From: Burkholderiaceae bacterium
GTDB taxonomy: Bacteria > Pseudomonadota > Gammaproteobacteria > Burkholderiales > Burkholderiaceae_F
Assembly: GCA_035429805.1 (NCBI GenBank)
Contig: DAOMFL010000003.1
Coordinates: forward strand, 7,677-71,676
DNA: 64,000 bases
Direction: 5' to 3'
Shown: piece after piece, positions 1 to 64,000 of the stretch
How positions within the stretch are numbered: position 1 is the stretch's first letter
Layout of the letters: each line of letters opens with the position of its first letter
The notes under the pieces: model-generated
Databases searched by the model: none
Seen by the model: only the letters and a program-made list of their open reading frames with translations
What the model was told of the DNA's origin: nothing
Made by a program: the position numbers and the translations under genes

Positions 1-198
1 GTCGAGGACCACATGCATCTGCTGTGTGCGGTCCATCTGAAGTGCCGCGGCGAGGCCGCCGAATGCATCGCGGCGCTCTACACGGCAGCACTGTCGGTGG
101 GCACCGTTGCGTGGATCGGGACCGGCGCCCAGTACCAGCGTGCCTGGTGCGACATGTACGGAGCCCGCGCAGTCCTGCCGCGACCCGCCGCAGGCTGA
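1..198 (+). CDS. 3' end of an unidentified protein-coding gene (5' part lies outside the window)
   Basis: Frame 1 is open from the window edge to TGA 196-198. GC3 codon bias is strong, like neighbouring genes. No domain recognisable by eye. Confidence 0.3.
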   Translation, partial: VEDHMHLLCAVHLKCRGEAAECIAALYTAALSVGTVAWIGTGAQYQRAWCDMYGARAVLPRPAAG

Positions 199-235
199 TT
201 CGTCCCGGTCCGGCGCGGTTGCCCGCGGCGGCCTC

Positions 236-985
236 TTACCCGCTACGCCGCGCCTCGGCCGATTCGGCCGGAAGCGCCACGGTACCGATCAGCTGTTGCA
301 GGCCGTTGCGGACGGCCGGCGTCATACCCACGAATTCGCAGCCGATGCGCTCGGCATCGCGCGCCCCGATCAGTGGTTCGATGTGACGCACGCGCAGTGC
401 GACCTCGACGCTGCGGCCGCTCGAAGTCTGCAGCGCGCAGCGCTCGATGACCCGATCGACCACGAAGACCGCGCGGTCGGCCGGGCCCTGCAGCGCCAGC
501 CCGCCGAGGCCGATGTCGCTGACCCGCAGCACGTGATGCTGGGACGATCCGGGCGCCCTGGGCACGCGGCACAGCAGGGCCGGTGTCTTCACCCGCAACG
601 ATGTGCGCCGCTGCAGCCTGAGCATCTCGCGCGGCAGCGGCAGGCGGAACGCCGCGCCGCTCGGAGTGAGCGTCTGCGCACGGCCAATGGGGAACTGCAG
701 CTTGACGTTGTCGACGAACCCGACCATGACCAGCGACCCGGCGGCTGCGATCGCCTGCCGGCCCAGGGCATCGACGGTGAGATCGACGATCAGTTCGTCG
801 GCACCCGCATGCACATCGAGCACGCTGCCGACCGCGAAGCCGGTGTCGTCGCCGTAATAGAGCGTGACGAGCAGGTGCTGGTCGCGCAACTGCCGCAGCG
901 CCGAGACGATCTCGACGCGCGACCGCACCGTGAACGGCGCCAGCGCCGGCGACGGCGGCTCCGGGAAGGGCGACGTCATTCCCAC
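236..985 (-). CDS. ycgR: YcgR-type flagellar brake protein with C-terminal PilZ domain (c-di-GMP receptor)
   Basis: 249-aa ORF with YcgR-N plus PilZ layout. PilZ motifs are RRTSLR (RxxxR) and SDIGLGG (DxSxxG variant). AAGGAG lies upstream of GTG 985 / ATG 979. Confidence 0.8.
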   Translation of the reverse strand: MGMTSPFPEPPSPALAPFTVRSRVEIVSALRQLRDQHLLVTLYYGDDTGFAVGSVLDVHAGADELIVDLTVDALGRQAIAAAGSLVMVGFVDNVKLQFPIGRAQTLTPSGAAFRLPLPREMLRLQRRTSLRVKTPALLCRVPRAPGSSQHHVLRVSDIGLGGLALQGPADRAVFVVDRVIERCALQTSSGRSVEVALRVRHIEPLIGARDAERIGCEFVGMTPAVRNGLQQLIGTVALPAESAEARRSG

Positions 986-1022
986 GGCGGCTCCTTGCTG
1001 CCTGCGCGTCGGGCAACGCGCA

Positions 1023-1358
1023 TCAGCGCTGCGCGATCCGGCTGCTGCGGCCGTTCAGCAGCGCCTCGAGCTGCTTCAGCCAGGGTTCGGACAGTTCGCG
1101 GATTTCAGCATCGTCCGCCAGCATGGCGCGCAGCAGGGCCAGTCGCTGACGGCGTCCGATCGGCACTCCGTCGGCCGCCCCGGCCTGCTTCAGCCCGGAG
1201 ATCAAGGCGCGACAGCGATCCTCCTCGCGGCTCACCTGATCCCAGTCGTCGCGTCGCGCCGCATCGAGCATGCGTCGGCTGGACGCCGCGATCGCTTCGT
1301 AGTGATGAATCGTCGACGAGCGCTCGGTGTTCGCACTCGATCCCTCATCCGGCGGCAT
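1023..1358 (-). CDS. fliT: FliT-like flagellar export chaperone / anti-FlhDC factor (start uncertain)
   Basis: The last 111 aa of the 193-aa ORF are helical with a FliT-like pattern (DWDQV..., LLRAMLADDAEIRELSEPWLKQLEALL). ATG 1358 is preceded by AGGGA; alternative ATGs at 1400 and 1424. It lies 37 nt upstream of ycgR on the same strand. Confidence 0.5.
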   Translation of the reverse strand: MPPDEGSSANTERSSTIHHYEAIAASSRRMLDAARRDDWDQVSREEDRCRALISGLKQAGAADGVPIGRRQRLALLRAMLADDAEIRELSEPWLKQLEALLNGRSSRIAQR

Positions 1359-1711
1359 CGCGTCCCTGGTTGCAGCGCCTGCAGTGTCCACGCATTCCAT
1401 GTCCTGCACTGTATCGACCCGCATCACCCGGGCATCGGCGAAGTGGACGGCCAAACATCTGTCTTTTTCTTCGGGCGTCGGCGAGCGATCTGCGCGTCGG
1501 TCGACGCGGCCGATCGCAGCGCCGTGGGGCGAGCGTGCGCCCGCTCGCGGCCGCGGCCCCGTGTAGGGCGAATTCCTACAGGCCCGCGCGAACCGCGCCG
1601 ACACGTGGTCGGGCCGTGCACCGATTCAGTTCGTCCCCGACCGTTCGCACAATGGCACCACTTCGCAACCAACCACGCCCGCCACCGCGGGCCCACGCCG
1701 GAGGGACCCAA

Positions 1712-2062
1712 ATGAGCACGATCGCACCCAGCAACGAACAACTGCTCCAGGAAATCCGCGAGGTCAACCTCGCCTACCTGGTGCTGGCCCAGCACATGAT
1801 CCGCGCCGATAAGGCGCAGGCGCTGTACCGCCTGGGCGTCTCCGAAGAGGTCGCGACGATCATCGACCAGCTCTCGCCGGCGCAACTGATGAAGATCGCC
1901 GGCAGCAACCAGCTGATCCTGCGCTTCCGCTTCGACGACGACATGGTGTGGAACCTGCTGACCAGCCACAGCAAGAGCAAGTCGACCGCCGCCGGCGCCG
2001 CTGTCGCGGGCCTGCACGCCAACATTGTGATGGCCGGACAACTGGCCGACGTCACCGCCTAG
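1712..2062 (+). CDS. flhD: Flagellar transcriptional activator FlhD
   Basis: 116 aa, MSTIAPSNEQLLQEIREVNLAYLVLAQHMIRADKAQALYRLGVSEE..., typical FlhD. GGAGGGA RBS. It is the last part of the spurious 107..2062 ORF. Confidence 0.95.
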   Translation: MSTIAPSNEQLLQEIREVNLAYLVLAQHMIRADKAQALYRLGVSEEVATIIDQLSPAQLMKIAGSNQLILRFRFDDDMVWNLLTSHSKSKSTAAGAAVAGLHANIVMAGQLADVTA

Positions 2063-2087
2063 TCCCATCGTCACGCGGGGAGCTGCC

Positions 2088-2639
2088 ATGCGCATCAAGA
2101 GCATCGTTTCCGAGAGCCGCCAGATCCAGCGCGCGATCGCGCTGATCAAGCTGGGCGCGCGCCTGCAGGTGCTGGAGTCCGAGACCGACCTGAGCTACGA
2201 GCGCCTGCTGCGCCTGTACAAGGAAGTCCAGGGCGAGTCCCCGGCGCGCGGCATGCTGCCGTTCTCGACCGACTGGTTCATGACCTGGCAGCCGAACATC
2301 CATTCGTCGCTGTTCCTGAACATCTACGAGTACCTGGACAAGAGCAGCGAACTGGAAGAGATCGACGCCATCATCAAGGCCTACGAGCTGTACCTCGAGC
2401 AGATCCGCGCGCAGGGGCTGGAGCCGCTGCTGTCGGTGACGCGCGCGTGGCGCCTGGTGAAATTCGTCGACGCCGGCATGGTGACGTTGACGCCCTGCTG
2501 CAAGTGCGGCGGCAAGTTCGTCACGCACACGTTTGAACTGACGAAGGATTACATCTGCGGCCTGTGCGAGCCCCCGGCGCGCGCAGGCAAGGGCAAGGCA
2601 CAGATCGCCACCGCCCCCGCGGACGAGACCGTGCACTGA
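2088..2639 (+). CDS. flhC: Flagellar transcriptional activator FlhC
   Basis: 183 aa, starts 25 nt after flhD. FlhC-type sequence with a C-terminal Cys cluster (CCKCGGKF...CGLC). Confidence 0.95.
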   Translation: MRIKSIVSESRQIQRAIALIKLGARLQVLESETDLSYERLLRLYKEVQGESPARGMLPFSTDWFMTWQPNIHSSLFLNIYEYLDKSSELEEIDAIIKAYELYLEQIRAQGLEPLLSVTRAWRLVKFVDAGMVTLTPCCKCGGKFVTHTFELTKDYICGLCEPPARAGKGKAQIATAPADETVH

Positions 2640-2721
2640 GTGCTGTCGGGCAACCGACGGGTGCCGGCGGAGGCCACGGCCGCCGGCTAGGTTCAAGTGG
2701 CATTCCTTTCCTCCGCTATTT

Positions 2722-2747
2722 GGCCCGGGCAACCGGGCCATTTTTTT
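2722..2747 (+). terminator. Rho-independent terminator after flhDC
   Basis: GGCCCGG-GCAA-CCGGGCC stem-loop followed by a run of 7 T. Confidence 0.7.
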
Positions 2748-2760
2748 GGCAAACGGTCCT

Positions 2761-3151
2761 CGTGTACGCGAGCCCTGCGGGCTCGCACGTGCACTCGGAC
2801 CGGTTACGCGCACTGCGTGCGCGCTCAGGACTGGTGAGTCGGCTGCGCTCCGGAGCGGCCACGCGCTCCGCCGACCAACAACCGCACGGCACTCTCCCTG
2901 CCCCTCTCGCCGGGCGAGATGGAAGAATGCACTCCTGCCTGCGCCCTCCTCGCCCGGCGAGGAGGGAAAGGCGATTCAGGCACTGCGGGGTGTGTCGCGG
3001 GGTGGAGTGCGCGTAGTTGTACTGCGGCGGAGCGCGCGGCCGCTCCGGCGCGCAGCCGACTGACTAGTGTTGAGCGGTTCGCGCAATGCGCGAACCGTGC
3101 CGGAGCGAGTGCACGTGCAAAGGCCGGCTTCCGCCGGCCTTTGCGTACACG
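2761..3151. repeat. 391-bp composite palindromic MITE/REP-like element (two inverted arms of about 190 bp)
   Basis: Bounded by CGTGTACGC ... GCGTACACG. The arms share GCACGTGCACTCG, AGTCGGCTGCGC.CCGGAGCGGCC.CGCGCTCCGCC and CTCGCCGGGCGAG blocks in inverted orientation. A third related copy lies at 30375-30548. Confidence 0.8.
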
Positions 3152-3163
3152 AGCGACGCTGCG

Positions 3164-3949
3164 CTACGCGTAGAGCGGTATCTCCAGCTCCCGCACCAGC
3201 GCCGCGTTGACGTAGGCATGAAGCGCAAGGCGCTCGAGGTCGCCGAGGCCGACGAACGCGACGCCGAGCGTCCTGTCGGTGGAACCGACCTCCGGCTTGC
3301 GGACCGGTCGCGCGCGCGCCTCGATCAGGACTTCCTGGTCGGCGACGTGCACACGGAACACGACGCGGATCTCGTCGTAGAAGACAGCGAGTTCATCCTG
3401 CAGCGTGATCGCCGCGCCGGCGGTGGAGAGGTCGTGGATCAGACCCTTGGCGAAGCGGCCGTTGGCCGCCTGGCCCGGATACACCATGCACTGCAGATCG
3501 CTGCGCACGCGACGCGCGGCACGCAGGTTGCGCTTCTCGACCTGGCGCGTGCCAACCCAGCCGATGTGCAGATACGGGAACGGTGCCGTGCAGACCTTCA
3601 GCAGCGGCGCCACGAACTCGTACACGTACTCGCCGGAGAAGCTGCGGAACCGGTACAAGCGGCCCTCGCGGATGAAGATCTGCGACTCGTCGGGCGCGGT
3701 GACCAGCAGCGACTTGCCCTCGTGCACACCGATCAGCTTGACGGTCGCCGCGGACTGCAGGCTTTCGCCGTCGAGCCACATCTTCATCTGCCGCCACGAG
3801 GCGATCTCGCGGTTCGATGCGTGGCGGTCCGCCGCCGCCATCGATCCCGATCCGACCACTGTCGGCACCGTGATCGTTCCGAGCGTCGCCGGACCGGTAG
3901 GACGGGCCAGCGTATTGAATCCGGTAGCAGTGGGTTCGGTGAGGTCCAT
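3164..3949 (-). CDS. Second YcgR-like PilZ-domain protein
   Basis: 261 aa from ATG 3949 (GGGAAG upstream). PilZ motifs RNLRAARRVR (RxxxR) and DLSTAG (DxSxxG). An N-terminal YcgR-like domain is plausible. Confidence 0.7.
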   Translation of the reverse strand: MDLTEPTATGFNTLARPTGPATLGTITVPTVVGSGSMAAADRHASNREIASWRQMKMWLDGESLQSAATVKLIGVHEGKSLLVTAPDESQIFIREGRLYRFRSFSGEYVYEFVAPLLKVCTAPFPYLHIGWVGTRQVEKRNLRAARRVRSDLQCMVYPGQAANGRFAKGLIHDLSTAGAAITLQDELAVFYDEIRVVFRVHVADQEVLIEARARPVRKPEVGSTDRTLGVAFVGLGDLERLALHAYVNAALVRELEIPLYA

Positions 3950-4114
3950 GGCAGGCTTCCCCGCGACAGTCGACGAGTCCCAAGTTTGCGGTACTCGACG
4001 CGAGGCGGGTGCGCCGAGAACGCCGGAGTCGATCGGCCAATTCATGCGCTCGGCCGACCGCGTTCGGGTCAGCGGCCGCAGGTCGGCTCAATCCGCCGAA
4101 AAGCAGGGCTTCAG

Positions 4115-4142
4115 TCAAGGCGCGCCGGAAATCTGCCGACAT
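4115..4142 (+). promoter_or_regulatory. Possible sigma28 (FliA)-type promoter for the CheY-like gene
   Basis: TCAAGG-N14-GCCGACAT compared with the TAAA-N15-GCCGATAA consensus, about 90 nt upstream of ATG 4231. Confidence 0.35.
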
Positions 4143-4230
4143 CCCGGGTGTGGAACCGGAGCGGGTCCGTTGCCTTCTTGGTCCCCGCCGAGCACCGCCC
4201 TGCTTCGCGTTCCACGCCCAATTCCGACCG

Positions 4231-4713
4231 ATGGCCCAGCCCGCCGCCACCCGCTTCCTCGTCGTCGACGACTTCACGACGATGCGCCGCATCCTGCGCA
4301 ACCTGCTCACGGAGCTCGGTTTTCGCCAGGTCGACGAAGCGAGCGACGGCCGCGTGGCCTTCGAAATGCTGCGCGACGGTTCGTACGACTTCGTCATCAG
4401 CGACATCAACATGCCGCGGGTCAACGGCTACGAACTGCTGCGCCAGATCCGCGCTGATTCCAGGCTCAAGGACCTGCCGGTCCTGCTGATCACCAGCGAG
4501 GCCAGCAAGGACGAGGTACTGCAGGCGATCCGGCTCGGCGCCAACGGCACGATCCTGAAGCCGCTGACGAAGTCGTCGCTCGAGGAAAAGGTGCGCAACA
4601 TCCAGTTGCGCTCGTCCGCCTGGCCTTCATCCGGAACCGCGCGCATCGCGACCGCGAACTCTGCCGGCGCGGCGCCGCGCGCGCAGACGACAGTTACACC
4701 CCGCAGCGCCTGA
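4231..4713 (+). CDS. CheY-like single-domain response regulator with a C-terminal tail of about 30 aa
   Basis: Receiver-domain residues VVDDF, phospho-acceptor in VISDINMP, LLITSEA, and K in ILKPL. Start chosen at MAQPAATRFLVVDD. Confidence 0.85.
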   Translation: MAQPAATRFLVVDDFTTMRRILRNLLTELGFRQVDEASDGRVAFEMLRDGSYDFVISDINMPRVNGYELLRQIRADSRLKDLPVLLITSEASKDEVLQAIRLGANGTILKPLTKSSLEEKVRNIQLRSSAWPSSGTARIATANSAGAAPRAQTTVTPRSA

Positions 4714-4769
4714 CGGCTCCCGGTTCGACCGCACCGATACAATCGGCGCGAACGGGACCAGGAGCAAAC

Positions 4770-5168
4770 ATGAGTTCGGAAACAGGGCTGGCCCGCGTGG
4801 GGCTCGCCACATTGGCGCTGCTGCTCGCGGCCTGCGCGCCGGACGCCTGGCAGAACTACAAGGCGACCGGCTTCAACGACTACCTGAACGTCGTGCAGCA
4901 GAACTGCCAGCCGCTGTGGATCGGCGGCAACCTGATGCGGTCGATCGACGCGTCGGCCTGGCAGGGTCAGGGCGGCGGATTCGACCAGTGGCTCGATGCC
5001 ACGTCGCGCCTGTACTACAACCGCATGACGCCAGCCGAATACCGCAACTCGGTGCAGACACTCGTGATGAGCACAAGCGACTCACGCACCAATCAGTCGA
5101 TCGACTGCATCGTCGCGCAGCTTCCGCCGGATCGGCCGCGACAGCCGCCTGGCGGCATCGTGCGCTAG
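4770..5168 (+). CDS. Hypothetical lipoprotein
   Basis: 132 aa, signal peptide with lipobox LLAAC, AGGAGC RBS. No recognisable domain. Confidence 0.6.
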   Translation: MSSETGLARVGLATLALLLAACAPDAWQNYKATGFNDYLNVVQQNCQPLWIGGNLMRSIDASAWQGQGGGFDQWLDATSRLYYNRMTPAEYRNSVQTLVMSTSDSRTNQSIDCIVAQLPPDRPRQPPGGIVR

Positions 5169-5188
5169 GTCGGAGTCCGCGCCCGCAC

Positions 5189-6217
5189 TCAGCTGTGGCC
5201 CAGCACCGGGTGCGGCCGATACGGCGCCTCCAGCCCGGCGCATTCTTCCGAAGACAGCGTCAGGTCGAGTGCCTTGACCGCCTCCTCCAGCTGCCACACC
5301 TGACTTGCACCGACGATCGGCGCCGTGACCCCGGGCCGTGACAGCAGCCATGCGTACGCCAGCGTCGCGTTCGACACCCCCCTTTTTGGCGCCAGCGCCC
5401 TGACCGCGTCCTGCACCGCGAAGTCGGCATCGCTGTAGTAGAGCTTCAGCGCGATATCGTCGGTGCGCGCACGCGCCGTCGCGCCGGCACTGCGGTCGTC
5501 ACGGGCGCGGTTGCCTGCCAGGAAGCCACGCGCGAGCGGGCTCCAGGGAAGCAGGCCGACGCCCTGGTCCCGACACAGCGGAACCATCTCGCGCTCTTCC
5601 TCGCGGTACGCGAGGTTGTAGTGATTCTGCATCGACACGAAGCGCGTCCAGCCGTGCCGCTCCGCGGCGTGCTGCATCTTGGCGAACTGCCACGCCCACA
5701 TGCTGGAGGCGCCGATGTAGCGCACCTTGCCTGCGCGGACCAGATCGTTCAGCGCCTCCATCGTCTCTTCGACCGGCGTGGCGGGGTCGTAGCGATGGAT
5801 CTGGTAGAGGTCGATGTAGTCGGCGCCGAGGCGCTTGAGGCTTGCATCCGCAGCCGCGAAGACGCGCTTGCGTGAGAGCCCGCTTGCGTTCGGTCTGTGC
5901 GCCGGCTTCGGACCCGGGTCGTTGCCGCCCTTGAACGCCAGGTCGACCGGGTAAAAGAGCTTCGTTGCAATGACGACCTCGTCGCGCGGCGCCATTTCGC
6001 GCAGCAGCCGGCCGGTGATTTCCTCCGACAGCCCCGCCGAGTACATGTCGGCGGTGTCGAAGACGTTGATGCCGAGCTCGAACGCACGCCGCACGATCGG
6101 CCGCGCCGCAGCTTCGTCGAGCACCCAAGGGCGCCAGGCCGGTGTGCCGAAGGTCATCATGCCGAGGGCAATGCGCGAGACGCTGAGTCCGCTCGCGCCA
6201 AGACGGGCGTACTGCAT
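5189..6217 (-). CDS. Aldo/keto reductase
   Basis: 342 aa, MQYARLGASGLSVSRIALGMMTFG...FDTADMYS...: AKR family pattern. Confidence 0.9.
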   Translation of the reverse strand: MQYARLGASGLSVSRIALGMMTFGTPAWRPWVLDEAAARPIVRRAFELGINVFDTADMYSAGLSEEITGRLLREMAPRDEVVIATKLFYPVDLAFKGGNDPGPKPAHRPNASGLSRKRVFAAADASLKRLGADYIDLYQIHRYDPATPVEETMEALNDLVRAGKVRYIGASSMWAWQFAKMQHAAERHGWTRFVSMQNHYNLAYREEEREMVPLCRDQGVGLLPWSPLARGFLAGNRARDDRSAGATARARTDDIALKLYYSDADFAVQDAVRALAPKRGVSNATLAYAWLLSRPGVTAPIVGASQVWQLEEAVKALDLTLSSEECAGLEAPYRPHPVLGHS

Positions 6218-6221
6218 CGCG

Positions 6222-6518
6222 TCAGCCGAGCCCGAGGAGGCGCGCGATGCGCGCCAGGTAGTCGGACCCTTTCAAGGCGTCGGCCACGACCTCGTCGGAC
6301 ACGGCTGCAAGCCGGTTCCGCACCCCGTGCAGCCCTTCGTGCACCTCGCCGTGGGATAGGTCGGGCGCGGCCAGCGCCTGCCGCAGTTGTTCGACTTCCA
6401 TGCGCAGCGTGTCGACGCTGGCGCCGCCTTCGCGCACGCGGGAAAGGTCGCGTTCGAGCTGCTCGACCAACTGAGCGACTTCATCGAGGTTCACGCGCGG
6501 TGATCCACTGCTGTTCAT
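6222..6518 (-). CDS. Small helical protein, DUF4404-like
   Basis: 98 aa, GGAGGA RBS, ends 4 nt before the AKR start. The tail ...SDYLARIARLLGLG resembles DUF4404 proteins (from memory). Confidence 0.55.
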   Translation of the reverse strand: MNSSGSPRVNLDEVAQLVEQLERDLSRVREGGASVDTLRMEVEQLRQALAAPDLSHGEVHEGLHGVRNRLAAVSDEVVADALKGSDYLARIARLLGLG

Positions 6519-6635
6519 GCCGACGTCCTCCGACAGACGGAAATGAGTCTACCCCGCACGCGCCCGGCCCTCTCTCGAAGGCATCAACACGACGCGGCCG
6601 GCGCATAATGGCCCTGGCCTGGGCGCTCAAGCCGG

Positions 6636-7310
6636 ATGAATCTTCTGCACGTTTCCGCCCCGTTCGAACTGGCCCTGCTGGGCTGGCTGGTCACTGTGCC
6701 GGCGGTCGCGCACGCCGCCTGGTCCGTCCGCCGCGGGTTCCTTCCCACCTCCTCCGCACAGCACGGCTGGTTCGCCGCGATCGTCACCGTTGCGCTGCTG
6801 TGGCTGCTGCACGTGCGTTCCCCGGTCGGCATGGATTTCGGCCTGCTGGGCTGCGCCCTGTTCGCTCTGGTCTTCGGCCGAGCGCGCGCCATCCTCGGCC
6901 TGATGTGCGCGCTGCTGCTTTACACGCTGCTGGACCATGGGCCGTGGCTGAATGTCGGCATCAACGGACTGCTGCTGGCGGTGCTGCCTGCGTGGCTCGC
7001 GTGCGCGCTGCAGCGTCAGCTCGAAAGGCGCCTGCCGAAGAACCTCTTCATCTTCATGATCGGCAACGGCATGTTCGTCACGCTGGTGACGACGGCGTGC
7101 GTCAGCCTGCTGCTGCTCGGCGTGTCGGTGCTCGATTCGGCCGGCGAACCACGGATGATCGCCGACCACCTCGCGTATTCGCTGCTGCTGGCCTGGGGCG
7201 AGGCGCTGGTGTCGGGCATGCTGTTCTCGGCCCTTGTCGTGTTCACCCCGGGTGCCGTGCTGACGTATCGCCAGGACCTCTACTTGCCGCCACGCCGCCG
7301 CCTGCACTGA
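6636..7310 (+). CDS. Polytopic inner-membrane protein, family not recognised with confidence
   Basis: 224 aa with about 6 hydrophobic helices. Possibly CbiM/ECF-permease-like, but no partner genes nearby. Confidence 0.55.
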   Translation: MNLLHVSAPFELALLGWLVTVPAVAHAAWSVRRGFLPTSSAQHGWFAAIVTVALLWLLHVRSPVGMDFGLLGCALFALVFGRARAILGLMCALLLYTLLDHGPWLNVGINGLLLAVLPAWLACALQRQLERRLPKNLFIFMIGNGMFVTLVTTACVSLLLLGVSVLDSAGEPRMIADHLAYSLLLAWGEALVSGMLFSALVVFTPGAVLTYRQDLYLPPRRRLH

Positions 7311-7369
7311 GCCGCCGCGCTGTCCGGCACTGCTATCCTGCCCGGCCCACTCCCGGAATCCCCGCCCGC

Positions 7370-9067
7370 ATGGCATCGCGCACCGGCGCCCGCCTCCTCG
7401 TCGACCAGCTGCTGATCCAGGGCGTGAATCAGGCGTTCTGCGTCCCGGGCGAGAGCTACCTCGCCGTCCTCGATGCCCTTTACGACGCGCGCGAGATGAT
7501 CAAGCTCATCGTCAATCGCCACGAGTCGGGTGCCGCCTACATGGCCGATGCCTACGCGCGGCTGACCGGGCAGCCCGGGGTCGTCTTCGTCACGCGCGGG
7601 CCCGGAGCAACGAATGCCTCGATCGGCGTCCATACAGCGTTTCAGGACTCGATCCCGCTGGTGATGTTCATCGGCCAGGTCGGCAACGAGTTTGCCGAGC
7701 GCGAGGCGTTCCAGGAGATCGACTATCGGCGCATGTTCGGGCCGATGACCAAGTGGGTCGCGCAGATCGACAGCGCCGCGCGCGTGCCGGAATTCGTCGC
7801 GCGCGCCTTCCAGACCGCGGCAAGCGGCAGACCGGGCCCGGTCGTGCTGGCGCTTCCGGAAGACATGCAGGCGCAGGTGGCGGATGTAAGCGACGCCTTG
7901 TGCCACCAGCCGGTGCAGGCGGCTCCGACGGACACGCAGATCGCGGGGATGCGGCGCCTGCTCGGCCGCGCGCGGCGCCCGCTGGTCATTGCAGGCGGCT
8001 CCGGCTGGACCGATGCCGCCTGTGACAACCTCAAGCGGTTTGCCGAGGCGAATTTCCTGCCAGTCGCGACCTCGTTCCGTTCCCAGGCCGTATTCGACAA
8101 CCGCCACCCGAACTACGTCGGCGACATCGGCATCGGCATCAATCCAAAGCTGGCGCAGCGCGTACGCGAAGCGGATCTGCTGATCGCCATCGGTCCGCGG
8201 CTCGGCGAGATGACGACATCGGGTTACACGCTGCTGACGGCGCCGGTGCCGTCACAGACGCTGGTGCACGTCCATGCGGGTGCCGAGGAACTCGGCCGTG
8301 TCTATCAGGCCACTCTCGCGATCAATGCCGGCATGCCGCAGTTCGCAGCGCGGCTGGCGATGATGATTCCGATCGAGGAACCGCCGTGGCGCGACGCACT
8401 GGTCGCGGCCCGCTCCGAGTACGAAGCCTGGCAGCAGCGGCCTGCGGTGTATGCGAATGCCCACCCGGCCCTCGACCTGTGGGAGGTCGTGCAGATCCTG
8501 CGGCGCGCCGTTCCGGAGGACGCGATCATCACCAACGGCGCCGGCAACTTCAGTGGGTGGGCCAACCGCTTCTGGCGCTACGCCGGGCTGCGCACCCAGC
8601 TCGCACCGACCTCGGGCAGCATGGGCTACGGCGTGCCGGCCGCCGTGGCCGCGAAGATCATTGCGCCGGAACGCACGGTGGTCTGCTTCGCCGGCGACGG
8701 CGACTTCATGATGACGGTGCAGGAACTCGCGACCGCGGTCCAGTACGGTGCCGGCGCGCTGTTCCTCGTCTTCAACAACGCGATGTACGGCACCATTCGC
8801 ATGCACCAGGAACGCGAGTTCCCCGGCCGGGAACACGGCACGCGGCTCGCCAATCCGGATTTCGCGCGCCTGGCGCAGTCCTTCGGCGCTTTCGGAGCGG
8901 CCGCGGGCACGACCGACGAGTTCGGCACAGCGCTGGCCCATGCGCTGGCTTTCATCCGCGAGAAGCACCTGCCGGCGCTGGTCGAACTACGCACCGACCC
9001 CGAAGTCATCACGCCGAACGCCACCCTGTCGGCGATACGCGCGACCGCGCGCCTGAACAGCCGCTAG
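7370..9067 (+). CDS. Thiamine-diphosphate-dependent enzyme, acetolactate-synthase-large-subunit-like
   Basis: 565 aa from ATG 7370. N-terminal ARLLVDQLLIQGVNQAFCVPGESYL; TPP/Mg motif GDGDFMM...NN. The upstream part of ORF 5897..9067 is non-coding shadow. Confidence 0.85.
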   Translation: MASRTGARLLVDQLLIQGVNQAFCVPGESYLAVLDALYDAREMIKLIVNRHESGAAYMADAYARLTGQPGVVFVTRGPGATNASIGVHTAFQDSIPLVMFIGQVGNEFAEREAFQEIDYRRMFGPMTKWVAQIDSAARVPEFVARAFQTAASGRPGPVVLALPEDMQAQVADVSDALCHQPVQAAPTDTQIAGMRRLLGRARRPLVIAGGSGWTDAACDNLKRFAEANFLPVATSFRSQAVFDNRHPNYVGDIGIGINPKLAQRVREADLLIAIGPRLGEMTTSGYTLLTAPVPSQTLVHVHAGAEELGRVYQATLAINAGMPQFAARLAMMIPIEEPPWRDALVAARSEYEAWQQRPAVYANAHPALDLWEVVQILRRAVPEDAIITNGAGNFSGWANRFWRYAGLRTQLAPTSGSMGYGVPAAVAAKIIAPERTVVCFAGDGDFMMTVQELATAVQYGAGALFLVFNNAMYGTIRMHQEREFPGREHGTRLANPDFARLAQSFGAFGAAAGTTDEFGTALAHALAFIREKHLPALVELRTDPEVITPNATLSAIRATARLNSR

Positions 9068-9079
9068 CGCGGCAGCAGC

Positions 9080-9424
9080 TCAGCCGACCTCGATCAGCTC
9101 GACCTCGAAGACCAGCGTCGCATTCGGCGGAATCACGCCGCCGGCACCGAATTCGCCGTAGCCCAGCCGCGGCGGAATCGTCAGCTTGCGCAGGCCACCG
9201 ACCTGCATGCCTTCCACCCCCTCGTCCCAGCCGGCAATCACCTGCCCGGCGCCGAGGCCGAAGGAAAAGGGCTGACCGCGGTCGCGGCTCGAATCGAACT
9301 TGCGGCCGTCGGTGAGCCAGCCGGTGTAGTGCACGGTGACGTCCTGTCCCGAACGCGCCTTCGCCCCGGTGCCGACGCGCACTTCTTCGTACTGCAGGCC
9401 ACTCGCAGTGGTGGTCAAGCTCAT
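9080..9424 (-). CDS. FKBP-type peptidyl-prolyl cis-trans isomerase
   Basis: 114 aa, ...[14 protein letters not shown]...[20 protein letters not shown]...[12 protein letters not shown]. Confidence 0.9.
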
Positions 9425-9699
9425 CGTTCTTTCCTCTCCGTTTCCAGTCCGGTGCGCAGCAATCTCTCGACCAGCTCGTTGAGCGGCTGGCCGGTTCGCC
9501 TAGACGTTTCGTGCAGCTCCTGCAGTAGCTCGCCCGGCAACTTGACCGCGAACGGTACCAGTCCGGCGGCGCGGTCGCGCTCGCGTTGCGCGCGCCGGTC
9601 CCCGGCCGCAGCCGTGTCGAACCGCGGCCCGGACTGGCGCAGCGCGTTGGCGATCTTCAGCCCCTTGCGTTTCTCGAGCTCCGTCTTCTTCATCGTCAT
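9421..9699 (-). CDS. Small basic protein with a possible ribbon-helix-helix C-terminal half
   Basis: 92 aa ([13 protein letters not shown]...). ATGA overlaps with both the upstream (9696-9699) and downstream (9421-9424) genes. [35 protein letters not shown] is RHH-like. Confidence 0.45.
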
Positions 9700-10676
9700 C
9701 GCAGATACTCCCGAGCGTGGTCCTGCGCATAGGCGCGCAGGATCGACTCGATGTCGCGGTCCGCGGTGAACCCGAGCGCAAGCGCGCGCGCCGCATCGAA
9801 GCGCGCCGGCCAGCCGTAGACGATCTTCGCGATCCGCTCGTCGGGCACGAAACGCACACGCTGCACGGCCGCTTCGCCGCCGACCTTGCTCAGTGCATCG
9901 AGCATCTCGCGTACCGACACGGTGAGGCCCGGCAGGCTGACCGCGCGCTGCCGGCCCCAGGCCACGGACGGCGACTCGTGCGCATGGATCAGGTTGCGCA
10001 CGGCCTGCGCCGGCGACATGACCCATAGCCGCGTGTCGGGCCCGACCGGACACAGCGCCTCCTCACCCGCCAGCGGTTCGCGCAGGATGCCGCTGGCGAA
10101 GCTCGACGCCGCCGCATTGGGCTTGCCCGGCCGCACGACGATTGTCGGCAGCCGCACCGCGCGCCCGTCGAGGAAGCCGCGCCGCGTGCAATCGCCCATC
10201 AGCAGTTCGCCGACCAGCTTCTGCACGCCATAGCTCGACTGAGGCGCCGGGATCGTCTGATCCTGCACCACGTCCGGCAGGTCGCCCCCGAACACCGCGA
10301 CCGAGCTCGCGAACACGAAGGTCGGCGGCGCGAGTTGCGCGCGGCAGGCGTCGAGCAGCGCGCGCGTACCGTCGACATTGACGCGCATGCCGAGGTCGTA
10401 GTCGGCCTCGGCCGCGCCCGACACCACCGCCGCCAGGTGGAACACGCTGTCGGCGCCAGCCATCGCTTCGGACACGACGGCGCGATCGGCAAGGTCGCCC
10501 TGGACGTAGCGCACGCGCGGGTCGGAGAACTCACCGGCCGCGCGCTGGGTGTCGAGCGCGGTGATACCGGTGATGGCGCGCGGCTCGCCGTCCCGCTGCA
10601 GCGTGCCGCGCTCGACCAGGGCACGGATCAGGCGCTGGCCGAGGAACCCCGACCCGCCGGTAATGACGACCTTCAT
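9696..10676 (-). CDS. NAD-dependent epimerase/dehydratase family protein (extended SDR)
   Basis: [16 protein letters not shown] Rossmann motif. ATG 10676 overlaps the stop of the upstream gene (ATGA). Confidence 0.85.
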   Translation of the reverse strand: MKVVITGGSGFLGQRLIRALVERGTLQRDGEPRAITGITALDTQRAAGEFSDPRVRYVQGDLADRAVVSEAMAGADSVFHLAAVVSGAAEADYDLGMRVNVDGTRALLDACRAQLAPPTFVFASSVAVFGGDLPDVVQDQTIPAPQSSYGVQKLVGELLMGDCTRRGFLDGRAVRLPTIVVRPGKPNAAASSFASGILREPLAGEEALCPVGPDTRLWVMSPAQAVRNLIHAHESPSVAWGRQRAVSLPGLTVSVREMLDALSKVGGEAAVQRVRFVPDERIAKIVYGWPARFDAARALALGFTADRDIESILRAYAQDHAREYLR

Positions 10677-11461
10677 GACGTGCTGCACTCCTCTCGCGTC
10701 CGCTGTCCGGCCCGCAACGGCCGGAACACGGCGGTGTCATCGTAGTCAATCGGGCTGGCGCTCCTACTCCAGCCCGGCACGCCGAGCACAGGCAGAGGCA
10801 GGAACGCCGAGGTATCGAAATTTTCGTCGAGCCGCCTGGCCAACCGAGCATCCACCTCGGCTTGCGGCGTATCCGCCCGCAGCTCGACGACGAGCGCGTG
10901 TGCGGTGATCGACTTGTAGGGGGCGACGAGCTTGTCCATCAGCGCATGTCCGAAGACGAGCACACGGACCGAATCCCAAATGTCTCGGTGCTCGACGAAC
11001 GCGGCCTTCCAGCGGCGCTCGCGCAGCAGCGCAGGCAGCACCGGATCGGCGGTCACCAGCAGAGCGCCGTTCTCGTCGAACAGGGTTGCGGCGTCGCGCA
11101 GCGGGCCGCGCCGGCCACCGATGCCGTCGCGCTCGATCGCGGCGGCATGCAATGCGTTGAGGCGCGCTTTGGTGCGCGGAAACGCGAGCCATGCGAGTGC
11201 GTTGAAGAGATCGTGCCGGTTGAGTCGCGTCGGAACGCGGCCGGTCGCGGCAATGTGCGACTCGTAAGCGCGGCCCGCCGGGGCGTCGTCGGCCGCGACG
11301 AATTCGATCGGCCAGCCGGAGGCTGTTGTGACGTTTCGCTCAGCGGCGCGGCGGGTCAGCTGAACGATGGGCTCGCGCGTCGCTACGCCTCCGCGCAGCG
11401 CAGCCACCGCGCCGAACCACGGCTGCGACCAGTCGACCGCGCTCAGGCTGCCAGCGTCCAC
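10673..11461 (-). CDS. DUF3025-like protein
   Basis: 262-aa ORF with coding bias. Family assigned from memory of DUF3025 sequences. GTG start at 11461 overlaps the pyrC end by 19 nt, so the start is uncertain. Confidence 0.5.
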
Positions 11462-12492
11462 CGCAGCGATTCGCCCGCGCGCAGCGGTACGACGGTGGTT
11501 TCGCCGAACGGCAGCTCGGTCGGTACCTTTGCCGCCCGACGCTGCAGCGTCACCGAGCCGCGGTTGCGCGGCAGGCCGTAAAAGTCCGCACCGAAGTGGC
11601 TGGCAAACGCCTCGAGCCGTTCGGGCCGGCCTGCGTCCTCGAAGGCTTCGGCGTAGAGCTCGAGCGCGTTCAGTGCCGTGTAGCAGCCGGCGCAGCCGCA
11701 GGCGGTTTCCTTCTCGCCTTTCGGGTGCGGCGCCGAGTCGGTACCGAGGAAGAAGCGCGGGTTGCCGCTGGTGGCCGCTTCGACCAGCGCCTGGCGGTGC
11801 ACTTCCCGCTTCAGCACCGGCAGGCAGTAGTAATGCGGTCGCAGGCCGGCCCTGCCGGCGGCCGTCATGAAGATCGCATTGCGGTTGTAGAGCAGGTGGT
11901 GCGCGGTGATCGTTGCAGCGAGCGGGCCTTCGGCATCGCGCACGTACTGCGCGGCGTCACGCGTCGTGATGTGCTCGAACACCACCTTCAATGCCGGGAA
12001 ATCACGCCGCAGCGGCTCCATCACGTCATCGATGAACGCCCGCTCACGGTCGAACACGTCGACGCTGGCGCGCGTGACTTCGCCGTGCACCAGCAGCGGC
12101 AGGCCGACCGCCTGCATCGCTTCCAGCGCCGCTCGCGGCTTGCGGATGTCGGTGACGCCGGAATCGGAGTTGGTCGTCGCGCCGGCCGGGTAGAGCTTGA
12201 CGCCGTGGACGATGCCGCTCTCCCTGGCGCGCCGGATCTCGTCCGTCGGCGTGTTGTCCGTCAGGTAGAGCGTCATCAGCGGCTCGAACGCGAGCCCTTT
12301 TGGCAGCGCCGCCTTGATGCGCGTGCGATACGCCTCCGCCTCGGCGGTTGTCGTCACCGGCGGCTTGAGGTTCGGCATCACGATCGCGCGCGCGAACTGC
12401 CGCGCGGTGTGCGGCAGCACGGCGGCCATGGCATCGCCGTCGCGCAGATGCAGGTGCCAGTCGTCCGGACGGGTGATTGTCAGTGTGTCCAT
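11443..12492 (-). CDS. pyrC: Dihydroorotase, homodimeric type
   Basis: 349 aa, [19 protein letters not shown]...AIVMPNL...: class II PyrC signature. Confidence 0.9.
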
Positions 12493-12500
12493 CGTCGCGA

Positions 12501-12995
12501 TTATCGCAATCCGGCTTCAGGCACCGGGATGCCGACGTCCCGCTTGACCTCACTCAGTGAAAAGCTCGAATACATCTCCTTGACGCCGGGCAGCGCGCGG
12601 ATCGTGTCCCGTGCGAAGCGACCGAAACTTTCGAGGTCGGCCGCGACCACGCGCAGCAGGAAATCGTAGCGGCCCGACACGTTGTGGCACTCGAGTATCT
12701 GCGGAATGGCGCGCACCTGATCCTCGAAGGCGCGGCCGGCCGCCGGCGTGTGCCTCTCCAGCATCACACTGACGAAGGCGGTGACGCCCCAGCCCAGACG
12801 CGCAGCGTCGAGGCGGGCATGGTAGGCGCGCACATAGCCCTCATCCTCCAGCCGCCGCAGCCGGCGCCACGCCGGCGCTGTCGTCAGGGCCACGCGCTCG
12901 GCAAGCTCGGTCGTCGAGAGCCGCGCATCAGCCTGCAGCAGCGCGAGCAGCCGCAGGTCGGTGCGGTCGAGCGCCGCCTCAGGCTCAGCCTGCAT
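12501..12995 (-). CDS. Lrp/AsnC family transcriptional regulator (MdeR-like by synteny)
   Basis: [50 protein letters not shown] plus an AsnC ligand domain. Start at ATG 12995; alternative ATG 13040. Divergent from the methionine gamma-lyase gene. Confidence 0.85.
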
Positions 12996-13138
12996 TTTCT
13001 TTGCTCTTAAATTGCCAGTTTCGTGTTTTCGTTGCGCCATTTCGTCGCTTTCCAGCAAAAATAGCAAAGCATTTCCCCCACGTGCACTCTAGCATTTCTC
13101 CATCGGCAGCCGCTGCCGCCACCGAACCGGAGATCACG
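12996..13138. promoter_or_regulatory. AT-rich divergent promoter/operator region between the Lrp-family gene and the gamma-lyase gene
   Basis: The most AT-rich stretch of the window (..TTTTCTTTGCTCTTAAATTGCC.., GCTTTCCAGCAAAAATAGCAAAGC imperfect inverted repeat). Confidence 0.4.
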
Positions 13139-14392
13139 ATGACCACGCCTGCCCGCCGCTGCGGCTTCTCTACCCGCGCGATCCATCACGGCCATGACCC
13201 GCTGGAACATCAGGGCGCGCTGGTACCGCCGCTGCATCTTTCGGCGACCTTCGCATTTCCCACGACCGACTACGGCATGCGGATCTTCAGCGGCGAGCAG
13301 GCCGGCTACACCTACACGCGCATCGCCAATCCGACGCTCGCGCTGCTCGAATCGCGACTGGCTGACCTCGAAGGCGGTGCCGCGGCGGTGGTGTTCGGTT
13401 CGGGGATGGGAGCGATCACGTCGACACTGTGGACGCTGCTCGCGCCGGGTGACGAGGTGCTGGTCGACACGACGCTGTACGGCTGCACCTTTGCGTTCCT
13501 GCACCACGGCATCGGCCGCTACGGCGTGACCGTGCGCCACGTCGACATGACGGATGCCGCCCACGTGGCGGCCGCCATCTCGCCGCGCACGCGACTCATC
13601 TACTTCGAGTCGCCGGCCAACCCGAACATGCGCCTTGTCGACATCGCGGCGGTGGCGGCGATCGCAAGATCGGCCGGGGTGCCCGTTGCGGTCGACAACA
13701 CGTACTGCACACCGTACCTGCAGCGGCCGCTCGAGTTCGGCGCCGATATCGTGCTGCACTCGGCCACGAAGTATCTCGGCGGCCACGGCGACCTGATGGC
13801 GGGCGCCGCGGTCTTCCGCGACGCCGGACTCGCGCAGCGCGTGCGCATGCAGGGGCTGAAGGACATGACCGGAGCCGTCCTGTCGCCGCAGGACGCCTTC
13901 CTGGTGCTGCGCGGCCTGAAGACCCTCGCATTGCGAATGCAGCGCCATTGCGACAACGCGCTCGCAATCGCCGAACTGCTGGCGGTGCATCCTGCGGTCG
14001 ATGCGGTCCACTATCCCGGCCTGCCGGGTTTCGCGCAGCACGCGCTGGCGCGCCGCCAGATGGCGCGCGCCGGCGGCATGGTCGCCTTCGAGCTGAAGGG
14101 TGGATTTGAAGCCGGGCGGCGCTTCATGGACGCGCTGTCACTGGTCACGCGCGCGGTGAGTCTTGGCGACGCCGAGACGCTGGCGCAGCACCCGGCCAGC
14201 ATGACGCATTCGACCTACAGCGCCGAGGAGCGCCGCGCGCACGGCATCAGCGAAGGGCTGGTGCGTCTGTCGGCCGGGCTGGAGGACTTCGACGATCTGC
14301 GCGTCGACCTCCTCCGGGCACTCGAGGTGGCCACGGAGCCGTCCCGGCGCCGCGTGACCGGCGCGGTCAGCACGGCTGACGCAGGGGGATAA
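13139..14392 (+). CDS. mdeA: Methionine gamma-lyase (Cys/Met-metabolism PLP enzyme)
   Basis: 417 aa, GGAG RBS, PLP-lysine motif HSATKYLGGHGD. Lyase rather than synthase is inferred from the Lrp plus E1 gene context. Confidence 0.8.
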   Translation: MTTPARRCGFSTRAIHHGHDPLEHQGALVPPLHLSATFAFPTTDYGMRIFSGEQAGYTYTRIANPTLALLESRLADLEGGAAAVVFGSGMGAITSTLWTLLAPGDEVLVDTTLYGCTFAFLHHGIGRYGVTVRHVDMTDAAHVAAAISPRTRLIYFESPANPNMRLVDIAAVAAIARSAGVPVAVDNTYCTPYLQRPLEFGADIVLHSATKYLGGHGDLMAGAAVFRDAGLAQRVRMQGLKDMTGAVLSPQDAFLVLRGLKTLALRMQRHCDNALAIAELLAVHPAVDAVHYPGLPGFAQHALARRQMARAGGMVAFELKGGFEAGRRFMDALSLVTRAVSLGDAETLAQHPASMTHSTYSAEERRAHGISEGLVRLSAGLEDFDDLRVDLLRALEVATEPSRRRVTGAVSTADAGG

Positions 14393-14426
14393 TCCCCAAT
14401 CCTCCGCCCGACTCCGAGGCAGGCCG

Positions 14427-17189
<2,763 letters not shown>

Positions 17190-17494
17190 TACGTCGATCA
17201 GTCCGGGCACCGATAGGTGCATTCCGAGCGGAAGCGATCGGAGCAGCACTCGCACCGCACTGACCTCATTTAAGCCGCCCGCCGGTTGCTCCGGCTGAGA
17301 GCCGAAAATTCCACACTCGCTGTGCGGCGCGCGCCACGCCGCTGGCGTCGTTTAGTCCGTCGTCACCGTCGCTGCTCCTCCGTACGCTGCCTCTCCATGC
17401 CGGCAGCCTTGCCGGCTAAGTCGAGCGGCCCAATGGCCGATCGTCTTTCAACCGCATTCGCGGCTGCCACGTGCAGTCCGCCAGGAGCTCACGA

Positions 17495-17800
17495 ATGAAC
17501 CGCTTTGCATTGCAGTTGCTCGCGGCGACGACTGCCGCCGCCTTGGCGTTGAGTGCCGTGCACGCCTCCGAATCGACGTGGCGCGGCGAGAACGACGAGT
17601 ACTACGCCTCGACCGACGACACCCCGGTCTACGTCCCGTTCGAACAGGACTTTCCGGCATCGGACGGTCCGGACGCCGCGCTGCTGTCCGACCTGCCGGC
17701 CGACTACTACTCTGAACCGACACTCCCGACGGTGTCGGATTTCGGCGACGACGCTCCACCTTTGATGATCGCGAGCCTGGACCCTCTGGAAGCGCCGTAA
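17495..17800 (+). CDS. Small secreted acidic Pro/Asp-rich protein, unknown function
   Basis: 101 aa from ATG 17495 (AGGAG RBS). Signal peptide ...LSAVHA|SES. Low-complexity acidic mature part. Confidence 0.45.
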   Translation: MNRFALQLLAATTAAALALSAVHASESTWRGENDEYYASTDDTPVYVPFEQDFPASDGPDAALLSDLPADYYSEPTLPTVSDFGDDAPPLMIASLDPLEAP

Positions 17801-17851
17801 CGCAAGCCTGGCGCAGCCCGTGCCGCGGCAGCGCGCACGCCAGCGAGCGTG

Positions 17852-19141
17852 TCAGCCGACGAGGATCACGCGGTAGTCGTTGACGTTGGTCCGTGTCGGC
17901 CCCGTAACGATCAGCGTCCCGGCCGCCGCAAAGTAGCCCCACGCGTCGTGGGCGTCGAGCGCAGTGCGCGCAGCGACGCCTGCACGCGCAGCGCGCTCCG
18001 CGGTGTCCGGCGCGCACCACGCACCTGCGTTGTCTTCGCTGCCGTCGATGCCGTCGGTGTCGGCCGCAAGCGCGTAGACATCTGGAAAATTTTCAAGCTC
18101 GACGGCCAGCGACAGCAGGAATTCGCTGCACCGTCCGCCGCGACCCCGCACCCCCCGCGGCAGCGTCACCGTGCATTCGCCGCCCGAGATCAGCGCGACC
18201 GGGGGCGCAAATGGCGCCGCGTGCGCGCGGATCTCGCGCACCAGCGCGGCGTAGACCTTCGCCACCTCGCGCGCCTCGCCGGTCACGGTGTCGCCGAGGA
18301 TGACCGGTGTGATGCCGGCGTCGCGAAACACGCCGGCCGCGGCGACCAGCGACGAGCGCGCCGTCGCGATGATGCGGTTCTCGACCGGGTCCAGGCGCGG
18401 GTCCCCGGGCTTGGGCGTCTCGGCGATTTCGCCACGCTCACCGCGCGCGAGGCGCGTGGCGACGCTGTGCGGAGGCGTGACTTTCCAGCGGCGCAGCACC
18501 GCCGTTGCGTCGGCAAACGTGCTCGGATCCGCAGCGCATGGCCCGGAGGCGATATCCGCCGGCGCGTCGCCGGTGACATCGGACACGATGAGTGCGCAGA
18601 CCTGCGCGCCCCGCGTTGCGGCGGACAGTGCCAGCTGACCACCGGCGATGCGTGACAGGTGCTTGCGCACGACGTTCATCTGCTCGATCGGGGCACCGCT
18701 CGCCAGCAGATCGCGCGTGACCTGCTTCAGGTCCGCCATCGGCACATCGACGGCCGGCAGCGAGAGCAGGCTCGAGCCGCCGCCGGAAATGAGCGCCAGC
18801 AGAAGATCGCCCGGGTTGAGCGATCCGGCGCGCGTGAGGATCTCCTCGGCGGCGGCGGCGCCGGCCTCGTCGGGAACCGGGTGGCCGGCCTCGACGACAC
18901 GGATGTCCCGGGTCGGCAGGCCATGCGCATACCGGGTGATCACCACGCCGTCGAGCTCAACATCGGACCAGGCCCGCTCGACGGCGGCCGCCATGCTTGC
19001 CGCCGCCTTGCCCGCGCCGACAACAACGGCCCGCCGCGGCCGGTCCGGCAGGTGCTGCGCCAGCATCTGCAGCGGATCCGCTGCTGCGACGGCCGCGTCG
19101 TAGCTGGCGCGCAGCAGGTCAACCTGCGTCATCGCCGTCAT
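17852..19141 (-). CDS. Glycerate 2-kinase / hydroxypyruvate-reductase-like (DUF4147 + MOFRL family)
   Basis: 429 aa from ATG 19141. Motifs VVVGAGKAAASMA, LISGGGSSLL, ISGGECTVT, DTDGIDG. The rest of ORF 17852..20773 is shadow frame. Confidence 0.85.
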   Translation of the reverse strand: MTAMTQVDLLRASYDAAVAAADPLQMLAQHLPDRPRRAVVVGAGKAAASMAAAVERAWSDVELDGVVITRYAHGLPTRDIRVVEAGHPVPDEAGAAAAEEILTRAGSLNPGDLLLALISGGGSSLLSLPAVDVPMADLKQVTRDLLASGAPIEQMNVVRKHLSRIAGGQLALSAATRGAQVCALIVSDVTGDAPADIASGPCAADPSTFADATAVLRRWKVTPPHSVATRLARGERGEIAETPKPGDPRLDPVENRIIATARSSLVAAAGVFRDAGITPVILGDTVTGEAREVAKVYAALVREIRAHAAPFAPPVALISGGECTVTLPRGVRGRGGRCSEFLLSLAVELENFPDVYALAADTDGIDGSEDNAGAWCAPDTAERAARAGVAARTALDAHDAWGYFAAAGTLIVTGPTRTNVNDYRVILVG

Positions 19142-21192
19142 TTGAGTATCCGGAACATGTTGTGATGCGCGTCGGTAAAGGTCGCGAGATCGGCCCGATC
19201 GCCGATCGGCGTGGTGACGTACCGCAGCGCGTCCGAATCGAGCAGCGCCCGGTTGCGCGTGACGAGGATCTGATCGGTCGCCGAGAGCCAGTACTGGGGG
19301 CCGTTGTCCTGGGCTGCGGGGATGTCCGAGACGACCACGGCCTCCATGCCCACCTCGCTCGCCAGACGCTTCACGACGGGCAGCAGGTCGATATAGCGAT
19401 TGGTCGCCTGGAACACGATGACGCCGTCCGGCGCCAGATGGCGCACATACAGCGCCATCGCTTCGCGCGTCACGAGATGCATCGGGATCGAATCCCCCGC
19501 AAAGGCGTCGACGCCCAGCACGTCGTATCGTCGCGGCGCCTCGCGCTCGAGTGAGAGCCTCCCGTCGCCGAGCACGACCTCGGTCTGTGCCGGCGTGTCG
19601 CGCAGGAACGTGAACTCCGTGTGCGCGACGTCGACGACACGCGGCGAGATCTCGTAGAACGTAAAAGTGTCGCCGGGCCGCCCGTACGAGGCGACGACGC
19701 CGGCGCCGAGGCCGATGATGCCGACCTTCCGCGGTCCGGGCTGCAGTTCGTTCAGGGCGGCGAACAGGCGCCCGTAGCCGGAGCCCGGCCCGAAGTAGTC
19801 GCTCGGCGTGTTCCGGTATGCCTCGCCGAGCAGCTGTCCGCCATGGATGATGCCGCCATGGAGCATCGCCCGGTACGGCACCGGGTCGGCGGAGTCGCGC
19901 GTGCGCACGACGCCGTAGAAATCGCGCTCCATCACGCGCAGGTCCCTTGCGTAGTAGTACGCACCCTCGATCGCGTAATAGGCTGTGGCGCCGACCACCG
20001 CGACGCCGATCAGACGCTTCCACCCGTCGAGCTGCAGCAGCACGAGCAGTGCCAGCAGCACCAGCGCGATGTTCACCTCGAAGTAGCCGCGCAAAGTCAG
20101 CGGAGCAATGATCGCGATCAGCACGGCGCCGAGGGCTCCGCCCACCGAGATCATCAGGTAGAACCGGGTCAGGTGGCGCGGGTCCGGACGCAGGCGCGCG
20201 AGTTCGCCGTGGCAGAACATGCACGCGACGAAAAGACCCGCGAAGAACACCGACGCGGCGAGCTTCAGGTTCAGCGAAGGAATCAGCCAGGCCATGGCCG
20301 GCACTGCAACGGCGACAGCCACCACGAACACCGTGCGCTGGTACCAGCGCGGGTGATCGAATGCCAGGACGAAGCTCAACAGGTAGAGCGAAAGTGGCAG
20401 CACCCACAGGAAGGGCACGCTCGCCACGTTCTGCGTCACATGGTTGGTGACGGCGAGCAGCATCACCGAGCCCATCGCCGCCAGCACCAGCCAGCGCAGC
20501 TGCAGCGCGAGCGCCGGAGCGGCACCACCGGCAGCTGCCGCGCCCCCAGCGACGACGTCTTCCAGCTCCGCCCCGCGCAGAGACAACCACGCCGTCGCGG
20601 CACAGATCAGCGCGAACAGCACGTACAGCGCGGACCAGATCCAGCCCAGCTGCGGCAGCGAGAGCCATGGTTCGAACAGCACGGGAAAGCCGAGCAGCGC
20701 GAGGAGCGACGCGAAGTTCGAAAGCGCAAACAGGCGATACGGCACCGCGGCCCTGAAGCGTCGCCAGTACCACGCCTGCAGCAGCGGCGTCGTCGTCGAA
20801 AGCAGGAAGTACGGCAGTCCGATCGTCGCCGTGAGCAGCAGCAGGATGCGCACGATCGGCGCTTCATCGCCCAGAGGCTTCCAGTCGGGCGACGCCAGGA
20901 TCGGCAGCGTGAGCAGCGAGACGGCGAGCAGGCCGACATGCAGCAGCGCCTGGCGGCGCGCGCCGAGCCGATGCGTGAGGTCGGCATAGGCGTAACCCGC
21001 CAGCAGCGTCGACTGGAAGAACACCAGCGCCGTGGTCCAGACGGCGGAGGAGCCGCCGAACCAGGGCAGGATCTGCTTGGCAATGATCGGCTGCACCAGG
21101 AACAGCAGGAATGCCGACAGGAAGATCGTGGTCGCGTAAGGAACCACGGCGGTCCGCGTGTTCAAGGGCACAGCCGATTCGATGGCAGACAT
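19138..21192 (-). CDS. Fused polytopic membrane protein / spermidine-synthase-like methyltransferase-fold protein
   Basis: 684 aa from ATG 21192. About a dozen hydrophobic helices, then VGIIGLGAGVVASY...VLGVDAFAGDSIPMHL (SpeE-like). The stop overlaps the glycerate kinase start (ATGA). Confidence 0.8.
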   Translation of the reverse strand: MSAIESAVPLNTRTAVVPYATTIFLSAFLLFLVQPIIAKQILPWFGGSSAVWTTALVFFQSTLLAGYAYADLTHRLGARRQALLHVGLLAVSLLTLPILASPDWKPLGDEAPIVRILLLLTATIGLPYFLLSTTTPLLQAWYWRRFRAAVPYRLFALSNFASLLALLGFPVLFEPWLSLPQLGWIWSALYVLFALICAATAWLSLRGAELEDVVAGGAAAAGGAAPALALQLRWLVLAAMGSVMLLAVTNHVTQNVASVPFLWVLPLSLYLLSFVLAFDHPRWYQRTVFVVAVAVAVPAMAWLIPSLNLKLAASVFFAGLFVACMFCHGELARLRPDPRHLTRFYLMISVGGALGAVLIAIIAPLTLRGYFEVNIALVLLALLVLLQLDGWKRLIGVAVVGATAYYAIEGAYYYARDLRVMERDFYGVVRTRDSADPVPYRAMLHGGIIHGGQLLGEAYRNTPSDYFGPGSGYGRLFAALNELQPGPRKVGIIGLGAGVVASYGRPGDTFTFYEISPRVVDVAHTEFTFLRDTPAQTEVVLGDGRLSLEREAPRRYDVLGVDAFAGDSIPMHLVTREAMALYVRHLAPDGVIVFQATNRYIDLLPVVKRLASEVGMEAVVVSDIPAAQDNGPQYWLSATDQILVTRNRALLDSDALRYVTTPIGDRADLATFTDAHHNMFRILK

Positions 21193-21426
21193 GCAGGCGG
21201 TCGACGACGTCGGGGCGAAGCCGCGATTATCGATGATCGCGAGTCCAGCCCGCGAAATCGGGGCACGGCAGGCGTGGCAGTCGCCGGCGTCGGATTGTCG
21301 GCATCGGGGCGACCGCACATTCGGCTGCGCGTATCTGCCGATCGTCCTAACGTTCAATCACGCCGCACGCCGGATCGCGGCGCAAGGAACCTACCCACTC
21401 CCCCACTCAGATGCAAGAGGTGATCC

Positions 21427-21618
21427 ATGAAACGCCATACAACCCAGAAGACAATCAGGGCCTCCATCGCGATCGCGGCCGCGGTGATCGTCGCCGCGCT
21501 TTCCGGCTGCGCCAGCCTGGGCGCCTGGAACTACGCCAATGAACAGGCCTCGCTCGCCGATTTCGGCGGCGGCGGCGGTGACGGCGGCGGCAGCGGCGAC
21601 AGCGGCGGCTCGTACTAG
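21427..21618 (+). CDS. Mini-lipoprotein with Gly/Asp/Ser-rich tail
   Basis: 63 aa, lipobox ALSGC, tail DFGGGGGDGGGSGDSGGSY. Confidence 0.45.
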   Translation: MKRHTTQKTIRASIAIAAAVIVAALSGCASLGAWNYANEQASLADFGGGGGDGGGSGDSGGSY

Positions 21619-21630
21619 ATCACGGAGGAA

Positions 21631-21660
21631 AGGCGTGCGTCCCTCCACGGAAGCACGCCT
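21631..21660. terminator. Possible bidirectional terminator hairpin between convergent genes
   Basis: AGGCGTGC ... GCACGCCT 8-bp stem with a 14-nt loop, between the mini-lipoprotein gene and cls. Confidence 0.35.
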
Positions 21661-21666
21661 GCTACC

Positions 21667-23094
21667 TCACAGCAGCGGACTCACCAGCCGCGTCAGGTTC
21701 TGCACCAGCTGTTCGTGGAATGGCCGCTGGCGCCAGGCCTCGAGATCGACGCGTTCGGACCCGCGCATGTAAGCCTCCTCGATCGCCTGCAGCCGCACGG
21801 CGATGTCGCGGCTGAAGAACAGCGCGATCACCTCCTCGTTCAGCTCGAACGAGCGCAGGTCCATGTTGCATGACCCGACCCACGCGATTTCGCCGTCCAC
21901 CGAAACCGCCTTGGTGTGCAGGAATGCCTCGTGATACGCATGGATCCTGACGCCCGCCTGCAGCAGTGACTCGTAGTAGGAGCGCTGGGCATTGGCTACC
22001 AGGAACTGGTCCTTGCGGTGATCGACGATCAGGTGCACCTCGACTCCGCGCTGCGCCGCGGTTTCCAGCGCCTCCTGCAGCGCCTGGCTCGGGATGAAGT
22101 ACGGCGTCGTGATGACGATGCGCCGGCGTGCCGCATAGACGAGGTTCACGACCATGCGCTGCGCGCGCTGCGTCGACGAGGCCGGACCGTTGGGAAGGAT
22201 CTGTGCCGGGCAGTCGCCGGCCGCCGGCACCGGTTGCAGTGCGGCTGCGCCGATGAAATCCTGCGTTTCCGCGTACCAGTCCGCGCCGAACACGAGCTGC
22301 AGCTGCACGGCTGTCGGCCCCTCGATCCGGACCACCAGTTCGCTGTATGTGAGCCCGGGCTTGAAGTCCGGGCTCACCATGTTCTGCGAACCGGTGTAGC
22401 CGATGCGGCCGTCGATCACGACGATCTTGCGATGGTTGCGCAGGTCGAGGCGCTCGGGCTTGCGCCAGCGGAATGGCAGCGACACGACGGCCTCGATCCC
22501 GAGGCCGCGCAGCTGCGGGATCACCGACGGGATCGAGGGCCGCGACCCGAACGCATCGATGAGGACCCGGCAGCGCACGCCGCGCTGCACGGCCCGCGCC
22601 ATCGCCTCGATGACCGGCTGCGTGCTGGAGTCGGCCTGGAATATGTAATAGCAGAGATGGACGGAGTACCGCGCGGCGTCGATGTCGGACGCGACGCGCG
22701 CCAGGATGGCCCGGTAATCAGTCAGCAGTTCAACCGCGTTGCCGCCCAGGTTGGGCAGCCGCGCGAGGTCGGTGGACAGCCTCGCGCTGGGTTCGTACAC
22801 GACGGGTATCGGCGGCGGCTCGATGCCGGGCAGCTGCGACAGTGATCCGCGCAACGGCTCGACCCGCGCAAGGAAGTCCTGCAGCCGCTCGACACGCCAG
22901 CGCGGCAGATGGGGCCGGCCGATCAGCAGGTAGGCCACCAGCCCCACCCATGGAAGAAAGAAGATCAGCAGCAGCCAGCCCTTGGCCGCCTCGGGCGAGC
23001 GCCGGGTCGGCACGATCGGCAGCATGACGAGCCGGATCGCCCAGTCGGCGACGATCGCGATCGTTCCCCATTGCAGTGAGGAGAGCTCAGCCAT
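21667..23094 (-). CDS. cls: Cardiolipin synthase (PLD superfamily)
   Basis: 475 aa, two N-terminal TM helices, two HKD motifs (HRKIVVIDGRIGYTGSQN; HTKAVSVDGEIAWVGSCN). Confidence 0.9.
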   Translation of the reverse strand: MAELSSLQWGTIAIVADWAIRLVMLPIVPTRRSPEAAKGWLLLIFFLPWVGLVAYLLIGRPHLPRWRVERLQDFLARVEPLRGSLSQLPGIEPPPIPVVYEPSARLSTDLARLPNLGGNAVELLTDYRAILARVASDIDAARYSVHLCYYIFQADSSTQPVIEAMARAVQRGVRCRVLIDAFGSRPSIPSVIPQLRGLGIEAVVSLPFRWRKPERLDLRNHRKIVVIDGRIGYTGSQNMVSPDFKPGLTYSELVVRIEGPTAVQLQLVFGADWYAETQDFIGAAALQPVPAAGDCPAQILPNGPASSTQRAQRMVVNLVYAARRRIVITTPYFIPSQALQEALETAAQRGVEVHLIVDHRKDQFLVANAQRSYYESLLQAGVRIHAYHEAFLHTKAVSVDGEIAWVGSCNMDLRSFELNEEVIALFFSRDIAVRLQAIEEAYMRGSERVDLEAWRQRPFHEQLVQNLTRLVSPLL

Positions 23095-23139
23095 GCGCTG
23101 ACGCGGCGCCGCGCCGCGCGCTCAGGTTCCTGACACCGC

Positions 23140-23898
23140 CTAGTGCCCGAGGATCTTCGACAGGAAATCCTTGGTGCGGTCGCTCTTCGGGTGGTCGAAG
23201 AACTCGTGCGGGTTGTTCTCCTCGACGATCTGACCCTGGTCCATGAAGATCACGCGGTCGGCGACGGCCTTGGCAAAGCCCATTTCGTGCGTGACACAGA
23301 GCATCGTTATGCCGTGCCCCGCCAGCTCGATCATCACGTCGAGCACTTCCTTGATCATCTCGGGGTCGAGCGCCGACGTCGGTTCGTCGAACAGCATCAC
23401 CTTGGGCTTCAGGCACAACGCGCGCGCAATGGCGACGCGCTGCTGCTGCCCGCCGGAAAGCTGCAATGGGTACTTGCCGGCCTGCTCGGAGATTCGCACG
23501 CGCTTCAGCTGCATCATCGCGCGCTCCTCGGCCTCGGCCTTCGGCATGCCGGTGACCCACATCGGCGCCAACGTCAGGTTCTGCAGCACCGTCAGGTGCG
23601 GGAACAGGTTGAACTGCTGGAACACCATGCCGACCTCACGGCGGATCTTTTCGATCGCCTTCACGTCATCGGTCATCTCGATGCCGTCGACCGTGAGCTT
23701 GCCCTCCTGGTATTCCTCCAGGCGGTTGATGCAGCGGATCAGCGTCGACTTGCCCGACCCGGACGGGCCGCAGATGACGATGCGCTCGCCCTTCTTCACG
23801 TGCAGGTCGATGTCACGCAGCACGTGAAAATTGTTCCCGTACCACTTGTTGACCTTGTCGAACGCGATGATGGGATGCTCTTGGTGCTGGGTCGTCAT
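23140..23898 (-). CDS. aapP: Amino-acid ABC transporter ATP-binding protein (AapP-like)
   Basis: 252 aa from ATG 23898. Walker [10 protein letters not shown], signature LSGGQQQR, Walker [11 protein letters not shown]. Confidence 0.9.
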
Positions 23899-23909
23899 GG
23901 TCCGACCTA

Positions 23910-25016
23910 TCAACGGGTCTTGCTGCGGTTGAGCTGCTTCTCCACCCAAAGGCTGTAGCGAGACATCGCGAAGCAGAAGATAAAGTAGATCAGCGTGATG
24001 AAAAGATAGCCCTCGATCTTGAAGGGGCGCCAGTCGGCGTCGGAGTTGAGCGCCAGTCCCAGGGAGCCCGTGAGCTCATACAGCGACACGATGGTCACGA
24101 GCGACGTGTCCTTGAAGATCGAGATGAAGTTGTTCATGATGCCTGGGATCACCATGGCCAGCGCCTGCGGCAGCACGATCTTGCGCTGCGTCTGCCAGTA
24201 GGTGAGGCCGAGCGAATCCGCGGCCTCGACCTGGCCCTTGGGAATCGCCTGCAGGCCACCGCGCACGATCTCGGCCATGTAGGCCGCGGCGAACAGCGTG
24301 ATGCCGACCAGCACGCGCACCAGCACGTCGACGGTGAGCCCCTGCGGCATGAACAGCGGAAACATGAAGCTCGCCATGAACAGCACCGAGATGAGCGGCA
24401 CGCCTCGGATCAGCTCGACATAGATCACGCAGAAGGTCCGGATCGCAGGCAGCTTGGAGCGACGCCCCAGCGCCACCAGCACAGAAATCGGGAAGGCCAG
24501 CACGATCGACAATGTCGCCAGCATGATCGTCAGCGGCAGACCACCCCAGCGGTCGGTGGTCACCACCGAGAGTCCTGCGACGCCGCCGTACATCAGCATG
24601 AAGAAGGCAGCCAGCACGGCGATCCACACGGGGACCAGCCAGGGCTTCCAGAATTTCCGGATGCACGAGAGCATCAGTAGGCCGACCAGCAGGCCGGTGG
24701 CGAGTTCGGGCCGCCATTGTTCCTCGAAGGGATAGCGGCCGAAGATGATCAACCTGTGCTTCTCGGCGATCACGCCCCAGCAGGCTCCCGCGCCGCGCGC
24801 CTGCTGGCAGACCTCGGCATTCGGCTGCAGCACGGCCTTGAAAATGGCCCAGCTGGCGAGCTGAGGCAGGTAATAGAGCGCCAGTCCGATCAGCACGGCC
24901 GACGTCAGCGAGCTCTTCCAGTCGCCAAACAGGTTCTTGCGCAGCCAGGCAACGAACCCGGCCTGGCGCACCGGCGGCGCGCGCGAGGGAATCGGCTGGA
25001 ACACCGCGGCCATCAT
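23910..25016 (-). CDS. aapM: Amino-acid ABC transporter permease (AapM-like)
   Basis: 368 aa, starts MMAAVFQP after AAGGAG. ATGA overlap with the upstream permease. The longer ORF 23910..25823 is shadow. Confidence 0.85.
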
Positions 25017-26203
25017 CTCTCCTTGATCGCAGCGCGCTTGTTGTACCAGTTCATGATCGCCGAGGTCGTCAGCGACGTTGTCAGGTACACGGCCATGATG
25101 ATTGCAATGCACTCGACCGCTCGGCCGGTCTGGTTGATCGCCGTGTTGGCGATCGACACCACGTCGGGATAACCGATCGCGACCGCCAGCGACGAGTTCT
25201 TGGTCAGATTCAGGTACTGGTTGGTCATCGGCGGGATGATCACGCGCATCGCCTGCGGCAAGATCACCAGCCGCATCGACTGGTTCTTCGACAGGCCGAG
25301 GCTCGAAGCCGCTTCCACTTGGCCATGCGAGACCGACTGAATTCCGGCGCGCACCACTTCGGCGACGAACGACGACGTGTAGAAGACGAGTCCGAGCAGC
25401 ACGGCCATGAACTCCGGCGTCACCGCGGCCCCGTCCTCGACCATGCCCTCGCCCTGGTGCGGCAGGTTCCACGCCGTCGGTGCGCCCCCGGCCGCCCACC
25501 CGATCACCGAGCATGCAATCACGATGCCGACCGGCACCCAGAACATGCTGCGCACATGTCCGGTCTGTTCGAACCTGCGCCGTGCCCAGCGACGGTAGAA
25601 CCAGGCCAGAAACAGGCCGACGGTGCCACCCACGGCCGCCAGCGCCTGCCCCAGGCCCCACACCGGCACCGGGTACTGGAAGCCGCCCTTGCTGAGAAAG
25701 AACAGACCAAACGCGCTGACCGGGTCGAATGGATCCGGCAGGATCTCGGTGAACACCAGGTACCACATCAGCAGCTGCAGCAGCACCGGGATGTTGCGGA
25801 ACAGTTCGACGTAGCCGTAGCACAGCCCGCGCACCAGCGCGTTATGTGAGAAACGGCCAACACCGAGCACGGTACCGAGGATCGTCGTCATCACGATGCC
25901 GATGATGGCGACCCGCAGCGTGTTGCCGATGCCGACGAGAAAAGCCTTCCAGTAAGGATCGAGCGCTTCGTAGTTGAACAGTGGCTCGCCGATGTCGAAA
26001 CCGGCAGGCGTCATCAGGAATCCGAAGCCGCTCTGGATGCCGCGCGCACGCATGTTCTCCAGCGTGTTGTGCGCGAGGAACCACGCCGCCAGCACGATCA
26101 ATGCGATCGCGACGATCTGGTAGACGAGGCCGCGGAAGGCCTGGCTGCGCCAGGACCAGTCACGCCGCTTTGGCGGGGCACGCCCCGGAACGGCCTGCGA
26201 CAC
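25013..26203 (-). CDS. aapQ: Amino-acid ABC transporter permease (AapQ-like)
   Basis: 396 aa, GTG start after GGAGGAGG, polytopic, typical HisM/GlnP-type C-terminal half. Confidence 0.85.
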   Translation of the reverse strand: MSQAVPGRAPPKRRDWSWRSQAFRGLVYQIVAIALIVLAAWFLAHNTLENMRARGIQSGFGFLMTPAGFDIGEPLFNYEALDPYWKAFLVGIGNTLRVAIIGIVMTTILGTVLGVGRFSHNALVRGLCYGYVELFRNIPVLLQLLMWYLVFTEILPDPFDPVSAFGLFFLSKGGFQYPVPVWGLGQALAAVGGTVGLFLAWFYRRWARRRFEQTGHVRSMFWVPVGIVIACSVIGWAAGGAPTAWNLPHQGEGMVEDGAAVTPEFMAVLLGLVFYTSSFVAEVVRAGIQSVSHGQVEAASSLGLSKNQSMRLVILPQAMRVIIPPMTNQYLNLTKNSSLAVAIGYPDVVSIANTAINQTGRAVECIAIIMAVYLTTSLTTSAIMNWYNKRAAIKER

Positions 26204-26320
26204 GTCGTTGCCTCCTCCGGTGAGACTTGGTCTTATTCTGCTCTGTGAAGCGGACGAACTCGCGTCCGCTTCGCAGAGCAGCCTGCGGCGCGAACCGCAG
26301 GCTGGCTCAGGCCACGTCCG

Positions 26321-27355
26321 TTAGCGCACCGGCGGCGCGTACATGATTCCGCCCTTGCTCCACAAGCTGTTGAGGCCGCGTGGCAGTTTGAGCCCGGAGT
26401 TCGGGCCCACATTGCGATCGAAGATCTCGCCGTAGTTTCCGGTAGCCTTGAGCGCGTTGACCATCCAGTTCTTGTCAAGCCCCATCAGCTTGCCGGTGTC
26501 TTCCGAAGTCCCAACGATCCGCATGACGACCGGGTCCTGGCTGGTCTTGACCATTTCGTCGACGTTCTTCTGGGTGATGCCGTACTCCTCGGCCTCGACC
26601 AGGCCGAACACGACCCACTTGACAATCGTGAACCACTCGTCGTCCCCGCGTCGGACCATCGGACCGAGCGGTTCCTTCGAGATCAGCGTCGGCAGGATCA
26701 TGTGCTCGTTCGGATCCTTCGCTTCCTTGTTGCGCACCGAAGCCAGGCCGGACGCGTCCGTCGTGTAGGCCTGGCAGCGCCCGGAGAAATAGGCACCGGT
26801 CGCAGCCTCGACCTTCTCGAACACGACCGGCTTGATGCCGAGATTGTTGCCGCGAGAGAAGTCCGTCAGGTTCTTTTCGGTCGTCGTGCCGGATTGAACG
26901 CAGACCGTCGCGCCCTTCAGATCCTTTGCATTTTTGATCTTCCCCTTGACCGGCACCATGAAGCCCTGGCCGTCATAGTAGGTCACGGCTGTGATAAACA
27001 TGCCGAGCGATGCATCGCGCGTCAGCGTGAAGGTGGTGTTGCGCGACAGCACGTCGACTTCGCCCGACTGCAGTGCAGTGAAGCGCTGCTGCGCATTCAG
27101 CGGCACGAACTTGATCTTGTTGCCGTCGCCAAGCACCGCGGCAGCGATCGCGCGGCAGATATCGACGTCGAGACCCGTCCAGTTGCCCTGGCTGTCGGCG
27201 GCCGAGAAGCCGGCGAGCCCGGTGTTGACCCCGCATATCACGCTGCCGCGCGCCTTGATGGCGTCCAGTGTCTTGCCCGCGTGCGCGGGTGCCGCGACCA
27301 GCGTTGCCGCGGCGACCAGTCCTCCGGCCAGGACCTTGCCTGCATTTCGAATCAT
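26321..27355 (-). CDS. aapJ: Periplasmic amino-acid-binding protein (AapJ-like)
   Basis: 344 aa from ATG 27355 (AAGGAG RBS). Signal peptide ...APAHA|GK. Family-3 solute-binding pattern. Confidence 0.85.
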   Translation of the reverse strand: MIRNAGKVLAGGLVAAATLVAAPAHAGKTLDAIKARGSVICGVNTGLAGFSAADSQGNWTGLDVDICRAIAAAVLGDGNKIKFVPLNAQQRFTALQSGEVDVLSRNTTFTLTRDASLGMFITAVTYYDGQGFMVPVKGKIKNAKDLKGATVCVQSGTTTEKNLTDFSRGNNLGIKPVVFEKVEAATGAYFSGRCQAYTTDASGLASVRNKEAKDPNEHMILPTLISKEPLGPMVRRGDDEWFTIVKWVVFGLVEAEEYGITQKNVDEMVKTSQDPVVMRIVGTSEDTGKLMGLDKNWMVNALKATGNYGEIFDRNVGPNSGLKLPRGLNSLWSKGGIMYAPPVR

Positions 27356-27528
27356 TCCTCTGCTCCTTTTCGAGAACCCCGCCCCGCGGGTGCGTGCGTT
27401 TTGCACGGTTTTCGTGCGCTTGGTCACGCCCGAATGGCTAATCTAGCGTACCCGGGCCAACTACGCACCTTTCGCGCCAATCCGGGTTTCGCCGGGGGCG
27501 GCGGCCATCGATCCGGGCCGCCGGGCGG

Positions 27529-28455
27529 TCAGCCCCCGATTTCGTCGCCGACCTTGTCGGTCGGGAACGTGAACTGCTCCCGCAGCAGCGGACTGACCGG
27601 AATGCCGAGCGTGACGCCTTTCGGCGGAATCGGCGAGTTGAACCACTTGCGGTAGAGCGCCGCGACTTCCCCGTCGATCATCGCGCGGGACAGCACGAGA
27701 TCGACGTACTTCTTGAACTCGGGGTCGTTGCGCCGGAGCATGATGGCGAGCGGTTCCACCGTCGTGAATTCGCCGACGACGCTCCACTGCCTGGGATCCT
27801 TGCTGTTGGCACGCAGCGCGAACAGCACGATGTCGTCATGCAGGTAGGCATCGGCGCGCTTCGCCTCGAGTTCCGCGAACGCGGCGTCGGCGTCCTTCGC
27901 TTCGATGACGCGCCCGTTGAACAGGCCTTTTTCCTGCGCGCGAGCCAGGAAGGCGGCGTGCGTGGAGCCGGCGTTGACGACGATGGTCCGGTCGCGCATG
28001 CCGGAGAGGCGCTCGATGCCGGAGTCGGCCCGCACCAGCAGCCGACCGCCGGCAAAGTAGTGCGTGACGGTGAAGGCGGCCTGCTTGCGACGCGCGGCGG
28101 TATTCGTCGTGTTGCCGCATTCGAGGTCGGCCTTGCCTTCGACGATCGCCGGAATACGCTGCGCGGGTGTCACCGCCAGGTACTCGACACGCAGGTTCGG
28201 CATCCTCAGGTCGCGCCGCAGCGCCTCTACGACGCGCAGGCACAGATCGAGCGCATAGCCGACCGGCCGCTTGCCGTCGTCAAGATAGGAAAACGGGATC
28301 GAGGATTCCCGGTGCGCCAGCGTGATGACGCCGGTGTCGCGGACCTTCTGCAGCGTGGGCGGCTGCTTCGGCGCGTCGGCGGTCTGCGCGTGAACCGTCA
28401 CGCAGGCCAAACATAAGATTGCGGCAACCGCCGCCTGCACCCTTCTGCTGCCCAT
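27529..28455 (-). CDS. Orphan periplasmic amino-acid (Glu/Asp-type) binding protein
   Basis: 308 aa, GGAGG RBS, signal peptide ...VTVHA|QT. GltI-like sequence (IPFSYLDDGKRPVGYALDLC). Confidence 0.8.
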   Translation of the reverse strand: MGSRRVQAAVAAILCLACVTVHAQTADAPKQPPTLQKVRDTGVITLAHRESSIPFSYLDDGKRPVGYALDLCLRVVEALRRDLRMPNLRVEYLAVTPAQRIPAIVEGKADLECGNTTNTAARRKQAAFTVTHYFAGGRLLVRADSGIERLSGMRDRTIVVNAGSTHAAFLARAQEKGLFNGRVIEAKDADAAFAELEAKRADAYLHDDIVLFALRANSKDPRQWSVVGEFTTVEPLAIMLRRNDPEFKKYVDLVLSRAMIDGEVAALYRKWFNSPIPPKGVTLGIPVSPLLREQFTFPTDKVGDEIGG

Positions 28456-28521
28456 CACTCACCTCCGGCCCAATGCGGCGGCGAGTGTAAGCCCGGCGCG
28501 ACGCGTGCAATCGCCGGAAAT

Positions 28522-30360
28522 TCAGGCTACCCGCACCGATTCAGACGCAGCACCCGACCGCTCGCGCTCGCGGCTCTGGATGTCCCACATCGCGGCGTAG
28601 GCCCCGCGCCGCTGCAGCAGCTCGGCATGCGTTCCGCGCTCGACGATGCGGCCGTGATCCATCACCAGGATCTGATGGGCGTGCACGACCGTGGACAGAC
28701 GGTGCGCGATGACCAGCGTCGTGCGCGTGCGGGAAATCGACTCGAGCTCCTGCTGGATGACCTGCTCGGTGCGGGAGTCGAGCGCCGAAGTGGCTTCGTC
28801 GAACACCAGGATCGCCGGGTCCTTGAGCAGCGTGCGGGCAATCGCCACCCGCTGCTTCTCCCCGCCGGAGAGCTTGAGTCCGCGCTCGCCCACCAGCGTG
28901 GCATAGCCGTCCGGCAGCGACTCGATGAAATCGTGAATGTGGGCGGCACGGGCGGCGGCCACCACGGCGTCGCGCCCGGACCCGGGCCGGCCGTAGGCGA
29001 TGTTGTATTCGATCGTGTCGTTGAACAGCACGGTGTCCTGCGGCACGATGCCGATCGCCGCGCGCAGACTCTGCTGCGTGACCGAACGAACGTCCTGCCC
29101 GTCGATTTTCACGGCGCCGCTGCCGACGTCGTAAAATCGGAACAGCAGCCGCGCCAGCGTGGACTTGCCCGATCCGGTGGCGCCGACGACGGCCGTCGTC
29201 GTGCCGCCTGCAATCGTGAAGTCGACGTCGCGCAGCACCGGACGGCGTGGGTCGTAGGCGAATTCCACGTGCTCGAAGCGGACCGCCGCGGCGCCGATCA
29301 CCAGCGGTCGCGCGTCCGATGCGTCGGCGATTTCGCGGTTCTGCTCGAGCAGCAAGAACATCCGGTCCATGTCGATCAGGCTCTGCTTGATCTCGCGGTA
29401 GATGACGCCGAGGAAGTTGAGCGGGATGTAGAGCTGGATCATGAAGGCGTTGACCAGCACCAGGTCGCCGATCGTCATGCGGCCATCGACAACGCCGACC
29501 GCCGCGCGCCACAGGATCAGCGTCAGCGCGATCGCGATGATCACCTGCTGCCCGGCGTTGAGCACGTTGAGCGACTGCTGCGACATGACGGCGGTGCGCT
29601 GGCTCGCGGCCAGCGTTTCGTCGTAGCGGCGCGCCTCGTAGTCCTCGTTGCCGAAGTACTTCACCGTCTCGAAGTTGAGCAGCGAATCGACCGCCCGAGA
29701 CTGCGCTTTCGTCTCCAGTTCGTTCCAGCGGCGCCGCACGACGGTGCGCCAGTTGGTCACCGTGACCGTGAAGACGATGTAGAAGGCCAGGCTGACGCCG
29801 ACGATCACCGCGAACCAGACCTCGTAGTTCCAGACCAGGTAAGCGACCACCAGCGTGATCTCGATCAGCGTCGGCAGGATCGAATACAGCGTGAAGCTGA
29901 TCAGCGACGAGATGCCGCGGATGCCATGGTCGATCTCGCGCGTGACCGCGCCCATGCGCCGCTCGAGGTGATAGCGCAGCGACAGCGAGTGCAGGTGCCG
30001 GAATGTCTTCAGCGCGAGCGTGCGCATGGCCGCCTGCGTCACGTTGACGAAGAAGAATTCGCGCAGCTCGGTGAAGAGCGACGTCGATAGCCGCAGCAGG
30101 CCGTAACCGACGACCAGCGCCACCGGAACGATCAGCATTCCCGCCGCGCCCTGCGCCCTTGGCGACAGGCTGTCGACAATCCCCTTCAGCAGGATCGGCA
30201 CGCTGACCGTGGCGAGTTTCGCCGCGACCAGGCACGCCAGCGCGAACAGCACGCGCCCCTTGTAGGCCCACAGGTAGGGCAGCAACGTACGCAGCGTGCG
30301 CCAGTCGGCGCGCTCGGTGCGCGTCGATGGCAGGGCTTCGTGGGGAGTGGACCACCTCAT
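28522..30360 (-). CDS. ABC exporter, fused permease/ATPase, Atm1/ABCB7-type
   Basis: 612 aa, six-helix TMD, then Walker A GATGSGKST, LSGGEKQR, FDEATSALD. The N-terminal WRTLRTLLPYLWAYKGRV is typical of Atm1-like exporters. Confidence 0.85.
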   Translation of the reverse strand: MRWSTPHEALPSTRTERADWRTLRTLLPYLWAYKGRVLFALACLVAAKLATVSVPILLKGIVDSLSPRAQGAAGMLIVPVALVVGYGLLRLSTSLFTELREFFFVNVTQAAMRTLALKTFRHLHSLSLRYHLERRMGAVTREIDHGIRGISSLISFTLYSILPTLIEITLVVAYLVWNYEVWFAVIVGVSLAFYIVFTVTVTNWRTVVRRRWNELETKAQSRAVDSLLNFETVKYFGNEDYEARRYDETLAASQRTAVMSQQSLNVLNAGQQVIIAIALTLILWRAAVGVVDGRMTIGDLVLVNAFMIQLYIPLNFLGVIYREIKQSLIDMDRMFLLLEQNREIADASDARPLVIGAAAVRFEHVEFAYDPRRPVLRDVDFTIAGGTTTAVVGATGSGKSTLARLLFRFYDVGSGAVKIDGQDVRSVTQQSLRAAIGIVPQDTVLFNDTIEYNIAYGRPGSGRDAVVAAARAAHIHDFIESLPDGYATLVGERGLKLSGGEKQRVAIARTLLKDPAILVFDEATSALDSRTEQVIQQELESISRTRTTLVIAHRLSTVVHAHQILVMDHGRIVERGTHAELLQRRGAYAAMWDIQSRERERSGAASESVRVA

Positions 30361-30374
30361 CAGGAGTCGCCGCT

Positions 30375-30548
30375 CACGTACGCGACCCTTCGGGTCGCAC
30401 GTGCGCTCGCGGCGGGACGCCCGCTCCGCGTGCGCTTGGTAGTGTCGGCTTCGCTCCGGAGCGGCCGTGCGCTGCGCCGAACATCAACTGCACGGCACCC
30501 TCCCCTCTATCCCGCCTGGCGGGAGGGTGACCGAGCGATGCGTACACT
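30375..30548. repeat. Single-arm copy (about 174 bp) of the MITE/REP-like element seen at 2761-3151
   Basis: cACGTACGC ... GCGTACAc ends. Collinear similarity (roughly three quarters by eye) to 2761-2925, including GCACGTGC.CTCG and GTCGGCT.CGCTCCGGAGCGGCC. Terminal 9-bp stem CACCCTCCC/GGGAGGGTG. Confidence 0.7.
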
Positions 30549-30592
30549 CGCGCAGAGTTGGCAACATTGCGCGATTATCCACTCGCCAAGAC

Positions 30593-31429
30593 ATGAGCTT
30601 TGCGGGCAAATCCGTTGTGATTACCGGGGCCAGTGACGGCATCGGCGCGGAGCTGGCGCGGCAGCTGGCGCGCGAGGGCGCGAAGCTTGCACTGGCAGCA
30701 CGCACGCAGCAAGCCCTGGAGCGCGCGGCGGCCGAGTGCCGCGCCCTCGGTGCGGAGGCGATCGAGGTTGTCACCGATGTCGGCGTCGAGGAGGACTGCC
30801 GGCGCCTGATCGAGCGGGCGGTCGCGGCGTTCGGAGGCATCGACGTGCTGGTGGCGAACGCCGGCATTTCGATGCATGCGCGCTTCACCGGGATCGACGA
30901 CTTCACCACCTTCGAACGGCTGTTCCGCATCAATGCGATGGGCACGATCTGGTGCGTCCGGCACGCCTACCCGCACCTGAAGCAGGCACGCGGGCTCATC
31001 GTGGGCGTGTCGTCGCTCGCCGGTCGCACCGGCGTGCCGGAACGCACGACCTACTGCACCAGCAAGTTCGCGCAATCCGGGTTTCTCGACGCGCTGCGGA
31101 TCGAAGCGGCGGACGACGGCATTGCGGTGATGGTGGCATTTCCCGGCGTCGTCGCCACTGAGATCAGGCGCCGCGGCTGGAACGGTCGCGGCGAACCCGC
31201 CGGAGTCTCGGGCCTGTCCGAAGCCGGGGCGATGCCGGTGGACGAATGTGCCCGGCTCATCGTCGACGGCATGCGCGCCCGGCGTCGTGAGGTCGTGATG
31301 ACCGCGCGCGGCCGCATCGGCCTCTGGCTCAAGATGCTGGCGCCCGGCCTGGTGGACCGGATGGCACGGGCCGCGCTGGCCAATTCGCCCGATGCGGGCA
31401 CGCAGGATTCATCCAGGAGGCCGTCATGA
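30593..31429 (+). CDS. Short-chain dehydrogenase/reductase
   Basis: 278 aa, TGASDGIG cofactor motif, NAG, YxxxK (YCTSK). Confidence 0.85.
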   Translation: MSFAGKSVVITGASDGIGAELARQLAREGAKLALAARTQQALERAAAECRALGAEAIEVVTDVGVEEDCRRLIERAVAAFGGIDVLVANAGISMHARFTGIDDFTTFERLFRINAMGTIWCVRHAYPHLKQARGLIVGVSSLAGRTGVPERTTYCTSKFAQSGFLDALRIEAADDGIAVMVAFPGVVATEIRRRGWNGRGEPAGVSGLSEAGAMPVDECARLIVDGMRARRREVVMTARGRIGLWLKMLAPGLVDRMARAALANSPDAGTQDSSRRPS

Positions 31430-31821
31430 CGAGCGCGACGCAGTTGCCAGAGGACCAGGTCGCGGTGCTGCGCATGATGCCGATGCCATCGGACGCGAAC
31501 ATCCACGGCGACGTGTTCGGCGGCTGGATCATGTCGCACGTCGACATCGCCGGTGCGATACCGGCCGCACGCCGCGCCTCGGGACGGGTGGCGACGGTCG
31601 CGGTGACGTCGTTCCTGTTCAAGCAGCCGGTCTTCGTCGGCGATCTCGTCAGCTTCTACGCCAACGTCCTGAAGACCGGCCGCACCTCGGTGACGGTCGA
31701 GGTCGAGGTGTACGCCGAGCGCAACCGCCTGCAGAAGGAGGTGGTGAAGGTGACCGAGGCGACGCTGGTCTACGTGGCGACCGACGAGCACCGGCAGCCG
31801 CGGCCGCTGCCGGCGCTGTAG
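31426..31821 (+). CDS. Acyl-CoA thioesterase, YciA-like hotdog fold
   Basis: 131 aa, ATGA overlap with the SDR gene. NIHGDVFGGWIMSHVD motif. Confidence 0.85.
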   Translation: MTSATQLPEDQVAVLRMMPMPSDANIHGDVFGGWIMSHVDIAGAIPAARRASGRVATVAVTSFLFKQPVFVGDLVSFYANVLKTGRTSVTVEVEVYAERNRLQKEVVKVTEATLVYVATDEHRQPRPLPAL

Positions 31822-31840
31822 AGCGGCGTCCGGACCGGCG

Positions 31841-33232
31841 TCAGTACGCCAGTTCCGCGGCGGTGCGTCCGGCGAGGTAGCCGCCGACCACGGCCGCCAG
31901 CAGGCCGTTGCCCTCGAGGTAGCCGCCTCCGGCGTCGCCAGAGAGTCCTCGCGCCGCGCCGCCGGCTGCCAGCAGGTTCGGCAGCGCACTGCCGTCGGCC
32001 CGCAGCACGCGCCCTCCCGCATCGATCGCGAGCCCGCCCTCGGTGCCGAGCAGCGCGCTCGTCACCTGCACTCCGTAGTACGGACCGAGCAGCATCTGCG
32101 ACGCATGGAAGCTGCGGCCGAAGTCGTCGATGTCGTCCTCGAACGCGAGCGCGTTCACGAGTGCCACCGTCTGCTCGAGTCCGGCGCGGTCGATTCCCAG
32201 CGTTTCGGCAAGGTCGCGAAGCGTGGAACCGCGCTTGATCAGCCCGTTGGCAACCGCCTCCGGATAGTTGGGCATCGTCAGCCCCACCTCGTGGATGCGC
32301 TCGTCGTAGATGTTGAAGGCAATGCCCTCCGGCTGCGCCAGCACGAAGAGCGCGCTTTCGGAGTAGCCCTCATGCTCGTTGCCGAAGCGCTCGCCGAGAC
32401 GGTTCACCTGGATCGCGCCCTCGGTCATCAGCGCCCACGGCAACTGCAGCCTTTGCGGCATGACGACCGAGCTGTGCGCCTGGAAGCCATCCAGGTCCTC
32501 GACCGCGGCGCCGAGTTCGCCGCCCCACGCCAGCGCATCGCCCTGGCTGCCCGTGTGCCCGGCAAACGGCAGCGTCCGCACATCGGGCAGATGGCGCGCC
32601 ACCAGTTCCGCATTGCCCGCAAAGCCGTTGGTCGCGACGACCAGCACCGAGCAGCCGACGTCGACCGTCTCGCGTTCGCCGCGCAGGACACGCACGCCGA
32701 GCACGCGCTGTTCGCCGTCAACATAGAGATCGGTCACGCGGGAGCCCGGCTGCATGCGCACGCCGCGGGCCGCGAGCGCCCGGTACAGCGCCGAGAGGAA
32801 CGCCGTGCCGCCCCGCTCGGCCAGCGAATGCATGCGCGCCGCCGTGTGCCCCGGCGCCGTTCCCTCGACGAGTTCGAAGCCGACTCCGCAGGCTGTCTCG
32901 ATCCAGTCGATCGTCCCGGCGGCCGCGCGCGTGTAAGCCTCGACCAGGTGCGCAGCCGAGCGGCCGTTCGACTTCGACTGGATGTCGTCGGCGAACTGCT
33001 CCGGGGAATCGCTGATCTCGCGCGCCTTCTGCGCGCGCGTGCCGGCTGCCGGGATCATTCCCGAAGAAGACGCGGTCGCGCCGGTCGGCGCGGCGTCGCG
33101 CTCGAGCACCAGCACCTTGGCCCCGACGTCGCGCGCGGAGAGCGCGGCCAGCGCGCCGGCGGCGCCGGCACCGATGACGATGACCGGCACCGACGTCGAG
33201 AAGTGCGGAATTCGGTCGCGTATGACAGCCAT
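31841..33232 (-). CDS. FAD-binding oxidoreductase (fumarate-reductase/KstD-like flavoprotein)
   Basis: 463 aa from ATG 33232. Dinucleotide motif VIVIGAGAAGALAA...VLVLER; C-terminal ...NLLAAGGAA. Confidence 0.8.
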   Translation of the reverse strand: MAVIRDRIPHFSTSVPVIVIGAGAAGALAALSARDVGAKVLVLERDAAPTGATASSSGMIPAAGTRAQKAREISDSPEQFADDIQSKSNGRSAAHLVEAYTRAAAGTIDWIETACGVGFELVEGTAPGHTAARMHSLAERGGTAFLSALYRALAARGVRMQPGSRVTDLYVDGEQRVLGVRVLRGERETVDVGCSVLVVATNGFAGNAELVARHLPDVRTLPFAGHTGSQGDALAWGGELGAAVEDLDGFQAHSSVVMPQRLQLPWALMTEGAIQVNRLGERFGNEHEGYSESALFVLAQPEGIAFNIYDERIHEVGLTMPNYPEAVANGLIKRGSTLRDLAETLGIDRAGLEQTVALVNALAFEDDIDDFGRSFHASQMLLGPYYGVQVTSALLGTEGGLAIDAGGRVLRADGSALPNLLAAGGAARGLSGDAGGGYLEGNGLLAAVVGGYLAGRTAAELAY

Positions 33233-33242
33233 GCCGGGAGCG

Positions 33243-34565
33243 TCAGTAGGCCGCCAGTTGCGCCTCGATCCAGCTCGCTGCGGCCAGCGCGCGCTCGTCC
33301 TCGCCCGGCCGCGCGACCACCTGCAGCCCGAGCGGCAGCCCGCTTTCGCCGCGCGCGATCGTTGTCGGCACGGGCACGTTGATCTGCGGTCCGCCAAGGA
33401 AGTGCCACGGCCGGTTGAACTGCGGATCACCGGTGGCGCCCAGCCCCAGTGGTGCCTCGCCCGGAGCGCTCGGCGTCAGCACGACCTCGGCGTCACCGAA
33501 CAGCAGGTCGAGTGCGGCTACACACTGGCGCCCGACCTGCAGCGCCTCGACGTACTCGGGACCGCTCACCGCCCGTCCCTCGTCGATCAGCGATGCGAGC
33601 CGGCTCGACAGCAGCTCGCGCCGGTACTGCGCCTCGGGGCCGAGTTGCCTTGCCGTTTCGAACAGCTGCACGATGCGCTGCGCGTCGGCGAGGCGCGAGA
33701 AGGCCGGCTGGTCGCCAGACGCCTCATACGGCCAGGCGATTTCGCGCACCCGCGCGCCGCGCGCGCCGAGCAGCCGTGCCACCTTCTCGAGCGCCGCCAG
33801 CATCGACGGCGCTAGCTGCGCCTGCCACGGCGTCGCCGTCCACGCGATCCGCGGCGCCTGCGCCTTGGCCGGCGCGTGCTGCCACTGCGGCCTCAACGCC
33901 ATGCTGGCCGCCACGAACGCGACCTCCTCCACGCTGCGCGCGAATGCGCCCACCACGTCGAGCGTGTCCGACACCGGCTTCACGCCGGAGCGAGGCACCG
34001 CGCCCCGCGTCGGCACGAATCCGACGACACCGCAAAATGACGCCGGCCGGATCACCGAGCCCGCCGTCTGGGTGCCGAGCGCAAACGGCGCCATGAGCGC
34101 CGCGACCGCAGCCGCCGATCCGCTCGAAGAGCCGCCGGGCGTGTGTCCGAGCCCGCGCGGGTTGTGCGTCGGCCCCGGGGTGAAGTTGGCGAGCTCCGCG
34201 GTCACGGTCTTGCCGAATACGTAGGCGCCGGCACTGCGCAGGGCAGCGACGCACGCGGCATCGGCCTGCGGCACGTGACCGAGAAAGATCGCCGAGCCGT
34301 ACTCGCTCGCGATGTCGGCCGTGTCGATGTTGTCCTTCACGGCCACCGGCAGGCCATGCAGCGGTCCGCGCCAGTCGACGCGATCGAGTTCGCGCGCGGT
34401 CTCGAGCGCGCGGGCCGGTTCGACCCAGGCGAACGCGCGCACCTGCGGTTCCTGCTCATGGAGCGCGTCGACGAACGAATGGGTGACCGCTTCGCAACTG
34501 ACTTCATGCGCGGCGATCATGCGCGCCAGCCGCGTGGCCGGCATTCGATTCAGTGGTGTCTTCAT
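33243..34565 (-). CDS. Amidase (amidase-signature family)
   Basis: 440 aa, AS motif TPGGSSSGSAAAVA, catalytic K region VAVKDNI. Confidence 0.9.
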   Translation of the reverse strand: MKTPLNRMPATRLARMIAAHEVSCEAVTHSFVDALHEQEPQVRAFAWVEPARALETARELDRVDWRGPLHGLPVAVKDNIDTADIASEYGSAIFLGHVPQADAACVAALRSAGAYVFGKTVTAELANFTPGPTHNPRGLGHTPGGSSSGSAAAVAALMAPFALGTQTAGSVIRPASFCGVVGFVPTRGAVPRSGVKPVSDTLDVVGAFARSVEEVAFVAASMALRPQWQHAPAKAQAPRIAWTATPWQAQLAPSMLAALEKVARLLGARGARVREIAWPYEASGDQPAFSRLADAQRIVQLFETARQLGPEAQYRRELLSSRLASLIDEGRAVSGPEYVEALQVGRQCVAALDLLFGDAEVVLTPSAPGEAPLGLGATGDPQFNRPWHFLGGPQINVPVPTTIARGESGLPLGLQVVARPGEDERALAAASWIEAQLAAY

Positions 34566-34716
34566 TGTGCCCCCGACGCATCGAATCTACCGCACGCGCC
34601 GCCGTGACCGGCTGCCGGCAGTCAAGGAAAAAGGGCGTCTGCAGAGGCCCTGTTTCTGACGCCCTACACCGTCCGGCGGATTGCCGGCCCCGCGGGCGCT
34701 GCGACCGCCCCGCCGC

Positions 34717-35544
34717 TCAGAGGAACAGGTCCGGCATCAGCTGGCGGCTGCCGGGCACCACTGAATACCTGCCGAGGTCGGTGACGCCCGCCTTCGCAAG
34801 CACTTCCTCGTCGATGAAGAAGTTGCCGGTCGTCGTCGCAGACTCCGAGGTGAGGATGGCGTGGGCGGCGTCCGCCATGATTTCGGGCGTGCGGCAATGC
34901 TCGGGTCGCACGCCCGGAATCATCTGCAGCGCGGCGGTCTGGATGACGGTGCGCGGCCACAACGCGTTGACGGCGATGCCGTAGGGGCGGAACTCCTCGG
35001 CGTGCCCGAGCACGCACATGCTCATGCCGTACTTCGCCATCGTGTAGGCGACGTGCGGCGCGAACCAGCGCGGTTCCATGTTGAGCGGCGGCGACAGCGT
35101 CAGGATGTGCGGATTGCGCTTGCGCTCGCCCGACTGCTTGAGATACGGCAGGCAGGCCTGCGTACAGAGGAAGGTGCCGCGCACGTTGACGCCGAACATC
35201 AGGTCGAAGCGCTTCATCGGCGTCGTCTCGGTCGGCGTCAGGTTGATAGCGCTGGCATTGTTGATCAGGATGTCGATGCCGCCGAAGGTCTCGGCGGCCT
35301 TCCTCGCTGCGCCGACGACCTGATCCTCGTCCCGGATATCACACTGAATGGCCAGCGCCCTGCCGCCGGCCGCTTCGATCTCGGCGGCGGCGCTGTGGAT
35401 CGTGCCCGGCAGCCTGGGATTCGGATCTGCGGTCTTGGCGGCGATGGCGACATTGGCGCCGTCGGCGGCTGCGCGCTTGACGATTGCCAGCCCGATGCCG
35501 CGCGAGGCGCCCGAGATGAAGATGGTCCTGCCCTTGAGGTTCAT
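34717..35544 (-). CDS. SDR family oxidoreductase (HSDL2-like)
   Basis: 275 aa from ATG 35544. ISGASRGIG, NNAS, YTMAK. The longer ORF 34717..36657 is shadow. Confidence 0.85.
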   Translation of the reverse strand: MNLKGRTIFISGASRGIGLAIVKRAAADGANVAIAAKTADPNPRLPGTIHSAAAEIEAAGGRALAIQCDIRDEDQVVGAARKAAETFGGIDILINNASAINLTPTETTPMKRFDLMFGVNVRGTFLCTQACLPYLKQSGERKRNPHILTLSPPLNMEPRWFAPHVAYTMAKYGMSMCVLGHAEEFRPYGIAVNALWPRTVIQTAALQMIPGVRPEHCRTPEIMADAAHAILTSESATTTGNFFIDEEVLAKAGVTDLGRYSVVPGSRQLMPDLFL

Positions 35545-36290
35545 GCGGTCTCCCGAATGGTGGCTTCGCGCGCATCGTCGCGCACGAGGTGAACGATGCG
35601 GTCGGCGAGACGATCGGCGACGCGCGCGTAGAGCGCCGGCGCCGGATGGAAGCCGTCCTCGCAGAAGAGATCCGGGCGCGCGATGCCGTCCATCACGACG
35701 TGCGTGACCCCGGGGTGCCGCGCGGCCCAGCGGGCCTGCGCGCGGTTGTTGCGGCGTGCAGCCTGGCCCGCGTACCAGGCGAGCGGTCGCGGCAGCGCCG
35801 GGAACTTCTCCATTTCCGGCAGCGATGGAAAGACGACGTGACGCACGCCGGCGTGCACCTGCAGCCAGTCGGACATGAGCATGCGCTGGCGGATCGCAAA
35901 TGCGAGCGGCACGTCCTTCGTGATGTCGTTGACGCCGACGATGACGACCGCGACATCGGCGGCACGTGGTCGCGCACGGATCAGCCGCTGCACCACGCCT
36001 TCGGACGTCAGGCCGGATTCGGCCACGAGCTGCCAGGCCACCGCGCCTTCCAGTCCCCGCGCGAGCCGCTCGGCCATCGGCACCACCAGCGCGTCGCGCT
36101 GCGTCCGCGCGCCAACCCCCAGGGCACTTGAATCGCCTGCGACCAGCAGCCGCAACACCGGTGGACCGCGCCCCGCGATGCCGCGCCGCGGGCCGTCCGG
36201 CTCCGGCAGTTCGATCGCCGTGCGGCGCAAGCGCAGCGCCTGGGCCGCCAGCAGGGGCCCGAGCGCCAGCCGTGTCGCGATGTCCAGCAT
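35541..36290 (-). CDS. SGNH/GDSL hydrolase family protein
   Basis: 249 aa, blocks AGDSS, GVNDI, DGFHP. The stop overlaps the SDR start (ATGA). Confidence 0.75.
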   Translation of the reverse strand: MLDIATRLALGPLLAAQALRLRRTAIELPEPDGPRRGIAGRGPPVLRLLVAGDSSALGVGARTQRDALVVPMAERLARGLEGAVAWQLVAESGLTSEGVVQRLIRARPRAADVAVVIVGVNDITKDVPLAFAIRQRMLMSDWLQVHAGVRHVVFPSLPEMEKFPALPRPLAWYAGQAARRNNRAQARWAARHPGVTHVVMDGIARPDLFCEDGFHPAPALYARVADRLADRIVHLVRDDAREATIRETA

Positions 36291-36293
36291 TTC

Positions 36294-36722
36294 TCAGCCT
36301 TTGGGCCAGAGGATCATCTGCGTGCAGCGGAACAGCGCAATCGTCTTGCCGCTTTCGACGTGCGTCACGACGGCGTCCCACACCTGCGTGGTCCGGCCCT
36401 GGTGTGCCGAGGTCGCGACCGAGCGCAATGTGCCTTCGGTGGCGGTGCCGATGAAGTTGGACTTCAGTTCGATCGTCGTGAAGTTGGTCGCGCCCTCCGG
36501 CAGGTGCGCGATCGTCGCGTAGCCCGCGGAGGTGTCCGCCAGCGCGATGACCGATGCGGCATGCAGGAAGCCGTTGGGCGCGAGGTACTGCGGCCGGATC
36601 CGGTATTCCATCGTCAGGCTGCCTTCGCGCACCTCGACGACCTTCATGCTGAACCACCCCGGCAGGTTGTCACCCGAGCGGCTATTGAGCTTCTCGAGCG
36701 TCATCTCGTGGCGCAGCGCCAT
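36294..36722 (-). CDS. PaaI-family hotdog thioesterase
   Basis: 142 aa, ...NGFLHAASVIALADTSAGYA..., typical PaaI/4HBT class II pattern. Confidence 0.8.
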   Translation of the reverse strand: MALRHEMTLEKLNSRSGDNLPGWFSMKVVEVREGSLTMEYRIRPQYLAPNGFLHAASVIALADTSAGYATIAHLPEGATNFTTIELKSNFIGTATEGTLRSVATSAHQGRTTQVWDAVVTHVESGKTIALFRCTQMILWPKG

Positions 36723-36740
36723 GACGGGCTCCCGCGTGTC

Positions 36741-37505
36741 CTAGCTGAAGCGCGAGAAATCCGGCTTGCGCCGCTCGAAGAAGGCGGTGAATGCCTCCTT
36801 CGCCTCGGCGCTGCGCAGCATCTTCTCGAATGACTTCGCCTCCTCGACGATCAGTTTCTCGGTCATCGCCTTCCACGACATCTTCATCAGGCGCTTGGTC
36901 TCGCGCACCGAGGCCGGCGGCAGGGCATTGAAGCGCTCGGCCTGCCGGATCGCATGGTCGAGCACCTCGCCCGGAGGCAGGATGCGGTTGACGATGCGCA
37001 TCTCGAGCGCCTCCTCGGCGCTGATCGGCTCGGCCAGCAGCAGCTTCTCCACTGCCTTGTGGTAGCCGGCCGCGAGCGGAATCGTCAGGCTCGACGCGAA
37101 CTCCGAGCACAGTCCGAGCGAGACGAACGGCATCGAGAACATCGCGTTGTCGGCGCAGTAGACAAGGTCGCAGTGCATCAGCATCGTCGTGCCGATGCCG
37201 ACTGCCGCTCCGTTCACGGCGGCGACCACCGGCTTTTCCGACAGACCCAGAGCCTGCATGAACTGGAACACCGGCGCGTCCATTCCGGTCGGCGGGTTCT
37301 TCATGAAGTCTTCGAGGTCGTTGCCGGCCGTGAAGATGTCCTGCCCGCCATGAATCAGGATTGCGCGCACCGTTCCGTCGTCGTGCGCGGCACCGATCGC
37401 ATCGGCCATTGCCTGGTACATCGCAACGGTGATCGCGTTCTTCTTACCGGGCCGCGCAATCGCGATGCGTGCCACACCGTTCTTCGTCTCGACTGCAATG
37501 CTCAC
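36741..37505 (-). CDS. Enoyl-CoA hydratase/isomerase (crotonase family)
   Basis: 254 aa, GTG start after AAGGAG. ...ILIHGGQDIFTAGNDL..., VVAAVNGAAVGIG. Confidence 0.9.
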   Translation of the reverse strand: MSIAVETKNGVARIAIARPGKKNAITVAMYQAMADAIGAAHDDGTVRAILIHGGQDIFTAGNDLEDFMKNPPTGMDAPVFQFMQALGLSEKPVVAAVNGAAVGIGTTMLMHCDLVYCADNAMFSMPFVSLGLCSEFASSLTIPLAAGYHKAVEKLLLAEPISAEEALEMRIVNRILPPGEVLDHAIRQAERFNALPPASVRETKRLMKMSWKAMTEKLIVEEAKSFEKMLRSAEAKEAFTAFFERRKPDFSRFS

Positions 37506-37526
37506 GGACTCTCCTTCGAATCGATC

Positions 37527-38006
37527 TCACTTGCCGTCGCGGCTGGTCAGCGCGACGAACTGCGCGAATTCCTTCAGCGACTTCGCCGCCTTGGCGCGCA
37601 CCTTGTCGCGCACCAGCGGGGTGGGGCCGAGCAGCCAGCCTTTCCATCCCAGCGCCTGGCCCGACCAGCGCCAGAAGCTGAAGTCGTCCACCTGCTGGAC
37701 GATCTTTCCGGCCGCGATCACCATCTCGGTGTGCACCTTGTTCACGACCACTCGCTTCGTCGGGGTGAATGTGTAGCGTGCAGTCCAGTCGACTTTGGCG
37801 TGGTCTGCCGTGTCCTCGAGGATGTTGACGCTGACTTCGAGGTCCTCGGCTTCCGACAGCAGCATCTGCCACATCAGCCGCACTCCCTGCGCCGTCAGGC
37901 GCGGAAACACCGGGTCACGGAAGGTGGCATGGTTCGCATACAGCAGGCCCATGGTGTAGTGGTCCCGCACCATGAAAGCCTCGTAGAAGCGCTCGGCGAC
38001 ACCCAT
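37527..38006 (-). CDS. NTF2/SnoaL-like small protein
   Basis: 159 aa from ATG 38006. The N-terminal ERFYEAFMVRDHYTMGLLYANHATFRDPVF pattern is typical of SnoaL-like folds. Confidence 0.55.
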   Translation of the reverse strand: MGVAERFYEAFMVRDHYTMGLLYANHATFRDPVFPRLTAQGVRLMWQMLLSEAEDLEVSVNILEDTADHAKVDWTARYTFTPTKRVVVNKVHTEMVIAAGKIVQQVDDFSFWRWSGQALGWKGWLLGPTPLVRDKVRAKAAKSLKEFAQFVALTSRDGK

Positions 38007-38013
38007 GACGCCC

Positions 38014-38868
38014 TCAGCGCGCAACCGTGGCGAGCCAGTCGCCGACGAGGGGCCAGAGCGCGGCGCCATGGCGGCGACGGAAGAAGCCGAAGTGGCCGAT
38101 GCGGTCGGCGCCGATCTCCGCCGGCATCACGCGGCGCATCGTCCGCGGCGCGCCTGCATAGAAGGAATGCAGCGAATCCGTATTGCGTGCCGACATGTAT
38201 TCGTCGTCCGTGAACGAAAGCGAGAGGATAGGCTGCTGCAGCGCTGCGTAGGTGACGCGCCACTGCGGATCCTCGACCCCGAACAGATAGTCCGGACTCA
38301 GGCACCACGAGCGCCACTGGCGCATGACGCCCGCCGGCACATTGCCGATCATGTTCAGCTTCTGTCCCGGAAAGTAGCCGAACAGCGGCACCAGCGTCGG
38401 GACAATCAGGTACCAGAGCAGCGGGGCGATGCGCTTCAGGCCCGGCGTGTAGTCGCGCCAGTAGCCGCTGCCGGCCGCCACGGTGGACATCGCGGAGACC
38501 CGTCCGGCATTCGGCAGCAGCCCCAGGATCTGCCCGCCGAGGCTATGGCCGACCCACAGCAGCGGCTTTCCTGAGCTGCGCTCGGCCGTCCAGTCGACCA
38601 GGCTCGCAGCGTCGATCTGCGCCCACGTCAGCACATCGGCCTTCAGGCCGCGCAGCGAACCGTGCCGCGAACGGCCCACGCCGCGGTAGTCGAACGTGAC
38701 GGAGAAGTAGCCCTGATCGGCCAGCCAGTGCGCGAACGGCGCGTAGTACTCCTGCTCGACTCCCATCGCCGGGACGATCAGCACGGCGGCACGCGCCGCC
38801 CGGGCATCGCCGAACGAGTGCGCCGACAGCTGATACCCGTCCCTGGCCGCGACGGTCGAGTGCTTCAT
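38014..38868 (-). CDS. Alpha/beta-hydrolase
   Basis: 284 aa, nucleophile elbow GHSLGG, preceded by a VLIVPAMG core strand. Confidence 0.75.
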   Translation of the reverse strand: MKHSTVAARDGYQLSAHSFGDARAARAAVLIVPAMGVEQEYYAPFAHWLADQGYFSVTFDYRGVGRSRHGSLRGLKADVLTWAQIDAASLVDWTAERSSGKPLLWVGHSLGGQILGLLPNAGRVSAMSTVAAGSGYWRDYTPGLKRIAPLLWYLIVPTLVPLFGYFPGQKLNMIGNVPAGVMRQWRSWCLSPDYLFGVEDPQWRVTYAALQQPILSLSFTDDEYMSARNTDSLHSFYAGAPRTMRRVMPAEIGADRIGHFGFFRRRHGAALWPLVGDWLATVAR

Positions 38869-39046
38869 CCCTGCTCCGCTGTGCCGGCGAACTCCTGGAG
38901 GGAGGCGTCCGCCATGCCCCTGCGCGCCGAGCGACGCGCAGCCTGCTACTGCAATCGCGCGCGGGCGCCGGGACGGAGCCCACCCGCCACTTCACACACC
39001 GGGGTGCGCGCGCGATGGGCTCACCCCATCGCGCTCACCCGCGGCG

Positions 39047-40246
39047 CTAAACGCGCTCGAAGATTCCGGCAGCTCCCATGCCCGTGCCGACGCACATCGT
39101 GACCATGCCGTACTTGAGGTTGTTCCGGCGCAGCGCGTGCACGACGGTGGCCGAGCGGATCGCACCGGTGGCACCGAGCGGATGGCCCAGCGCAATTGCG
39201 CCGCCCATCGGATTCACCTTGCTGCGGTCGAGCCCGAGGTCATTGACGACTGCCACCGCCTGCGCCGCGAAGGCTTCGTTCAGTTCGATCCAGCCCATGT
39301 CTTCGGCCTTGAGCCCCGCAATCGCGAGCGCGGCCGGGATCGCGTACTTCGGGCCGATGCCCATGATCTCCGGCGGCACGCCCTTGATCGCGAAGCTGAC
39401 GAAGCGCGCCAGCGGCGTCAGGTTGAACTGCTTGATCGCCTTTTCCGAGGCCAGGATAAGTGCGCCGGCGCCGTCGGAGGTCTGCGAGCTGTTGCCTGCC
39501 GTCACGCTGCCCTTGGCGGCGAACACCGGCCTCAGCCTGGCAAGCGCCTCGAGCGTGGTGTCGGCGCGCGGGCCTTCGTCGAGTTCGACCTTGCGCGACT
39601 TCACGTCGAGTTCGCGCTTCGCGAGGTTCGGGAACTTCTCCATGACCTCGACCGGCGTCATCTCGTCCGCGAAGTGGCCGGCCTTCTGCGCCGCGATCGC
39701 CTTCTGGTGCGACTCGTAGGCGAACTGGTCCTGCATTTCGCGCGTGACCTTCCACTGGGCAGCCACCTTTTCGGCCGTGATGCCCATGCCGTAGGCAATG
39801 CCGACGTTCTCGTCCTTGTCGAAGATGTGCGCGTTGAACGACGGCTTGTTGCCGGACATCGGCACCATGCTCATCGACTCGGCGCCGCCGGCAATCATCA
39901 CGTCGGCCTCGCCGACCCGGATGCGGTCTGCCGCAATCGCGACGGCATTGAGCCCGGACGAGCAGAAGCGGTTGATCGTCATGCCGCCAGTGGTGTTCGG
40001 CAGGCCGGCGAGCAGTACGGCGACGCGCGCCATGTTCAGTCCCTGCTCGGCCTCGGGCATCGCACAGCCGATGATCGCGTCCTCGACCGCCTTCGGGTCC
40101 AGGCTCGGCACCTGCTTCATCGCGGAGCGGACCGCGGCGACGAGCAGGTCGTCGGGCCTCACGTTGCGGAACGCGCCCTTGGGCGCCTTGCCGATCGGCG
40201 TGCGCGTCGCGGCGACGATATAAGCGTCTTGAACTTGTCGGGTCAT
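39047..40246 (-). CDS. Acetyl-CoA C-acyltransferase (3-ketoacyl-CoA thiolase)
   Basis: 399 aa from ATG 40246 (GGAG RBS). Active-site regions NRFCSSGL, ...GNSSQTSDGA..., CVGTGMG. Confidence 0.9.
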   Translation of the reverse strand: MTRQVQDAYIVAATRTPIGKAPKGAFRNVRPDDLLVAAVRSAMKQVPSLDPKAVEDAIIGCAMPEAEQGLNMARVAVLLAGLPNTTGGMTINRFCSSGLNAVAIAADRIRVGEADVMIAGGAESMSMVPMSGNKPSFNAHIFDKDENVGIAYGMGITAEKVAAQWKVTREMQDQFAYESHQKAIAAQKAGHFADEMTPVEVMEKFPNLAKRELDVKSRKVELDEGPRADTTLEALARLRPVFAAKGSVTAGNSSQTSDGAGALILASEKAIKQFNLTPLARFVSFAIKGVPPEIMGIGPKYAIPAALAIAGLKAEDMGWIELNEAFAAQAVAVVNDLGLDRSKVNPMGGAIALGHPLGATGAIRSATVVHALRRNNLKYGMVTMCVGTGMGAAGIFERV

Positions 40247-40334
40247 TCTCTCTGGCTCCAGCATCTTGATCATTTGGCGGGGAGTTCCAAGAGGGGCTGC
40301 CAGGCCCCTCTTGCGTCCGATAAGTCCGGCAAAG

Positions 40335-40369
40335 CCGGAAAGCCGGTCAGTTCCTGACCGGCTTTCCGG
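40335..40369 (-). other. 16-bp perfect hairpin spanning the stop codon of the 3-hydroxyacyl-CoA dehydrogenase gene
   Basis: CCGGAAAGCCGGTCAG-TTC-CTGACCGGCTTTCCGG. A second hairpin, CAAGAGGGGC/GCCCCTCTTG, lies at 40288-40313 in the same intercistronic gap. Confidence 0.5.
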
Positions 40370-42764
40370 TCTGCAACATTCCCATAATGCGTTCCTGCGT
40401 CTTCGGGTGATTCACAAGCGTCACGAAGAAGCTGCGCTCGAGGTCGAGCAGCCACTGCTCATCGACGAGCGCACCGGCCTCGACATCGCCGCCGCACATC
40501 GCGTCGGCTATGCCGCTGGCGATGAAGAAGTCATGCGCGCTGATGAATCCGCCGTCGCGCATGTTCGCGAGCTGCGCCTTGATCGTCGCGACTCCGGTGC
40601 GGCCGGCGACCGGGAACCCAAGCGGCACCAGCGGCGGACGGTAGCCGGTGGCCTGCAGCGCGAAGGCCTCGCCAACCGCGGTCCACAGCAGCTCGTAACT
40701 GTTGAAGACGATGGTGTCGGTCGGCCGCAGGTAGCCCATGGCCTTGGCCTCGAGCGCCGACTTCGACACGTTGGCCGTGGCCACGTTCATGAACCAGTTC
40801 TTCATGAACGGGAACACGTCGGACATCCCGGCCGCCTGCGCCGCCTGCGCGGCGCGCAGCGCACCCTCCTTCAGGCCGCCCGAGCCGGGGACCAAACCAA
40901 CACCGATCTCGACCAGCCCGATATAGCTTTCGAGCGAGGCGACCGCCTTCGAGCAGTGCAGGATCAGTTCGCAGCCCCCACCGAGCGCCATGCCGCTCAC
41001 CGCGGCGATCGTCGGCACCTGCGCGTACTTCAGCCGCATACACGCGTCCTGCATCTTCTTCGCCTCGACGCCGATTGCCTTGCCGCCGCCGCTCATGAAG
41101 ACCGGCATCATCGCCTGCAGGTCGGCGCCGACGGAGAACGGCTCGTCAGGAGACCAGATCACGAGCCCGCGGTACTGCGCCTCGGCCAGCTCGATTGCCT
41201 TCAGCAGACCGGCAATCACGCCCGGCCCGATCGCGTGCACCTTGGTCTTGATCGACATGATCAGGACCTCGGCGGCGAGGCCGGACTCCAGCGTCCACAG
41301 CCGCACCGACTCGTCCTCGAACACCGTCTTGCCGCCGGTCGCACCGGTGGGTGCACCCTCGCCCGCAAGCGGGGCGCGGAAGATCTGGCGCGCATAGACC
41401 GGCAGCGTCGAACGCGCGATGAACTTCTTCTGCGCCGGTGACCACGAACCTGCGGAGGTGTGCACACCGTTGGCCTTGGCGACCGGTCCGTCGAACACCC
41501 ACTTCGGCAGCGGCGCCTTCGATAGCGCTTCACCGGCCTCGATGTCGGCCCGCACCCACTCCGCAATCTGCTTCCAGCCCGCCGCCTGCCATGTCTCGAA
41601 GGGACCCGTGGCCCAGCCGAAGCCCCAGCGCAGCGCAAAATCGACGTCGCGCGCCGTGTCGGCGATCGACTCGAGATGCACCGCGATGTAGTGGAACGCG
41701 TCGCGGAAAATGGCCCACAGGAACTTCGCCTGCGGGTGATCGGTTTCGCGCAGCAGCTTCAGGCGCTCTGCCGGATCCTTCTTCTTCAGGATGCGAACCA
41801 CCAGCTCGTCGGCCTTGCCACCGCTTTCGACGTACTCGCCCTTTTTCGGGTCAAGCACCTTGATCGCCTTGCCTTCCTTGCGATAGAAGCCGGCGCCGGC
41901 CTTCTGGCCCAGCGCGCCCTTCTCGACCAGTGCCTTAAGCACCGGCGGCGTGGCGAAGTTCGACGCGAACGGATCGACCGACGCCGGCAGCGTGTCCTGC
42001 ATCGTCTTGATCACGTGCGCCATCGTGTCGAGGCCGACGACGTCCGCCGTGCGGAAGGTCGCGCTCTTGGCGCGGCCCAGCTTGCTGCCGGTGAGGTCGT
42101 CGACGACGTCGTACGCCAGCCCGTACTTCTCGGCTTCCTTGATCGTCGCCAGCATGCCGAAGATGCCGACACGGTTGGCGATGAAGTTGGGCGTGTCCTT
42201 CGCGCGCACCACGCCCTTGCCGAGCGTCGAGGTGAGGAAAGTTTCGAGATCGTCGAGGATCGCCGGCTGCGTCGCCGGGGTCGGGATCAGCTCGACCAGG
42301 TGCATGTAGCGCGGCGGGTTGAAGAAGTGCACGCCGCAGAAGCGTGCCTTGAGGCCCGCGTCCATCACCTCGGCGAGCTTGGCGATCGGCAGACCAGACG
42401 TGTTCGACGCGAAGATTGCATCGTTGCGGACGTAGGGTGCGACCTTCCTGTACAGGTCGTGCTTCCAGTCCATGCGCTCGGCAATCGCCTCGATGATGAC
42501 GTCGCAGCCCCGGAGCAGCTCGAGGTGCTCCTCGTAGTTCGCGGCCTGGATGTACTGCGCATCGTCCTTCACGCCGAGCGGTGCCGGGCTCAGCTTCTTC
42601 AGGTTGTCGATCGCCTTCAGCACGATGCCGTTCTTCGGGCCGTCCCTGGCCGGCAGGTCGAACAGCACGACCGGCACCCTGGCGTTGACGCAATGCGCCG
42701 CGATCTGCGCGCCCATGACGCCGGCGCCGAGCACGGCGACCTTGCGTACGACGAAGTTGCTCAT
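40347..42764 (-). CDS. Bifunctional 3-hydroxyacyl-CoA dehydrogenase / enoyl-CoA hydratase (N-terminal dehydrogenase type)
   Basis: 805 aa. N-terminal Rossmann VAVLGAGVMGAQIA, central 3HCDH C-domains, C-terminal crotonase-like part. Confidence 0.9.
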   Translation of the reverse strand: MSNFVVRKVAVLGAGVMGAQIAAHCVNARVPVVLFDLPARDGPKNGIVLKAIDNLKKLSPAPLGVKDDAQYIQAANYEEHLELLRGCDVIIEAIAERMDWKHDLYRKVAPYVRNDAIFASNTSGLPIAKLAEVMDAGLKARFCGVHFFNPPRYMHLVELIPTPATQPAILDDLETFLTSTLGKGVVRAKDTPNFIANRVGIFGMLATIKEAEKYGLAYDVVDDLTGSKLGRAKSATFRTADVVGLDTMAHVIKTMQDTLPASVDPFASNFATPPVLKALVEKGALGQKAGAGFYRKEGKAIKVLDPKKGEYVESGGKADELVVRILKKKDPAERLKLLRETDHPQAKFLWAIFRDAFHYIAVHLESIADTARDVDFALRWGFGWATGPFETWQAAGWKQIAEWVRADIEAGEALSKAPLPKWVFDGPVAKANGVHTSAGSWSPAQKKFIARSTLPVYARQIFRAPLAGEGAPTGATGGKTVFEDESVRLWTLESGLAAEVLIMSIKTKVHAIGPGVIAGLLKAIELAEAQYRGLVIWSPDEPFSVGADLQAMMPVFMSGGGKAIGVEAKKMQDACMRLKYAQVPTIAAVSGMALGGGCELILHCSKAVASLESYIGLVEIGVGLVPGSGGLKEGALRAAQAAQAAGMSDVFPFMKNWFMNVATANVSKSALEAKAMGYLRPTDTIVFNSYELLWTAVGEAFALQATGYRPPLVPLGFPVAGRTGVATIKAQLANMRDGGFISAHDFFIASGIADAMCGGDVEAGALVDEQWLLDLERSFFVTLVNHPKTQERIMGMLQTGKPVRN

Positions 42765-42837
42765 CAGATTCTCCGTTGTGTTTCCGAAACTTCTTCTTGT
42801 CTTGTTCCCGTGCTTCGGTTTGCCGTCACAGTGCCGC

Positions 42838-44649
42838 TCAGAACGCCTCGGCCGGCATTTCCATCAGCGTGGTCGATCCCGCGCGCGCCGTGCGAATCAA
42901 TGTCGCCGTTTCCGGCAGCAGCCTCTGGAAGTAGAAGCGCGCAGTCAGCAGCTTGTGCTTGTAGAACGGGTCCACCGAGGCACCGTCGGCCTTGACGCGA
43001 TCGACCGCGACCTTCGCCATGCGCGCCCAGAAGTACGAGAAGACGAGGTGCCCGACGACGCGCAGGTAGGGCACCGCTGCCGCGCCAACCTCGTCGCGGT
43101 TGGCCATCGCCTTCATGCCGAGTTCCATCGTCAGCTTCTGCACCTTGTTGCCGATGTCGGCAAGCGGCGTCACGAACTCGTCCATGTCGGGGTTGGTGCC
43201 GTTCTCTTCGATGAACTCGGTCACCATCTTGCCGAAGGCGCGCAGCTTCGCGCCGTTGTCGAGCAGGATCTTGCGGCCCAGCAGGTCGAGCGACTGGATC
43301 GCGTTGGTGCCCTCGTAGATCATGTTGATGCGGGCGTCGCGCACGAACTGCTCCATGCCGTTCTGGCGGATGTACCCGTGTCCGCCGAACACCTGAAGGC
43401 ACTCCGAGGCGCACAGGAACCCGTTGTCGGTCAGGAAAGCTTTCACGATCGGCGTCATCAGCGCCATCATGTCCGCGCCGAACCTGCGCTGGTCCTCGTC
43501 CGGGTGCGAGATCTGCGTGTCGGCCATCAGCGCCACCCAGTACGCGAACGCCCGTCCGCCTTCAGCGTAGGCGCGCGCGGTCAGAAGCTTCCGGCGCACA
43601 TCCGGATGCACGATGATCGGATCGGCCTGCTTCTCCGGGTTCGTCGGACCGGCGAGCGCCCGGCCCTGGATGCGCTCGTTCGCATAGGCCACGGCGTTCT
43701 GGTAGGCGACCTCCGTCATGCCGAGCCCCTGCACACCCACACCCAGCCGCGCCCCGTTCATCATCACGAACATCGCGTTAAGCCCCTTGTTGGGCTCGCC
43801 GACGAGCCAGCCCGTCGCGCCGTCGAGGATCATCTGGCAGGTGGCGTTGCCGTTGATCCCCATCTTGTGCTCCAGTCCGCCGCAGAAGATGCCGTTGCGC
43901 GCGCCGATCTTCGCGTCGGCGCCGCTGCCGGTCGGCACGAACTTGGGCACGATGAAGAGCGAAATGCCCTTGGTGCCGTGCGGCGCATCCGGCAGGCGCG
44001 CGAGCACCAGGTGGATGATGTTCTCCGCCATGTCGTGCTCGCCCGAGGAGATGAAGATCTTCTCTCCTGTCAGCTTGTAGCTGCCGTCGGCCTGGGGCTC
44101 GGCCTTCGTCCGCAGCATGCCAAGGTCGGTACCGCAGTGCGGCTCGGTCAGGCACATCGTCCCGGTCCACTGGCCGGAGACCATCTTGGGCAGGTACAAA
44201 TTCTTCTGCTCGTCCGATGCATGACGCAGCAGGCATTCGTATGCGCCGATCGTCAGGCCCGGGTACATTGCCCAGGCCTGGTTGGTCGAGTACTGCATCT
44301 CGTAGAAGATGATCTGCAGCAGGTGCGGCAGGCCCTGGCCGCCGTACTCGTGCTCGGCGGCGAGGCCCTGCCAGCCTGCCGCGCGGAACGCGTCGTAGGC
44401 TTCCTTGAATCCCGTCGGCGTCTTCACAGACTTGGTCGCGGGATCGAGCACACAGCCTTCCTCGTCGCCCGAACGGTTGATGGGCAGGAGGATTTCCTCG
44501 CAGAACTTGCCGGCCTCCTCGATCACATGGTTGACGAGGTCCGCATCGAGTTCTGCGTAGCGCGGCATCTCCTTCAGCGCATCGACGACGCCGAGCACCT
44601 CGTGCAGGACGAATTGCTGGTCGCGTAGCGGGGCCTTGTAGGACGGCAT
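42838..44649 (-). CDS. Large acyl-CoA dehydrogenase with extra C-terminal domain
   Basis: 603 aa, GGAG RBS. ACAD N, middle and C domains (..LTEPHCGTDLG.., ..QVFGGHGYI..) plus a C-terminal helical extension. Confidence 0.9.
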   Translation of the reverse strand: MPSYKAPLRDQQFVLHEVLGVVDALKEMPRYAELDADLVNHVIEEAGKFCEEILLPINRSGDEEGCVLDPATKSVKTPTGFKEAYDAFRAAGWQGLAAEHEYGGQGLPHLLQIIFYEMQYSTNQAWAMYPGLTIGAYECLLRHASDEQKNLYLPKMVSGQWTGTMCLTEPHCGTDLGMLRTKAEPQADGSYKLTGEKIFISSGEHDMAENIIHLVLARLPDAPHGTKGISLFIVPKFVPTGSGADAKIGARNGIFCGGLEHKMGINGNATCQMILDGATGWLVGEPNKGLNAMFVMMNGARLGVGVQGLGMTEVAYQNAVAYANERIQGRALAGPTNPEKQADPIIVHPDVRRKLLTARAYAEGGRAFAYWVALMADTQISHPDEDQRRFGADMMALMTPIVKAFLTDNGFLCASECLQVFGGHGYIRQNGMEQFVRDARINMIYEGTNAIQSLDLLGRKILLDNGAKLRAFGKMVTEFIEENGTNPDMDEFVTPLADIGNKVQKLTMELGMKAMANRDEVGAAAVPYLRVVGHLVFSYFWARMAKVAVDRVKADGASVDPFYKHKLLTARFYFQRLLPETATLIRTARAGSTTLMEMPAEAF

Positions 44650-44661
44650 TGCGTGATCTCC

Positions 44662-45363
44662 TTACTTCGTGGCGCGTGCCGACCGCGTCTGCGCCGGTCG
44701 GCGGGATGAAACGGAACGGGAGCGCGGTGCCGCAGCACGCGCGTCCTCGATGAGACGGCGCAGTCCGGCGCGGGCACGCCGGGTGCCGTCGGCCGAGCGG
44801 AGCAGGCGCGCATCCTGGTGCATCGCCAGCATCAGCCCGTAGATCTCGAACACCATCTGCTGCGCGTCGACGCCGCGGCGCAGATGCCGCTCGGCGACCG
44901 CCTGGCGGATCGCCTTCAGCAGTTCAGCCTTCCAGCCGGCGATGATCGCGACCATCTCGTCGCGCTGCGGGCCGGGGCGGTCGTCGTATTCGACGGCGCC
45001 GGCAATCATGATGCAGCCGCGGGTGATCTCGCGCGCGAGAAAGGCGACCCAGCGGTCGAGGATCGCCTCGAGGCGCGGCAGCCCGCGCGGCTTCTTCACC
45101 GCGGGGCGCAGCACCTCGTCGACGAAGCGGCGCACGTACTCCTTGAGGACCGCCAGCTGCAGATCCTCGCGCGAGCCGAAGTGCGCGAACACCCCGCTTT
45201 TGCTCATCTGCATCTGGTCGGCGAGCGTTCCGATGGTCAGACCTTCCAGCCCATCGCGGCTGGCCATCGCCAGAGCCGCGTCGACGATGGCCGCGCGCGT
45301 CTGGTCGCCCTTGCGGGGACGCAGGGCGGTCGCGATGGATGACAGCGCACTGGCGATGGGCAT
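44662..45363 (-). CDS. TetR/AcrR family transcriptional regulator
   Basis: 233 aa, HTH LTIGTLADQMQMSKSGVFAHFGSREDLQLAVL. First gene of the beta-oxidation gene string. Confidence 0.85.
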   Translation of the reverse strand: MPIASALSSIATALRPRKGDQTRAAIVDAALAMASRDGLEGLTIGTLADQMQMSKSGVFAHFGSREDLQLAVLKEYVRRFVDEVLRPAVKKPRGLPRLEAILDRWVAFLAREITRGCIMIAGAVEYDDRPGPQRDEMVAIIAGWKAELLKAIRQAVAERHLRRGVDAQQMVFEIYGLMLAMHQDARLLRSADGTRRARAGLRRLIEDARAAAPRSRSVSSRRPAQTRSARATK

Positions 45364-45407
45364 GCTGGAAATCCGGCAGCCGGACGCGGCCGCCAGAAGC
45401 AGAAGAA

Positions 45408-45419
45408 ACGAACGTTCGT
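45408..45419. promoter_or_regulatory. Candidate TetR operator (12-bp perfect palindrome)
   Basis: ACGAACGTTCGT, 45 nt upstream of the TetR start codon, within GAAACGAACGTTCGTAC. Confidence 0.4.
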
Positions 45420-45471
45420 ACTATTTCCGAGATGACGCCCCGCGGTCAACCGGGGTTCTAGAGGCTCGGGC

Positions 45472-46386
45472 CTATTGGTGCAGCGCGGAATCTGCTTCGG
45501 CGGCCGCGAACGCGCGTGCGATGTGGTCGACGAAAAGCCGCACCTTCAGCGAAAGGTGCCGTCGGCTCGGATACACGGCCCAGATGTCGCTGCCACCCGC
45601 CCGGTACTCAGGCAGGACGCGCACCAGTTCGCCGCGTTCCAGCGCATCCCGCAGCAGGAAATCGGGCTCGTTGATGACTCCCAGGCCGCGGATGGCGGCC
45701 GAGCGCAGCGCGTCGCCGCTGTTGGCATGCAGGCTGCCGGTGACGCGCACTTCGTGCACCTCTCCGGCTGCATCGGTGAAGCGCCATAGGCGCAGCGCGC
45801 TCGAATACGCGTACGTCAGCGCGTTGAACTTCGACAGGTCCGCCGGCGCGCCCGGCACGCCGTGCTTCTTCAGGTACGCCGGAGACGCACAGGGCACCAG
45901 TCGCGTCGAACCGAGCCGCCGCGCCACCAGCCGGTCGCTGCCCACCGGACCGACCCGGACTGCCAAATCGAAGCCTTCTTCCACCAGATCGACGAAGCGG
46001 TCCGACACCGAGAGCTCGAACTTCACCTGTTCGTGCTGCTCGGCGAAAGTGGCGATCGCTGGGGCCACGCGCTGATCGGCCATGCTGTAGGAGCAGGTAA
46101 TGCGGATCGTGCCGCGCGGCTCGGCGGCGGCGAGACCGGCGATGGCTTCGGCCTCGGCCAGATCGGCAAGCAGCGTGACGCAGCGCTCGTAGTACGACTG
46201 GCCGCTTTCGGTCAGCGACAGCCGGCGCGTTGTCCGGTTCAGCAGCCGCGCGCCAAGATGGTGTTCCAGATCGGCTACGAGCCGCGACAGCGACGACGTG
46301 GAAAGCCCGACCCGTTCCGCTGCGCCGACGAAGCTGCCTGACTCCACAGTCCGGACGAACGCCTCCATCGCCTGCCAACGGTCCAT
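45472..46386 (-). CDS. LysR family transcriptional regulator
   Basis: 304 aa, HTH FVGAAERVGLSTSSLSRLVADLEHHLGARLLNRTTRRLSLTESG. Divergent from the DoxX/GST/dioxygenase genes. Confidence 0.9.
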   Translation of the reverse strand: MDRWQAMEAFVRTVESGSFVGAAERVGLSTSSLSRLVADLEHHLGARLLNRTTRRLSLTESGQSYYERCVTLLADLAEAEAIAGLAAAEPRGTIRITCSYSMADQRVAPAIATFAEQHEQVKFELSVSDRFVDLVEEGFDLAVRVGPVGSDRLVARRLGSTRLVPCASPAYLKKHGVPGAPADLSKFNALTYAYSSALRLWRFTDAAGEVHEVRVTGSLHANSGDALRSAAIRGLGVINEPDFLLRDALERGELVRVLPEYRAGGSDIWAVYPSRRHLSLKVRLFVDHIARAFAAAEADSALHQ

Positions 46387-46500
46387 GCCTCATTATCCCA
46401 ATTTTCGGGACAATGTTTCTTTTCTTATGATCTTTATCGCGCGCTTCGGGATATCTAGAGTTCGTTCTGTCCGGCGCCTGCCGCCGGGAACCCGAACCCG

Positions 46501-46941
46501 ATGGAGAAATTCATGATCGACACCAAGACCGCCCCTTACGCCGCGCTGATCCTGCGCCTCGCCCTCGGCGCGATGTTCGTGGCCCACGCGCTGCTCAAGC
46601 TCCTCGTCTTCACGCTGCCCGGCACCGAGCAGTTCTTCCAGTCGCTGGGCCTGCCCGGCGCGCTGGCCTACATCACCTTCGGCGCCGAACTGGTCGGCGG
46701 CGTGATGCTGATTCTGGGCGTCGGCACCCGCTGGGTTGCCCTCGCACTGGTCCCGATCATGCTCGGCGCCACGTGGGTCCACCTTGGCAACGGCTGGCTG
46801 TTTTCCGCGCCCAAGGGCGGCTGGGAATATCCGGTGTTCTGGACGGTAACCCTGTTCGTCCAGGCCCTGCTCGGTGACGGCGCCTATGCGTTGGGCCGCC
46901 GCTTCACTAGCCGCGCGACCCCGCGCCTGCAAGCCGCCTGA
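46501..46941 (+). CDS. DoxX family membrane protein
   Basis: 146 aa, four hydrophobic helices, DoxX-like LRLALGAMFVAHALLKL. Alternative ATG at 46513. Confidence 0.8.
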   Translation: MEKFMIDTKTAPYAALILRLALGAMFVAHALLKLLVFTLPGTEQFFQSLGLPGALAYITFGAELVGGVMLILGVGTRWVALALVPIMLGATWVHLGNGWLFSAPKGGWEYPVFWTVTLFVQALLGDGAYALGRRFTSRATPRLQAA

Positions 46942-46970
46942 TCAACCCCATCTGAAGACAAGGAAGCTAG

Positions 46971-47588
46971 ATGAAGCTCTATTACTCCCCCGGCGCCTGC
47001 TCGCTGTCGCCCCACATCGTCGCGCGCGAGGCCGGCCTGCCGGTCACCCTGGTGAAGGTCGACCTCAAGGGCAAGAAGACGGACACCGGCGATGACTACC
47101 ACGCACTCTCCGGCAAGGGCTACGTGCCGCTGCTCGAACTCGACGACGGCACGCGCCTCACCGAAGGACCGGCCATCGTGCAATACCTGGCCGATCGCGC
47201 GCCGGCATGCAAGCTCGCGCCCGCGAACGGCACGATCGACCGCTACCGGTTGCAGGAATGGCTCAACTTCATCACATCGGAGCTGCACAAGCAGTTCTCG
47301 CCGCTGTTCGACCCGACGATGCCCGAGGAGGCCAAGGCGAAGTTCCGCGCCAAGATCACTGGCCGCCTCGACTGGATCGTAGGGCAGATCGGCAACCACC
47401 CGTACCTGATGGGCCAGGACTTCACGGTGGCCGACGCGTACCTCTTCACCGTGCTCAACTGGGCGCAGTACACCGGCATTGACCTGGCGCGCTGGCCGCT
47501 GCTCGTCGCCTATGTCGCCCGTGTTGCCGCGCGGCCTCAGGTGCAGGCGGCGTTGACGGAAGAAGGCCTGCTCAAGAAGGCGGCCTGA
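46971..47588 (+). CDS. Glutathione S-transferase (beta class-like)
   Basis: 205 aa, MKLYYSPGACSLSPHIV..., GST N and C domains. Confidence 0.9.
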   Translation: MKLYYSPGACSLSPHIVAREAGLPVTLVKVDLKGKKTDTGDDYHALSGKGYVPLLELDDGTRLTEGPAIVQYLADRAPACKLAPANGTIDRYRLQEWLNFITSELHKQFSPLFDPTMPEEAKAKFRAKITGRLDWIVGQIGNHPYLMGQDFTVADAYLFTVLNWAQYTGIDLARWPLLVAYVARVAARPQVQAALTEEGLLKKAA

Positions 47589-47597
47589 TCGACCCTA

Positions 47598-47625
47598 GCC
47601 ATGCCGCGTGCCGACGCGGCATGGC
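47598..47625 (+). other. 11-bp intercistronic hairpin between the GST and dioxygenase genes
   Basis: GCCATGCCGCG-TGCCGA-CGCGGCATGGC, with no T-tract following. Confidence 0.4.
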
Positions 47626-47643
47626 GCACACTGCGGACCAACG

Positions 47644-48459
47644 ATGACCTCCCTGCCGACCCTCTTCATTTCGCACGGTTCGCCGATGCACGCGATCAGC
47701 GCGGGCCGCGCCGGCGAAGTCTGGTCCGAACTCGGTCGGCGCCTGCCGCCACCGCGCGCGATTCTGGTGGCATCGGCACACTGGGAGACCGAATTGCCCA
47801 TGGTCGCCGTGTCGAAGCAACCGGAGACGATTCACGATTTCGGCGGGTTTCCGCAGGAGCTCTACCGAATCCACTATGCAGCGCCGGGCGCGCCGGACAT
47901 GGCGCAGCGCGCATTACAGCTGCTGCGAGATGCCGGCATCACGGCCACTGCCAACGGCTGCCGTGGACTGGATCACGGCGCATGGGTGCCGCTGTTGCGG
48001 CTGTATCCGCAGGCGAACGTGCCCACCGCCCAGATCTCGATTCAGCCCTCGCTCGACGCCGAGCACCACCTGCGCGTCGGCGCGGCGCTGGCTCCGTTGT
48101 CGCAGGACGGCGTGCTGATCGTGGGCTCGGGGCACATGACGCACAACCTGCACGAGTGGATCATGGACGCGCGACGACGCGGCTCGATGTCCATCGACGA
48201 GCGCGCACCCGCCGCCTATGTCAGCGAGTTCACCCAGTGGGTCGACAATGCGCTGCGCTCGGACGATCGCTCTGCGCTCGCAGCCTGGCTCGAACGGGCG
48301 CCGCACGCGCGCCGCGCGCATCCGACACCGGAGCACTTCCTGCCACTGATGGTGGCATTCGGCGCTGCCGGTCCGGCGCCGCTGGTCGAACACATCGATG
48401 CCGGCGTCGACAGCGGCGTGCTGGCGATGGATGCCTACCTCTTCCGACAGCGCGCCTGA
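47644..48459 (+). CDS. Class III extradiol dioxygenase, YgiD / 4,5-DOPA-dioxygenase-like (LigB family)
   Basis: 271 aa from ATG 47644. PTLFISHGSPMHA and HWE... motifs. Confidence 0.85.
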   Translation: MTSLPTLFISHGSPMHAISAGRAGEVWSELGRRLPPPRAILVASAHWETELPMVAVSKQPETIHDFGGFPQELYRIHYAAPGAPDMAQRALQLLRDAGITATANGCRGLDHGAWVPLLRLYPQANVPTAQISIQPSLDAEHHLRVGAALAPLSQDGVLIVGSGHMTHNLHEWIMDARRRGSMSIDERAPAAYVSEFTQWVDNALRSDDRSALAAWLERAPHARRAHPTPEHFLPLMVAFGAAGPAPLVEHIDAGVDSGVLAMDAYLFRQRA

Positions 48460-49152
48460 TCAGGCCGCGCCGCGAAGCTGCGGAATCTCGAACAGCCGGT
48501 CTTCGGCGAGCGCGATGACGCGCTCACCGGGCCCGCGCGCAATGCTGGCACCGCCGGTGAACGATCCGAACGCGGGCAGCACGGTGAGACTGTCGCGCAC
48601 CCAGAAGCACGGCAGCCGCACGCTGTCGGCGCCACGACCATGCAGGCGCACCGTCGGATGCACGTGGCCGGCCATCGTGCAGGCGCCGCGCACCTGCTGC
48701 GGCTGATGACAGAACGCCATCGTGTCCACGCGCCACGGTTCGGTTTCGCAGTGGATCCGCAGCGCCGCGGGCGGAGGACCCGCGGCGAGGTCGTGATTGC
48801 CTTCGACCAGGACCAGCTCAAGCGCCGCATGCCGTTCCCGCCATTCCCGGAACGCTGCCAGCGTCGCCGGCGCGTGCGCTTCGCGCGCGTGGAACAGGTC
48901 GCCGAGAAAGACGATCGCCTCCGGCTGCGTCGCCGCCACCAGCGCCTCGAGCCGCGCGAGGTTCTCGGACGTCGTTCCCTGTGGCACCGGCACACCGCGC
49001 GCCCGGAATGCTGCGGCCTTGCCGAAATGCGCGTCGGCGAGCACCAGCCAGTGGCGCTCACGCCAGATGGCGGCGCGCTGCGCCAGCAGGGTCCAGCTGG
49101 CACCGCCCAGTTCGATATCCAGGCGATCGCTGCGCGGCAGCCTTGCGCGCAT
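48460..49152 (-). CDS. pdeM: Ligase-associated DNA-damage-response metallophosphoesterase PdeM-like
   Basis: 230 aa, WLVLADAHFGKAAAFRARGVPVP...FLGDLFH...VEGNHD pattern typical of PdeM. Confidence 0.7.
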   Translation of the reverse strand: MRARLPRSDRLDIELGGASWTLLAQRAAIWRERHWLVLADAHFGKAAAFRARGVPVPQGTTSENLARLEALVAATQPEAIVFLGDLFHAREAHAPATLAAFREWRERHAALELVLVEGNHDLAAGPPPAALRIHCETEPWRVDTMAFCHQPQQVRGACTMAGHVHPTVRLHGRGADSVRLPCFWVRDSLTVLPAFGSFTGGASIARGPGERVIALAEDRLFEIPQLRGAA

Positions 49153-49159
49153 GAACCTC

Positions 49160-50068
49160 CTACAGCGGTGTCACCGTGTAGCCGCGCGCCCGCAGCATCG
49201 CGACCAGACCATCCGGCCCGGGCAGATGCAGCGAACCGACGGCAAACAGGTGCATGCGGCCGTCTGCCATCAGGGTCTCGATCCTGCGCACGATCGCCGG
49301 ATGGCGGCCGAGGAGGATCGTGTCGATCGTGAAACGGGCCCCCGGCGTGCTCTGCGCACGCATCTCGGCGAGCAGCCGCTCGAGCGCCTGGTAATCGCCG
49401 GTCTCCCAGGCCTGCGCGATGCGGTTGATCTCCCGCCGCGCCGAGCGCGTCTCGACCGCCTTCACGGCGTCCTCAAGGAACGCCACCTGGGTGGCAAAGC
49501 TCGCCCGTTCGAACAGCTCGAACTGCTGCTCGATGCTTTCGAGTTCGAGCACTGGCTTGCCGGATTGCTTCGCGATCCGCGTCAGGTAGGCCTCGACCGA
49601 CAGCGCGGGCATGTAGCCGGCCTGGGCCGCCTCGAACAGCGCGAGCACATTGCCGAGCATCCACGGCTTCATGCGCCACAGCGGCGTCATGTCGAGCTGA
49701 TTGCGCCCGGCAATCGCCTCGATGCGCGCCTTCAGCGACTCCGGCAGACGCGTATCGAGCCCCGGGTCGCCGGCGGCGTAGACCGCGTACTTCTGTGTGG
49801 CTGCGATCGCGCGCGCGGTATCGGTGACATCGGCCTCGAGCACGATCGTCTGCGCAGCCTCGATGCGCGCGAGGACCGGAGGCGGCAGCGGATAGAACTC
49901 GGGCCGCCCGACATGGATCGTGCCCATCAGCAGTGCGGACTGGCTGCCCTTGCGGATCTCGAACAGAAAGCCGCGCTTGTCATTGGTCGACTGCGCATGG
50001 GCCGTCGCGAGCAGGCTCGCGGCCAGTCCCAGGCACCACAGCAGCCGGGTGAGTGTTGTGCGAAGCAT
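49160..50068 (-). CDS. TraB/GumN family protein
   Basis: 302 aa, signal peptide ...ATAHA|QS. LMGTIHVG motif and ...LFAVGSLHLPG.. near the C-terminus. Confidence 0.75.
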   Translation of the reverse strand: MLRTTLTRLLWCLGLAASLLATAHAQSTNDKRGFLFEIRKGSQSALLMGTIHVGRPEFYPLPPPVLARIEAAQTIVLEADVTDTARAIAATQKYAVYAAGDPGLDTRLPESLKARIEAIAGRNQLDMTPLWRMKPWMLGNVLALFEAAQAGYMPALSVEAYLTRIAKQSGKPVLELESIEQQFELFERASFATQVAFLEDAVKAVETRSARREINRIAQAWETGDYQALERLLAEMRAQSTPGARFTIDTILLGRHPAIVRRIETLMADGRMHLFAVGSLHLPGPDGLVAMLRARGYTVTPL

Positions 50069-50157
50069 GGAGGTGGCGCATCACATGGTGCGCAGGAAGA
50101 ATCGAACGCGAATTGTAAGAGCCGGAATCGGGCGACCCGCCCGGCTCGCCCTGCGTG

Positions 50158-52887
50158 TCACTCGGCGGCGGCAGCTTCCACCGGCCCGGGCGCGGGCTCG
50201 ACCAGCGGTTTGATGTAGCGCAGGACGCCCGGGTCTTCCTCGTCGCGGTGCGGGGCGTAGCCGCGCTTGCGCATCAGCTGGCCCATTTCGTCGTTTTCCT
50301 TCAGGACCAGGCCGATCAGCTCCGTCAGTCCGCGCGCGCGCGCCGTGTCCTCGATCGCCTGCATCAGAACGTGGCCGACGCCGCGTCCCTGCCACGCGTC
50401 CTCGACGATGACGCCGAACTCCGCCGTCTTGCCGTCGGGATTGCAGGTGTAGCGCGAGATGCCGCGGATCTCGTGCTGCTCTTCCGAGGTGTCGATTGCG
50501 ACGAACGCCATCTCGCGGTCGTAGTCGATCTGCGTGTAGCGCACCAGACGCTCCAGCGTCAGCTCGCGGATCGGCGCGTGGAAGCGCAGGTAGGAGGTCC
50601 GCGGAGACAGGCGGCTGATGAAGCGCTTCTCGGCCTCGGCGTCCTCGGGCCGGATCGGACGCAGCAGCACGTGGCCATTTTTCACGGTCACATCGCGCAC
50701 CAGTGCCCGCGGATACGGGTGGATCGCCAGGTGTGAGTACGTGGCGTCCGCCGCCAGCGCGCCATCGGACACCAGAACGCGCGCGTCGAGCGCAATGACG
50801 CCGTGCTCGTCGGCGAGCAGCGGATTGATGTCGAGTTCGCGCAGCGCCGGGATCTCGCAGGCCAGCTCCGAAACCCGCAGCAGCACGTCGATGACCCGAT
50901 CCATGTCGACCGCCGGCGCACCGCGGAACGCATCGAGCATGCGCGCCACGCGCGTGCGCGAAATCAGGTCCCGCGCCAGGAACGCGTTCAGCGGCGGCAG
51001 GGCCATCGCCGAGTCCTTGAAGATCTCGACTGCGATGCCGCCCATGCCGAAGGTGACGACCGGGCCGAAGTTGGGATCGCGCGTCAGCCCGACGATCAGC
51101 TCGCGTCCCTGCGGACGCTGCACCATCTTCTGCACCAGAACGCCGATGAAGCGCGCCGTCGGCGCGCGTTCGGCGAGACGCTGCGCGATCGCCTCGAACC
51201 CGCGCTCGACCTCGTCGACGGTCTGAACACCGAGGATCACGCCACCCACATCGCTCTTGTGCGTGATGCCGTCGGCGCGCACCTTCAGCACGACCGGGAA
51301 GCCGAGCTGCTGCGCGGCCTGCCGCGCCTCCATCGCGCTTCGTGCAAAGAGCCCCATCGCGGTCTCGATGCCGAACGAGGCCAGCAGTGCCTTGGAATCC
51401 TGCTCGTCGAGCGTGTGCCGCCCGGCGCTGCGCGCCGCATCGATGATGCGACGCGCCGCCTGCACGTCGAACTTGAGTTCGTCGATGCGCGGCGGCGGCA
51501 CCTGCAGCCGCAGCTCGCGGTTGCGGATGTACTGCGCGAGATATCCGAAGCACTCGACGCCGCGCTCGGGGTTCTGCAGCGCCGGCAGCGAGGCCGCCTT
51601 GAACGCTGCGCGCCCGCGGCCCGCGTCCTTCTCGCCGAGCCAGGCGCTGACGACCGGCTTCTCGGCCGCGGCGGCGATCGGCAGCATCGCGCGCGCTGCC
51701 TGCTCGGCGCCGACTCTCGGCGTCGGCGCAAACAGCACCAGCACGCCGTCGTTCGCGCGATCGTCGATCAGCAGCTGCAGCGCGGCGGCCATCCGGCCTG
51801 CATCCCCGTCAGCCAGCACGTCCACCGGGTTCGCGTGCGACCAGCCCGGCGGCAGCGCAGCGTCGAGCGCCGCGCGCGTCGTGTCGGAGAGTCTCGCGAG
51901 CTCGACGTGGTTGTCTTCCGTGGCATCCGCGGCGAGCGCGCCCGGCCCGCTGCCGTTGGACAGGATCGCCAGCCGGTTGCCGCGCGGCAGGCGTCCGCTC
52001 GCCAGCGCCTCGGCCGCGGCGAAGAGGTGCCCGATCTTCGGCACGCGGATGGCGCCGACCCGCCGCAGCGCGGCGTCGAACACCGCGTCGTTGCCGACCA
52101 GCGCCCCGGTGTGGCTCATGACGACCCGCGCGCCCGCGGCGTGCCGGCCGGCCTTCAGCACGATCACCGGCTTCACACTCGCGGCCACGCGGATGCTCGA
52201 CATCAGCGGCCGCGCATCGTGTATGCCTTCCAGGTACAGCAGGATCGAACGCGTGGCCGGATCGCCGGCAAGGTAGTCGAGGAACTCGGCGATCGTGACA
52301 TCGGACTCCGCGCCGGTCGCGATGACGGACGAAAATCCGAATCCCGCCGTCCACGCGTAGTCGAGCAGCGAGGTCGTCACGGCGCCCGACTGCGACACCA
52401 GCGCCAGCGGGCCGGGCCGGGCCATCGTCTTGGCCCAGCTGGCATTCAGCCCGATGTCGGGGCGCATCACGCCGAGGCAGTTCGGCCCGAGCAGCCGCAC
52501 CTTCGCCGCGCGGGCGCGTGCCAGCACCTCGCCCTCGAGTGCGCGCCGCTCCGGCCCGTCCTCACACAGGCCGGGCGACAGCACCAGCATCGTCGGGATG
52601 CCCTTCCGTCCGGCCTCGTCGATGATCCCGGGCACGTTCTGCGCGCCGGTCACGACGACTGCCAGGTCGACCTTGGACGGCAGCGCCGCAAGCGAAGGCA
52701 GGCACGGATGCCCGTCGATGGTCCGATGCCGTGGATTGACGGCATAGACCTCGCCCTTGAAGCCGGCCGCCATGACGTTCGTATAGACAAAGCGGCCGAG
52801 CGAGTCGTGGCGCGGGCTGGCGCCGACGACGGCGATCGAACGCGGCATCATCGCGGGCCGCAGGTAGTGAACGCTGTCCAGGCTCAT
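50158..52887 (-). CDS. Pat-type protein lysine acetyltransferase (ADP-forming acyl-CoA-synthetase-like domains fused to GNAT)
   Basis: 909 aa. N-terminal CoA-binding IAVVGAS, ligase-CoA and ATP-grasp regions, C-terminal GNAT with QGRGVG acetyl-CoA motif. Confidence 0.85.
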   Translation of the reverse strand: MSLDSVHYLRPAMMPRSIAVVGASPRHDSLGRFVYTNVMAAGFKGEVYAVNPRHRTIDGHPCLPSLAALPSKVDLAVVVTGAQNVPGIIDEAGRKGIPTMLVLSPGLCEDGPERRALEGEVLARARAAKVRLLGPNCLGVMRPDIGLNASWAKTMARPGPLALVSQSGAVTTSLLDYAWTAGFGFSSVIATGAESDVTIAEFLDYLAGDPATRSILLYLEGIHDARPLMSSIRVAASVKPVIVLKAGRHAAGARVVMSHTGALVGNDAVFDAALRRVGAIRVPKIGHLFAAAEALASGRLPRGNRLAILSNGSGPGALAADATEDNHVELARLSDTTRAALDAALPPGWSHANPVDVLADGDAGRMAAALQLLIDDRANDGVLVLFAPTPRVGAEQAARAMLPIAAAAEKPVVSAWLGEKDAGRGRAAFKAASLPALQNPERGVECFGYLAQYIRNRELRLQVPPPRIDELKFDVQAARRIIDAARSAGRHTLDEQDSKALLASFGIETAMGLFARSAMEARQAAQQLGFPVVLKVRADGITHKSDVGGVILGVQTVDEVERGFEAIAQRLAERAPTARFIGVLVQKMVQRPQGRELIVGLTRDPNFGPVVTFGMGGIAVEIFKDSAMALPPLNAFLARDLISRTRVARMLDAFRGAPAVDMDRVIDVLLRVSELACEIPALRELDINPLLADEHGVIALDARVLVSDGALAADATYSHLAIHPYPRALVRDVTVKNGHVLLRPIRPEDAEAEKRFISRLSPRTSYLRFHAPIRELTLERLVRYTQIDYDREMAFVAIDTSEEQHEIRGISRYTCNPDGKTAEFGVIVEDAWQGRGVGHVLMQAIEDTARARGLTELIGLVLKENDEMGQLMRKRGYAPHRDEEDPGVLRYIKPLVEPAPGPVEAAAAE

Positions 52888-53085
52888 GCGGCGGATTCTC
52901 CGTCGGTGTAGTCAGTACGGCTACGCCGGAGACCTCAAGCAGCGCCATGCGGCGCTGCAACATGATTCGCACCTTATCAGATTGGCGCGGCCTCGCAAGC
53001 GTGCAAAGCCTCGAAATGACGTTGACAAGCATCAACGTCGCACCGATCGCCGCCCGTACCCTCGCCGGGAGAGTGGAGTAAGCAG

Positions 53086-53484
53086 ATGCCGCTGTCGGCA
53101 CAGGAACTTGCAACGCTGCAGGCGCAGCTGCGCATACTGCGCAGCCAGGTGGGCGGATCCGTCACGGATCGCCTGCACCGGCACGGGTTCGACGAGCACG
53201 ACGATGCCGCATTGCCCAACCGACGCGCCGACACCGATGACGACGCGGCCGCCGAAACCGAAACCTCGATGGACATCGCGCATGTCTCGCGCGACGCCGA
53301 GGAGCTGGCGCTGCTCGACGCCGCGCTCGAGCGGCTCGCCAGCGGCGACTATGGCTGCTGCGTCGACTGCGGCGATGACATCGCCCGCGAGCGTCTGCGG
53401 GCCAACCCGGCGGCCGCTCGCTGCACCGAATGCCAGGAGCGCAACGAGCGCGCGGCCCTTGTGGCGCGGCGCACGCGCGCCTGA
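53086..53484 (+). CDS. DksA/TraR family C4-type zinc-finger protein
   Basis: 132 aa, CVDCGDDI-x16-CTEC finger, acidic coiled-coil N-terminal part. Confidence 0.85.
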   Translation: MPLSAQELATLQAQLRILRSQVGGSVTDRLHRHGFDEHDDAALPNRRADTDDDAAAETETSMDIAHVSRDAEELALLDAALERLASGDYGCCVDCGDDIARERLRANPAAARCTECQERNERAALVARRTRA

Positions 53485-53514
53485 GCGGCGCACCCGCAAT
53501 TACCAGGAAACTCC

Positions 53515-53658
53515 ATGGAAGCTCTGAAGCTGCTCTTCACCAGCGACATCGGACTGTTGTCGCTGTTCACGATCGTTTTCATCATCGGCATGGGGATCTG
53601 GTTCCGCCGCTTCTTCATGAAGCAGATCGAAGCCGAGGAAGCGCGCGGCCAGCGCTGA
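53515..53658 (+). CDS. 47-aa single-pass membrane micro-protein (DUF3149-like), absent from the ORF track
   Basis: ATG 53515 after AGGAAA. MEALKLLFTSDIGLLSLFTIVFIIGMGIWFRRFFMKQIEAEEARGQR. Codon bias as in neighbours; starts 30 nt after the DksA/TraR stop. Confidence 0.5.
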   Translation: MEALKLLFTSDIGLLSLFTIVFIIGMGIWFRRFFMKQIEAEEARGQR

Positions 53659-53825
53659 CCCCCGGCGGCGCGCCGGAGCACGCGGGCGCCATCCAGCCTG
53701 CCGCGGTCGCACGCGAAGGCGCAAAAAGACCGCGATCCGCGCCACAAATCGCGGCATGGCGACATTGCGACGGTAGTGGGCGCTAGCTAGACTGCTCCGC
53801 AGGCGTCGAACTCAAAGGGACAACG

Positions 53826-54452
53826 ATGCGAGCAGTGATCGCGGCACTCCTCCTTGCAGCCGCCAGCGCGACCGCGCAGGCGCAGGACGGCAAGGGCTAC
53901 GTCGGCTTCGGCGCCGGCATCGGCAACTATCCGGACCTCTGTTCGCAGGTGCCGGCGGGCCTGTCGTGTGACGACTCGCCGTTCGCCTGGAAGTTCTTCG
54001 CCGGCTACATGATCCTGCCGTACATCGGCATCGAGGGCGGATTCAACGACTTCGGCGCCGCCAAGACGCAGGGCCTGCTGCTGAACCCGCCGGCCGGCAC
54101 GGTTCCGCTGCCGAGCAATGCCGACGTCTACACCCAGATCTGGTCGCTGTCCCTGGTCGGCCGCGTCCCGCTGGGCCCGGCGGCAATCATGGGGCGAGTC
54201 GGTTACGGCGCCACGATGTCGAAGATCAGCGGTATGGCGCAGGTGCAGGACACGACGACTGGCGCCATCACGACCTACGACGCGTCGACCCGCGGAACTA
54301 GCGGGCAGATGATCTATGGCGCCGGCTTCTCGTGGGACTTTCTGGGCAGCTGGACGGCACGCGTCGACTGGGATCATTCGAAAGGCGACGACGGCACCAA
54401 TCCGAAGTACAACGTCGACATGTACACGCTTGGAATCGCCTACCGGTTCTGA
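53826..54452 (+). CDS. Small outer-membrane beta-barrel protein (OmpA-N/OmpW-like porin family)
   Basis: 208 aa, signal peptide ...AQA|QD, alternating strand pattern, C-terminal ...LGIAYRF. Confidence 0.75.
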   Translation: MRAVIAALLLAAASATAQAQDGKGYVGFGAGIGNYPDLCSQVPAGLSCDDSPFAWKFFAGYMILPYIGIEGGFNDFGAAKTQGLLLNPPAGTVPLPSNADVYTQIWSLSLVGRVPLGPAAIMGRVGYGATMSKISGMAQVQDTTTGAITTYDASTRGTSGQMIYGAGFSWDFLGSWTARVDWDHSKGDDGTNPKYNVDMYTLGIAYRF

Positions 54453-54475
54453 CCGGACGGCCTGCTCTCAGCGCA

Positions 54476-54503
54476 GCCCCGCCGAGCGCGGGGCTTTTTG
54501 TTT
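54476..54503 (+). terminator. Rho-independent terminator
   Basis: GCCCCGC-CGAGC-GCGGGGC followed by TTTTTGTTT. Confidence 0.7.
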
Positions 54504-54551
54504 GCAGGCGCGCATCACGCTCCCGCAGCACGCGCGACCTACAATCGCCGC

Positions 54552-55634
54552 ATGAAAGTCAACGGCATACCGATGCGCTCGATCTGGCCGATCGGCGACG
54601 AAGCGGTCGGCGTGGTGGACCAGAGCGTCCTGCCGCACCGCTTCGAGACGCGTGAACTGGCGTCGGCGGCCGCCGTGGAGCACGCGATCCGGACCATGGT
54701 CGTGCGCGGTGCGCCGCTGATCGGCGTCACCGGAGCCTATGGACTTGCGCTGGCCCTGCGATCGGACGCTTCCGACGCCGCGCTGGCGGCCGCGCACACG
54801 CAGCTGCTGACGGCCCGTCCAACCGCAGTCAACCTGCGATGGGCGCTGGACCGCATGCGCGCTGTGGTCGCCGCGCTGCCACCGGCGCGGCGCGCCGCAG
54901 CAGCCTGGCTCGAGGCCGGGCGCATCGCCGAGGAAGACGTCGCGCTGAACCGCGCGATCGGCACCCACGGTGCTGCGCTGATGAGCGCGTTGCACACGCG
55001 CCATCGCCGCGCGATCAACGTCCTTACTCACTGCAATGCCGGCTGGCTCGCCGCTGTCGATCACGGCACGGCGCTCGCGGCGATCTACGCCGCCCACGAT
55101 GGCGGGACGCCGCTGCACGTGTGGGTCGATGAAACCCGGCCGCGCAACCAGGGTCTGCTGACCGCGTGGGAGCTGGCCGCCCATGGCGTGCCGCACACGC
55201 TGATCGTCGACAACGCGGGCGGGCACCTGATGCAGCATGGTCAGGTCGACCTAGTCATCGTCGGCGCCGACCGCGTCTCGGCGCGAGGCGACGTCGCCAA
55301 CAAAATCGGTACCTATCTCAAGGCGCTGGCGGCACATGACAACGGCGTTCCGTTCTATGCGGCGGTGCCGTCGCCGACGATCGACTGGACGCTCGCCGAT
55401 GGGGCGGCGATCCCGATCGAGGAGCGCGCCGCCGGCGAGGTGCTCAGCGTCCACGGCATCGACGTGAACGGCGCCCCGGCCGGCGTGCGGTTGGCGACCA
55501 GCACGACGCAGGTGGCCAACCCGGCGTTCGACGTGACGCCCGCGCGCCTGGTGACCGGCATCGTGACCGAGCGCGGGGTCTCGGAACCGGGGCGCCTGTC
55601 CGAGCTGTTTCCCGAGCAGCGGCGCGCGGCATGA
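54552..55634 (+). CDS. mtnA: S-methyl-5-thioribose-1-phosphate isomerase
   Basis: 360 aa, ...VVDQSVLPHRFE...VRGAPLIGVTGAYG...THCNAG...RPRNQG... typical MtnA/eIF-2B-related family. Confidence 0.9.
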   Translation: MKVNGIPMRSIWPIGDEAVGVVDQSVLPHRFETRELASAAAVEHAIRTMVVRGAPLIGVTGAYGLALALRSDASDAALAAAHTQLLTARPTAVNLRWALDRMRAVVAALPPARRAAAAWLEAGRIAEEDVALNRAIGTHGAALMSALHTRHRRAINVLTHCNAGWLAAVDHGTALAAIYAAHDGGTPLHVWVDETRPRNQGLLTAWELAAHGVPHTLIVDNAGGHLMQHGQVDLVIVGADRVSARGDVANKIGTYLKALAAHDNGVPFYAAVPSPTIDWTLADGAAIPIEERAAGEVLSVHGIDVNGAPAGVRLATSTTQVANPAFDVTPARLVTGIVTERGVSEPGRLSELFPEQRRAA

Positions 55635-56314
55635 CGCTACCCGCGGAAGACGGACCCGACCTGCGGGAGGCGGTCATCGGGACCGCCCGCGCGATGAACG
55701 CGGCGGGCATCAACGTCAACAAGTCCGGCAACGTCTCTGCGCGCTGCACCCGCGGAGCGCAGCACGGCTTCGTGGTGACGCCGACCGGCGTGCCCTATCG
55801 CGACCTGGGGACCGAGGACATCGTCTTCGTCGCGATCAGCGGCGCGGCTGCGGGCACGCAGGCGCCTTCTTCGGAGTGGCGCTTCCATCGCGACATCTAC
55901 GCGTCGCGGCCGGAGTTCGGCGCCATCGTCCACACCCACTCGCCGCAGGCCACGGCACTGGCCTGCCATGGCCGGCGGCTGCCGGCGTTCCATTACATGG
56001 TGGCGATGGCCGGCGGGAGCGATATCCGCTGCGCGCCGTACGCCACCTTCGGGACACAGGAATTGTCGGACCACGCACTGCACGCGCTGGCCGGCCGCCG
56101 CGCCTGCCTGCTGGCCCATCATGGCGTCATTGCCTGCGGCGAGTCGCTCGACCAGGCGCTGGCGCTTGCGATCGAGGTCGAGCACCTGGCCGGCGTCTAC
56201 CTTGCCGCGTGCGCACTGGGTGAACCGCCGCAACTCGACGCGGAGGAAATGCAGCGGGTACTGGAGCGCTTCAAAGGCTACGGACCCCGCGCGGCCAGCC
56301 GGCGCCCCGGCTGA
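55631..56314 (+). CDS. Class II aldolase/adducin-family protein (MtnB dehydratase or 5-methylthioribulose-1-P aldolase type)
   Basis: 227 aa, ATGA overlap with mtnA. His-ligand region ...IVHTHSP...AHHG.... Confidence 0.8.
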   Translation: MTLPAEDGPDLREAVIGTARAMNAAGINVNKSGNVSARCTRGAQHGFVVTPTGVPYRDLGTEDIVFVAISGAAAGTQAPSSEWRFHRDIYASRPEFGAIVHTHSPQATALACHGRRLPAFHYMVAMAGGSDIRCAPYATFGTQELSDHALHALAGRRACLLAHHGVIACGESLDQALALAIEVEHLAGVYLAACALGEPPQLDAEEMQRVLERFKGYGPRAASRRPG

Positions 56315-56410
56315 CTTCCCGCCCGCCGCTCGGGCGGACGGGCTCCCGCAGTGGCCGGACGGCAGTACCGCCAATGCGCCATGGTCGCGTATTGATGGCA
56401 TCCTTGCGGC

Positions 56411-57115
56411 ATGACGCCGCTGAGTTCGTTCGAAACCGGGTCTGCCGAGCAGTCCGGCAGCTTCCGCGGTGCGGTTCGGGCGACGATGTGGCCGACGCGT
56501 TCGCTGGTTTCGAAGGAACGCTGGTTCGATGAGCTGTACGTGTGGACCGAGGGTGGCAGCGCCAGCACGACCCAGCGCGCGCGCATCCAGCTCGAGGCGA
56601 TCAAGGACGCCTTCCTTTGGCTGGAGTACGACCTCATCGAACGGATCGGCGTGACGATCTCGTTCGGAACGATCGAGCGCGCGATCGATCCGCTGACGGC
56701 CCTGTTCGAAGACAACGTGCTGCTGGCGCACCGCCTGTATGTGCTCGTCAGGGGAGCGCCGCAGCGACTGCGCTCGCGCTACCGGCTGCGCGGATTCGCC
56801 GACATGCTGCGCGGCCTGAAGATTGCCGTCGGCTACCGGCTGACGGCGCCGCGAGTCAGCATGGAACTGAGCGGCGTCGACCTGGTGCAGCCGACATTCG
56901 CGAAAGTCCTTGCACCGCCCACTGCACGCGCCGAAACCTGGAGCGACCTCGCGCTCGAAGTGCGGGCGCTGGGACTGGACACACGATCGACGATCGTCGG
57001 CGCTGTCGAGACACGACCCCAGCGCGACAGCGCAGTCAATGCGGGCTTTGAACTGGCACAGGGCCGTGCCGTGCGCCAGCCTTATGCTCCGCCCCCATTA
57101 CCAACAAAAAGCTGA
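56411..57115 (+). CDS. Degenerate EAL-like domain protein (stand-alone, catalytic residues not conserved)
   Basis: 234 aa. Collinear with EAL landmarks at correct spacing but mutated: DELYVW for EALxRW, VTISFG for VNLS, VLVRG for ExxE, VGYR for DDFG, FAKV for KID, GAVE for EGVE. QG is retained. Confidence 0.55.
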   Translation: MTPLSSFETGSAEQSGSFRGAVRATMWPTRSLVSKERWFDELYVWTEGGSASTTQRARIQLEAIKDAFLWLEYDLIERIGVTISFGTIERAIDPLTALFEDNVLLAHRLYVLVRGAPQRLRSRYRLRGFADMLRGLKIAVGYRLTAPRVSMELSGVDLVQPTFAKVLAPPTARAETWSDLALEVRALGLDTRSTIVGAVETRPQRDSAVNAGFELAQGRAVRQPYAPPPLPTKS

Positions 57116-57189
57116 CACCGAGCTTGGCTGTGACGACCGATTTGGCAGAAAATTCAAGGACGTTCGCGACCCAGGAGCGCGAACCTGCC

Positions 57190-57921
57190 ATGGCCGTCCC
57201 CGAACCACGCCCCGAACTCGGTACGCATCAGGTCGAACTCGACCCCACCGTCGATCCGCTGAGCCGCTTTGGCTCACGCGTTCGCGCGCTGGTGTGGCCG
57301 ACGCGCACGCTGGTGGGGGCCGAACGCTGGTTCGACGAGCTCTACGTCTGGACCGCCGATTTCGAGCCGGACCGCTCGCTGCGCGCGCAGATCCAGCTGG
57401 CCGCGCTGGAACACGCCTTCATCATGCTCGAGCACGAGCGCGTCGAGCGCGTCGCCGTCACGATTTCTTTCGGTTCGGTCGAACGCTCGCTCGAGGCATT
57501 GGTGCGCGCTCTCGACTCTCATCGCCTGACTGCGCACCGGCTGTCTGTACTGCTGCGCGGCGCGATGGAACGGATGCGCTGGCCGTACCGCGTGCGCGAG
57601 TTCATCGATCTGCTGCGCAGCTACCAGGTGCCGGTCGGATACCGCTTCGCGGAACCGCGCGCCAGCATGGAAATGAGCGCGATCGACTTCGTCGCGCCCG
57701 ACTTCGCCAAGATGCTGGCCCCGATCTCCGTGCGCGAAGAGACCTGGTTCGAGATGTCTCGCGAAGTGAACGCCCTCGGCCTCACGCGTGAGACCTTCGT
57801 GCTGGCTGGCATCGAGCGCGAAGAACAACTCAGGCTCGCCAAGCAGACCGGCTTCGTGCTGGGCCAGGGCCGGGCGCTGAAGAAGCCCTACTTTCCGCCA
57901 CGGGTGATGCGGCCGCGCTGA
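57190..57921 (+). CDS. Degenerate EAL-like domain protein, paralogue of 56411..57115
   Basis: 243 aa from ATG 57190 (AGGAG RBS; TTG 57124 alternative). Roughly half of positions are identical to the upstream gene, with the same degenerate motifs (DELYVW, VTISFG, VGYR, FAKM, AGIE, QG). Confidence 0.55.
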   Translation: MAVPEPRPELGTHQVELDPTVDPLSRFGSRVRALVWPTRTLVGAERWFDELYVWTADFEPDRSLRAQIQLAALEHAFIMLEHERVERVAVTISFGSVERSLEALVRALDSHRLTAHRLSVLLRGAMERMRWPYRVREFIDLLRSYQVPVGYRFAEPRASMEMSAIDFVAPDFAKMLAPISVREETWFEMSREVNALGLTRETFVLAGIEREEQLRLAKQTGFVLGQGRALKKPYFPPRVMRPR

Positions 57922-58160
57922 CACAGGCTGTCGGTCCTGCAAAGATAGCCGCCAACTGCCGGCACTTCGCCGGCCAATTCGTTTCATCCTCGCCGGGCTG
58001 CGCGGAATTACCGAAGCCGAAGCGCTCATTTCGGCCCTTCCGAATACCGCATACCCGGTAGTGTGCCTTCCTGCACGCGTTGCACTCACTCGATCGGCGA
58101 AGTCCGGCGGGCGTGCGCGATCAATTGACTTAATCGGGACGCCCCGACCAAAGGAAGGCA

Positions 58161-58724
58161 ATGAAACTGACTCGCTTCACACTTGCTGTCGTAGCAGCCG
58201 CGGCGACCGCTGTTCCGCTGGCGGCACACGCGGCGTCCAGTTCTCAAACGGGCGCAGGCTCGATCAACACAACGGTAAATCTCAATTTCAGCGTCACGAT
58301 TCCGCGTTACATCTTCCTGCGGGTCGGAAGCGCAGCCAGCCTCGATACGCTGACTTATGCGCCCACGGTAGCGCAGATGCTGGCATCGACCCCTGTTCAG
58401 GCGACCGGTGGCGACACCGGTGGCGGCTCCGACGTCACTTACCAGGTCTTCGGCAACGCCGGCAACATGACGCTCGCGGCATCGAACCTGACGCAACTCA
58501 CGTCGGGGGGCAACAACATCCCGAGTTCGACCCTGTCAGTCACGACACAGGCGGGCAGCGTGACGGCTCCCGCATTCAATGGCAGCACGGCGCTGACAGC
58601 GAGCGCGGCCGGCATTGTCAATCAGACGGGCTCCTGGCGCTACGTGTGGACCAACCCGGCGGCGACGGTGTATGCCGCCGGTACTTACACGGGAACGGTC
58701 ACCTACACGCTGTCTGCGCCGTAA
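58161..58724 (+). CDS. Secreted pilin-like subunit 1 (candidate major subunit)
   Basis: 187 aa, AGGAAGG RBS, signal peptide ...LAAHA|AS. Alternating N-terminal strand TVNLNFSVTI; C-terminus GSWRYVWTNPAATVYAAGTYTGTVTYTLSAP. Thr/Ser/Gly/Ala-rich with no Cys. Confidence 0.6.
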   Translation: MKLTRFTLAVVAAAATAVPLAAHAASSSQTGAGSINTTVNLNFSVTIPRYIFLRVGSAASLDTLTYAPTVAQMLASTPVQATGGDTGGGSDVTYQVFGNAGNMTLAASNLTQLTSGGNNIPSSTLSVTTQAGSVTAPAFNGSTALTASAAGIVNQTGSWRYVWTNPAATVYAAGTYTGTVTYTLSAP

Positions 58725-58777
58725 ACGGCCAACGCGCCAGGCGCTCTTTGCGGCGGCCGCTGCCGCAGGAAATTCGG

Positions 58778-58808
58778 GCATCGGCCGGCGTGATCCGCCG
58801 GCCGATGC
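58778..58808 (+). promoter_or_regulatory. 13-bp perfect stem-loop after subunit gene 1 (possible attenuator or mRNA-stability element)
   Basis: GCATCGGCCGGCG-TGATC-CGCCGGCCGATGC followed by ATTT. Located in the 120-nt gap between subunit genes 1 and 2. Confidence 0.5.
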
Positions 58809-58844
58809 ATTTGCAGACCCAGGAAGACTTTCGCCAGCATCGTC

Positions 58845-59417
58845 ATGCCAAACCGCTTCGCATCACGTGTCCTCGCGATCGCAGCATTGCTGCTCGCGGG
58901 TCCGTGCGCGCACGCGGCGTCCAATACCGCAAGTGCCGCTTCGGGCACGCTGTCGACGTCGGTCAACCTGCAGTTCAGCATCACGATCCCACGCTTCGTT
59001 TTCCTTAGAGTGGGTGCAGCGGCATCGGTCAACACGCTGACCTACGCGCCGACGGCCGCACAGATGGCGTCAGGCACCGGAGTGCTCGCGACGGGAGGTG
59101 ACACAGGGGCCGGCAACTCCGATGTCACGGTGCAGGTCACCGGAAACACCGGGAACGTGACACTGACCGCCGTGACCGGCAACCCGAACCTCGTGAGCGG
59201 CGGCAACACCATGCCCTGGTCGACCCTGACGGCGACCAGCCCGACCGGTTCGATCACGGCACCGCCTTTCAACGCAGGCAGCACCGTCCTCACCGCCGTG
59301 GGCGGTGTCGTCAACCAGACCGGCTCCTGGCGCTACACGTGGACCAACCCGCCGAGCACCGTCTACGCGGCCGGAACCTATTCCGGCACGGTGACCTACA
59401 CTGCCGCCGCGCCTTAG
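58845..59417 (+). CDS. Secreted pilin-like subunit 2 (paralogue)
   Basis: 190 aa, signal peptide ...PCAHA|AS. SVNLQFSITI strand; C-terminus GSWRYTWTNPPSTVYAAGTYSGTVTYTAAAP. More than half of positions match subunit 1 by eye. Confidence 0.6.
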   Translation: MPNRFASRVLAIAALLLAGPCAHAASNTASAASGTLSTSVNLQFSITIPRFVFLRVGAAASVNTLTYAPTAAQMASGTGVLATGGDTGAGNSDVTVQVTGNTGNVTLTAVTGNPNLVSGGNTMPWSTLTATSPTGSITAPPFNAGSTVLTAVGGVVNQTGSWRYTWTNPPSTVYAAGTYSGTVTYTAAAP

Positions 59418-59427
59418 GCCGCGACTC

Positions 59428-60099
59428 ATGGTGAATCCGGTGGGGACCGAATTCAAGCGACGACTTCTGCTCGTATACGCGGCGGCAGCTTGTGCAGCGG
59501 CGCTTGTCCTCGTTCCCCCTCCCGCGGAGGCCTACACGGTCAACATCACCGCCGGGTCCCGCACCTTGTACTTGCAGGTCGGCGTTGGCACGTTCACAGG
59601 CACTCTCCAGGGCGGCGGCACTCCCGGCGTGAACGCGACGGTCAACGTCGTGTCAGTGAATGTTCCCGCGGCGCAGGTCGGCACCGGCGCGGCACAGGCG
59701 ATGACGACCAACAGCACGGCAGCCAACAGTTTCTGGGACAACTTCGCCTTTTGCAACCCGCCTGCGCAACTCTACGTCGGGGGTTTCTATCGCGTGCCGA
59801 GCGGCGCTGGTGCCGGCGCCGGTGCGACGCTCACCGCCAACGTTCCAGCGACTCTCAGCAACGGCAGTGGCGGCACCATTCCCTTTTCGCAGATCTCCTG
59901 GACCAGTTCCGGCAACAGCGACAGCGGTGCGCAGCCGTTCCCGGCAGGAACGTTCGTTGGAGGTTCGCTTCAGACGATCGGTACGATCGCCCGTAATCAG
60001 TGGGCGGAAAGCTGTCTGACGTTCTCATACGCCAATACGGCCGTGGTCCCTGCCGGCACGTATACGGGAACCGTGGTCTACACGCTTTCCGCACCGTGA
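59428..60099 (+). CDS. Secreted pilin-like subunit 3 (larger, divergent paralogue with two Cys)
   Basis: 223 aa, signal peptide ...PPAEA|YT. YTVNITAG/TLYLQVGVG strands, GAGAGAGA stretch, Cys in FAFCNPP and AESCLTF. C-terminus PAGTYTGTVVYTLSAP. Confidence 0.55.
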   Translation: MVNPVGTEFKRRLLLVYAAAACAAALVLVPPPAEAYTVNITAGSRTLYLQVGVGTFTGTLQGGGTPGVNATVNVVSVNVPAAQVGTGAAQAMTTNSTAANSFWDNFAFCNPPAQLYVGGFYRVPSGAGAGAGATLTANVPATLSNGSGGTIPFSQISWTSSGNSDSGAQPFPAGTFVGGSLQTIGTIARNQWAESCLTFSYANTAVVPAGTYTGTVVYTLSAP

Positions 60100-60551
60100 T
60101 GATGCGACTCGCCTTGCTGGCCTGTGCCGCCCTGACGTCGTTCGCGGCTGAGGCGGCGACCTATCGGGTCGAGGAGGCAGGGACGTTTCCACAGGAATCG
60201 ACCGCCCCGATGCGGTGGCGCCAGATTGCGCCGTCACGGGGCGGCGACAACACGGTCGAAGGCACGACGACTGTGAACGTGCGGCTCAATCTGGCCCCGT
60301 GGCAGAACCGGGTGGGACGGCTGTTCATGGTGCTGCCTGAACAACCCCTCACGCCGGTGCGCGTCAGCTGGTCGACCCAGGGTCGATTGCTTTCAGGACA
60401 GCTGGTTTCCGGGCACCGGGCGCTGGTGTATGCCGGCCCGATCACGATGCCTCTGCTGGAGGAAACGCTGGTGCTGAAGTTCGAGGCCGATGGCACCCGG
60501 CTCAACAGCGCGCAGCGGCTCCAGTTTCACTTTGAGATTGATATCGACTGA
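60099..60551 (+). CDS. Secreted 150-aa protein of unknown function in the fibre cluster
   Basis: ATG 60099 overlaps the preceding TGA (TGATG). Signal peptide ...FAAEA|AT. Beta-rich, TTTVNVRLNL strand. No shared C-terminal pilin motif. Confidence 0.5.
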   Translation: MMRLALLACAALTSFAAEAATYRVEEAGTFPQESTAPMRWRQIAPSRGGDNTVEGTTTVNVRLNLAPWQNRVGRLFMVLPEQPLTPVRVSWSTQGRLLSGQLVSGHRALVYAGPITMPLLEETLVLKFEADGTRLNSAQRLQFHFEIDID

Positions 60552-60552
60552 C

Positions 60553-61359
60553 ATGCAGGCTTCGATCATTCGCATCGTGGTGCGGGCAGCGGCCGCCATC
60601 GTCATCGGGGGCATTTCCTGCGGCGCGGCTGCGCAGGGCTTCGCGGCGCTGGTGGCGCCGCCCCGATTCGAATTGCACGCCCGACCGGGCGAGCGGTTGC
60701 GCGACGTGATCGAGATAACGAACGGCGCGAAGCAGCCTGCCCGCTATCGCTTTCGCACCGCCGACTGGACGCTGGGAGCCGACGGGCAGATCGTCGTCAT
60801 CGATCAACTGGCTCCGAACAGCTGCCGGCCCTGGGTCGCTATCGAGCGCAGCAGCGCCGAGGTGCCGCCCGGCGGCCGTCTGCGCTATCGGTTCGAGATC
60901 ACGACTCCCGCCGACGCACCCCCTGCCGAGTGCCGTTTCGCCGTGCTGATTGAGGGCGACGAACCGGCGATTGCGGGCGGCGACAATTTCAAACTGCCGG
61001 TGATGGGGCGCATCGCCATCGTCGTCTACGTCACTGTGGGAGACGCCGCGCCGCAGATTGAGATCGAGCGCTCTGGCGTGGTGACCTTCAACGGCCAGCG
61101 CACTCCCATCATCCAGGTCCGCAATACCGGAACCGCGCACGGTCGCCTGAGCGGCTTCCTGACCGGCGTTGACGCGCAGGGTCGACGCTGGGACATTTCT
61201 CCGTCGTCGCTGCCGATCCTGCCCGGCGAGTCACGCGCCATCGCGCTGTCGGCTGCCAACGACCGGAATGAGCCGGTACCGGTGCCCCTGCCAATCACCA
61301 TCCGCGGCACGCTGGAATGGACAGGGGGACGCCTGCCGTTCGAGCACCGCTTCGACTGA
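60553..61359 (+). CDS. PapD-like two-domain periplasmic chaperone candidate
   Basis: 268 aa, starts 1 nt after the previous stop. Signal peptide ...GAAAQG. Domain 1: LVAPPRFELHARPGERLRDVIEITN...ECRFAVLIEG. Domain 2: GRIAIVVYVTVG...IIQVRNTGTAHGRLSG...LPGESRAIAL. Confidence 0.5.
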   Translation: MQASIIRIVVRAAAAIVIGGISCGAAAQGFAALVAPPRFELHARPGERLRDVIEITNGAKQPARYRFRTADWTLGADGQIVVIDQLAPNSCRPWVAIERSSAEVPPGGRLRYRFEITTPADAPPAECRFAVLIEGDEPAIAGGDNFKLPVMGRIAIVVYVTVGDAAPQIEIERSGVVTFNGQRTPIIQVRNTGTAHGRLSGFLTGVDAQGRRWDISPSSLPILPGESRAIALSAANDRNEPVPVPLPITIRGTLEWTGGRLPFEHRFD

Positions 61360-61364
61360 TTTCA

Positions 61365-63317
61365 ATGCGGGCCTCCGCGGTAACGCTGCTGCTTGCAGCC
61401 ATCGCCGGGCTGTGCCCGATGACCGCACGCTCCCAGGACAAGGCGCAGGCGACGGAGGACTTGGCGCCGTCCTATCAGGATCGCCTGATCGATGACGGCA
61501 GACTCGCGATCGACCTCTGGGATGACTACGCACCGCTAAATAACACCGACGGTTTGCCACGCGGACTGAGACTCGATGGTCTCTGGTCGCAGACCCGCCG
61601 TAACGGAATCAGCACAACGCAGTCCGGACTCGGCATCGGCGCCTTCCTTGCGACGCCGCAGTACGGTTCGTTCAGCTTCGAGGGCCTGCTCACGAACGGC
61701 GAAGACACATCGATCGCCACGCTGTGGCAACGCGACATGCCTTTCGATGGCGGGTGGCGTGCCAGCAACGGCCTCGGCATGCTGAATTCGCCCGCGATCG
61801 ACCTCGTGCGGTTTCAGCCGCGCATTTTCCTCGCCACGACCCCGATGCTGGGCGCCGTCACCGACTGGCGTGGACCGCAGTCGACGCAAGTAGTCGGCGG
61901 CTTCGGCGAACCGGGCACCTACCAAGGTGCCTACATTCCACAGTTTCGCCGCCTAGGCGGTCAGCTTTCCAACCTCGGCGCGCAGCGGGCTGTGGATCCC
62001 AACTGGAGCATTGGATTCCAGTACGCCGGCGCCAACGACGTCACGAGTGGATTCCAGTTGCTGCCGAGTGCAACGCCGTTTAGCACGCGCTCGCTGTACC
62101 TGGGAACATCTCGCCAGGACGCGACAAGCCGGTTCCAGTTCAACGCGATCGAAAGCCAGAACAGTGTCACTGAGTCACGACACGGCGCCTGGTTCGACGG
62201 ATACCAGCAGAGCGGACGCCTGGCGCAGTCGTTCGGGCTGTTCTACCTCGATCCCACTCTGGCCTGGGGCAACCAGCCGGTGGCGAACGACATGCGCGGC
62301 GGCTACTACCGCCTCTTTTTCGCCAGCATGCGCTGGCAGTGGGATGCCGGCGCCGACTACGTCGCGCCCTTGCGCAACGAGTCGGGGTCCGCAACAACCT
62401 TTCTCAACGGCAGCCTGCGCCACCAGTTGCTGAGTGACGTCAGCGCCGGGGTTGGCGCCAATGTCCGACTGGCCGACTCCACGGCGTGGCAGGGGTTCGC
62501 CTACATCGAGCGGGTCGATCGGCTGATGACTGGGCGCGTGCAGCTGAACCAGGCAGAAGACGGCGCCCGCCGCGAATCGCTGGTCACATTCAACCAGACC
62601 TGGAGCATGCCGGTGGGCTCACGGCTGAACACGACGGTCGGTGCGGGTCGCTATCACGGCGACCAGGTTGCCCCCTCGAACCAGCTGATGCTCGCCGCTT
62701 ACGGAGGCGGCGACATCGCCCGCAACCTGGCGCTCGATCTGAACGTGCAATGGACCCGCTGGTACGACGTCACAGCTGAGCCGACGAGCACTACCGGCAG
62801 CCTTGTAATGACGTGGAGCATCCTGCCGCAACTGCGGCTCATCGCGACCGCCTACCGCAGCCAGGCGACAGCACGGCAGCCGCTCACTGTCACGTCACCG
62901 CTCAATCCGACGATTCCTCTGACAAACACAAGCCTCAACGACACCGGCGCATTCCTGGTCCTGCGGTTCGAGTCCCGCGCGGGCAGCCTTGGAGGTCCGC
63001 TCGGCGGCCCGCCGGGCGCCGGCGCCGGCCGCGTCCTCGGTAAGGTGTTCCTCGACACCAACGACAGCGGCCGACTCGAGGCCGGGGAACAGGGAGCGGC
63101 CAACGTGACCGTGGTTCTCGATGGCCGCTACACGACGCGCACTGACGGAGAAGGCCGCTTCGAGTTTCCGGCCGTCGCATCCGGCCGGCATCAGATCACG
63201 GTCGTGCCCGACAATCTTCCGCTGCCCTGGGTGCTGGCCAATGACGGGCGCTTCGAAGTCGACGTCCCGGTTCGTGACTCGGTGAGCGTCGACATCCCGG
63301 CTCGACGCATGCGCTGA
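61365..63317 (+). CDS. Large outer-membrane beta-barrel with Gly/Pro linker and a C-terminal Cna-B/carboxypeptidase-regulatory-like beta-sandwich domain
   Basis: 650 aa from ATG 61365. Signal peptide, 20 or more amphipathic strands ending in aromatic residues, ...GAFLVLRF, linker GSLGGPLGGPPGAGAG, then GKVFLDTNDSGRLEAGEQGAANVTVVLDGRYTTRTDGEGRFEFPAVASGRHQITV. Confidence 0.6.
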   Translation: MRASAVTLLLAAIAGLCPMTARSQDKAQATEDLAPSYQDRLIDDGRLAIDLWDDYAPLNNTDGLPRGLRLDGLWSQTRRNGISTTQSGLGIGAFLATPQYGSFSFEGLLTNGEDTSIATLWQRDMPFDGGWRASNGLGMLNSPAIDLVRFQPRIFLATTPMLGAVTDWRGPQSTQVVGGFGEPGTYQGAYIPQFRRLGGQLSNLGAQRAVDPNWSIGFQYAGANDVTSGFQLLPSATPFSTRSLYLGTSRQDATSRFQFNAIESQNSVTESRHGAWFDGYQQSGRLAQSFGLFYLDPTLAWGNQPVANDMRGGYYRLFFASMRWQWDAGADYVAPLRNESGSATTFLNGSLRHQLLSDVSAGVGANVRLADSTAWQGFAYIERVDRLMTGRVQLNQAEDGARRESLVTFNQTWSMPVGSRLNTTVGAGRYHGDQVAPSNQLMLAAYGGGDIARNLALDLNVQWTRWYDVTAEPTSTTGSLVMTWSILPQLRLIATAYRSQATARQPLTVTSPLNPTIPLTNTSLNDTGAFLVLRFESRAGSLGGPLGGPPGAGAGRVLGKVFLDTNDSGRLEAGEQGAANVTVVLDGRYTTRTDGEGRFEFPAVASGRHQITVVPDNLPLPWVLANDGRFEVDVPVRDSVSVDIPARRMR

Positions 63318-63323
63318 GCCAGG

Positions 63324-64000
63324 TCATGCCGCCCACGGTCGCGCGGCGGCGTGCACAGCCCGCAGGTGCCTTTCGATCTCCCGGGTGTCGACACCCTGGC
63401 GGACCGCGATGCGCTCGCGCGCCAGGGCACTCAGCCCGGGCGCGTTGGTCAGCTGTTCAAGGAGCCCGGCCGCCACCGACAGGTCATTGAGCTCGCCCTG
63501 GAGGTCCTGCAGGCGCGCCAGCGCCTCGACATATCGTTGCGTCGCTTCCCGAGGCAGTGCGACCGAGCACACATCGAGTGCGTAGCGCAGCCGCTTGGCG
63601 AGGATGCGCAGCCGGTGCCGTTCTTCGGAAGACAGCGTCGCGAAGTCCTCAGCGCCGGCAAACAGCCGCCTGTGCGCTCTGGCCAGTGCGCGCGCGGCAA
63701 GCTTCCGCAGCGTGCGGCCCGCGGGCGGCGGCGTCATCATCCATGCCTGCAATCGCAGCGCGAGCCGCGCGTAGCGAGCCGTTGCCAGTGCCGCGAGCAC
63801 CCGGGACCGCGCGGCTTCGCGCTGCACCGCGGCCTGCCGGAGCATCTGCTTCGTGTCGCCATCGAGCGCGGGCGGCGTGCCGGAGAGCAGCATCGGCAGC
63901 GTCTGCGTCAGCAGCACATCGGCGTCGCGCGCGGCACCGAGCAGCCGCGCGGCCCAGCGGAGTTCGGCGGCGAGCGTCTTCGGAAAGTCGCGGTGCCTGC
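63324..64000 (-). CDS. CHAD-domain protein, C-terminal part (5' end beyond the window)
   Basis: The frame stays open to the window edge (...RHRDFPKTLAAELRWAARLLGAARDADVLLTQ...). CHAD-like repeats HRLRILAKRLRYALD. The listed M at 63917 is an internal GTG. Confidence 0.7.
   Translation of the reverse strand, partial: RHRDFPKTLAAELRWAARLLGAARDADVLLTQTLPMLLSGTPPALDGDTKQMLRQAAVQREAARSRVLAALATARYARLALRLQAWMMTPPPAGRTLRKLAARALARAHRRLFAGAEDFATLSSEERHRLRILAKRLRYALDVCSVALPREATQRYVEALARLQDLQGELNDLSVAAGLLEQLTNAPGLSALARERIAVRQGVDTREIERHLRAVHAAARPWAA

What the first reader, a model, noticed from the sequence alone, without database searches (positions are those of the whole stretch)
56411..57921. Tandem stand-alone degenerate EAL-like proteins directly upstream of the fibre cluster (YdiV-like switch candidates)
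Two paralogous proteins of about 235-245 aa (roughly half identical) follow the EAL-domain landmark order and spacing. Most metal and catalytic positions are replaced: DELYVW for EALxRW, ISFG for NLS, VRG/LRG for ExxE, VGYR for DDFG, AK(V/M)L for KID, GAVE/AGIE for EGVE. Only QG is kept. They have no sensor or GGDEF domain. The best-known stand-alone degenerate EAL protein, YdiV of E. coli/Salmonella, does not hydrolyse c-di-GMP; it binds FlhD and shuts down FlhD4C2. This window also carries flhDC and two PilZ brakes. The EAL-like pair sits 240 nt upstream of a putative surface-fibre operon. This suggests a protein-protein switch between motility and attachment.
Basis: partly seen in the sequence, partly recalled or inferred. 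Interest (0 to 1): 0.6.

Follow-up and report, generated by a model that had tools for sequence, protein, structure and literature searches.

The report
Dead EAL-fold regulator pair beside fibre operons
Two neighbouring genes encode catalytically dead relatives of c-di-GMP-degrading (EAL) enzymes, from a small family that standard domain databases miss; they probably act as regulators next to a swap-site for adhesive-fibre operons, in a soil bacterium that has lost its flagella but kept the flagellar master regulator.

Summary
Two tandem paralogues, EALa (56411-57115) and EALb (57190-57921, likely start), are 49% identical. EALb's predicted structure matches only EAL domains in the top 50 PDB hits, although Pfam and NCBIfam do not recognise either protein. 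At least six of the roughly ten catalytic or c-di-GMP-binding residues are replaced, so neither is a phosphodiesterase.

The family is tiny (58 clusters among 1.84 billion representatives) and confined to uncultured soil Burkholderiaceae. One duplication produced the pair. EALb then diverged fast and became more conserved than MtnA or DksA.

The genes belong to a conserved backbone (dksA-OMP-mtnA-aldolase-EAL ... CYTH-CHAD). The slot after EALb holds interchangeable surface-fibre operons in 33-34 of 39 tandem loci. Single-copy relatives have none.

The YdiV-like reading is only partly supported. flhDC and two YcgR-like PilZ genes are present. However, this genome and every tandem-pair genome tested lack flagellar structural genes, so a flagellar motility/attachment switch cannot apply as written. 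The residue-loss pattern also differs from YdiV, and FlhD's YdiV-contact residues are not conserved.

Best reading: non-enzymatic regulators, target unknown, plausibly tied to fibre expression.

The parts
56411..57115 (+). EALa: 234-aa stand-alone degenerate EAL-fold protein (pI 9.7, 25 Arg). This is the faster-evolving paralogue.
   Evidence: ORF. 49% identical to EALb. Orthologues in 41 loci, median 71% identity. Forms a monophyletic A clade.
57190..57921 (+). EALb: about 243-aa stand-alone degenerate EAL-fold protein (the ORF is open from TTG 57124). It has a conserved, predicted-disordered N-terminal tail and is ultra-conserved across relatives.
   Evidence: AF2 model and Foldseek, top 50 hits all EAL domains. 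Start inferred from homologues and AGGAG. Median 88.5% identity against 72% for MtnA. Long stem, then very short branches in the tree.
56387..56404 (+). Conserved motif GCGTATTGATGGCATCCT ending 6 nt before the EALa ATG. It may be an extended -10 promoter (TGn-CATCCT), which would give a leaderless or near-leaderless mRNA.
   Evidence: Alignment of 37 upstream regions, window included. The promoter reading is inference only; the sigma-70 scan found no canonical promoter.
57958..57974 (+). GC-rich hairpin (GCCGGC-ACTTC-GCCGGC) followed by CAATTCGTTT, 37 nt after the EALb stop. Weak terminator candidate.
   Evidence: number of sites not above shuffles. Orthologous loci also fold into hairpins after EALb, several with T-runs.
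58161..63317 (+). Context: six-gene chaperone-usher-like fibre operon (three pilin-like subunits, a 150-aa protein, a PapD-fold chaperone at 60553-61359, and a 666-aa outer-membrane protein). It occupies the variable slot between EALb and the CYTH-CHAD gene.
   Evidence: No Pfam hits. The chaperone's AF2 model has pLDDT 87.6, and its best Foldseek hits include WxLIP, CsuC, CfaA, FimC and PapD. It is the only cluster of this type in the genome.
1733..2639 (+). Context: flhD (1733-2047) and flhC (2088-2639), kept in a genome without flagellar structural genes.
236..4045 (-). Context: two YcgR-type PilZ genes (236-985 and 3164-4045) flanking flhDC.
   Evidence: Pfam PilZN/PilZNR + PilZ.

Best explanation
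EALa and EALb are catalytically dead, stand-alone EAL-fold proteins (pseudo-phosphodiesterases). They belong to a small family specific to uncultured soil Burkholderiaceae.

They cannot hydrolyse c-di-GMP, because the two-metal site is gone. They most likely work as non-enzymatic regulators that bind a protein partner and/or a small anionic ligand in the remodelled pocket at the top of the barrel. That pocket is rich in Arg and aromatic residues.

One duplication produced the pair. EALb took on a new, tightly constrained role, and the two may act as a heterodimer, as EAL domains commonly dimerise.

The pair has its own transcription unit at the edge of a conserved backbone. It directly faces a slot in which different adhesive-fibre or pilus operons have been exchanged repeatedly. 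The most likely output is control of surface-fibre expression.

Shown: fold, loss of catalytic residues, family range, duplication history, conservation, synteny.
Inferred: regulator function, heterodimer, link to fibres.
For: Fold and loss of catalysis:
- The top 50 Foldseek PDB hits are all EAL domains.
- Metal and catalytic residues are replaced in two independent alignments. The replacements are fixed across the family.

Family range:
- No other domain is present.
- The family is tiny and isolated: 52 hits among 5.8 billion proteins and 58 clusters among 1.84 billion representatives, none a canonical EAL.
- All 75 genomic loci are uncultured Burkholderiaceae/beta-proteobacterial MAGs.

Selection and history:
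- EALb has median 88.5% identity across 41 loci, against 72% for MtnA, 75% for DksA and 71% for EALa. It is higher than MtnA in all 31 paired comparisons.
- The A and B clades are sisters. The B stem is 0.95 changes per site, followed by branches of at most 0.06.

Pocket:
- Family-invariant residues sit at the C-terminal ends of the predicted barrel strands, where EAL domains bind substrate: WPT, DELYVWT, T.SFG, LRG, GYR, FAK..AP, GIE, QG.
- Both proteins are basic (pI 9.1-9.7) with 11-13% Arg.

Synteny:
- 33-34 of 39 tandem-pair loci have a fibre or pilus operon in the slot after EALb. There are 18 SCPU chaperone-usher clusters (30-66% identical to each other), 6 novel fibre clusters placed directly, and 9 with a type IV minor-pilin operon followed by the fibre cluster. 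In 24 loci the operon lies directly downstream on the same strand.
- In one single-copy genome the neighbour is a PAS-GAF-GGDEF-EAL-REC protein plus an HDOD protein.
Against: - No partner or ligand has been identified, and nothing functional could be tested.
- The fibre link rests on one clade, so it reflects few independent events. It could simply reflect an integration hotspot next to a backbone gene.
- None of about 20 single-copy loci has fibre genes. The ancestral neighbours are mtnA/aldolase and CYTH-CHAD.
- The fibre chaperone family has more than 2,900 members, far beyond the range of the EAL-like family, so the fibres do not need these proteins.
- Three tandem loci have nothing in the slot.
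- Hairpins after EALb argue against co-transcription.
- Conserved pocket residues would also fit an unknown enzymatic activity.
Confidence: 0.6

Rival explanations
1. YdiV/STM1697-like anti-FlhD4C2 factor. One or both proteins bind FlhD and block or redirect the master regulator. In this flagella-less lineage that regulator would control non-flagellar genes.
For: - flhD and flhC are intact in the window and fliA lies just upstream.
- FlhD is kept in nearly all flagella-less relatives.
- Within the GTDB family, presence of the EAL-like gene against presence of FlhD gives 21 ++, 2 +- (both MAGs 85-87% complete), 4 -+ and 10 --. By genus, 9 of 9 EAL-positive genera have FlhD, against 3 of 10 EAL-negative genera.
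- Precedents are YdiV and STM1697, which are stand-alone and have lost the catalytic residues (PMC3510510, PMC5622320).
Against: - Similarity to YdiV does not go beyond the fold, and the residue-loss pattern is different.
- The FlhD positions that contact YdiV are changed: K8 to Q, Y11 to R, E59 to G.
Four FlhD-positive genomes lack the family.
- flhDC lies about 55 kb away, which is only backbone synteny.
- No flagellar regulon is left to repress.
Confidence: 0.2
2. Nucleotide second-messenger receptor. Like the degenerate EAL domains of FimX and LapD, the pocket binds c-di-GMP (or pGpG, another cyclic dinucleotide, or polyphosphate) without hydrolysis, and passes the signal to a partner.
For: - Invariant residues cluster at the canonical ligand site.
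- The proteins carry many conserved Arg and aromatic residues and are basic.
- The genome has five canonical GGDEF-EAL-type proteins and two PilZ proteins.
- A GGDEF-EAL-REC neighbour occurs in one relative.
- YdiV keeps a groove that bound phosphate and glycerol (PMC3510510).
Against: - The Arg of EALxR and the Gln of YQP, used by c-di-GMP-binding EAL domains, are both Trp here.
- All metal ligands that bridge the phosphate are lost.
- About 15-17 residues of the helical segment after the EAL motif are missing.
Confidence: 0.2
3. An enzyme with new chemistry that is functionally tied to the upstream mtnA-class II aldolase pair (methylthioribose or DHAP-shunt salvage).
For: - mtnA(-aldolase)-EAL-like order and strand are conserved in most loci across at least 9 genera, including distant single-copy ones.
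- TIM-like barrels often evolve new activities.
- Conserved polar residues line the pocket.
Against: - A 96-nt gap with a hairpin and a separately conserved promoter-like motif lies before EALa.
- dksA and an OMP gene are equally syntenic, so this looks like backbone order.
- At least 6 loci have the gene away from mtnA.
- No acidic metal-binding cluster is present.
- No known salvage step needs such a protein.
Confidence: 0.06

Closest known systems
YdiV (RflP) of E. coli/Salmonella and STM1697 of Salmonella (EAL-like anti-FlhD4C2 factors; PMC3510510, PMC5622320)
   Same: Stand-alone proteins of about 240 aa with an EAL fold. Most of the roughly 10 catalytic or c-di-GMP-binding residues are lost, and the Arg of EALxR is absent. 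flhDC is present in the same genome.
   Different: - No detectable sequence relationship beyond the fold. YdiV passes the Pfam EAL threshold (33.2 bits); these proteins do not (17.5 bits, C-terminus only).
- Different positions are lost. YdiV keeps N and ExxE; these keep the E of EAL, the second E of EGVE and QG.
- These proteins are basic and Arg-rich, and occur as a tandem duplicated pair.
- The host lacks flagella.
- The FlhD contact residues are not conserved.
Degenerate EAL receptor domains of FimX and LapD (PDB 3hv9, 4fou, 3pjt; all among the Foldseek hits)
   Same: Non-catalytic EAL fold used for signalling that controls pili or adhesins.
   Different: FimX and LapD EAL domains sit inside multidomain proteins. 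From my own knowledge, they keep the c-di-GMP-contacting Arg and bind the ligand. Here the proteins are stand-alone and that Arg is Trp.
Fimbria-linked EAL proteins (from my own knowledge, not tested here: MrkJ and FimK of Klebsiella, PA2133 and PvrR next to P. aeruginosa cup clusters, SfaY/PdeY-type proteins of E. coli)
   Same: An EAL-family gene encoded next to a chaperone-usher fimbrial operon.
   Different: Those proteins are mostly catalytically competent phosphodiesterases that lower local c-di-GMP. This pair is catalytically dead, and it belongs to the chromosome backbone rather than to the fimbrial operon.

Membership tests
EAL domain superfamily (fold level) | TIM-like (beta/alpha) barrel of EAL domains | tested here: met
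   AF2 model of EALb (pLDDT 74.6). The top 50 Foldseek PDB hits are all EAL domains, E 1e-9 to 1e-7, TM about 0.6.
EAL domain family (Pfam PF00563, sequence level) | Score at or above the gathering threshold (31.3 bits) | tested here: not met
   EALb scores 17.5 bits on residues 226-255 only. EALa has no hit. The profile search found no canonical EAL among 1.84 billion representatives. hhalign against canonical EALs gives E = 6e-4, probability 28%.
Active c-di-GMP phosphodiesterase (class I EAL) | Complete set of metal-binding and catalytic residues (E of EAL, R, N, ExxE, DD, K, E of EGVE, Q) | tested here: not met
   R becomes W76, N becomes T113, ExxE becomes L143/G146, DD is absent, and the first E of EGVE becomes A228 (EALb) or G (EALa). 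Only E72, possibly K196, E231 and Q248 remain.
YdiV/RflP-STM1697 anti-FlhD4C2 factors | Sequence homology to YdiV/STM1697 | tested here: not met
   No NCBIfam or Pfam-level relationship. YdiV is not in the top 50 fold hits. The residue-loss pattern differs in the joint alignment.
YdiV/RflP-STM1697 anti-FlhD4C2 factors | FlhD present, with a conserved YdiV-contact surface (K8, Y11, D12, L19, E59 of E. coli FlhD) | tested here: inconclusive
   FlhD and FlhC are present. The contact positions read Q, R, E, V, G (contact list from PMC3510510). A co-evolved interface cannot be excluded.
YdiV/RflP-STM1697 anti-FlhD4C2 factors | Physical binding to FlhD and inhibition of FlhD4C2 | not testable with these tools
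   The structure tool takes single chains only, and no cultured host exists.
c-di-GMP-binding degenerate EAL receptors (FimX/LapD type) | Kept c-di-GMP contact residues (Arg of EALxR, Gln of YQP) and ligand binding | tested here: not met
   Both positions are Trp (W76, W58). Binding itself is not testable here.

The most novel reading that the evidence does not exclude
In a clade of soil Burkholderiaceae that lost flagella, the flagellar master regulator FlhD4C2 (kept together with FliA and two YcgR-like PilZ proteins) has been rewired to control adhesive-fibre or pilus operons. In this reading the duplicated, neofunctionalised dead-EAL protein EALb is its dedicated anti- or co-factor. It would be an independently evolved analogue of YdiV, acting at a chromosomal slot where fibre operons are swapped in and out.
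Probability: 0.12. Interest if true: 0.75.

Novelty: new variant of a known kind. Interest (0 to 1): 0.45.

Why it matters
Stand-alone, catalytically dead EAL proteins are known mainly from enterobacteria (YdiV, STM1697). This is an independent lineage that domain databases cannot see, with a different pattern of lost residues. That shows the EAL barrel has been recruited as a non-enzymatic module more than once.

Several features make the pair a good entry point for studying how c-di-GMP and flagellar regulatory parts are re-used after flagella are lost, and how interchangeable adhesin operons are controlled:
- EALb is more conserved than housekeeping enzymes.
- The pair arose by a single duplication in a flagella-less clade.
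- That clade keeps FlhDC, FliA and YcgR-type genes.
- The pair sits at a hotspot for fibre operons.

The practical limit is that every carrier is an uncultured MAG.

Tried and rejected
- Pfam and NCBIfam scans of both proteins and of the six downstream genes gave essentially nothing.
- The PDB sequence-profile search gave only a marginal C-terminal match to 2r6o.
- Global hhalign failed. Local hhalign is reliable only for the C-terminal 141 columns. The position of the KID lysine differs between hhalign, MAFFT and the strand register, so K196 is reported as uncertain.
- The exhaustive profile search did not bridge to canonical EALs.
- A sigma-70 scan found no promoter, and terminator hits were not above the shuffled expectation.
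- A sigma-28 (FliA) promoter scan of the whole window found nothing.
- PDB sequence searches with the chaperone and pilin candidates found nothing; the fold search was needed.
- Literature searches found no work on this family or on FlhDC in flagella-less Comamonadaceae/Burkholderiaceae.
- Decaying pseudogenes: rejected because of strong conservation.
- Integral part of the fibre operon: rejected because the operon family is far more widespread and is exchanged independently.
Full report
**1. What is there**

The + strand carries two adjacent ORFs, 56411-57115 (234 aa, EALa) and 57124-57921 (265 aa from TTG, EALb). Homologues of EALb start close to its internal Met23. ATG 57190 has an AGGAG 12 nt upstream, so the likely product is 243 aa. 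The two proteins are 49% identical over 211 residues, E = 4e-74. Both are basic (pI 9.7 and 9.1), contain 11-13% Arg and have no Cys.

**2. Is it an EAL fold?**

By sequence the signal is barely detectable.
- Pfam EAL hits only residues 226-255 of EALb, at 17.5 bits against a threshold of 31.3. EALa gets no hit.
- NCBIfam finds nothing.
- A family profile against PDB sequences gives only a marginal C-terminal match to the EAL protein 2r6o.

By structure the answer is clear. The AlphaFold2 model built from a 30-sequence alignment has mean pLDDT 74.6. The low values lie in the N-terminal 45 residues and one loop. The model shows alternating strands and helices. Its top 50 Foldseek matches in the PDB are all EAL domains: TBD1265, MorA, LapD, FimX, BlrP1, YkuI, DosP, RocR-type and others, at E 1e-9 to 1e-7 and TM about 0.6.

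**3. Which residues are left?**

I aligned the family with six canonical EAL domains. Five come from this genome's own GGDEF-EAL proteins. I used hhalign (E = 6e-4, reliable over the C-terminal 141 columns). I also used an independent MAFFT E-INS-i alignment that included E. coli YdiV. The two methods agree on the following.

| Canonical motif | EALb |
|---|---|
| YQP | VW58-P59 |
| EALxR | E72-L-Y-V-W76 (Glu kept, Arg lost) |
| Asn | T113 |
| ExxE | L143..R145-G146 |
| DD of DDFG | absent (VGYR) |
| EGVE | A228-G-I-E231 (metal-binding first Glu lost, second kept) |
| QG | Q248-G249 (kept) |

- The catalytic Lys may correspond to K196, judged by strand register (strand 194-198). The sequence alignments disagree here, and K196 is not conserved in distant members.
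- About 15-17 residues of the helical segment after the EAL motif are missing.
- At least six of the roughly ten residues needed for catalysis and c-di-GMP binding are gone. The list of ten follows PMC3510510 and the references in it.
- The replacements are fixed throughout the family, so phosphodiesterase activity can be excluded with high confidence.
- YdiV keeps a different subset (N, ExxE) and still passes the Pfam threshold at 33.2 bits. The two lineages therefore degenerated independently.

The family's invariant residues are WPT, WFDELYVWT, T.SFG..ER, LLRG, VGYR, PDFAK..AP, AG(I/L)E and QG. They sit at the C-terminal ends of the predicted barrel strands, where EAL domains hold their substrate. 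This suggests a conserved but remodelled pocket. That is an inference.

**4. How big is the family and who has it?**

- The word-indexed search of 5.8 billion proteins found 52 relatives, none with a Pfam domain.
- The exhaustive profile search of 1.84 billion representatives found 58 clusters, many of them fragments, and no canonical EAL protein.
- Among 61 related genomes, 23 have the family. All 23 are in the same GTDB family, and none of 24 genomes from other families of the order has it.
- All 75 loci found in GTDB species representatives are MAGs labelled uncultured beta-proteobacterium or Burkholderiaceae, largely from soil and peat.
- No literature on the family was found.

**5. Evolution**

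A maximum-likelihood tree of 112 sequences shows one duplication. The A and B clades are sisters (support 98/87), each is monophyletic (100/99 and 100/100), and single-copy genes fall outside. The B stem is long (0.95 changes per site), and branches inside the B clade are very short (at most 0.06).

Across 41 tandem loci the median identity to the window's proteins is:

| Protein | Median identity |
|---|---|
| EALb | 88.5% |
| DksA | 75% |
| Aldolase | 74% |
| MtnA | 72% |
| EALa | 71% |

EALb exceeds MtnA in all 31 paired comparisons. This is the pattern expected from neofunctionalisation followed by very strong constraint, as seen in proteins locked into interactions.

**6. Genomic context**

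The conserved order is dksA - OMP - mtnA - (class II aldolase) - EAL-like on one strand, with a convergent CYTH-CHAD gene on the far side. I surveyed the slot between EALb and CHAD in 39 tandem-pair loci with informative sequence.

| Content of the slot | Loci |
|---|---|
| SCPU-pilin / PapD / usher cluster, same strand | 18 |
| SCPU gene on the opposite strand (short contig) | 1 |
| Novel fibre cluster of this window, directly downstream | 6 (window included) |
| Convergent type IV minor-pilin operon (fimT-pilVWX-pilY1), then the fibre cluster | 9 |
| Nothing (CHAD adjacent) | 3 |
| Unidentified genes | 2 |

- The SCPU clusters are confirmed by Pfam and are only 30-66% identical to each other.
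- None of about 20 single-copy loci shows fibre genes. There CHAD is adjacent, or other genes intervene. Examples are an RND pump, and in one genome a PAS-GAF-GGDEF-EAL-REC protein plus an HDOD protein.
- The window's fibre cluster is a real chaperone-usher-like system. The 268-aa protein at 60553-61359 models at pLDDT 87.6 as two Ig-like domains. Its best PDB matches include WxLIP, CsuC, CfaA, YadV, CupB2, FimC and PapD.
- That chaperone family has more than 2,900 members in several families of bacteria. The fibre system is therefore much more widespread than the EAL-like family and does not depend on it.
- In this genome it is the only cluster of its kind, and the type IV minor-pilin operon lies on another contig.
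- The fibre genes have lower G+C (0.63-0.68) than the backbone genes (0.71).

The EAL pair is thus a backbone element bordering a hotspot where surface-fibre operons are exchanged.

**7. Transcription signals**

- A 96-nt gap with a GC-rich hairpin separates the aldolase gene from EALa.
- A motif, CCGCATTGATGGCATSCT, is conserved at a fixed 6 nt before the EALa ATG in one subgroup of loci. A related TATTCTGGGTATGTT lies about 55 nt upstream in the other subgroup. This reads as an extended -10 element and may give a leaderless EALa mRNA. That is inference.
- A hairpin follows EALb at 57958-57974. Orthologous loci also have hairpins there, several with T-runs.
- The pair is probably its own transcription unit.

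**8. The FlhDC idea**

The window does contain flhD (1733-2047), flhC (2088-2639), two YcgR-type PilZ genes (236-985 and 3164-4045) and a CheY-like gene. fliA lies just upstream of the window.

The genome is 97.7% complete but has no flhA, flhB, motA, motB, fliC, fliF, fliG, fliM, fliP or fliR. FHIPEP (FlhA) is absent from all 16 tested genomes of the genus and from the two other genera that carry the tandem pair. The six tested genera with a single-copy gene, and other relatives, have it. The duplication therefore coincides with a flagella-less clade that kept FlhDC.

Presence of the family correlates with presence of FlhD in the GTDB family:

| | FlhD present | FlhD absent |
|---|---|---|
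| EAL-like present | 21 | 2 |
| EAL-like absent | 4 | 10 |

By genus the figures are 9 of 9 against 3 of 10.

The FlhD residues that contact YdiV (K8, Y11, D12, L19, E59; PMC3510510) read Q, R, E, V, G here. Nothing excludes a co-evolved interface, but nothing supports one either. A flagellar motility/attachment switch cannot be the function in this organism.

**9. Verdict**

The proteins are a new, database-invisible lineage of dead EAL-fold proteins.

| Reading | My confidence |
|---|---|
| Catalytically inactive | about 0.9 |
| Non-enzymatic regulators (best explanation) | about 0.6 |
| Tied to the neighbouring fibre operons | about 0.35-0.4 |
| Act on FlhD4C2 in the manner of YdiV | about 0.2 |
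| Nucleotide or polyanion receptor | about 0.2 |
| Novel enzyme linked to mtnA | about 0.06 |

The readings overlap, so these figures do not sum to 1. The finding is a new variant of a known kind and is of moderate interest. The more surprising by-product is the flagella-less clade that keeps FlhDC, FliA and YcgR-type genes.

Noticed in passing
window 236-4713, plus contig C3:6454-7152 just upstream of the window: flhD, flhC, fliA, two YcgR-type PilZ genes and a CheY-like gene are kept, but the 97.7%-complete genome has no flagellar structural, export or motor genes. All 16 tested genomes of the genus, and two sister genera, also lack FlhA. This looks like an orphan flagellar regulatory module in a flagella-less clade.
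   Followed up: partly
window 57922-63323 and the equivalent slot in loci L037-L090: The interval between EALb and the convergent CYTH-CHAD gene is a hotspot. Across species it holds a novel PapD-like fibre operon, divergent SCPU chaperone-usher operons, a type IV minor-pilin operon plus the fibre operon, or nothing.
   Followed up: yes
window 60553-61359: The chaperone of the fibre operon gets no Pfam hit but models confidently as a two-domain PapD/CsuC-like chaperone. Its family has more than 2,900 members, mostly annotated as hypothetical.
   Followed up: partly
window 56387-56404: A conserved motif (CATTGATGGCATSCT) lies at a fixed 6 nt before the EALa start codon, and there is no Shine-Dalgarno sequence. 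It may be an extended -10 promoter giving a leaderless mRNA.
   Followed up: partly
L024 (G035:C5) 4772-9509: In one flagellated relative, the single-copy EAL-like gene is followed on the same strand by a 1239-aa PAS-GAF-GGDEF-EAL-REC protein and an HDOD protein.
   Followed up: partly
L026 / L079 (G001:C16), about 10161-10905: The EALb orthologue matches in two overlapping pieces in different frames. This is either a frameshifted pseudogene or an assembly error in that MAG.
   Followed up: no
window 57190-57330 (EALb residues 23-50 of the long ORF): The N-terminal tail of EALb (ELDPTVDxLSRFGSRVR) is predicted to be disordered but is conserved in all B orthologues. It may be a short docking motif.
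   Followed up: no
window 63324-63998 (- strand) and the same position in most loci: A CYTH-CHAD (triphosphate-tunnel / polyphosphate-binding) gene is the conserved convergent neighbour of the EAL-like gene, and is directly adjacent in many single-copy loci. A functional link to these Arg-rich proteins has not been explored.
   Followed up: no

Follow-up and report, generated by a model that had tools for sequence, protein, structure and literature searches.

Organization and conservation of the gene cluster

The stretch of DNA analysed here, from a soil Burkholderiaceae genome (64,000 nt, referred to as the window) contains a cluster of six closely spaced genes, all called as ORFs on the plus strand. 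It raises the question of whether the gene products build a surface fibre by a chaperone-usher (CU) pathway, as an earlier note on this DNA had supposed when it described an uncharacterised fibre cluster with CU logic that fits no described family. Profile, fold and architecture results all support this description, and the cluster probably encodes a very divergent, non-classical CU-type pilus system. Genes, domains and conserved elements are listed in Table 1.

Table 1 Features of the six-gene cluster (58161-63317); positions refer to the window, residue numbers to the respective protein
Feature	Position	Strand	Description
g1	58161-58724	+	187 aa; major-type fibre subunit (ORF call)
g1 N-terminal extension	58233-58301	+	aa 25-47, ASSSQTGAGSINTTVNLNFSVTI; alternating hydrophobics V39-L41-F43-V45-I47
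g1 C-terminal strand motif	58680-58721	+	aa 174-187, GTYTGTVTYTLSAP-COOH; common to g2 and g3
Inverted repeat	58778-58808	+	perfect, 13 bp, GCATCGGCCGGCG / CGCCGGCCGATGC, 5-nt loop; g1-g2 spacer
g2	58845-59417	+	190 aa; second major-type subunit (ORF call)
g3	59428-60099	+	223 aa; conserved minor subunit, paralogue of g1/g2
g4	60099-60551	+	150 aa; secreted protein, ~131 aa; candidate assembly accessory
g5	60553-61359	+	268 aa; two-Ig-domain, chaperone-like, periplasmic
g5 R128 codon	60934-60936	+	aligns with Arg89 of EcpB/CsuC
g5 candidate G1 donor strand	60994-61032	+	aa 148-160, LPVMGRIAIVVYV; alternating hydrophobics
g5 R198 codon	61144-61146	+	domain 2; aligns with EcpB Arg148, second carboxylate anchor
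g6	61365-63317	+	650 aa; outer-membrane component
g6 N-terminal motif	61467-61514	+	aa 35-50, P-x-Y-x-D-R-L-I-D-D-G-x-L; conserved, periplasmic
g6 beta-barrel	61536-62981	+	aa 58-539, ~26 strands (DSSP of AF2 model)
g6 C-terminal domain	63024-63308	+	aa 554-648; SdrD_B/CarboxypepD_reg-like beta-sandwich, D-x-N-D-x-G-type motif

The arrangement is as the earlier note had given it. g1 and g2 lie 120 nt apart, g2 and g3 only 10 nt; g3 overlaps g4 in TGATG (60097-60101), and the gaps before g5 and g6 measure 1 nt and 5 nt, respectively. g1 alone is preceded by a clear Shine-Dalgarno sequence (AAGGAAGG), and g2 to g6 look translationally coupled. All six products carry signal-peptide-like N-termini as judged by eye (1-2 basic residues, a hydrophobic stretch and an A-x-A-like site), in agreement with the Sec signal peptides proposed before. 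Likewise, there is no meaningful GC shift: the cluster has a GC content of 0.655 compared to 0.675 for the window (standard deviation of same-size windows 0.015) and ranks 17th of 118. The inverted repeat in the 120-nt spacer between g1 and g2 is not followed by a T-run, and the spacer in its entirety does not fold with a significant z-score (-1.03). It is a candidate mRNA stem-loop that may set the ratio of g1 to the downstream products.

The gene order g1 (one to three g1-like copies)-g3-g4-g5-g6 was found in 80 of 80 related loci with enough flanking DNA. These loci are the best of 447 species-level genomes, and every carrier among them is an uncultured MAG from soil or freshwater. Since synteny is kept in 80 genomes, g1 to g6 are real genes and not chance ORFs; gene structure, conservation and synteny are established. 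g4 is found in 79 of the 80 loci, always between g3 and g5. Identity across loci amounts to 30-45% for the g1-like proteins, 50-79% for g3 and 47-79% for g3 and g5 together. The major subunits are the fastest-evolving genes of the cluster, as expected for exposed fibre subunits. More widely, over 2,900 relatives of g5 were found in the protein collection, as were 3,084 clusters at 50% identity. A Burkholderiaceae MAG encodes a hypothetical protein with the same sequence as g1 (100% identity).

Pfam and NCBIfam recognise no family in g1 to g5 and only a sub-threshold C-terminal SdrD_B/CarboxypepD_reg-like domain in g6. A scan of the six proteins and of sets of 36, 51, 18 and 27 family members gave no hit at E ≤ 1 to PF00345, PF02753, PF00577, PF05229, DUF4402, DUF1120 or other fimbrial families. 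The earlier statement that the cluster resembles but does not match a CU operon holds for annotation libraries; it is too strong for g5, a remote but significant relative of EcpB-like chaperones (see below).

Paralogous subunits with pilin-like folds

The three subunits share the C-terminal motif G-T-Y-x-G-x-V-x-Y-T-x-x-x-P-COOH, the near-invariant terminus described before. Virtually all of the ~150 orthologues from the 80 loci retain its core, V-x-Y-T-x-x-x-(P/L)-COOH, and the distance from the conserved Tyr to the C-terminal end is identical in all subunits. The motif resembles the last strand of pilin-like proteins, annotated as hypothetical or fimbrial, that adjoin alternative-class ushers in Sphingomonas (NYTGTLTLLVAPE) and Pantoea (GDYSGVIVMKFSATS). 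g1 shares 59% identity with g2. Homology between the g1/g2 family and the g3 family (hhalign, Prob 99.7%, E 1.7e-25) begins at g1 residue 47 and reaches the C-terminus, which confirms that they are paralogous over far more than the terminal motif. This full-length homology bears out the earlier grouping of the three genes, but g3 is not a third equivalent pilin. Its N-terminal extension comprises only ~9 aa (YTVNITAGS), much shorter than in g1/g2, it carries an insert of ~35 aa (alignment of 27 orthologues), and its two cysteines, C109 and C196, are invariant in these 27 orthologues; it is therefore a distinct minor subunit. Mature g1 and g2 contain no cysteine, and the Cys pair is missing there as described before.

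In g1, a signal peptide and an N-terminal extension of ~23 aa precede the beta-sandwich core, which ends in the C-terminal motif. The extension is a candidate donor strand. Its alternating-hydrophobic pattern, noticed previously, is shared by 18 diverse orthologues, all of which have F43, I47 and P48. In the AF2 model of g1 (pLDDT 87.6), residues 31-50 are placed with a pLDDT of ~90, yet have no beta-ladder partner according to DSSP; the segment preceding the C-terminus (aa 164-181) is likewise confidently placed but unpaired. Almost all of the top 50 Foldseek matches of this model in the PDB are CU pilins (CfaB, CS17, the PapG pilin domain, FimF/G, CsuA/B, PapA and Caf1). The list is led by CfaB and CS17, which are alternative-class pilins, and the matches are weak (best E 3.6e-3, TM ~0.5). 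At the level of the predicted fold, g1 thus resembles pilins. At the sequence level, g1 has no match in Pfam, NCBIfam or the PDB, and the g1-g3 profiles show no link to any pilin family, in line with the earlier failure to assign the subunits.

g5 is related to non-classical chaperones and to WxL-interacting proteins

A two-domain chaperone pattern had been suspected in g5. The profile-profile comparison extends over both domains: hhalign against six alternative-class CU chaperones (EcpB/EcpE type) gave Prob 94.2% and E 1.1e-7 over 184 columns, whereas FimC-type chaperones reached only Prob 74.6% against the same profile in a control. An even stronger link was obtained to the WxL-interacting proteins (WxLIP) of Firmicutes (Prob 96.2%, E 2.1e-9, 218 columns, both domains; PDB entry EfmWxLIP1, E 3e-5). 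Both remote homologies are established, and profile comparison identifies g5 as a remote but significant member of the non-classical (alternative-class, EcpB-like) CU chaperone group and as a homologue of WxLIPs.

The residues that bind subunits in EcpB are largely traceable in g5. R128 is invariant in 36 sequences and at least 90% conserved in 49; its counterpart, Arg89 of EcpB/CsuC, anchors the subunit carboxylate and is a signature of non-classical chaperones (PMC4654587). R198 is invariant in 49 of 49 sequences of the broad alignment. The G1 donor residues A111, A113, A115 and I117 of EcpB, whose role, like that of Arg148, is taken from PMC4654587, align with g5 aa 148-160 (L148, V150, I154). 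The same segment aligns with the WxLIP hairpin region, which AF2 predicts to insert into the WxL sandwich (PMC10599100). The motif N-T-G-N-A is aligned with N-T-G-T-A in the g5/EcpB alignment, and the proline that is invariant throughout the CU chaperone superfamily aligns with no proline in g5 (hhalign).

The WxLIP similarity allows for another reading, in which the cluster encodes a non-polymerising surface complex, the diderm counterpart of Firmicute WxL clusters. g5 would stay strand-bound to g1-g3, as proposed for WxLIP and WxL proteins, and g6 would export the complex and anchor it in the outer membrane, where it would form a platform or adhesin patch instead of a fibre. The C-terminus of WxL proteins has a similar motif (Y-x-T-T-L-x-W-x-L-x-x-x-P), and WxLIP is the strongest sequence link of g5. 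However, the g1-g3 profiles show no similarity to WxL domains (Prob <4%), and the g1 fold matches are polymerising pilins. The conserved alternating-hydrophobic extension of the subunits would have no purpose without strand exchange, and a variable number of fast-evolving major-subunit genes is typical of fibre shafts. Moreover, g5 lacks the C-terminal transmembrane helix present in nearly all WxLIPs and is, for this reason, predicted to be a soluble periplasmic protein like a chaperone. We consider such a complex unlikely.

g6 is modelled as a minimal, usher-like barrel, and g4 is an orphan

In g6, the signal peptide is followed by an N-terminal peptide that is disordered yet conserved, then by a large beta-barrel and a single Ig-like domain at the C-terminus. 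When the AF2 model of g6 (pLDDT 78.6, pTM 0.71) was compared to the PDB with Foldseek, the ushers FimD and PapC took the first ten places (E 1.5e-12 to 4.6e-9), and the predicted fold is in this respect usher-like. By TM-score the ushers (0.38-0.41) are no better than the porin MtrB, which scores highest (0.43); since its barrel encloses a resident protein partner, MtrB would also suit the WxL-type complex. hhalign shows no sequence link of g6 to ushers (Prob 1.4% for the FimD type, 0.2% for the EcpC type); by comparison, the two types recognise one another at Prob 96%. Among 51 g6 relatives, there is no match to PF00577, CooC_C or TcfC.

The N-terminal domain, plug and C-terminal domains are mechanistically central in known ushers. 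Compared to these, the modelled g6 lacks both the N-terminal domain and the plug and is one C-terminal domain short, which agrees with the earlier remark that its architecture differs from that of 800-900-aa ushers. The strand count is taken from the secondary structure of the model only. Between strands 5 and 6, the chain has a loop of 18 aa as its only insert; nothing of plug size is present there. In the N-terminal motif, conservation reaches at least 90% at Y37, D39, L41, I42, G45 and L47 (51 sequences), within a region of pLDDT <50; it is a candidate docking peptide in place of the usher N-terminal domain. SdrD_B and CarboxypepD_reg were matched at the C-terminus in all 51 members (best E 4.5e-7; PDB SdrD, E 1.4e-5), and EcpC, an alternative-class usher, has a C-terminal domain that likewise scores CarboxypepD_reg (E 1.2e-4).

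These properties could also be those of an ordinary large porin or uptake channel, with g1-g5 as unrelated beta-sandwich proteins of the periplasm or surface (e.g. substrate-binding or cell-envelope proteins) and no common assembly pathway. g6 is unrelated to ushers in sequence, Foldseek matches between large barrels are generic (E <1e-5 also for TonB-dependent receptors and Occ porins), and one of the 51 relatives has a weak MtrB_PioB match. Against this stand the gene order and translational coupling, strictly kept across 80 genomes, the homology of g5 to dedicated subunit-binding chaperones with conserved binding residues, and the presence of three paralogues that have pilin-like folds and share an invariant C-terminus. 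In addition, Pfam and NCBIfam detect no enzymatic or ligand-binding domain in any of the five proteins g1-g5. This explanation is very improbable.

g4, previously singled out as an extra secreted protein, remains an orphan with no detectable relatives beyond this cluster type. Its 20-sequence profile has no match in Pfam or the PDB, hhalign against ushers, chaperones, pilins, WxL proteins and g1-g6 stayed below Prob 7% in each case, and the subunit C-terminal motif is absent.

Proposed assembly pathway

For the favoured CU-type pilus, we infer an assembly route based on donor-strand complementation and exchange. After export of all six products by Sec, periplasmic g5 would capture unfolded g1, g2 and g3, its G1-like strand (aa 148-160) filling the groove left by the missing last Ig-like strand of the subunits. 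R128 and R198 in the interdomain cleft would clamp the invariant YTxxxP-COOH terminus, as in EcpB and CsuC. The g5-subunit complexes may then dock at g6, whose barrel would be wide enough to let folded Ig-like subunits pass. At this site, an incoming g1 or g2 would displace the chaperone strand with its own N-terminal extension, and the fibre would extend outward via the pore. g3, being conserved and having a Cys pair and a short extension, could serve as a single- or low-copy tip or adaptor. As g6 has neither usher N-terminal domain nor plug, candidates for recruitment and gating are g4, the disordered N-terminal peptide of g6 and its SdrD_B-like C-terminal domain.

The cluster thus most likely represents a widespread new form of non-classical CU assembly, in which the pore is minimal and atypical and the putative product is a fibre.

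Gene organization and genomic context

The six genes g1 to g6 are best interpreted as a non-classical chaperone-usher (CU) type fibre system, a reading supported by gene structure, synteny, paralogy, the homology of g5 to CU chaperones with conserved binding residues, and the resemblance in fold between g1 and pilins and between g6 and ushers. An overview of the locus and its surroundings is given in the table below.

Features of the candidate fibre cluster and its genomic surroundings (positions in the window)
Feature	Position	Strand	Size	Description
Methionine-salvage genes	54498-56314	+		methylthioribose-1-phosphate isomerase-like gene (IF-2B family), overlapped by a class II aldolase gene
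Upstream pair, first gene	56411-57115	+		tandem paralogue, immediately upstream of the cluster
Upstream pair, second gene	57124-57921	+		tandem paralogue, immediately upstream of the cluster
Terminator-like hairpin	57958-57974			3' of the gene preceding the cluster
g1	58161-58724	+	187 aa	major-type subunit
Inverted repeat	58778-58808		13 bp, 5-nt loop	g1-g2 spacer; perfect, no T-run after it
g2	58845-59417	+	190 aa	major-type subunit
g3	59428-60099	+	223 aa	probable minor subunit
g4	60099-60551	+	150 aa	orphan
g5	60553-61359	+	268 aa	chaperone-like
g6	61365-63317	+	650 aa	predicted outer-membrane barrel
Motif PxYxDRLIDDGxL	61467-61514	+	g6 aa 35-50	conserved Y37, D39, L41, I42, G45, L47; AlphaFold-disordered, periplasmic N-terminus
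CHAD-domain gene	63324-63917	-		PF05235, E 3.8e-29; convergent with the g6 end

The gene spacings (120 nt, 10 nt, a TGATG stop/start overlap, 1 nt and 5 nt) and the signal-peptide-like starts of all six products, judged by eye, agree with the earlier note. Its statement that there is no GC shift also holds, the cluster having a GC content of 0.655 vs 0.675 for the window, well inside the spread of windows of the same size. The window comes from the genome of an uncultured member of the Burkholderiaceae, and the ordinary housekeeping context of the methionine-salvage genes upstream speaks for a cluster that is resident on the chromosome. Of the six genes, g1 alone is preceded by a strong ribosome-binding site (AAGGAAGG), and g2 to g6 therefore look translationally coupled. 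The promoter scan found no sigma-70-like site, and in the terminator scan terminator-like sites were no commoner than chance. In fimbrial operons, hairpins after major-pilin genes act on the transcript by stabilising or attenuating it; by analogy, the inverted repeat in the g1-g2 spacer could stabilise or attenuate the g1 transcript.

The tandem gene pair ahead of g1 carries a vestigial EAL signal at most (PF00563, E 0.0027, in the last 30 residues of one protein and no signal in the other). The pair precedes the cluster in the related loci L007, L011 and L012 as well (64-88% identity), and it is missing 5' of the cluster in L001 and L002, the two loci closest to the window. Its products may regulate the operon as degenerate proteins of the c-di-GMP type. 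The CHAD-domain gene occupies the same position in the closest loci (L001 to L007 and L014, 41-51% identity); no functional link with the cluster is evident.

Distribution and conservation

In a scan with one genome per species, relatives were found in 447 genomes. The best 80 of these are all metagenome-assembled genomes (MAGs), from Burkholderiaceae, Usitatibacter/Usitatibacteraceae, Casimicrobiaceae, Steroidobacteraceae and Nevskiaceae. Wherever the flanking DNA suffices, the gene order in the 80 loci is g1-like (one to three copies), g3, g4, g5, g6. Identity to the window across loci is 50-79% for g3, 40-77% for g4, 47-73% for g5 and 36-68% for g6. It is lowest for the g1/g2-like proteins (30-45%, although the two loci closest to the window reach as much as 78%), which marks the major subunits as the fastest-evolving parts. 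One Betaproteobacteria MAG (L017) contains two diverged copies of the whole cluster, located back to back in opposite orientation (215-4253 and 4630-10116). The second shares 42% (g5) and 30% (g6) identity with the window, so the system has been duplicated and diversified within genomes.

Annotation of these proteins is sparse. g1, g2 and g6 are 100% identical to proteins on a 118-kb MAG contig that are labelled 'hypothetical protein' and 'carboxypeptidase-like regulatory domain-containing protein' in the database. Pfam and NCBIfam gave no match for g1 to g5 and a single, sub-threshold match for g6 (SdrD_B/CarboxypepD_reg, C-terminal), and sequence searches of the PDB returned nothing useful. 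For g5, the protein collection contains more than 2,900 relatives, of which hardly any has a Pfam domain and a few are labelled 'fimbrial chaperone', 'PapD' or 'COG1470' by their source records; a profile search recovered 3,084 clusters at 50% identity. In the search of representative proteins, the matches listed reach E ~1e-24 and include no family of known annotation. The cluster type was not described in the literature found, the searches yielding only classical, archaic and alternative CU systems, WxL systems and unrelated new fibres.

The chaperone-like protein g5

The earlier note had seen a PapD-like two-domain pattern in gene 5. Membership of the two-Ig superfamily was borne out by profile comparison, and a PapD assignment in the narrow sense was not: the PapD_N and PapD_C profiles (PF00345, PF02753) have no match at E<=1 in g5, nor do any of 36 relatives match them at E<=0.1. 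The CU chaperone profiles were taken from the E. coli K-12 fim, yad, yeh and ecp operons and from plasmid alternative-class operons (Providencia, Pantoea, Sphingomonas). Small family profiles were needed, as nothing was found when the g5 and g6 families were compared by hhalign with individual sequences of FimC and FimD. The g5 family aligns with six alternative-class chaperones at Prob 94.2% (E 1.1e-7, 184 columns, both domains), compared with Prob 74.6% (E 2.6e-5) for the control, classical vs alternative chaperones, and Prob 4.5% (E 0.0089) for g5 vs classical chaperones (FimC/YadV/YehC). By hhalign, g5 thus belongs to the PapD/CsuC/EcpB superfamily, as a putative dedicated periplasmic chaperone with two Ig-like domains.

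Non-classical chaperones combine a register-shifted donor strand with a two-domain carboxylate anchor containing a signature Arg (PMC4654587). This residue, Arg89 on strand F1 of CsuC/EcpB, anchors the C-terminal carboxylate of the subunit and is the most characteristic non-classical feature according to Pakharukova et al. (PMC4654587); in EcpB, the domain-2 pair Arg148/Tyr169 completes the anchor (PMC4654587). The conserved strand-F1 Arg of domain 1 is present in g5, where R128 aligns with EcpB Arg89 and is invariant in 36 and at least 90% conserved in 49 sequences. Arg148 aligns with R198, invariant in 49/49 sequences, and Tyr169 with the non-aromatic P221. The G1 donor residues of EcpB align with L148, V150 and I154 on the alternating strand LPVMGRIAIVVYV, and a domain-2 motif N-T-G-N-A with N-T-G-T-A. 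The Arg8/Lys112 anchor of classical chaperones, in contrast, is not identifiable in g5. A strand-D1 proline is invariant throughout the chaperone superfamily (PMC4654587). In hhalign this proline, EcpB Pro60, aligns with g5 R99; the nearly invariant P93 is located six residues upstream, beside an alignment gap, and a register shift of the invariant proline is possible from the sequence.

The g5 family is also related to WxL-interacting proteins (WxLIP) of Firmicutes. Domain 1 of g5 relatives gives consistent sub-threshold Pfam matches to WxLIP_PGBD (DUF916) and to ASH/HYDIN/NEW3 Ig-like families; PF06030 is matched below threshold in several members (best E 4.3e-5, positions 22-118 of 121), and PF11797 is not matched. 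The broad 49-sequence g5 profile matches the Enterococcus faecium protein EfmWxLIP1, for which structures have been solved (9i25, 9i1y), at E 3e-5. By hhalign, the family reaches Prob 80% against an independent single E. faecalis WxLIP and Prob 96.2% (E 2.1e-9, 218 columns) against a five-sequence WxLIP profile, across both the DUF916 (PGBD) and the DUF3324 (HBD) Ig-like domain. We conclude from these alignments that g5 belongs, as a distant relative, to the non-classical CU chaperones and is also a homologue of WxLIP. A WxLIP strand is predicted by AlphaFold to complete the beta-sandwich of its partner in parallel (PMC10599100); donor-strand complementation follows the same principle. WxLIP (L082-L086, 96%) and EcpB-type sequences (L089-L092, 94%) are both matched by the g5 family, and these two groups do not match each other (Prob 0.3%, E 0.22), which suggests that WxLIP belong to the CU-chaperone superfamily. 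A link between WxLIP (DUF916/DUF3324) and CU chaperones was not found in the papers searched.

The main rival to a fibre is a non-polymerising, WxL-like surface platform, which is favoured by the strength of the link between g5 and WxLIP. WxL clusters encode small and large WxL proteins with a WxLIP of DUF916-DUF3324-TM architecture, and the complexes have been described as platforms bound to peptidoglycan and not as fibres. As in the present cluster, the partner proteins are small, secreted and of beta-sandwich fold, and their conserved aromatic C-terminal strand ends in Pro. The C-terminal transmembrane helix, however, is missing from g5, which stops at residue 268 right after domain 2. Moreover, the host is diderm, an outer-membrane barrel is present and an LPXTG protein is absent. 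The WxLIP link and the C-terminal motif had suggested g1 to g3 as WxL domains; this was rejected as unsupported at Prob <4% against profiles of 4 small and 8 mixed WxL domains, with no PF13731 match in g1 to g3 or the orthologues scanned. The subunits also have conserved donor-like extensions, which argue against the platform and are described in the following section.

The subunits g1 to g3

g1 and g2 share 59% identity, and their family is homologous to that of g3 across the whole core (hhalign Prob 99.7%, E 1.7e-25; g1 47-187 = g3 44-223). All of these proteins end in V-x-Y-T-x-x-x-P-COOH, and in about 150 orthologues the distance from the conserved Tyr to the end is fixed. The g1/g2 type has an N-terminal extension of about 23 residues (ASSSQTGAGSINTTVNLNFSVTI in the window) with a conserved alternating hydrophobic pattern and invariant F43, I47 and P48; g3 has only about 9 residues (YTVNITAGS) ahead of the first core strand. 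An insert of about 35 residues and an invariant Cys pair (C109/C196) are further characteristics of g3. Mature g1 and g2 contain no cysteine, and the earlier observation that the major subunits have no Cys pair is thus correct.

The AlphaFold model of g1 (60-sequence alignment) is a beta-sandwich with pLDDT 87.6. Its segments 31-50 (N-terminal) and 164-181 (pre-C-terminal) are of high confidence and have no beta-ladder partner according to DSSP. Foldseek comparison with the PDB gave weak matches (best E 3.6e-3, none <1e-3; TM ~0.5), the top 50 of which are nearly all CU pilins (CfaB, CS17, the PapG pilin domain, FimF/G, CsuA/B, PapA, Caf1 and CooA). These weak pilin matches, the conserved extension and the unpaired segments would be compatible with an incomplete Ig-like fold that has lost its last strand and with an N-terminal donor extension. 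The pond fibrils TLP-1a/b from CryoSeek, uncharacterised donor-strand-exchange fibres (PMC11494351), were dropped as candidate relatives, being absent among the fold matches.

At the sequence level, no described fimbrial subunit family could be assigned to g1 to g3, as noted before: PF05229, PF00419, PF04449, PF16449, DUF4402 and DUF1120 are absent at E<=1, and fimbrial families have no match at this threshold in 18 diverse g1/g2 and 27 diverse g3 orthologues. NCBIfam and PDB profile searches gave no match, and the g1 to g3 profiles have no link to a pilin family, the SCPU domain or the WxL domain. A hit of the g1/g2 family to alternative-class pilins (hhalign Prob 55%) was discounted, since the alignment covers the signal peptide and N-terminus only.

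The C-terminal strand motif G-x-Y-x-G-x-x-x-x-x-x-S/A resembles that of pilin-like proteins, annotated as hypothetical or fimbrial, which are encoded beside the alternative-class ushers compared, such as a Sphingomonas protein ending in ...NYTGTLTLLVAPE. On a Sphingomonas daechungensis plasmid (L090, 3793-8070), an alternative-class CU cluster is found in which the usher is split into a TcfC-part and a CooC_C-part ORF. Its two pilin-like proteins, annotated as hypothetical, end in ...NYTGTLTLLVAPE and ...SYAGTLTLVIGPE, very like the C-terminus of g1 to g3. EAL and GGDEF genes adjoin this cluster.

The barrel g6 and the orphan g4

The AlphaFold model of g6 (51 sequences; pLDDT 78.6, pTM 0.71) comprises a signal peptide, a disordered N-terminal stretch, a barrel region with about 26 beta strands (residues 58-539) and one C-terminal beta-sandwich (554-648). 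Usher barrels have 24 strands. At the usher plug position, g6 has an 18-residue loop only. The model thus agrees with the earlier description of gene 6 as unlike the 800-900-aa ushers: there is no N-terminal domain, no plug-sized insert and a single C-terminal domain. This C-terminal domain is SdrD_B/CarboxypepD_reg-like in 51/51 relatives, and that of the alternative-class usher EcpC also scores CarboxypepD_reg. The conserved N-terminal motif of g6 (see table) looks, by analogy with a TonB box, like a linear docking motif and may replace the absent usher N-terminal domain.

In the fold comparison of g6 with the PDB, FimD and PapC take the first ten places (E 1.5e-12 to 4.6e-9), followed by MtrB and TonB-dependent receptors, with TM-scores of ~0.4 throughout (highest 0.43, MtrB). 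Sequence profiles give a different picture. PF00577, CooC_C and TcfC are matched by 0/51 relatives, and hhalign gave Prob 1.4% vs FimD-type and 0.2% vs EcpC-type ushers, whereas the two usher classes match each other at Prob 96%. An usher-like fold ranking without usher sequence signal suggests either an usher that has diverged extremely and been stripped down, or a large barrel of unrelated origin that was recruited for the same task. Of the usher hallmarks (N-terminal domain, 24-strand barrel, plug, two C-terminal domains) g6 does not have the set, and the fold ranking alone favours ushers. By sequence, the cluster type has the chaperone of the CU family and no recognised usher. An MtrB/PioB porin-cytochrome conduit, a 26-strand barrel beside multihaem cytochromes, was rejected: the CxxCH motif occurs in no cluster protein, g1 and g2 being free of cysteine when mature and the two cysteines of g3 lying far apart. 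PF11854 is matched in 1/51 relatives (E 1.9e-3).

g4 is present in 79 of the 80 loci, always between g3 and g5, and does not have the subunit C-terminal motif. Its description as an extra unknown protein stands, with no relative in Pfam or the PDB or among ushers, chaperones, pilins, WxL proteins and the other cluster genes. Its interpretation as a chaperone, as a pilin, or as an N-terminal or plug domain that has become separated from an usher found no support (hhalign Prob <7% for every comparison). As g4 is conserved to a degree similar to g5, a periplasmic assembly factor would fit better than an exposed adhesin.

Comparison with known systems and proposed mechanism

The alternative class (alpha, class 5/ECP; EcpA-E, CFA/I CfaABCE, CS1 CooBACD) has the same operon logic, with the major pilin(s) first, followed by chaperone and pore on one strand. 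The likeness extends to the EcpB/EcpE-type chaperone, of which g5 is a remote homologue with equivalents of Arg89 and Arg148 and a G1-like strand, to CfaB and CS17 as the best structural matches of g1, to the C-terminal strand motif of g1 to g3, and to the CarboxypepD_reg-like C-terminal domain shared by g6 and EcpC. In contrast, g6 has 650 aa vs ~840 and is without the N-terminal domain, TcfC/plug domain and CooC_C signature of these ushers, to which its sequence has no detectable similarity. The subunits match neither the Fimbrial_CS1 nor the MatB profiles, and a two-domain tip adhesin gene is replaced by g3, a single-domain paralogue, and the orphan g4.

The archaic systems (sigma; Acinetobacter Csu, Pseudomonas CupE) would share the non-classical chaperone mechanism (PMC4654587) with the cluster, and are similar to it in several small paralogous subunits, in an environmental, biofilm-type distribution, and in CsuA/B being among the g1 fold matches (TM ~0.53). 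They differ in the SCPU domain (no PF05229 signal in g1 to g3 or 45 orthologues), the ~830-aa usher and the CsuE-like two-domain tip. With classical systems (type 1/P pili; FimC-FimD, PapD-PapC), the cluster shares the three-part logic of subunits, two-Ig chaperone and large barrel, as well as FimD and PapC as best fold matches of g6. Unlike these, it gives no PF00345, PF02753, PF00577 or PF00419 signal, and its major subunits are without a Cys pair.

In the proposed fibre system, g5 would cap and stabilise g1 to g3 through strand insertion and C-terminal anchoring, and g6 would serve as the pore for secretion. The shaft would polymerise by donor-strand exchange through the N-terminal extensions of the two major subunits, g1 and g2, with g3 as a conserved minor subunit, probably tip or adaptor. 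A further and rather improbable reading is an unrecognised donor-strand surface-assembly branch between CU and WxL systems, with a 'minimal usher' pore and recruitment and gating in trans. Its chaperone family may, judging from the sequence profiles, bridge diderm non-classical CU chaperones and Firmicute WxLIPs; as the g5 family is linked to both groups and the groups themselves are unlinked, it would be implied that CU pili and the surface complexes of WxL systems descend from a common ancestor. Its pore of ~26 strands would have no N-terminal domain or plug, and g4 together with the short conserved N-terminal peptide would recruit and gate.

Implications

Among the adhesive fibres of Gram-negative bacteria, CU pili are understood best, and their classification as classical, alternative or archaic rests on a conserved usher. 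The present cluster is common among Burkholderiales, Steroidobacterales and Nevskiales from soil that have not been cultured (447 species-level genomes; more than 3,000 chaperone-profile clusters); it keeps the chaperone logic, has a much simpler barrel in place of the usher and contains an unknown protein in addition. Of specialist interest are the minimal pore, with an orphan encoded in trans, and the bridge in sequence from CU chaperones to the WxLIPs of Gram-positive bacteria, a testable evolutionary lead. If fibres are made, the CU principle would also cover a pore that has neither the plug nor the N-terminal domain, both of which are held essential in current mechanistic models. The cluster would then offer a minimal system to study donor-strand exchange at the pore, and a function would be available for six 'hypothetical' protein families across thousands of metagenomic records.

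What the first reader, a model, noticed from the sequence alone, without database searches (positions are those of the whole stretch)
61365..63317. Atypical outer-membrane component: about 530-aa barrel, Gly/Pro linker and C-terminal Cna-B/CarboxypepD_reg-like domain
The sequence shows more than 20 amphipathic strands ending in aromatics. A barrel-closing-like ...GAFLVLRF is followed by GSLGGPLGGPPGAGAG, then an 85-aa domain with the hallmark G.VFLD.N.sG..e.ge.G...V.V.L.....T.TD..G.F.F......G.H.I.V pattern of SdrD-B/Cna-B or carboxypeptidase-regulatory-like beta-sandwiches. With an even strand number this domain would be periplasmic, as are the C-terminal beta-sandwich domains of ushers that hold chaperone-subunit complexes. 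However, the protein is about 200 aa shorter than ushers, and I see no usher N-terminal or plug motifs. It may be a minimal or convergent usher.
Basis: partly seen in the sequence, partly recalled or inferred. Interest (0 to 1): 0.6.

Follow-up and report, generated by a model that had tools for sequence, protein, structure and literature searches.

The report
Usher-like pore of undescribed fibre operon
This gene encodes a large outer-membrane barrel with a conserved tail domain. It most likely acts as the export and assembly pore of a pilus-like fibre system that has not been described, is found only in uncultured soil proteobacteria, and resembles chaperone-usher pili in logic but not in sequence.

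Summary
ORF 61365-63317 (650 aa) has a signal peptide and a 40-residue disordered N-tail carrying a conserved motif. AlphaFold2 predicts about 26-28 barrel strands (aa 66-539), a conserved Gly/Pro linker, and a C-terminal SdrD_B/Cna-B-like beta-sandwich. There is no usher N-domain and no plug domain.

No Pfam or NCBIfam model covers the barrel. Profile comparison with 13 ushers is not significant.

Context supports the usher-like reading. In 80 of 80 related genome loci the gene is last in a fixed, tightly packed cassette: major subunit(s), a conserved minor subunit, a 150-aa protein, a chaperone-like protein, then this barrel.

The chaperone-like protein folds as two Ig domains. It is profile-homologous to PapD-type chaperones (E 2e-7) and to Gram-positive WxLIP chaperones (E 2e-5). 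All subunits end in an invariant ...YT(L/A)xxP, and the major ones carry an extra N-terminal strand.

Foldseek ranks FimD and PapC first for the barrel, but TM-scores are low (0.3-0.45).

Best reading: a functional usher analogue of an undescribed donor-strand fibre pathway, confined to MAGs (206 of 185,579 species genomes). Whether it descends from ushers or converged is open. The periplasmic location of the tail domain is inferred, not shown.

The parts
61365..63317 (+). Outer-membrane barrel protein (650 aa), the putative usher analogue; last gene of the cassette
   Evidence: ORF and translation; AF2 model; homologues
61365..61433 (+). Signal peptide (about aa 1-23); no lipobox
   Evidence: Read from the sequence; N-terminal helix in the AF2 model
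61473..61520 (+). Conserved N-terminal motif Y-Q/E-D-R-L-I-x-G-G-x-L-x-P-D in an otherwise variable, disordered tail. Candidate periplasmic docking peptide.
   Evidence: 6 of 16 positions are >=90% conserved over 87 sequences; invariant Y37, D39, G45; pLDDT <50
61560..62981 (+). Beta-barrel of about 26-28 strands (aa 66-539)
   Evidence: DSSP of the AF2 model; Foldseek hits to ushers, MtrB and TonB-dependent transporters (TBDTs)
61785..61853 (+). Conserved 23-aa loop NSPxIDLxRFQPRxFLPTxPMLG between strands 5 and 6. It is the largest insertion in the barrel and a candidate gating loop.
   Evidence: Low-pLDDT insertion; near-invariant N141, P143, D146, L147, R149, Q151, R153, P160
62982..63029 (+). 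Gly/Pro linker GSLGGPLGGPPGAGAG; unexpectedly conserved
   Evidence: 7 of 16 positions >=90% conserved; pLDDT dip
63030..63308 (+). C-terminal SdrD_B/Cna-B/CarboxypepD_reg-like beta-sandwich with the invariant PDNLPLPW motif. It is the most conserved part of the protein.
   Evidence: Pfam; PDB profile hit to SdrD; 35 of 93 positions >=90% conserved
60553..61359 (+). Periplasmic two-Ig-domain chaperone-like protein (268 aa). R38 in PPRFE aligns with the Arg8 equivalent of PapD. GRIAIVVYV (aa 152-160) aligns with the G1 donor strand.
   Evidence: AF2 pLDDT 89; Foldseek hits to WxLIP, CsuC, FimC and PapD; hhalign against PapD-type E 2.1e-7 and against WxLIP E 2.2e-5
60099..60551 (+). Conserved 150-aa secreted protein of unknown fold, always between the subunits and the chaperone
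   Evidence: Synteny; no Pfam, PDB or usher similarity; TGATG overlap with the preceding gene
59428..60099 (+). Minor subunit ('sub3', 223 aa). It is the best-conserved subunit, has two invariant Cys and lacks the N-terminal extension of the major subunits. Candidate tip or initiator.
   Evidence: Alignment A5; hhalign against the major subunits E 3e-28, starting at the mature N-terminus; it is the only subunit type in L002
58845..59417 (+). Major-type subunit 2 (190 aa)
   Evidence: Alignment A6
58161..58724 (+). Major-type subunit 1 (187 aa)
   Evidence: Alignment A6
58778..58808 (+). Perfect 13-bp GC-rich hairpin after the first major-subunit gene
   Evidence: RNA fold

Best explanation
The protein is the outer-membrane export and assembly pore, a functional usher analogue, of an undescribed chaperone-dependent surface-fibre pathway.

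Proposed mechanism:
1. The subunits cross the inner membrane by Sec.
2. The soluble two-Ig-domain chaperone caps each subunit with its G1 strand (GRIAIVVYV). This step is inferred by homology.
3. Chaperone-subunit complexes dock on the periplasmic face of the barrel. The conserved C-terminal beta-sandwich, the linker and the N-terminal peptide motif are the candidate docking sites. This is inferred from conservation.
4. Major subunits polymerise by inserting their 18-residue N-terminal extension into the preceding subunit. The extension-less minor subunit goes first. This is inferred from sequence only.
5. The fibre leaves through the plug-less barrel of about 26-28 strands.

The barrel would be closed at rest by the conserved 23-residue loop, the tail domain or the 150-aa protein. 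This last point is speculative.

Shown here: the protein's architecture, the invariant operon, the chaperone's fold and its homology. Not shown: the subunit fold, donor-strand exchange, topology and secretion.
For: Architecture:
- Barrel plus linker plus beta-sandwich tail.
- Foldseek's best eight PDB hits are full-length FimD and PapC (E 2e-12 to 3e-9).

Genomic context:
- The order major subunit(s), minor subunit, 150-aa protein, chaperone, barrel is the same in 80 of 80 genome loci. It also holds in loci recovered through the chaperone.
- Stop and start codons overlap or lie 1-5 nt apart.

Chaperone neighbour:
- AF2 pLDDT 89, two Ig domains.
- Foldseek matches CsuC, YadV, CfaA, FimC, PapD and Caf1M over the full length.
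- hhalign against 14 PapD-type chaperones gives probability 93.6%, E 2.1e-7, 171 columns. R38 lies on the Arg8 position and the G1 strands are aligned.

Subunits:
- They have signal peptides and are mutually homologous (E 3e-28).
- All 77 aligned sequences end in an invariant terminal Pro.
- Major subunits are far more variable (30-45% identity) than the machinery, as expected for exposed fibre subunits.

Conservation within the barrel protein:
- The tail domain, linker and N-motif are its most conserved parts. This fits a periplasmic partner-binding role.

Other:
- No canonical usher (PF00577) is present in the genome.
Against: - No sequence or profile homology to ushers. hhalign gives probability 0.7% with 5 ushers. 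With 13 ushers, the barrel gives P 0.004 and the tail P 0.015, neither significant.
- Foldseek TM-scores are low (0.3-0.45) and MtrB scores equally well (TMq 0.42). The hits show 'big barrel plus sandwich', not the usher fold.
- There is no plug and no N-domain, so it is unclear how so wide a pore is sealed and how substrates are selected.
An incomplete Ig fold and donor-strand exchange are therefore unproven.
- The Lys112 equivalent of PapD is not conserved in the chaperone.
- The barrel model has only moderate confidence, and the exact strand number (26 or 28) is uncertain.
- All carriers are MAGs, so no experimental data exist.
Confidence: 0.68

Rival explanations
1. It is a true but extremely diverged member of the usher lineage. 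On this reading it shares a common ancestor with FimD, PapC and CsuD and has lost the N-domain, the plug and one C-terminal domain. It would not be an independent invention. This rival agrees with the best explanation on function and concerns only the protein's origin.
For: - The partner chaperone is a detectable PapD homologue.
- Ushers are the top Foldseek hits.
- The weak hhalign signals are collinear: barrel to barrel (286-510 against 303-554, P 0.004) and tail to the usher C-terminal region (P 0.015).
Against: - Neither signal is significant, and amphipathic barrels give such scores by pattern alone.
- PF00577 is not hit by any member.
- The strand count differs (about 26-28 against 24).
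- The tail is of SdrD_B/Cna-B type rather than PapC_C type.
Confidence: 0.3
2. It is a sheath or anchor rather than a polymer-secretion pore. A large barrel would permanently house one periplasm-to-surface protein (the 150-aa protein or the minor subunit), as MtrB houses MtrA and MtrC, and would merely tether the fibre.
For: - MtrB (26 strands) has the highest TM-score normalised to the query (0.42).
- There is no plug.
- An unexplained, strictly conserved 150-aa partner is present.
Against: - The fibre subunits would still need a route across the outer membrane, and the cassette contains no other OMP.
- A PapD-like chaperone implies delivery of many subunits.
- MtrB_PioB Pfam is not hit.
Confidence: 0.1
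3. The tail domain is surface-exposed. The linker would thread back through the lumen, as in inverse autotransporters, so that the protein is itself a small adhesin or stalk base and the Cna-B-like domain is displayed outside.
For: - Cna-B/SdrD_B domains are typical stalk modules of surface adhesins (Pfam description).
- A 16-residue Gly/Pro linker could span a membrane.
Against: - The tail and linker are the most conserved regions (35 of 93 and 7 of 16 positions >=90% conserved), whereas the exposed fibre subunits are highly variable.
- An even number of strands puts the C-terminus in the periplasm.
- From my own knowledge, CarboxypepD_reg-like domains are periplasmic in SusC-type transporters.
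Confidence: 0.07
4. It is an ordinary porin or substrate channel that merely sits next to the fibre genes.
For: Foldseek also lists Occ porins, TonB-dependent transporters (TBDTs) and AlgE at E about 1e-6.
Against: - 80 of 80 loci show synteny with gene spacing of 0-5 nt, across genomes whose barrel proteins are only 37-68% identical to the window's.
- No porin or transporter Pfam family is consistently hit.
- TM-scores to porins are 0.14-0.25.
Confidence: 0.03

Closest known systems
Ushers of chaperone-usher pili (FimD, PapC; archaic CsuD; Pfam PF00577 with PapC_N and PapC_C)
   Same: - A large single-chain outer-membrane barrel followed by a beta-sandwich domain.
- Encoded next to a PapD-homologous periplasmic chaperone and several Sec-dependent subunit paralogues.
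- Ushers are the top Foldseek hits.
   Different: - No detectable sequence or profile homology.
- About 26-28 predicted strands, not 24.
- No N-terminal domain; a 40-residue tail with a short motif stands in its place.
- No plug domain.
- One C-terminal domain rather than two, and of SdrD_B/Cna-B type.
- 90-360 aa shorter than the 13 ushers aligned here.
Gram-positive WxL (Elr) pili: WxL pilins plus the membrane-anchored DUF916/DUF3324 chaperone WxLIP/ElrE (preprint 10.64898/2026.10.17.759780)
   Same: - The neighbouring chaperone is profile-related to WxLIP (E 2.2e-5, 171 columns). Its G1 strand aligns with the ElrE donor strand.
- WxLIP is its top Foldseek hit.
- The subunit C-terminus GTYTGRVTYTLTAP resembles ElrD's AYKTTITWTLANTPA.
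- The major subunits carry an alternating x-V-x-F N-terminal strand like the ElrD donor strand.
   Different: - That system has no outer-membrane component at all. Its chaperone has a C-terminal TM helix and the fibre is anchored by sortase. The preprint reports it as confined to Bacillota.
- Here the chaperone is soluble and a dedicated barrel is present.
- Subunit-to-WxL homology is unproven. hhalign gives P 0.003-0.02, and 2 of 200 column shuffles reach the score. Pfam WxL is not hit.
Very large monomeric OM barrels: MtrB (26 strands) and LptD (26 strands)
   Same: Similar barrel size. MtrB gives the best query-normalised TM-score (0.42).
   Different: The window encodes no cytochrome or LptE-type partner. 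These barrels have no C-terminal sandwich domain, and no sequence similarity was found.
SdrD B-repeat, Cna-B and CarboxypepD_reg domains
   Same: The tail domain matches these models and carries the D-x-N-x-x-G...E loop signature.
   Different: Here it is a single copy fused to the end of an OM barrel. It also carries a family-specific invariant PDNLPLPW motif.

Membership tests
Usher (PF00577; FimD/PapC/CsuD) | Match to the Usher HMM | tested here: not met
   - No hit for the window protein at E<=0.1.
- No hit in 10 divergent members or in 37 barrel-only members at E<=1.
- No PF00577 match anywhere in the genome in six frames.
Usher (PF00577; FimD/PapC/CsuD) | Profile-profile similarity to usher alignments | tested here: not met
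   hhalign gives probability 0.7% against 5 ushers. Against 13 ushers it gives probability 8%, P 0.004 for the barrel, and probability 3%, P 0.015 for the full-length protein through its C-terminal tail. None is significant.
Usher (PF00577; FimD/PapC/CsuD) | 24-stranded barrel with a plug domain inserted between strands 6 and 7 | tested here: not met
   The AF2 DSSP shows 28 beta elements (about 26-28 strands). The largest insertion is 23 aa, between elements 5 and 6, so there is no plug of roughly 80 aa, the size I recall for usher plug domains. Coordinates of the model were not available, so the exact count is uncertain.
Usher (PF00577; FimD/PapC/CsuD) | Periplasmic N-terminal domain (PapC_N, about 125 aa) | tested here: not met
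   Only about 40 residues lie between the signal peptide and the first strand. They are predicted disordered and carry a 16-aa conserved motif.
Usher (PF00577; FimD/PapC/CsuD) | C-terminal periplasmic beta-sandwich domain(s) | tested here: inconclusive
   One beta-sandwich is present. It is of SdrD_B type rather than PapC_C type. Its periplasmic location is inferred only.
Usher (PF00577; FimD/PapC/CsuD) | Operon partnership with a PapD-family chaperone and pilin-like subunits | tested here: met
   Synteny in 80 of 80 loci. Chaperone against PapD-type chaperones E 2.1e-7, and a two-Ig-domain fold.
SdrD_B / Cna-B / CarboxypepD_reg domain (tail) | HMM match above the curated cut-off | tested here: inconclusive
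   The window protein scores 26.5 bits against a 29.7-bit cut-off. Homologue P0276 scores 32.6 bits. The family profile hits the SdrD structure at E 2.9e-5.
WxL pilus system (PF13731 pilins + PF06030/PF11797 chaperone) | Chaperone of DUF916/DUF3324 type with a C-terminal TM anchor | tested here: not met
   The chaperone is profile-related to WxLIP (E 2.2e-5), and PF06030 is hit weakly in 8 of 36 members. However, the protein ends after the second Ig domain with no TM helix.
WxL pilus system (PF13731 pilins + PF06030/PF11797 chaperone) | Subunits with a WxL domain | tested here: inconclusive
   There is no PF13731 hit. hhalign gives P 0.003-0.02, and 2 of 200 shuffles reach the score once signal peptides are removed. 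The C-terminal and N-terminal motifs are similar.
MtrB/PioB porin-cytochrome barrels | MtrB_PioB HMM match and decahaem partners | tested here: not met
   No Pfam hit. No cytochrome genes in the cassette.

The most novel reading that the evidence does not exclude
This barrel founds a second class of outer-membrane 'usher': plug-less, about 26-28 strands, with one Cna-B-like periplasmic domain. It would serve a donor-strand fibre pathway that is the diderm counterpart of the Gram-positive WxL (Elr) pilus.

Its soluble chaperone family links the PapD-type and WxLIP-type chaperones, which look unrelated when compared directly. It therefore points to one ancient chaperone-guided donor-strand pathway that was fitted with different envelope-crossing devices in monoderms and diderms. 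The wide pore may be gated in trans by the conserved 150-aa protein.
Probability: 0.3. Interest if true: 0.85.

Novelty: new variant of a known kind. Interest (0 to 1): 0.7.

Why it matters
For decades, chaperone-usher pili have been defined by a single usher family. A conserved cassette that keeps the chaperone and subunit logic but pairs it with a barrel unrelated in sequence would carry three implications.
- It would show that the outer-membrane step can be solved with a different, simpler architecture: no plug, no N-domain, one tail domain.
- It would provide a natural experiment on which usher features are essential.
- It would extend fibre biogenesis to abundant uncultured soil Burkholderiales and Steroidobacterales, whose surface structures are unknown.

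The neighbouring chaperone is detectably related to both PapD-type and WxLIP-type chaperones. A 2026 preprint found those two families to be disjoint and reported the WxL system as confined to Bacillota. This makes the question of a common origin for Gram-negative and Gram-positive donor-strand pili directly testable.

Tried and rejected
- **Family databases.** Pfam and NCBIfam on all cassette proteins gave nothing except the sub-threshold tail-domain hits.
- **PDB by sequence.** The chaperone, the subunits and the 150-aa protein gave nothing meaningful.
- **Usher homology.** Two usher alignments were tried and neither gave a significant result.
- **The 150-aa protein as a missing usher N-domain or plug supplied in trans.** hhalign against ushers gave P 0.086, and there were no Pfam hits. 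The idea is neither supported nor excluded.
- **Subunits as WxL domains.** The motifs are suggestive, but the profile scores are matched by 1% of column shuffles and weaken with a larger WxL alignment. I left this as a possibility.
- **Signal-peptide artefact.** Signal peptides inflated the first global hhalign score (P 1.7e-4). Removing them raised it to P 0.06 for the global mode and 0.01 for the local mode.
- **Remote family members with 150-300-aa N-terminal extensions.** By eye they show a FimV/LysM-like motif, which would have fixed the N-terminus in the periplasm. Pfam gave no support.
- **Literature.** Searches for a described non-canonical usher of this kind found none.
- **Strand count.** The exact number could not be settled because model coordinates are not exposed.
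Full report
**The object**

The window carries, on the + strand, a compact run of six genes:
- two paralogous secreted proteins (58161-58724 and 58845-59417);
- a third, longer paralogue (59428-60099);
- a 150-aa secreted protein (60099-60551);
- a 268-aa secreted protein (60553-61359);
- the ORF of the finding (61365-63317, 650 aa).

The junctions are TGATG (a 1-nt overlap), a 1-nt gap and a 5-nt gap. The only sizeable gap follows the first gene and holds a perfect 13-bp hairpin. A CHAD-domain gene converges 6 bp downstream.

**The observation**

AlphaFold2 on 33 homologues gave mean pLDDT 75.6 and pTM 0.67. It predicts:
- a signal-peptide helix;
- a disordered stretch up to residue 59;
- 28 beta elements between residues 66 and 539;
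- a dip in confidence over the Gly/Pro stretch;
- an eight-strand sandwich at residues 554-648.

Several short elements are bulged halves of one strand, so the barrel has about 26-28 strands. An even number is needed for closure with both ends on one side. I could not fix the number without coordinates.

The longest non-strand insertions are 23 residues (139-161), 20 residues (503-522) and 12 residues. There is therefore no plug-sized domain. Forty residues are too few for an usher N-domain.

The tail matches SdrD_B (E 7.8e-6, just under the cut-off) and CarboxypepD_reg. The family profile finds the SdrD B-domain structure (E 2.9e-5). Divergent homologues keep the same tail, and one passes the Pfam cut-off.

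**How widespread, and is it known?**

- The word-indexed search found 56 homologues, all 'hypothetical'.
- A barrel-only profile searched against 1.84 billion cluster representatives found 606 at E<=1e-3. All of the best 150 match the barrel profile alone and no other family turned up; most are matched over nearly the whole barrel and the rest are shorter, partial sequences.
- In one-genome-per-species GTDB contigs, 206 of 185,579 genomes encode a relative. The best 80 are all MAGs: Burkholderiaceae, Casimicrobiaceae, Steroidobacteraceae, Nevskiaceae, and one each labelled Alcaligenaceae and Dechloromonas. A locus recovered through the chaperone comes from a Usitatibacter MAG.
- Within the window's own genus, about half of the species genomes have it, and it is fragmented in three of them.
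- NCBIfam has nothing.
- No Pfam family is consistently hit by 37 barrel-only sequences.
- Literature searches found no description.

**Context**

I called ORFs in all fetched loci and matched them to the window's proteins. Every locus that was long enough shows the same order: one to three major-type subunits, the minor subunit, the 150-aa protein, the 268-aa protein, then the barrel (gene calls).

This holds down to 33% barrel identity. In that locus (L002) the only subunit is of the minor type.

Identity to the window's proteins is lowest for the major subunits (30-45% in most loci) and highest for the minor subunit (50-79%). This is the pattern expected for an exposed shaft and a conserved adaptor or tip.

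**The neighbour is a chaperone**

- The 268-aa protein models confidently as two Ig-like domains (pLDDT 89) with a disordered loop before strand 153-162.
- Foldseek matches, over the full length, WxLIP of Enterococcus faecium and the pilus chaperones CsuC, YadV, CfaA, CupB2, FimC, PapD and Caf1M (E 4e-10 to 1e-7).
- hhalign against 14 PapD-type chaperones, taken from E. coli K-12 and three proteobacterial genomes, gives probability 93.6%, E 2.1e-7 over 171 columns spanning both domains. The invariant Arg of PPRFE lies on the Arg8-equivalent position, and GRIAIVVYV lies on the G1 strand. The Lys112 equivalent is not kept.
- Against seven WxLIP chaperones it gives probability 76%, E 2.2e-5 over 171 columns. 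The same strand lies on the experimentally defined ElrE donor strand (preprint 10.64898/2026.10.17.759780).
- PapD-type and WxLIP alignments compared directly give nothing (P 0.08). This agrees with the preprint's finding that the two families are disjoint.

This family therefore sits between the two.

**The subunits**

- The major and minor types are homologous (E 3e-28).
- All 77 aligned sequences end in ...G-T-Y-x-G-x-V-x-Y-T-(L/A)-x-x-P, with the Pro as the last residue. A fixed carboxy-terminus is what a chaperone cleft that anchors the terminal carboxylate would require (inference).
- The hhalign register shows that the major subunits carry about 18 extra mature N-terminal residues (AESNFxTGAGxLTATAxVD-F) with an alternating small/hydrophobic pattern ending in an invariant Phe. 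The minor subunit starts right at that Phe. In chaperone-usher pili the subunit without an N-terminal extension is the one incorporated first, at the tip. I infer the same here.
- The pattern recalls the WxL pilin donor strand [S/T]-x-[G/A]-x-[V/I]-x-F, and the C-terminus recalls ElrD's Y-K-T-T-I-T-W-T-L-A-N-T-P.
- Profile scores against WxL alignments are weak (P 0.003-0.02). After signal peptides were removed, 2 of 200 column shuffles matched them. WxL homology of the subunits therefore remains a hypothesis.

**Is the barrel an usher?**

By sequence, it is not detectably one:
- PF00577 is absent from the protein, from its relatives and from the whole genome.
- hhalign against 5 and then 13 ushers is not significant. 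The weak alignments are, however, collinear: barrel to barrel at P 0.004, and tail to the usher C-terminal region at P 0.015.

By fold search, full-length FimD and PapC are the best eight hits (E 2e-12 to 3e-9). But the TM-scores are 0.3-0.45, and MtrB (26 strands) does as well. The ranking reflects 'large barrel plus sandwich', not a shared topology.

By defining features it fails on strand number, plug and N-domain. It half-passes on the C-terminal domain and passes on operon partnership. I therefore do not file it as a member of the usher family. I do conclude that it works like one.

**Where is the tail?**

Over 87 sequences the tail (35 of 93 positions >=90% conserved), the linker (7 of 16) and the N-terminal motif (6 of 16) are far more conserved than the barrel wall (roughly 10-25%). 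The presumably exposed major subunits diverge fast.

Together with an even strand count, this favours a periplasmic, partner-binding tail, like usher C-terminal domains. The conserved 'linker' APLGGxPGxGAG and the invariant PDNLPLPW in the tail are candidate contact sites. None of this is direct evidence.

**Open problems**

- A plug-less barrel of 26-28 strands needs a gate. Candidates are the conserved 139-161 loop, the tail domain and the strictly conserved 150-aa protein, which has no recognisable relatives.
- Descent from ushers versus convergence is unresolved.

**Other notes from this scan**

Notes on this genome and on other phyla describe similar cassettes and the same PapD/WxLIP bridge. 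I treated them as leads. The chaperone results above were obtained independently here.

**Verdict**

This is a functional usher analogue of an undescribed, MAG-restricted fibre pathway: a new variant of a known kind. The system as a whole is of considerable interest because of the chaperone's bridging position.

Noticed in passing
window 60553-61359: The chaperone-like family has more than 2900 homologues. It is detectably related both to PapD-type chaperones (E 2e-7) and to Gram-positive WxLIP/ElrE chaperones (E 2e-5), although those two families show no relation when compared directly. A 2026 preprint reports the WxL system as confined to Bacillota.
   Followed up: yes
window 58161-60099: All 77 aligned subunits end in an invariant terminal Pro within ...YT(L/A)xxP. 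The minor subunit lacks the 18-residue N-terminal extension of the major ones and has two invariant Cys (C109, C196 of the 223-aa form).
   Followed up: partly
window 56411-57921: Two paralogous degenerate EAL-like proteins lie upstream. Homologues (64-89% identical) flank the cassette in only four Burkholderiaceae loci (L001, L019, L021, L022), and on the opposite side and strand in L001. They are therefore an accessory, lineage-specific neighbour and not part of the core.
   Followed up: partly
window 58778-58808: A perfect 13-bp GC-rich hairpin followed by AUUU lies after the first major-subunit gene, in the only large intergenic gap. It could be an attenuator or an mRNA-stabilising element.
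   Followed up: partly
G001:C16:57955-59938; G005:C8:18255-20123; G010:C13:246008-247999; L086:5887-7876: In three same-genus genomes and one other MAG the barrel gene is split or frameshifted, with several pieces and TGA stops. This is either gene decay or MAG assembly error.
   Followed up: no
L001:1-4623: In one related contig the cassette is preceded by a 1623-aa and a 509-aa protein with weak CLIPPER/DUF7933 hits. These could be large adhesin or tip proteins. The window has no equivalent.
   Followed up: no
P0310, P0318, P0322 (remote barrel homologues): Remote members carry 150-300-aa N-terminal extensions. By eye the extensions contain a FimV/LysM-like 'GYWxVxxGExLxxIA...NPxxF...L.VGxxLxLP' motif. 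Pfam gives no hit, so this is unverified.
   Followed up: partly
window 63324-63998 (-): A CHAD-domain gene (E 4.6e-38) converges on the barrel gene with only 6 bp between the stop codons. There is no terminator-like structure between them.
   Followed up: partly
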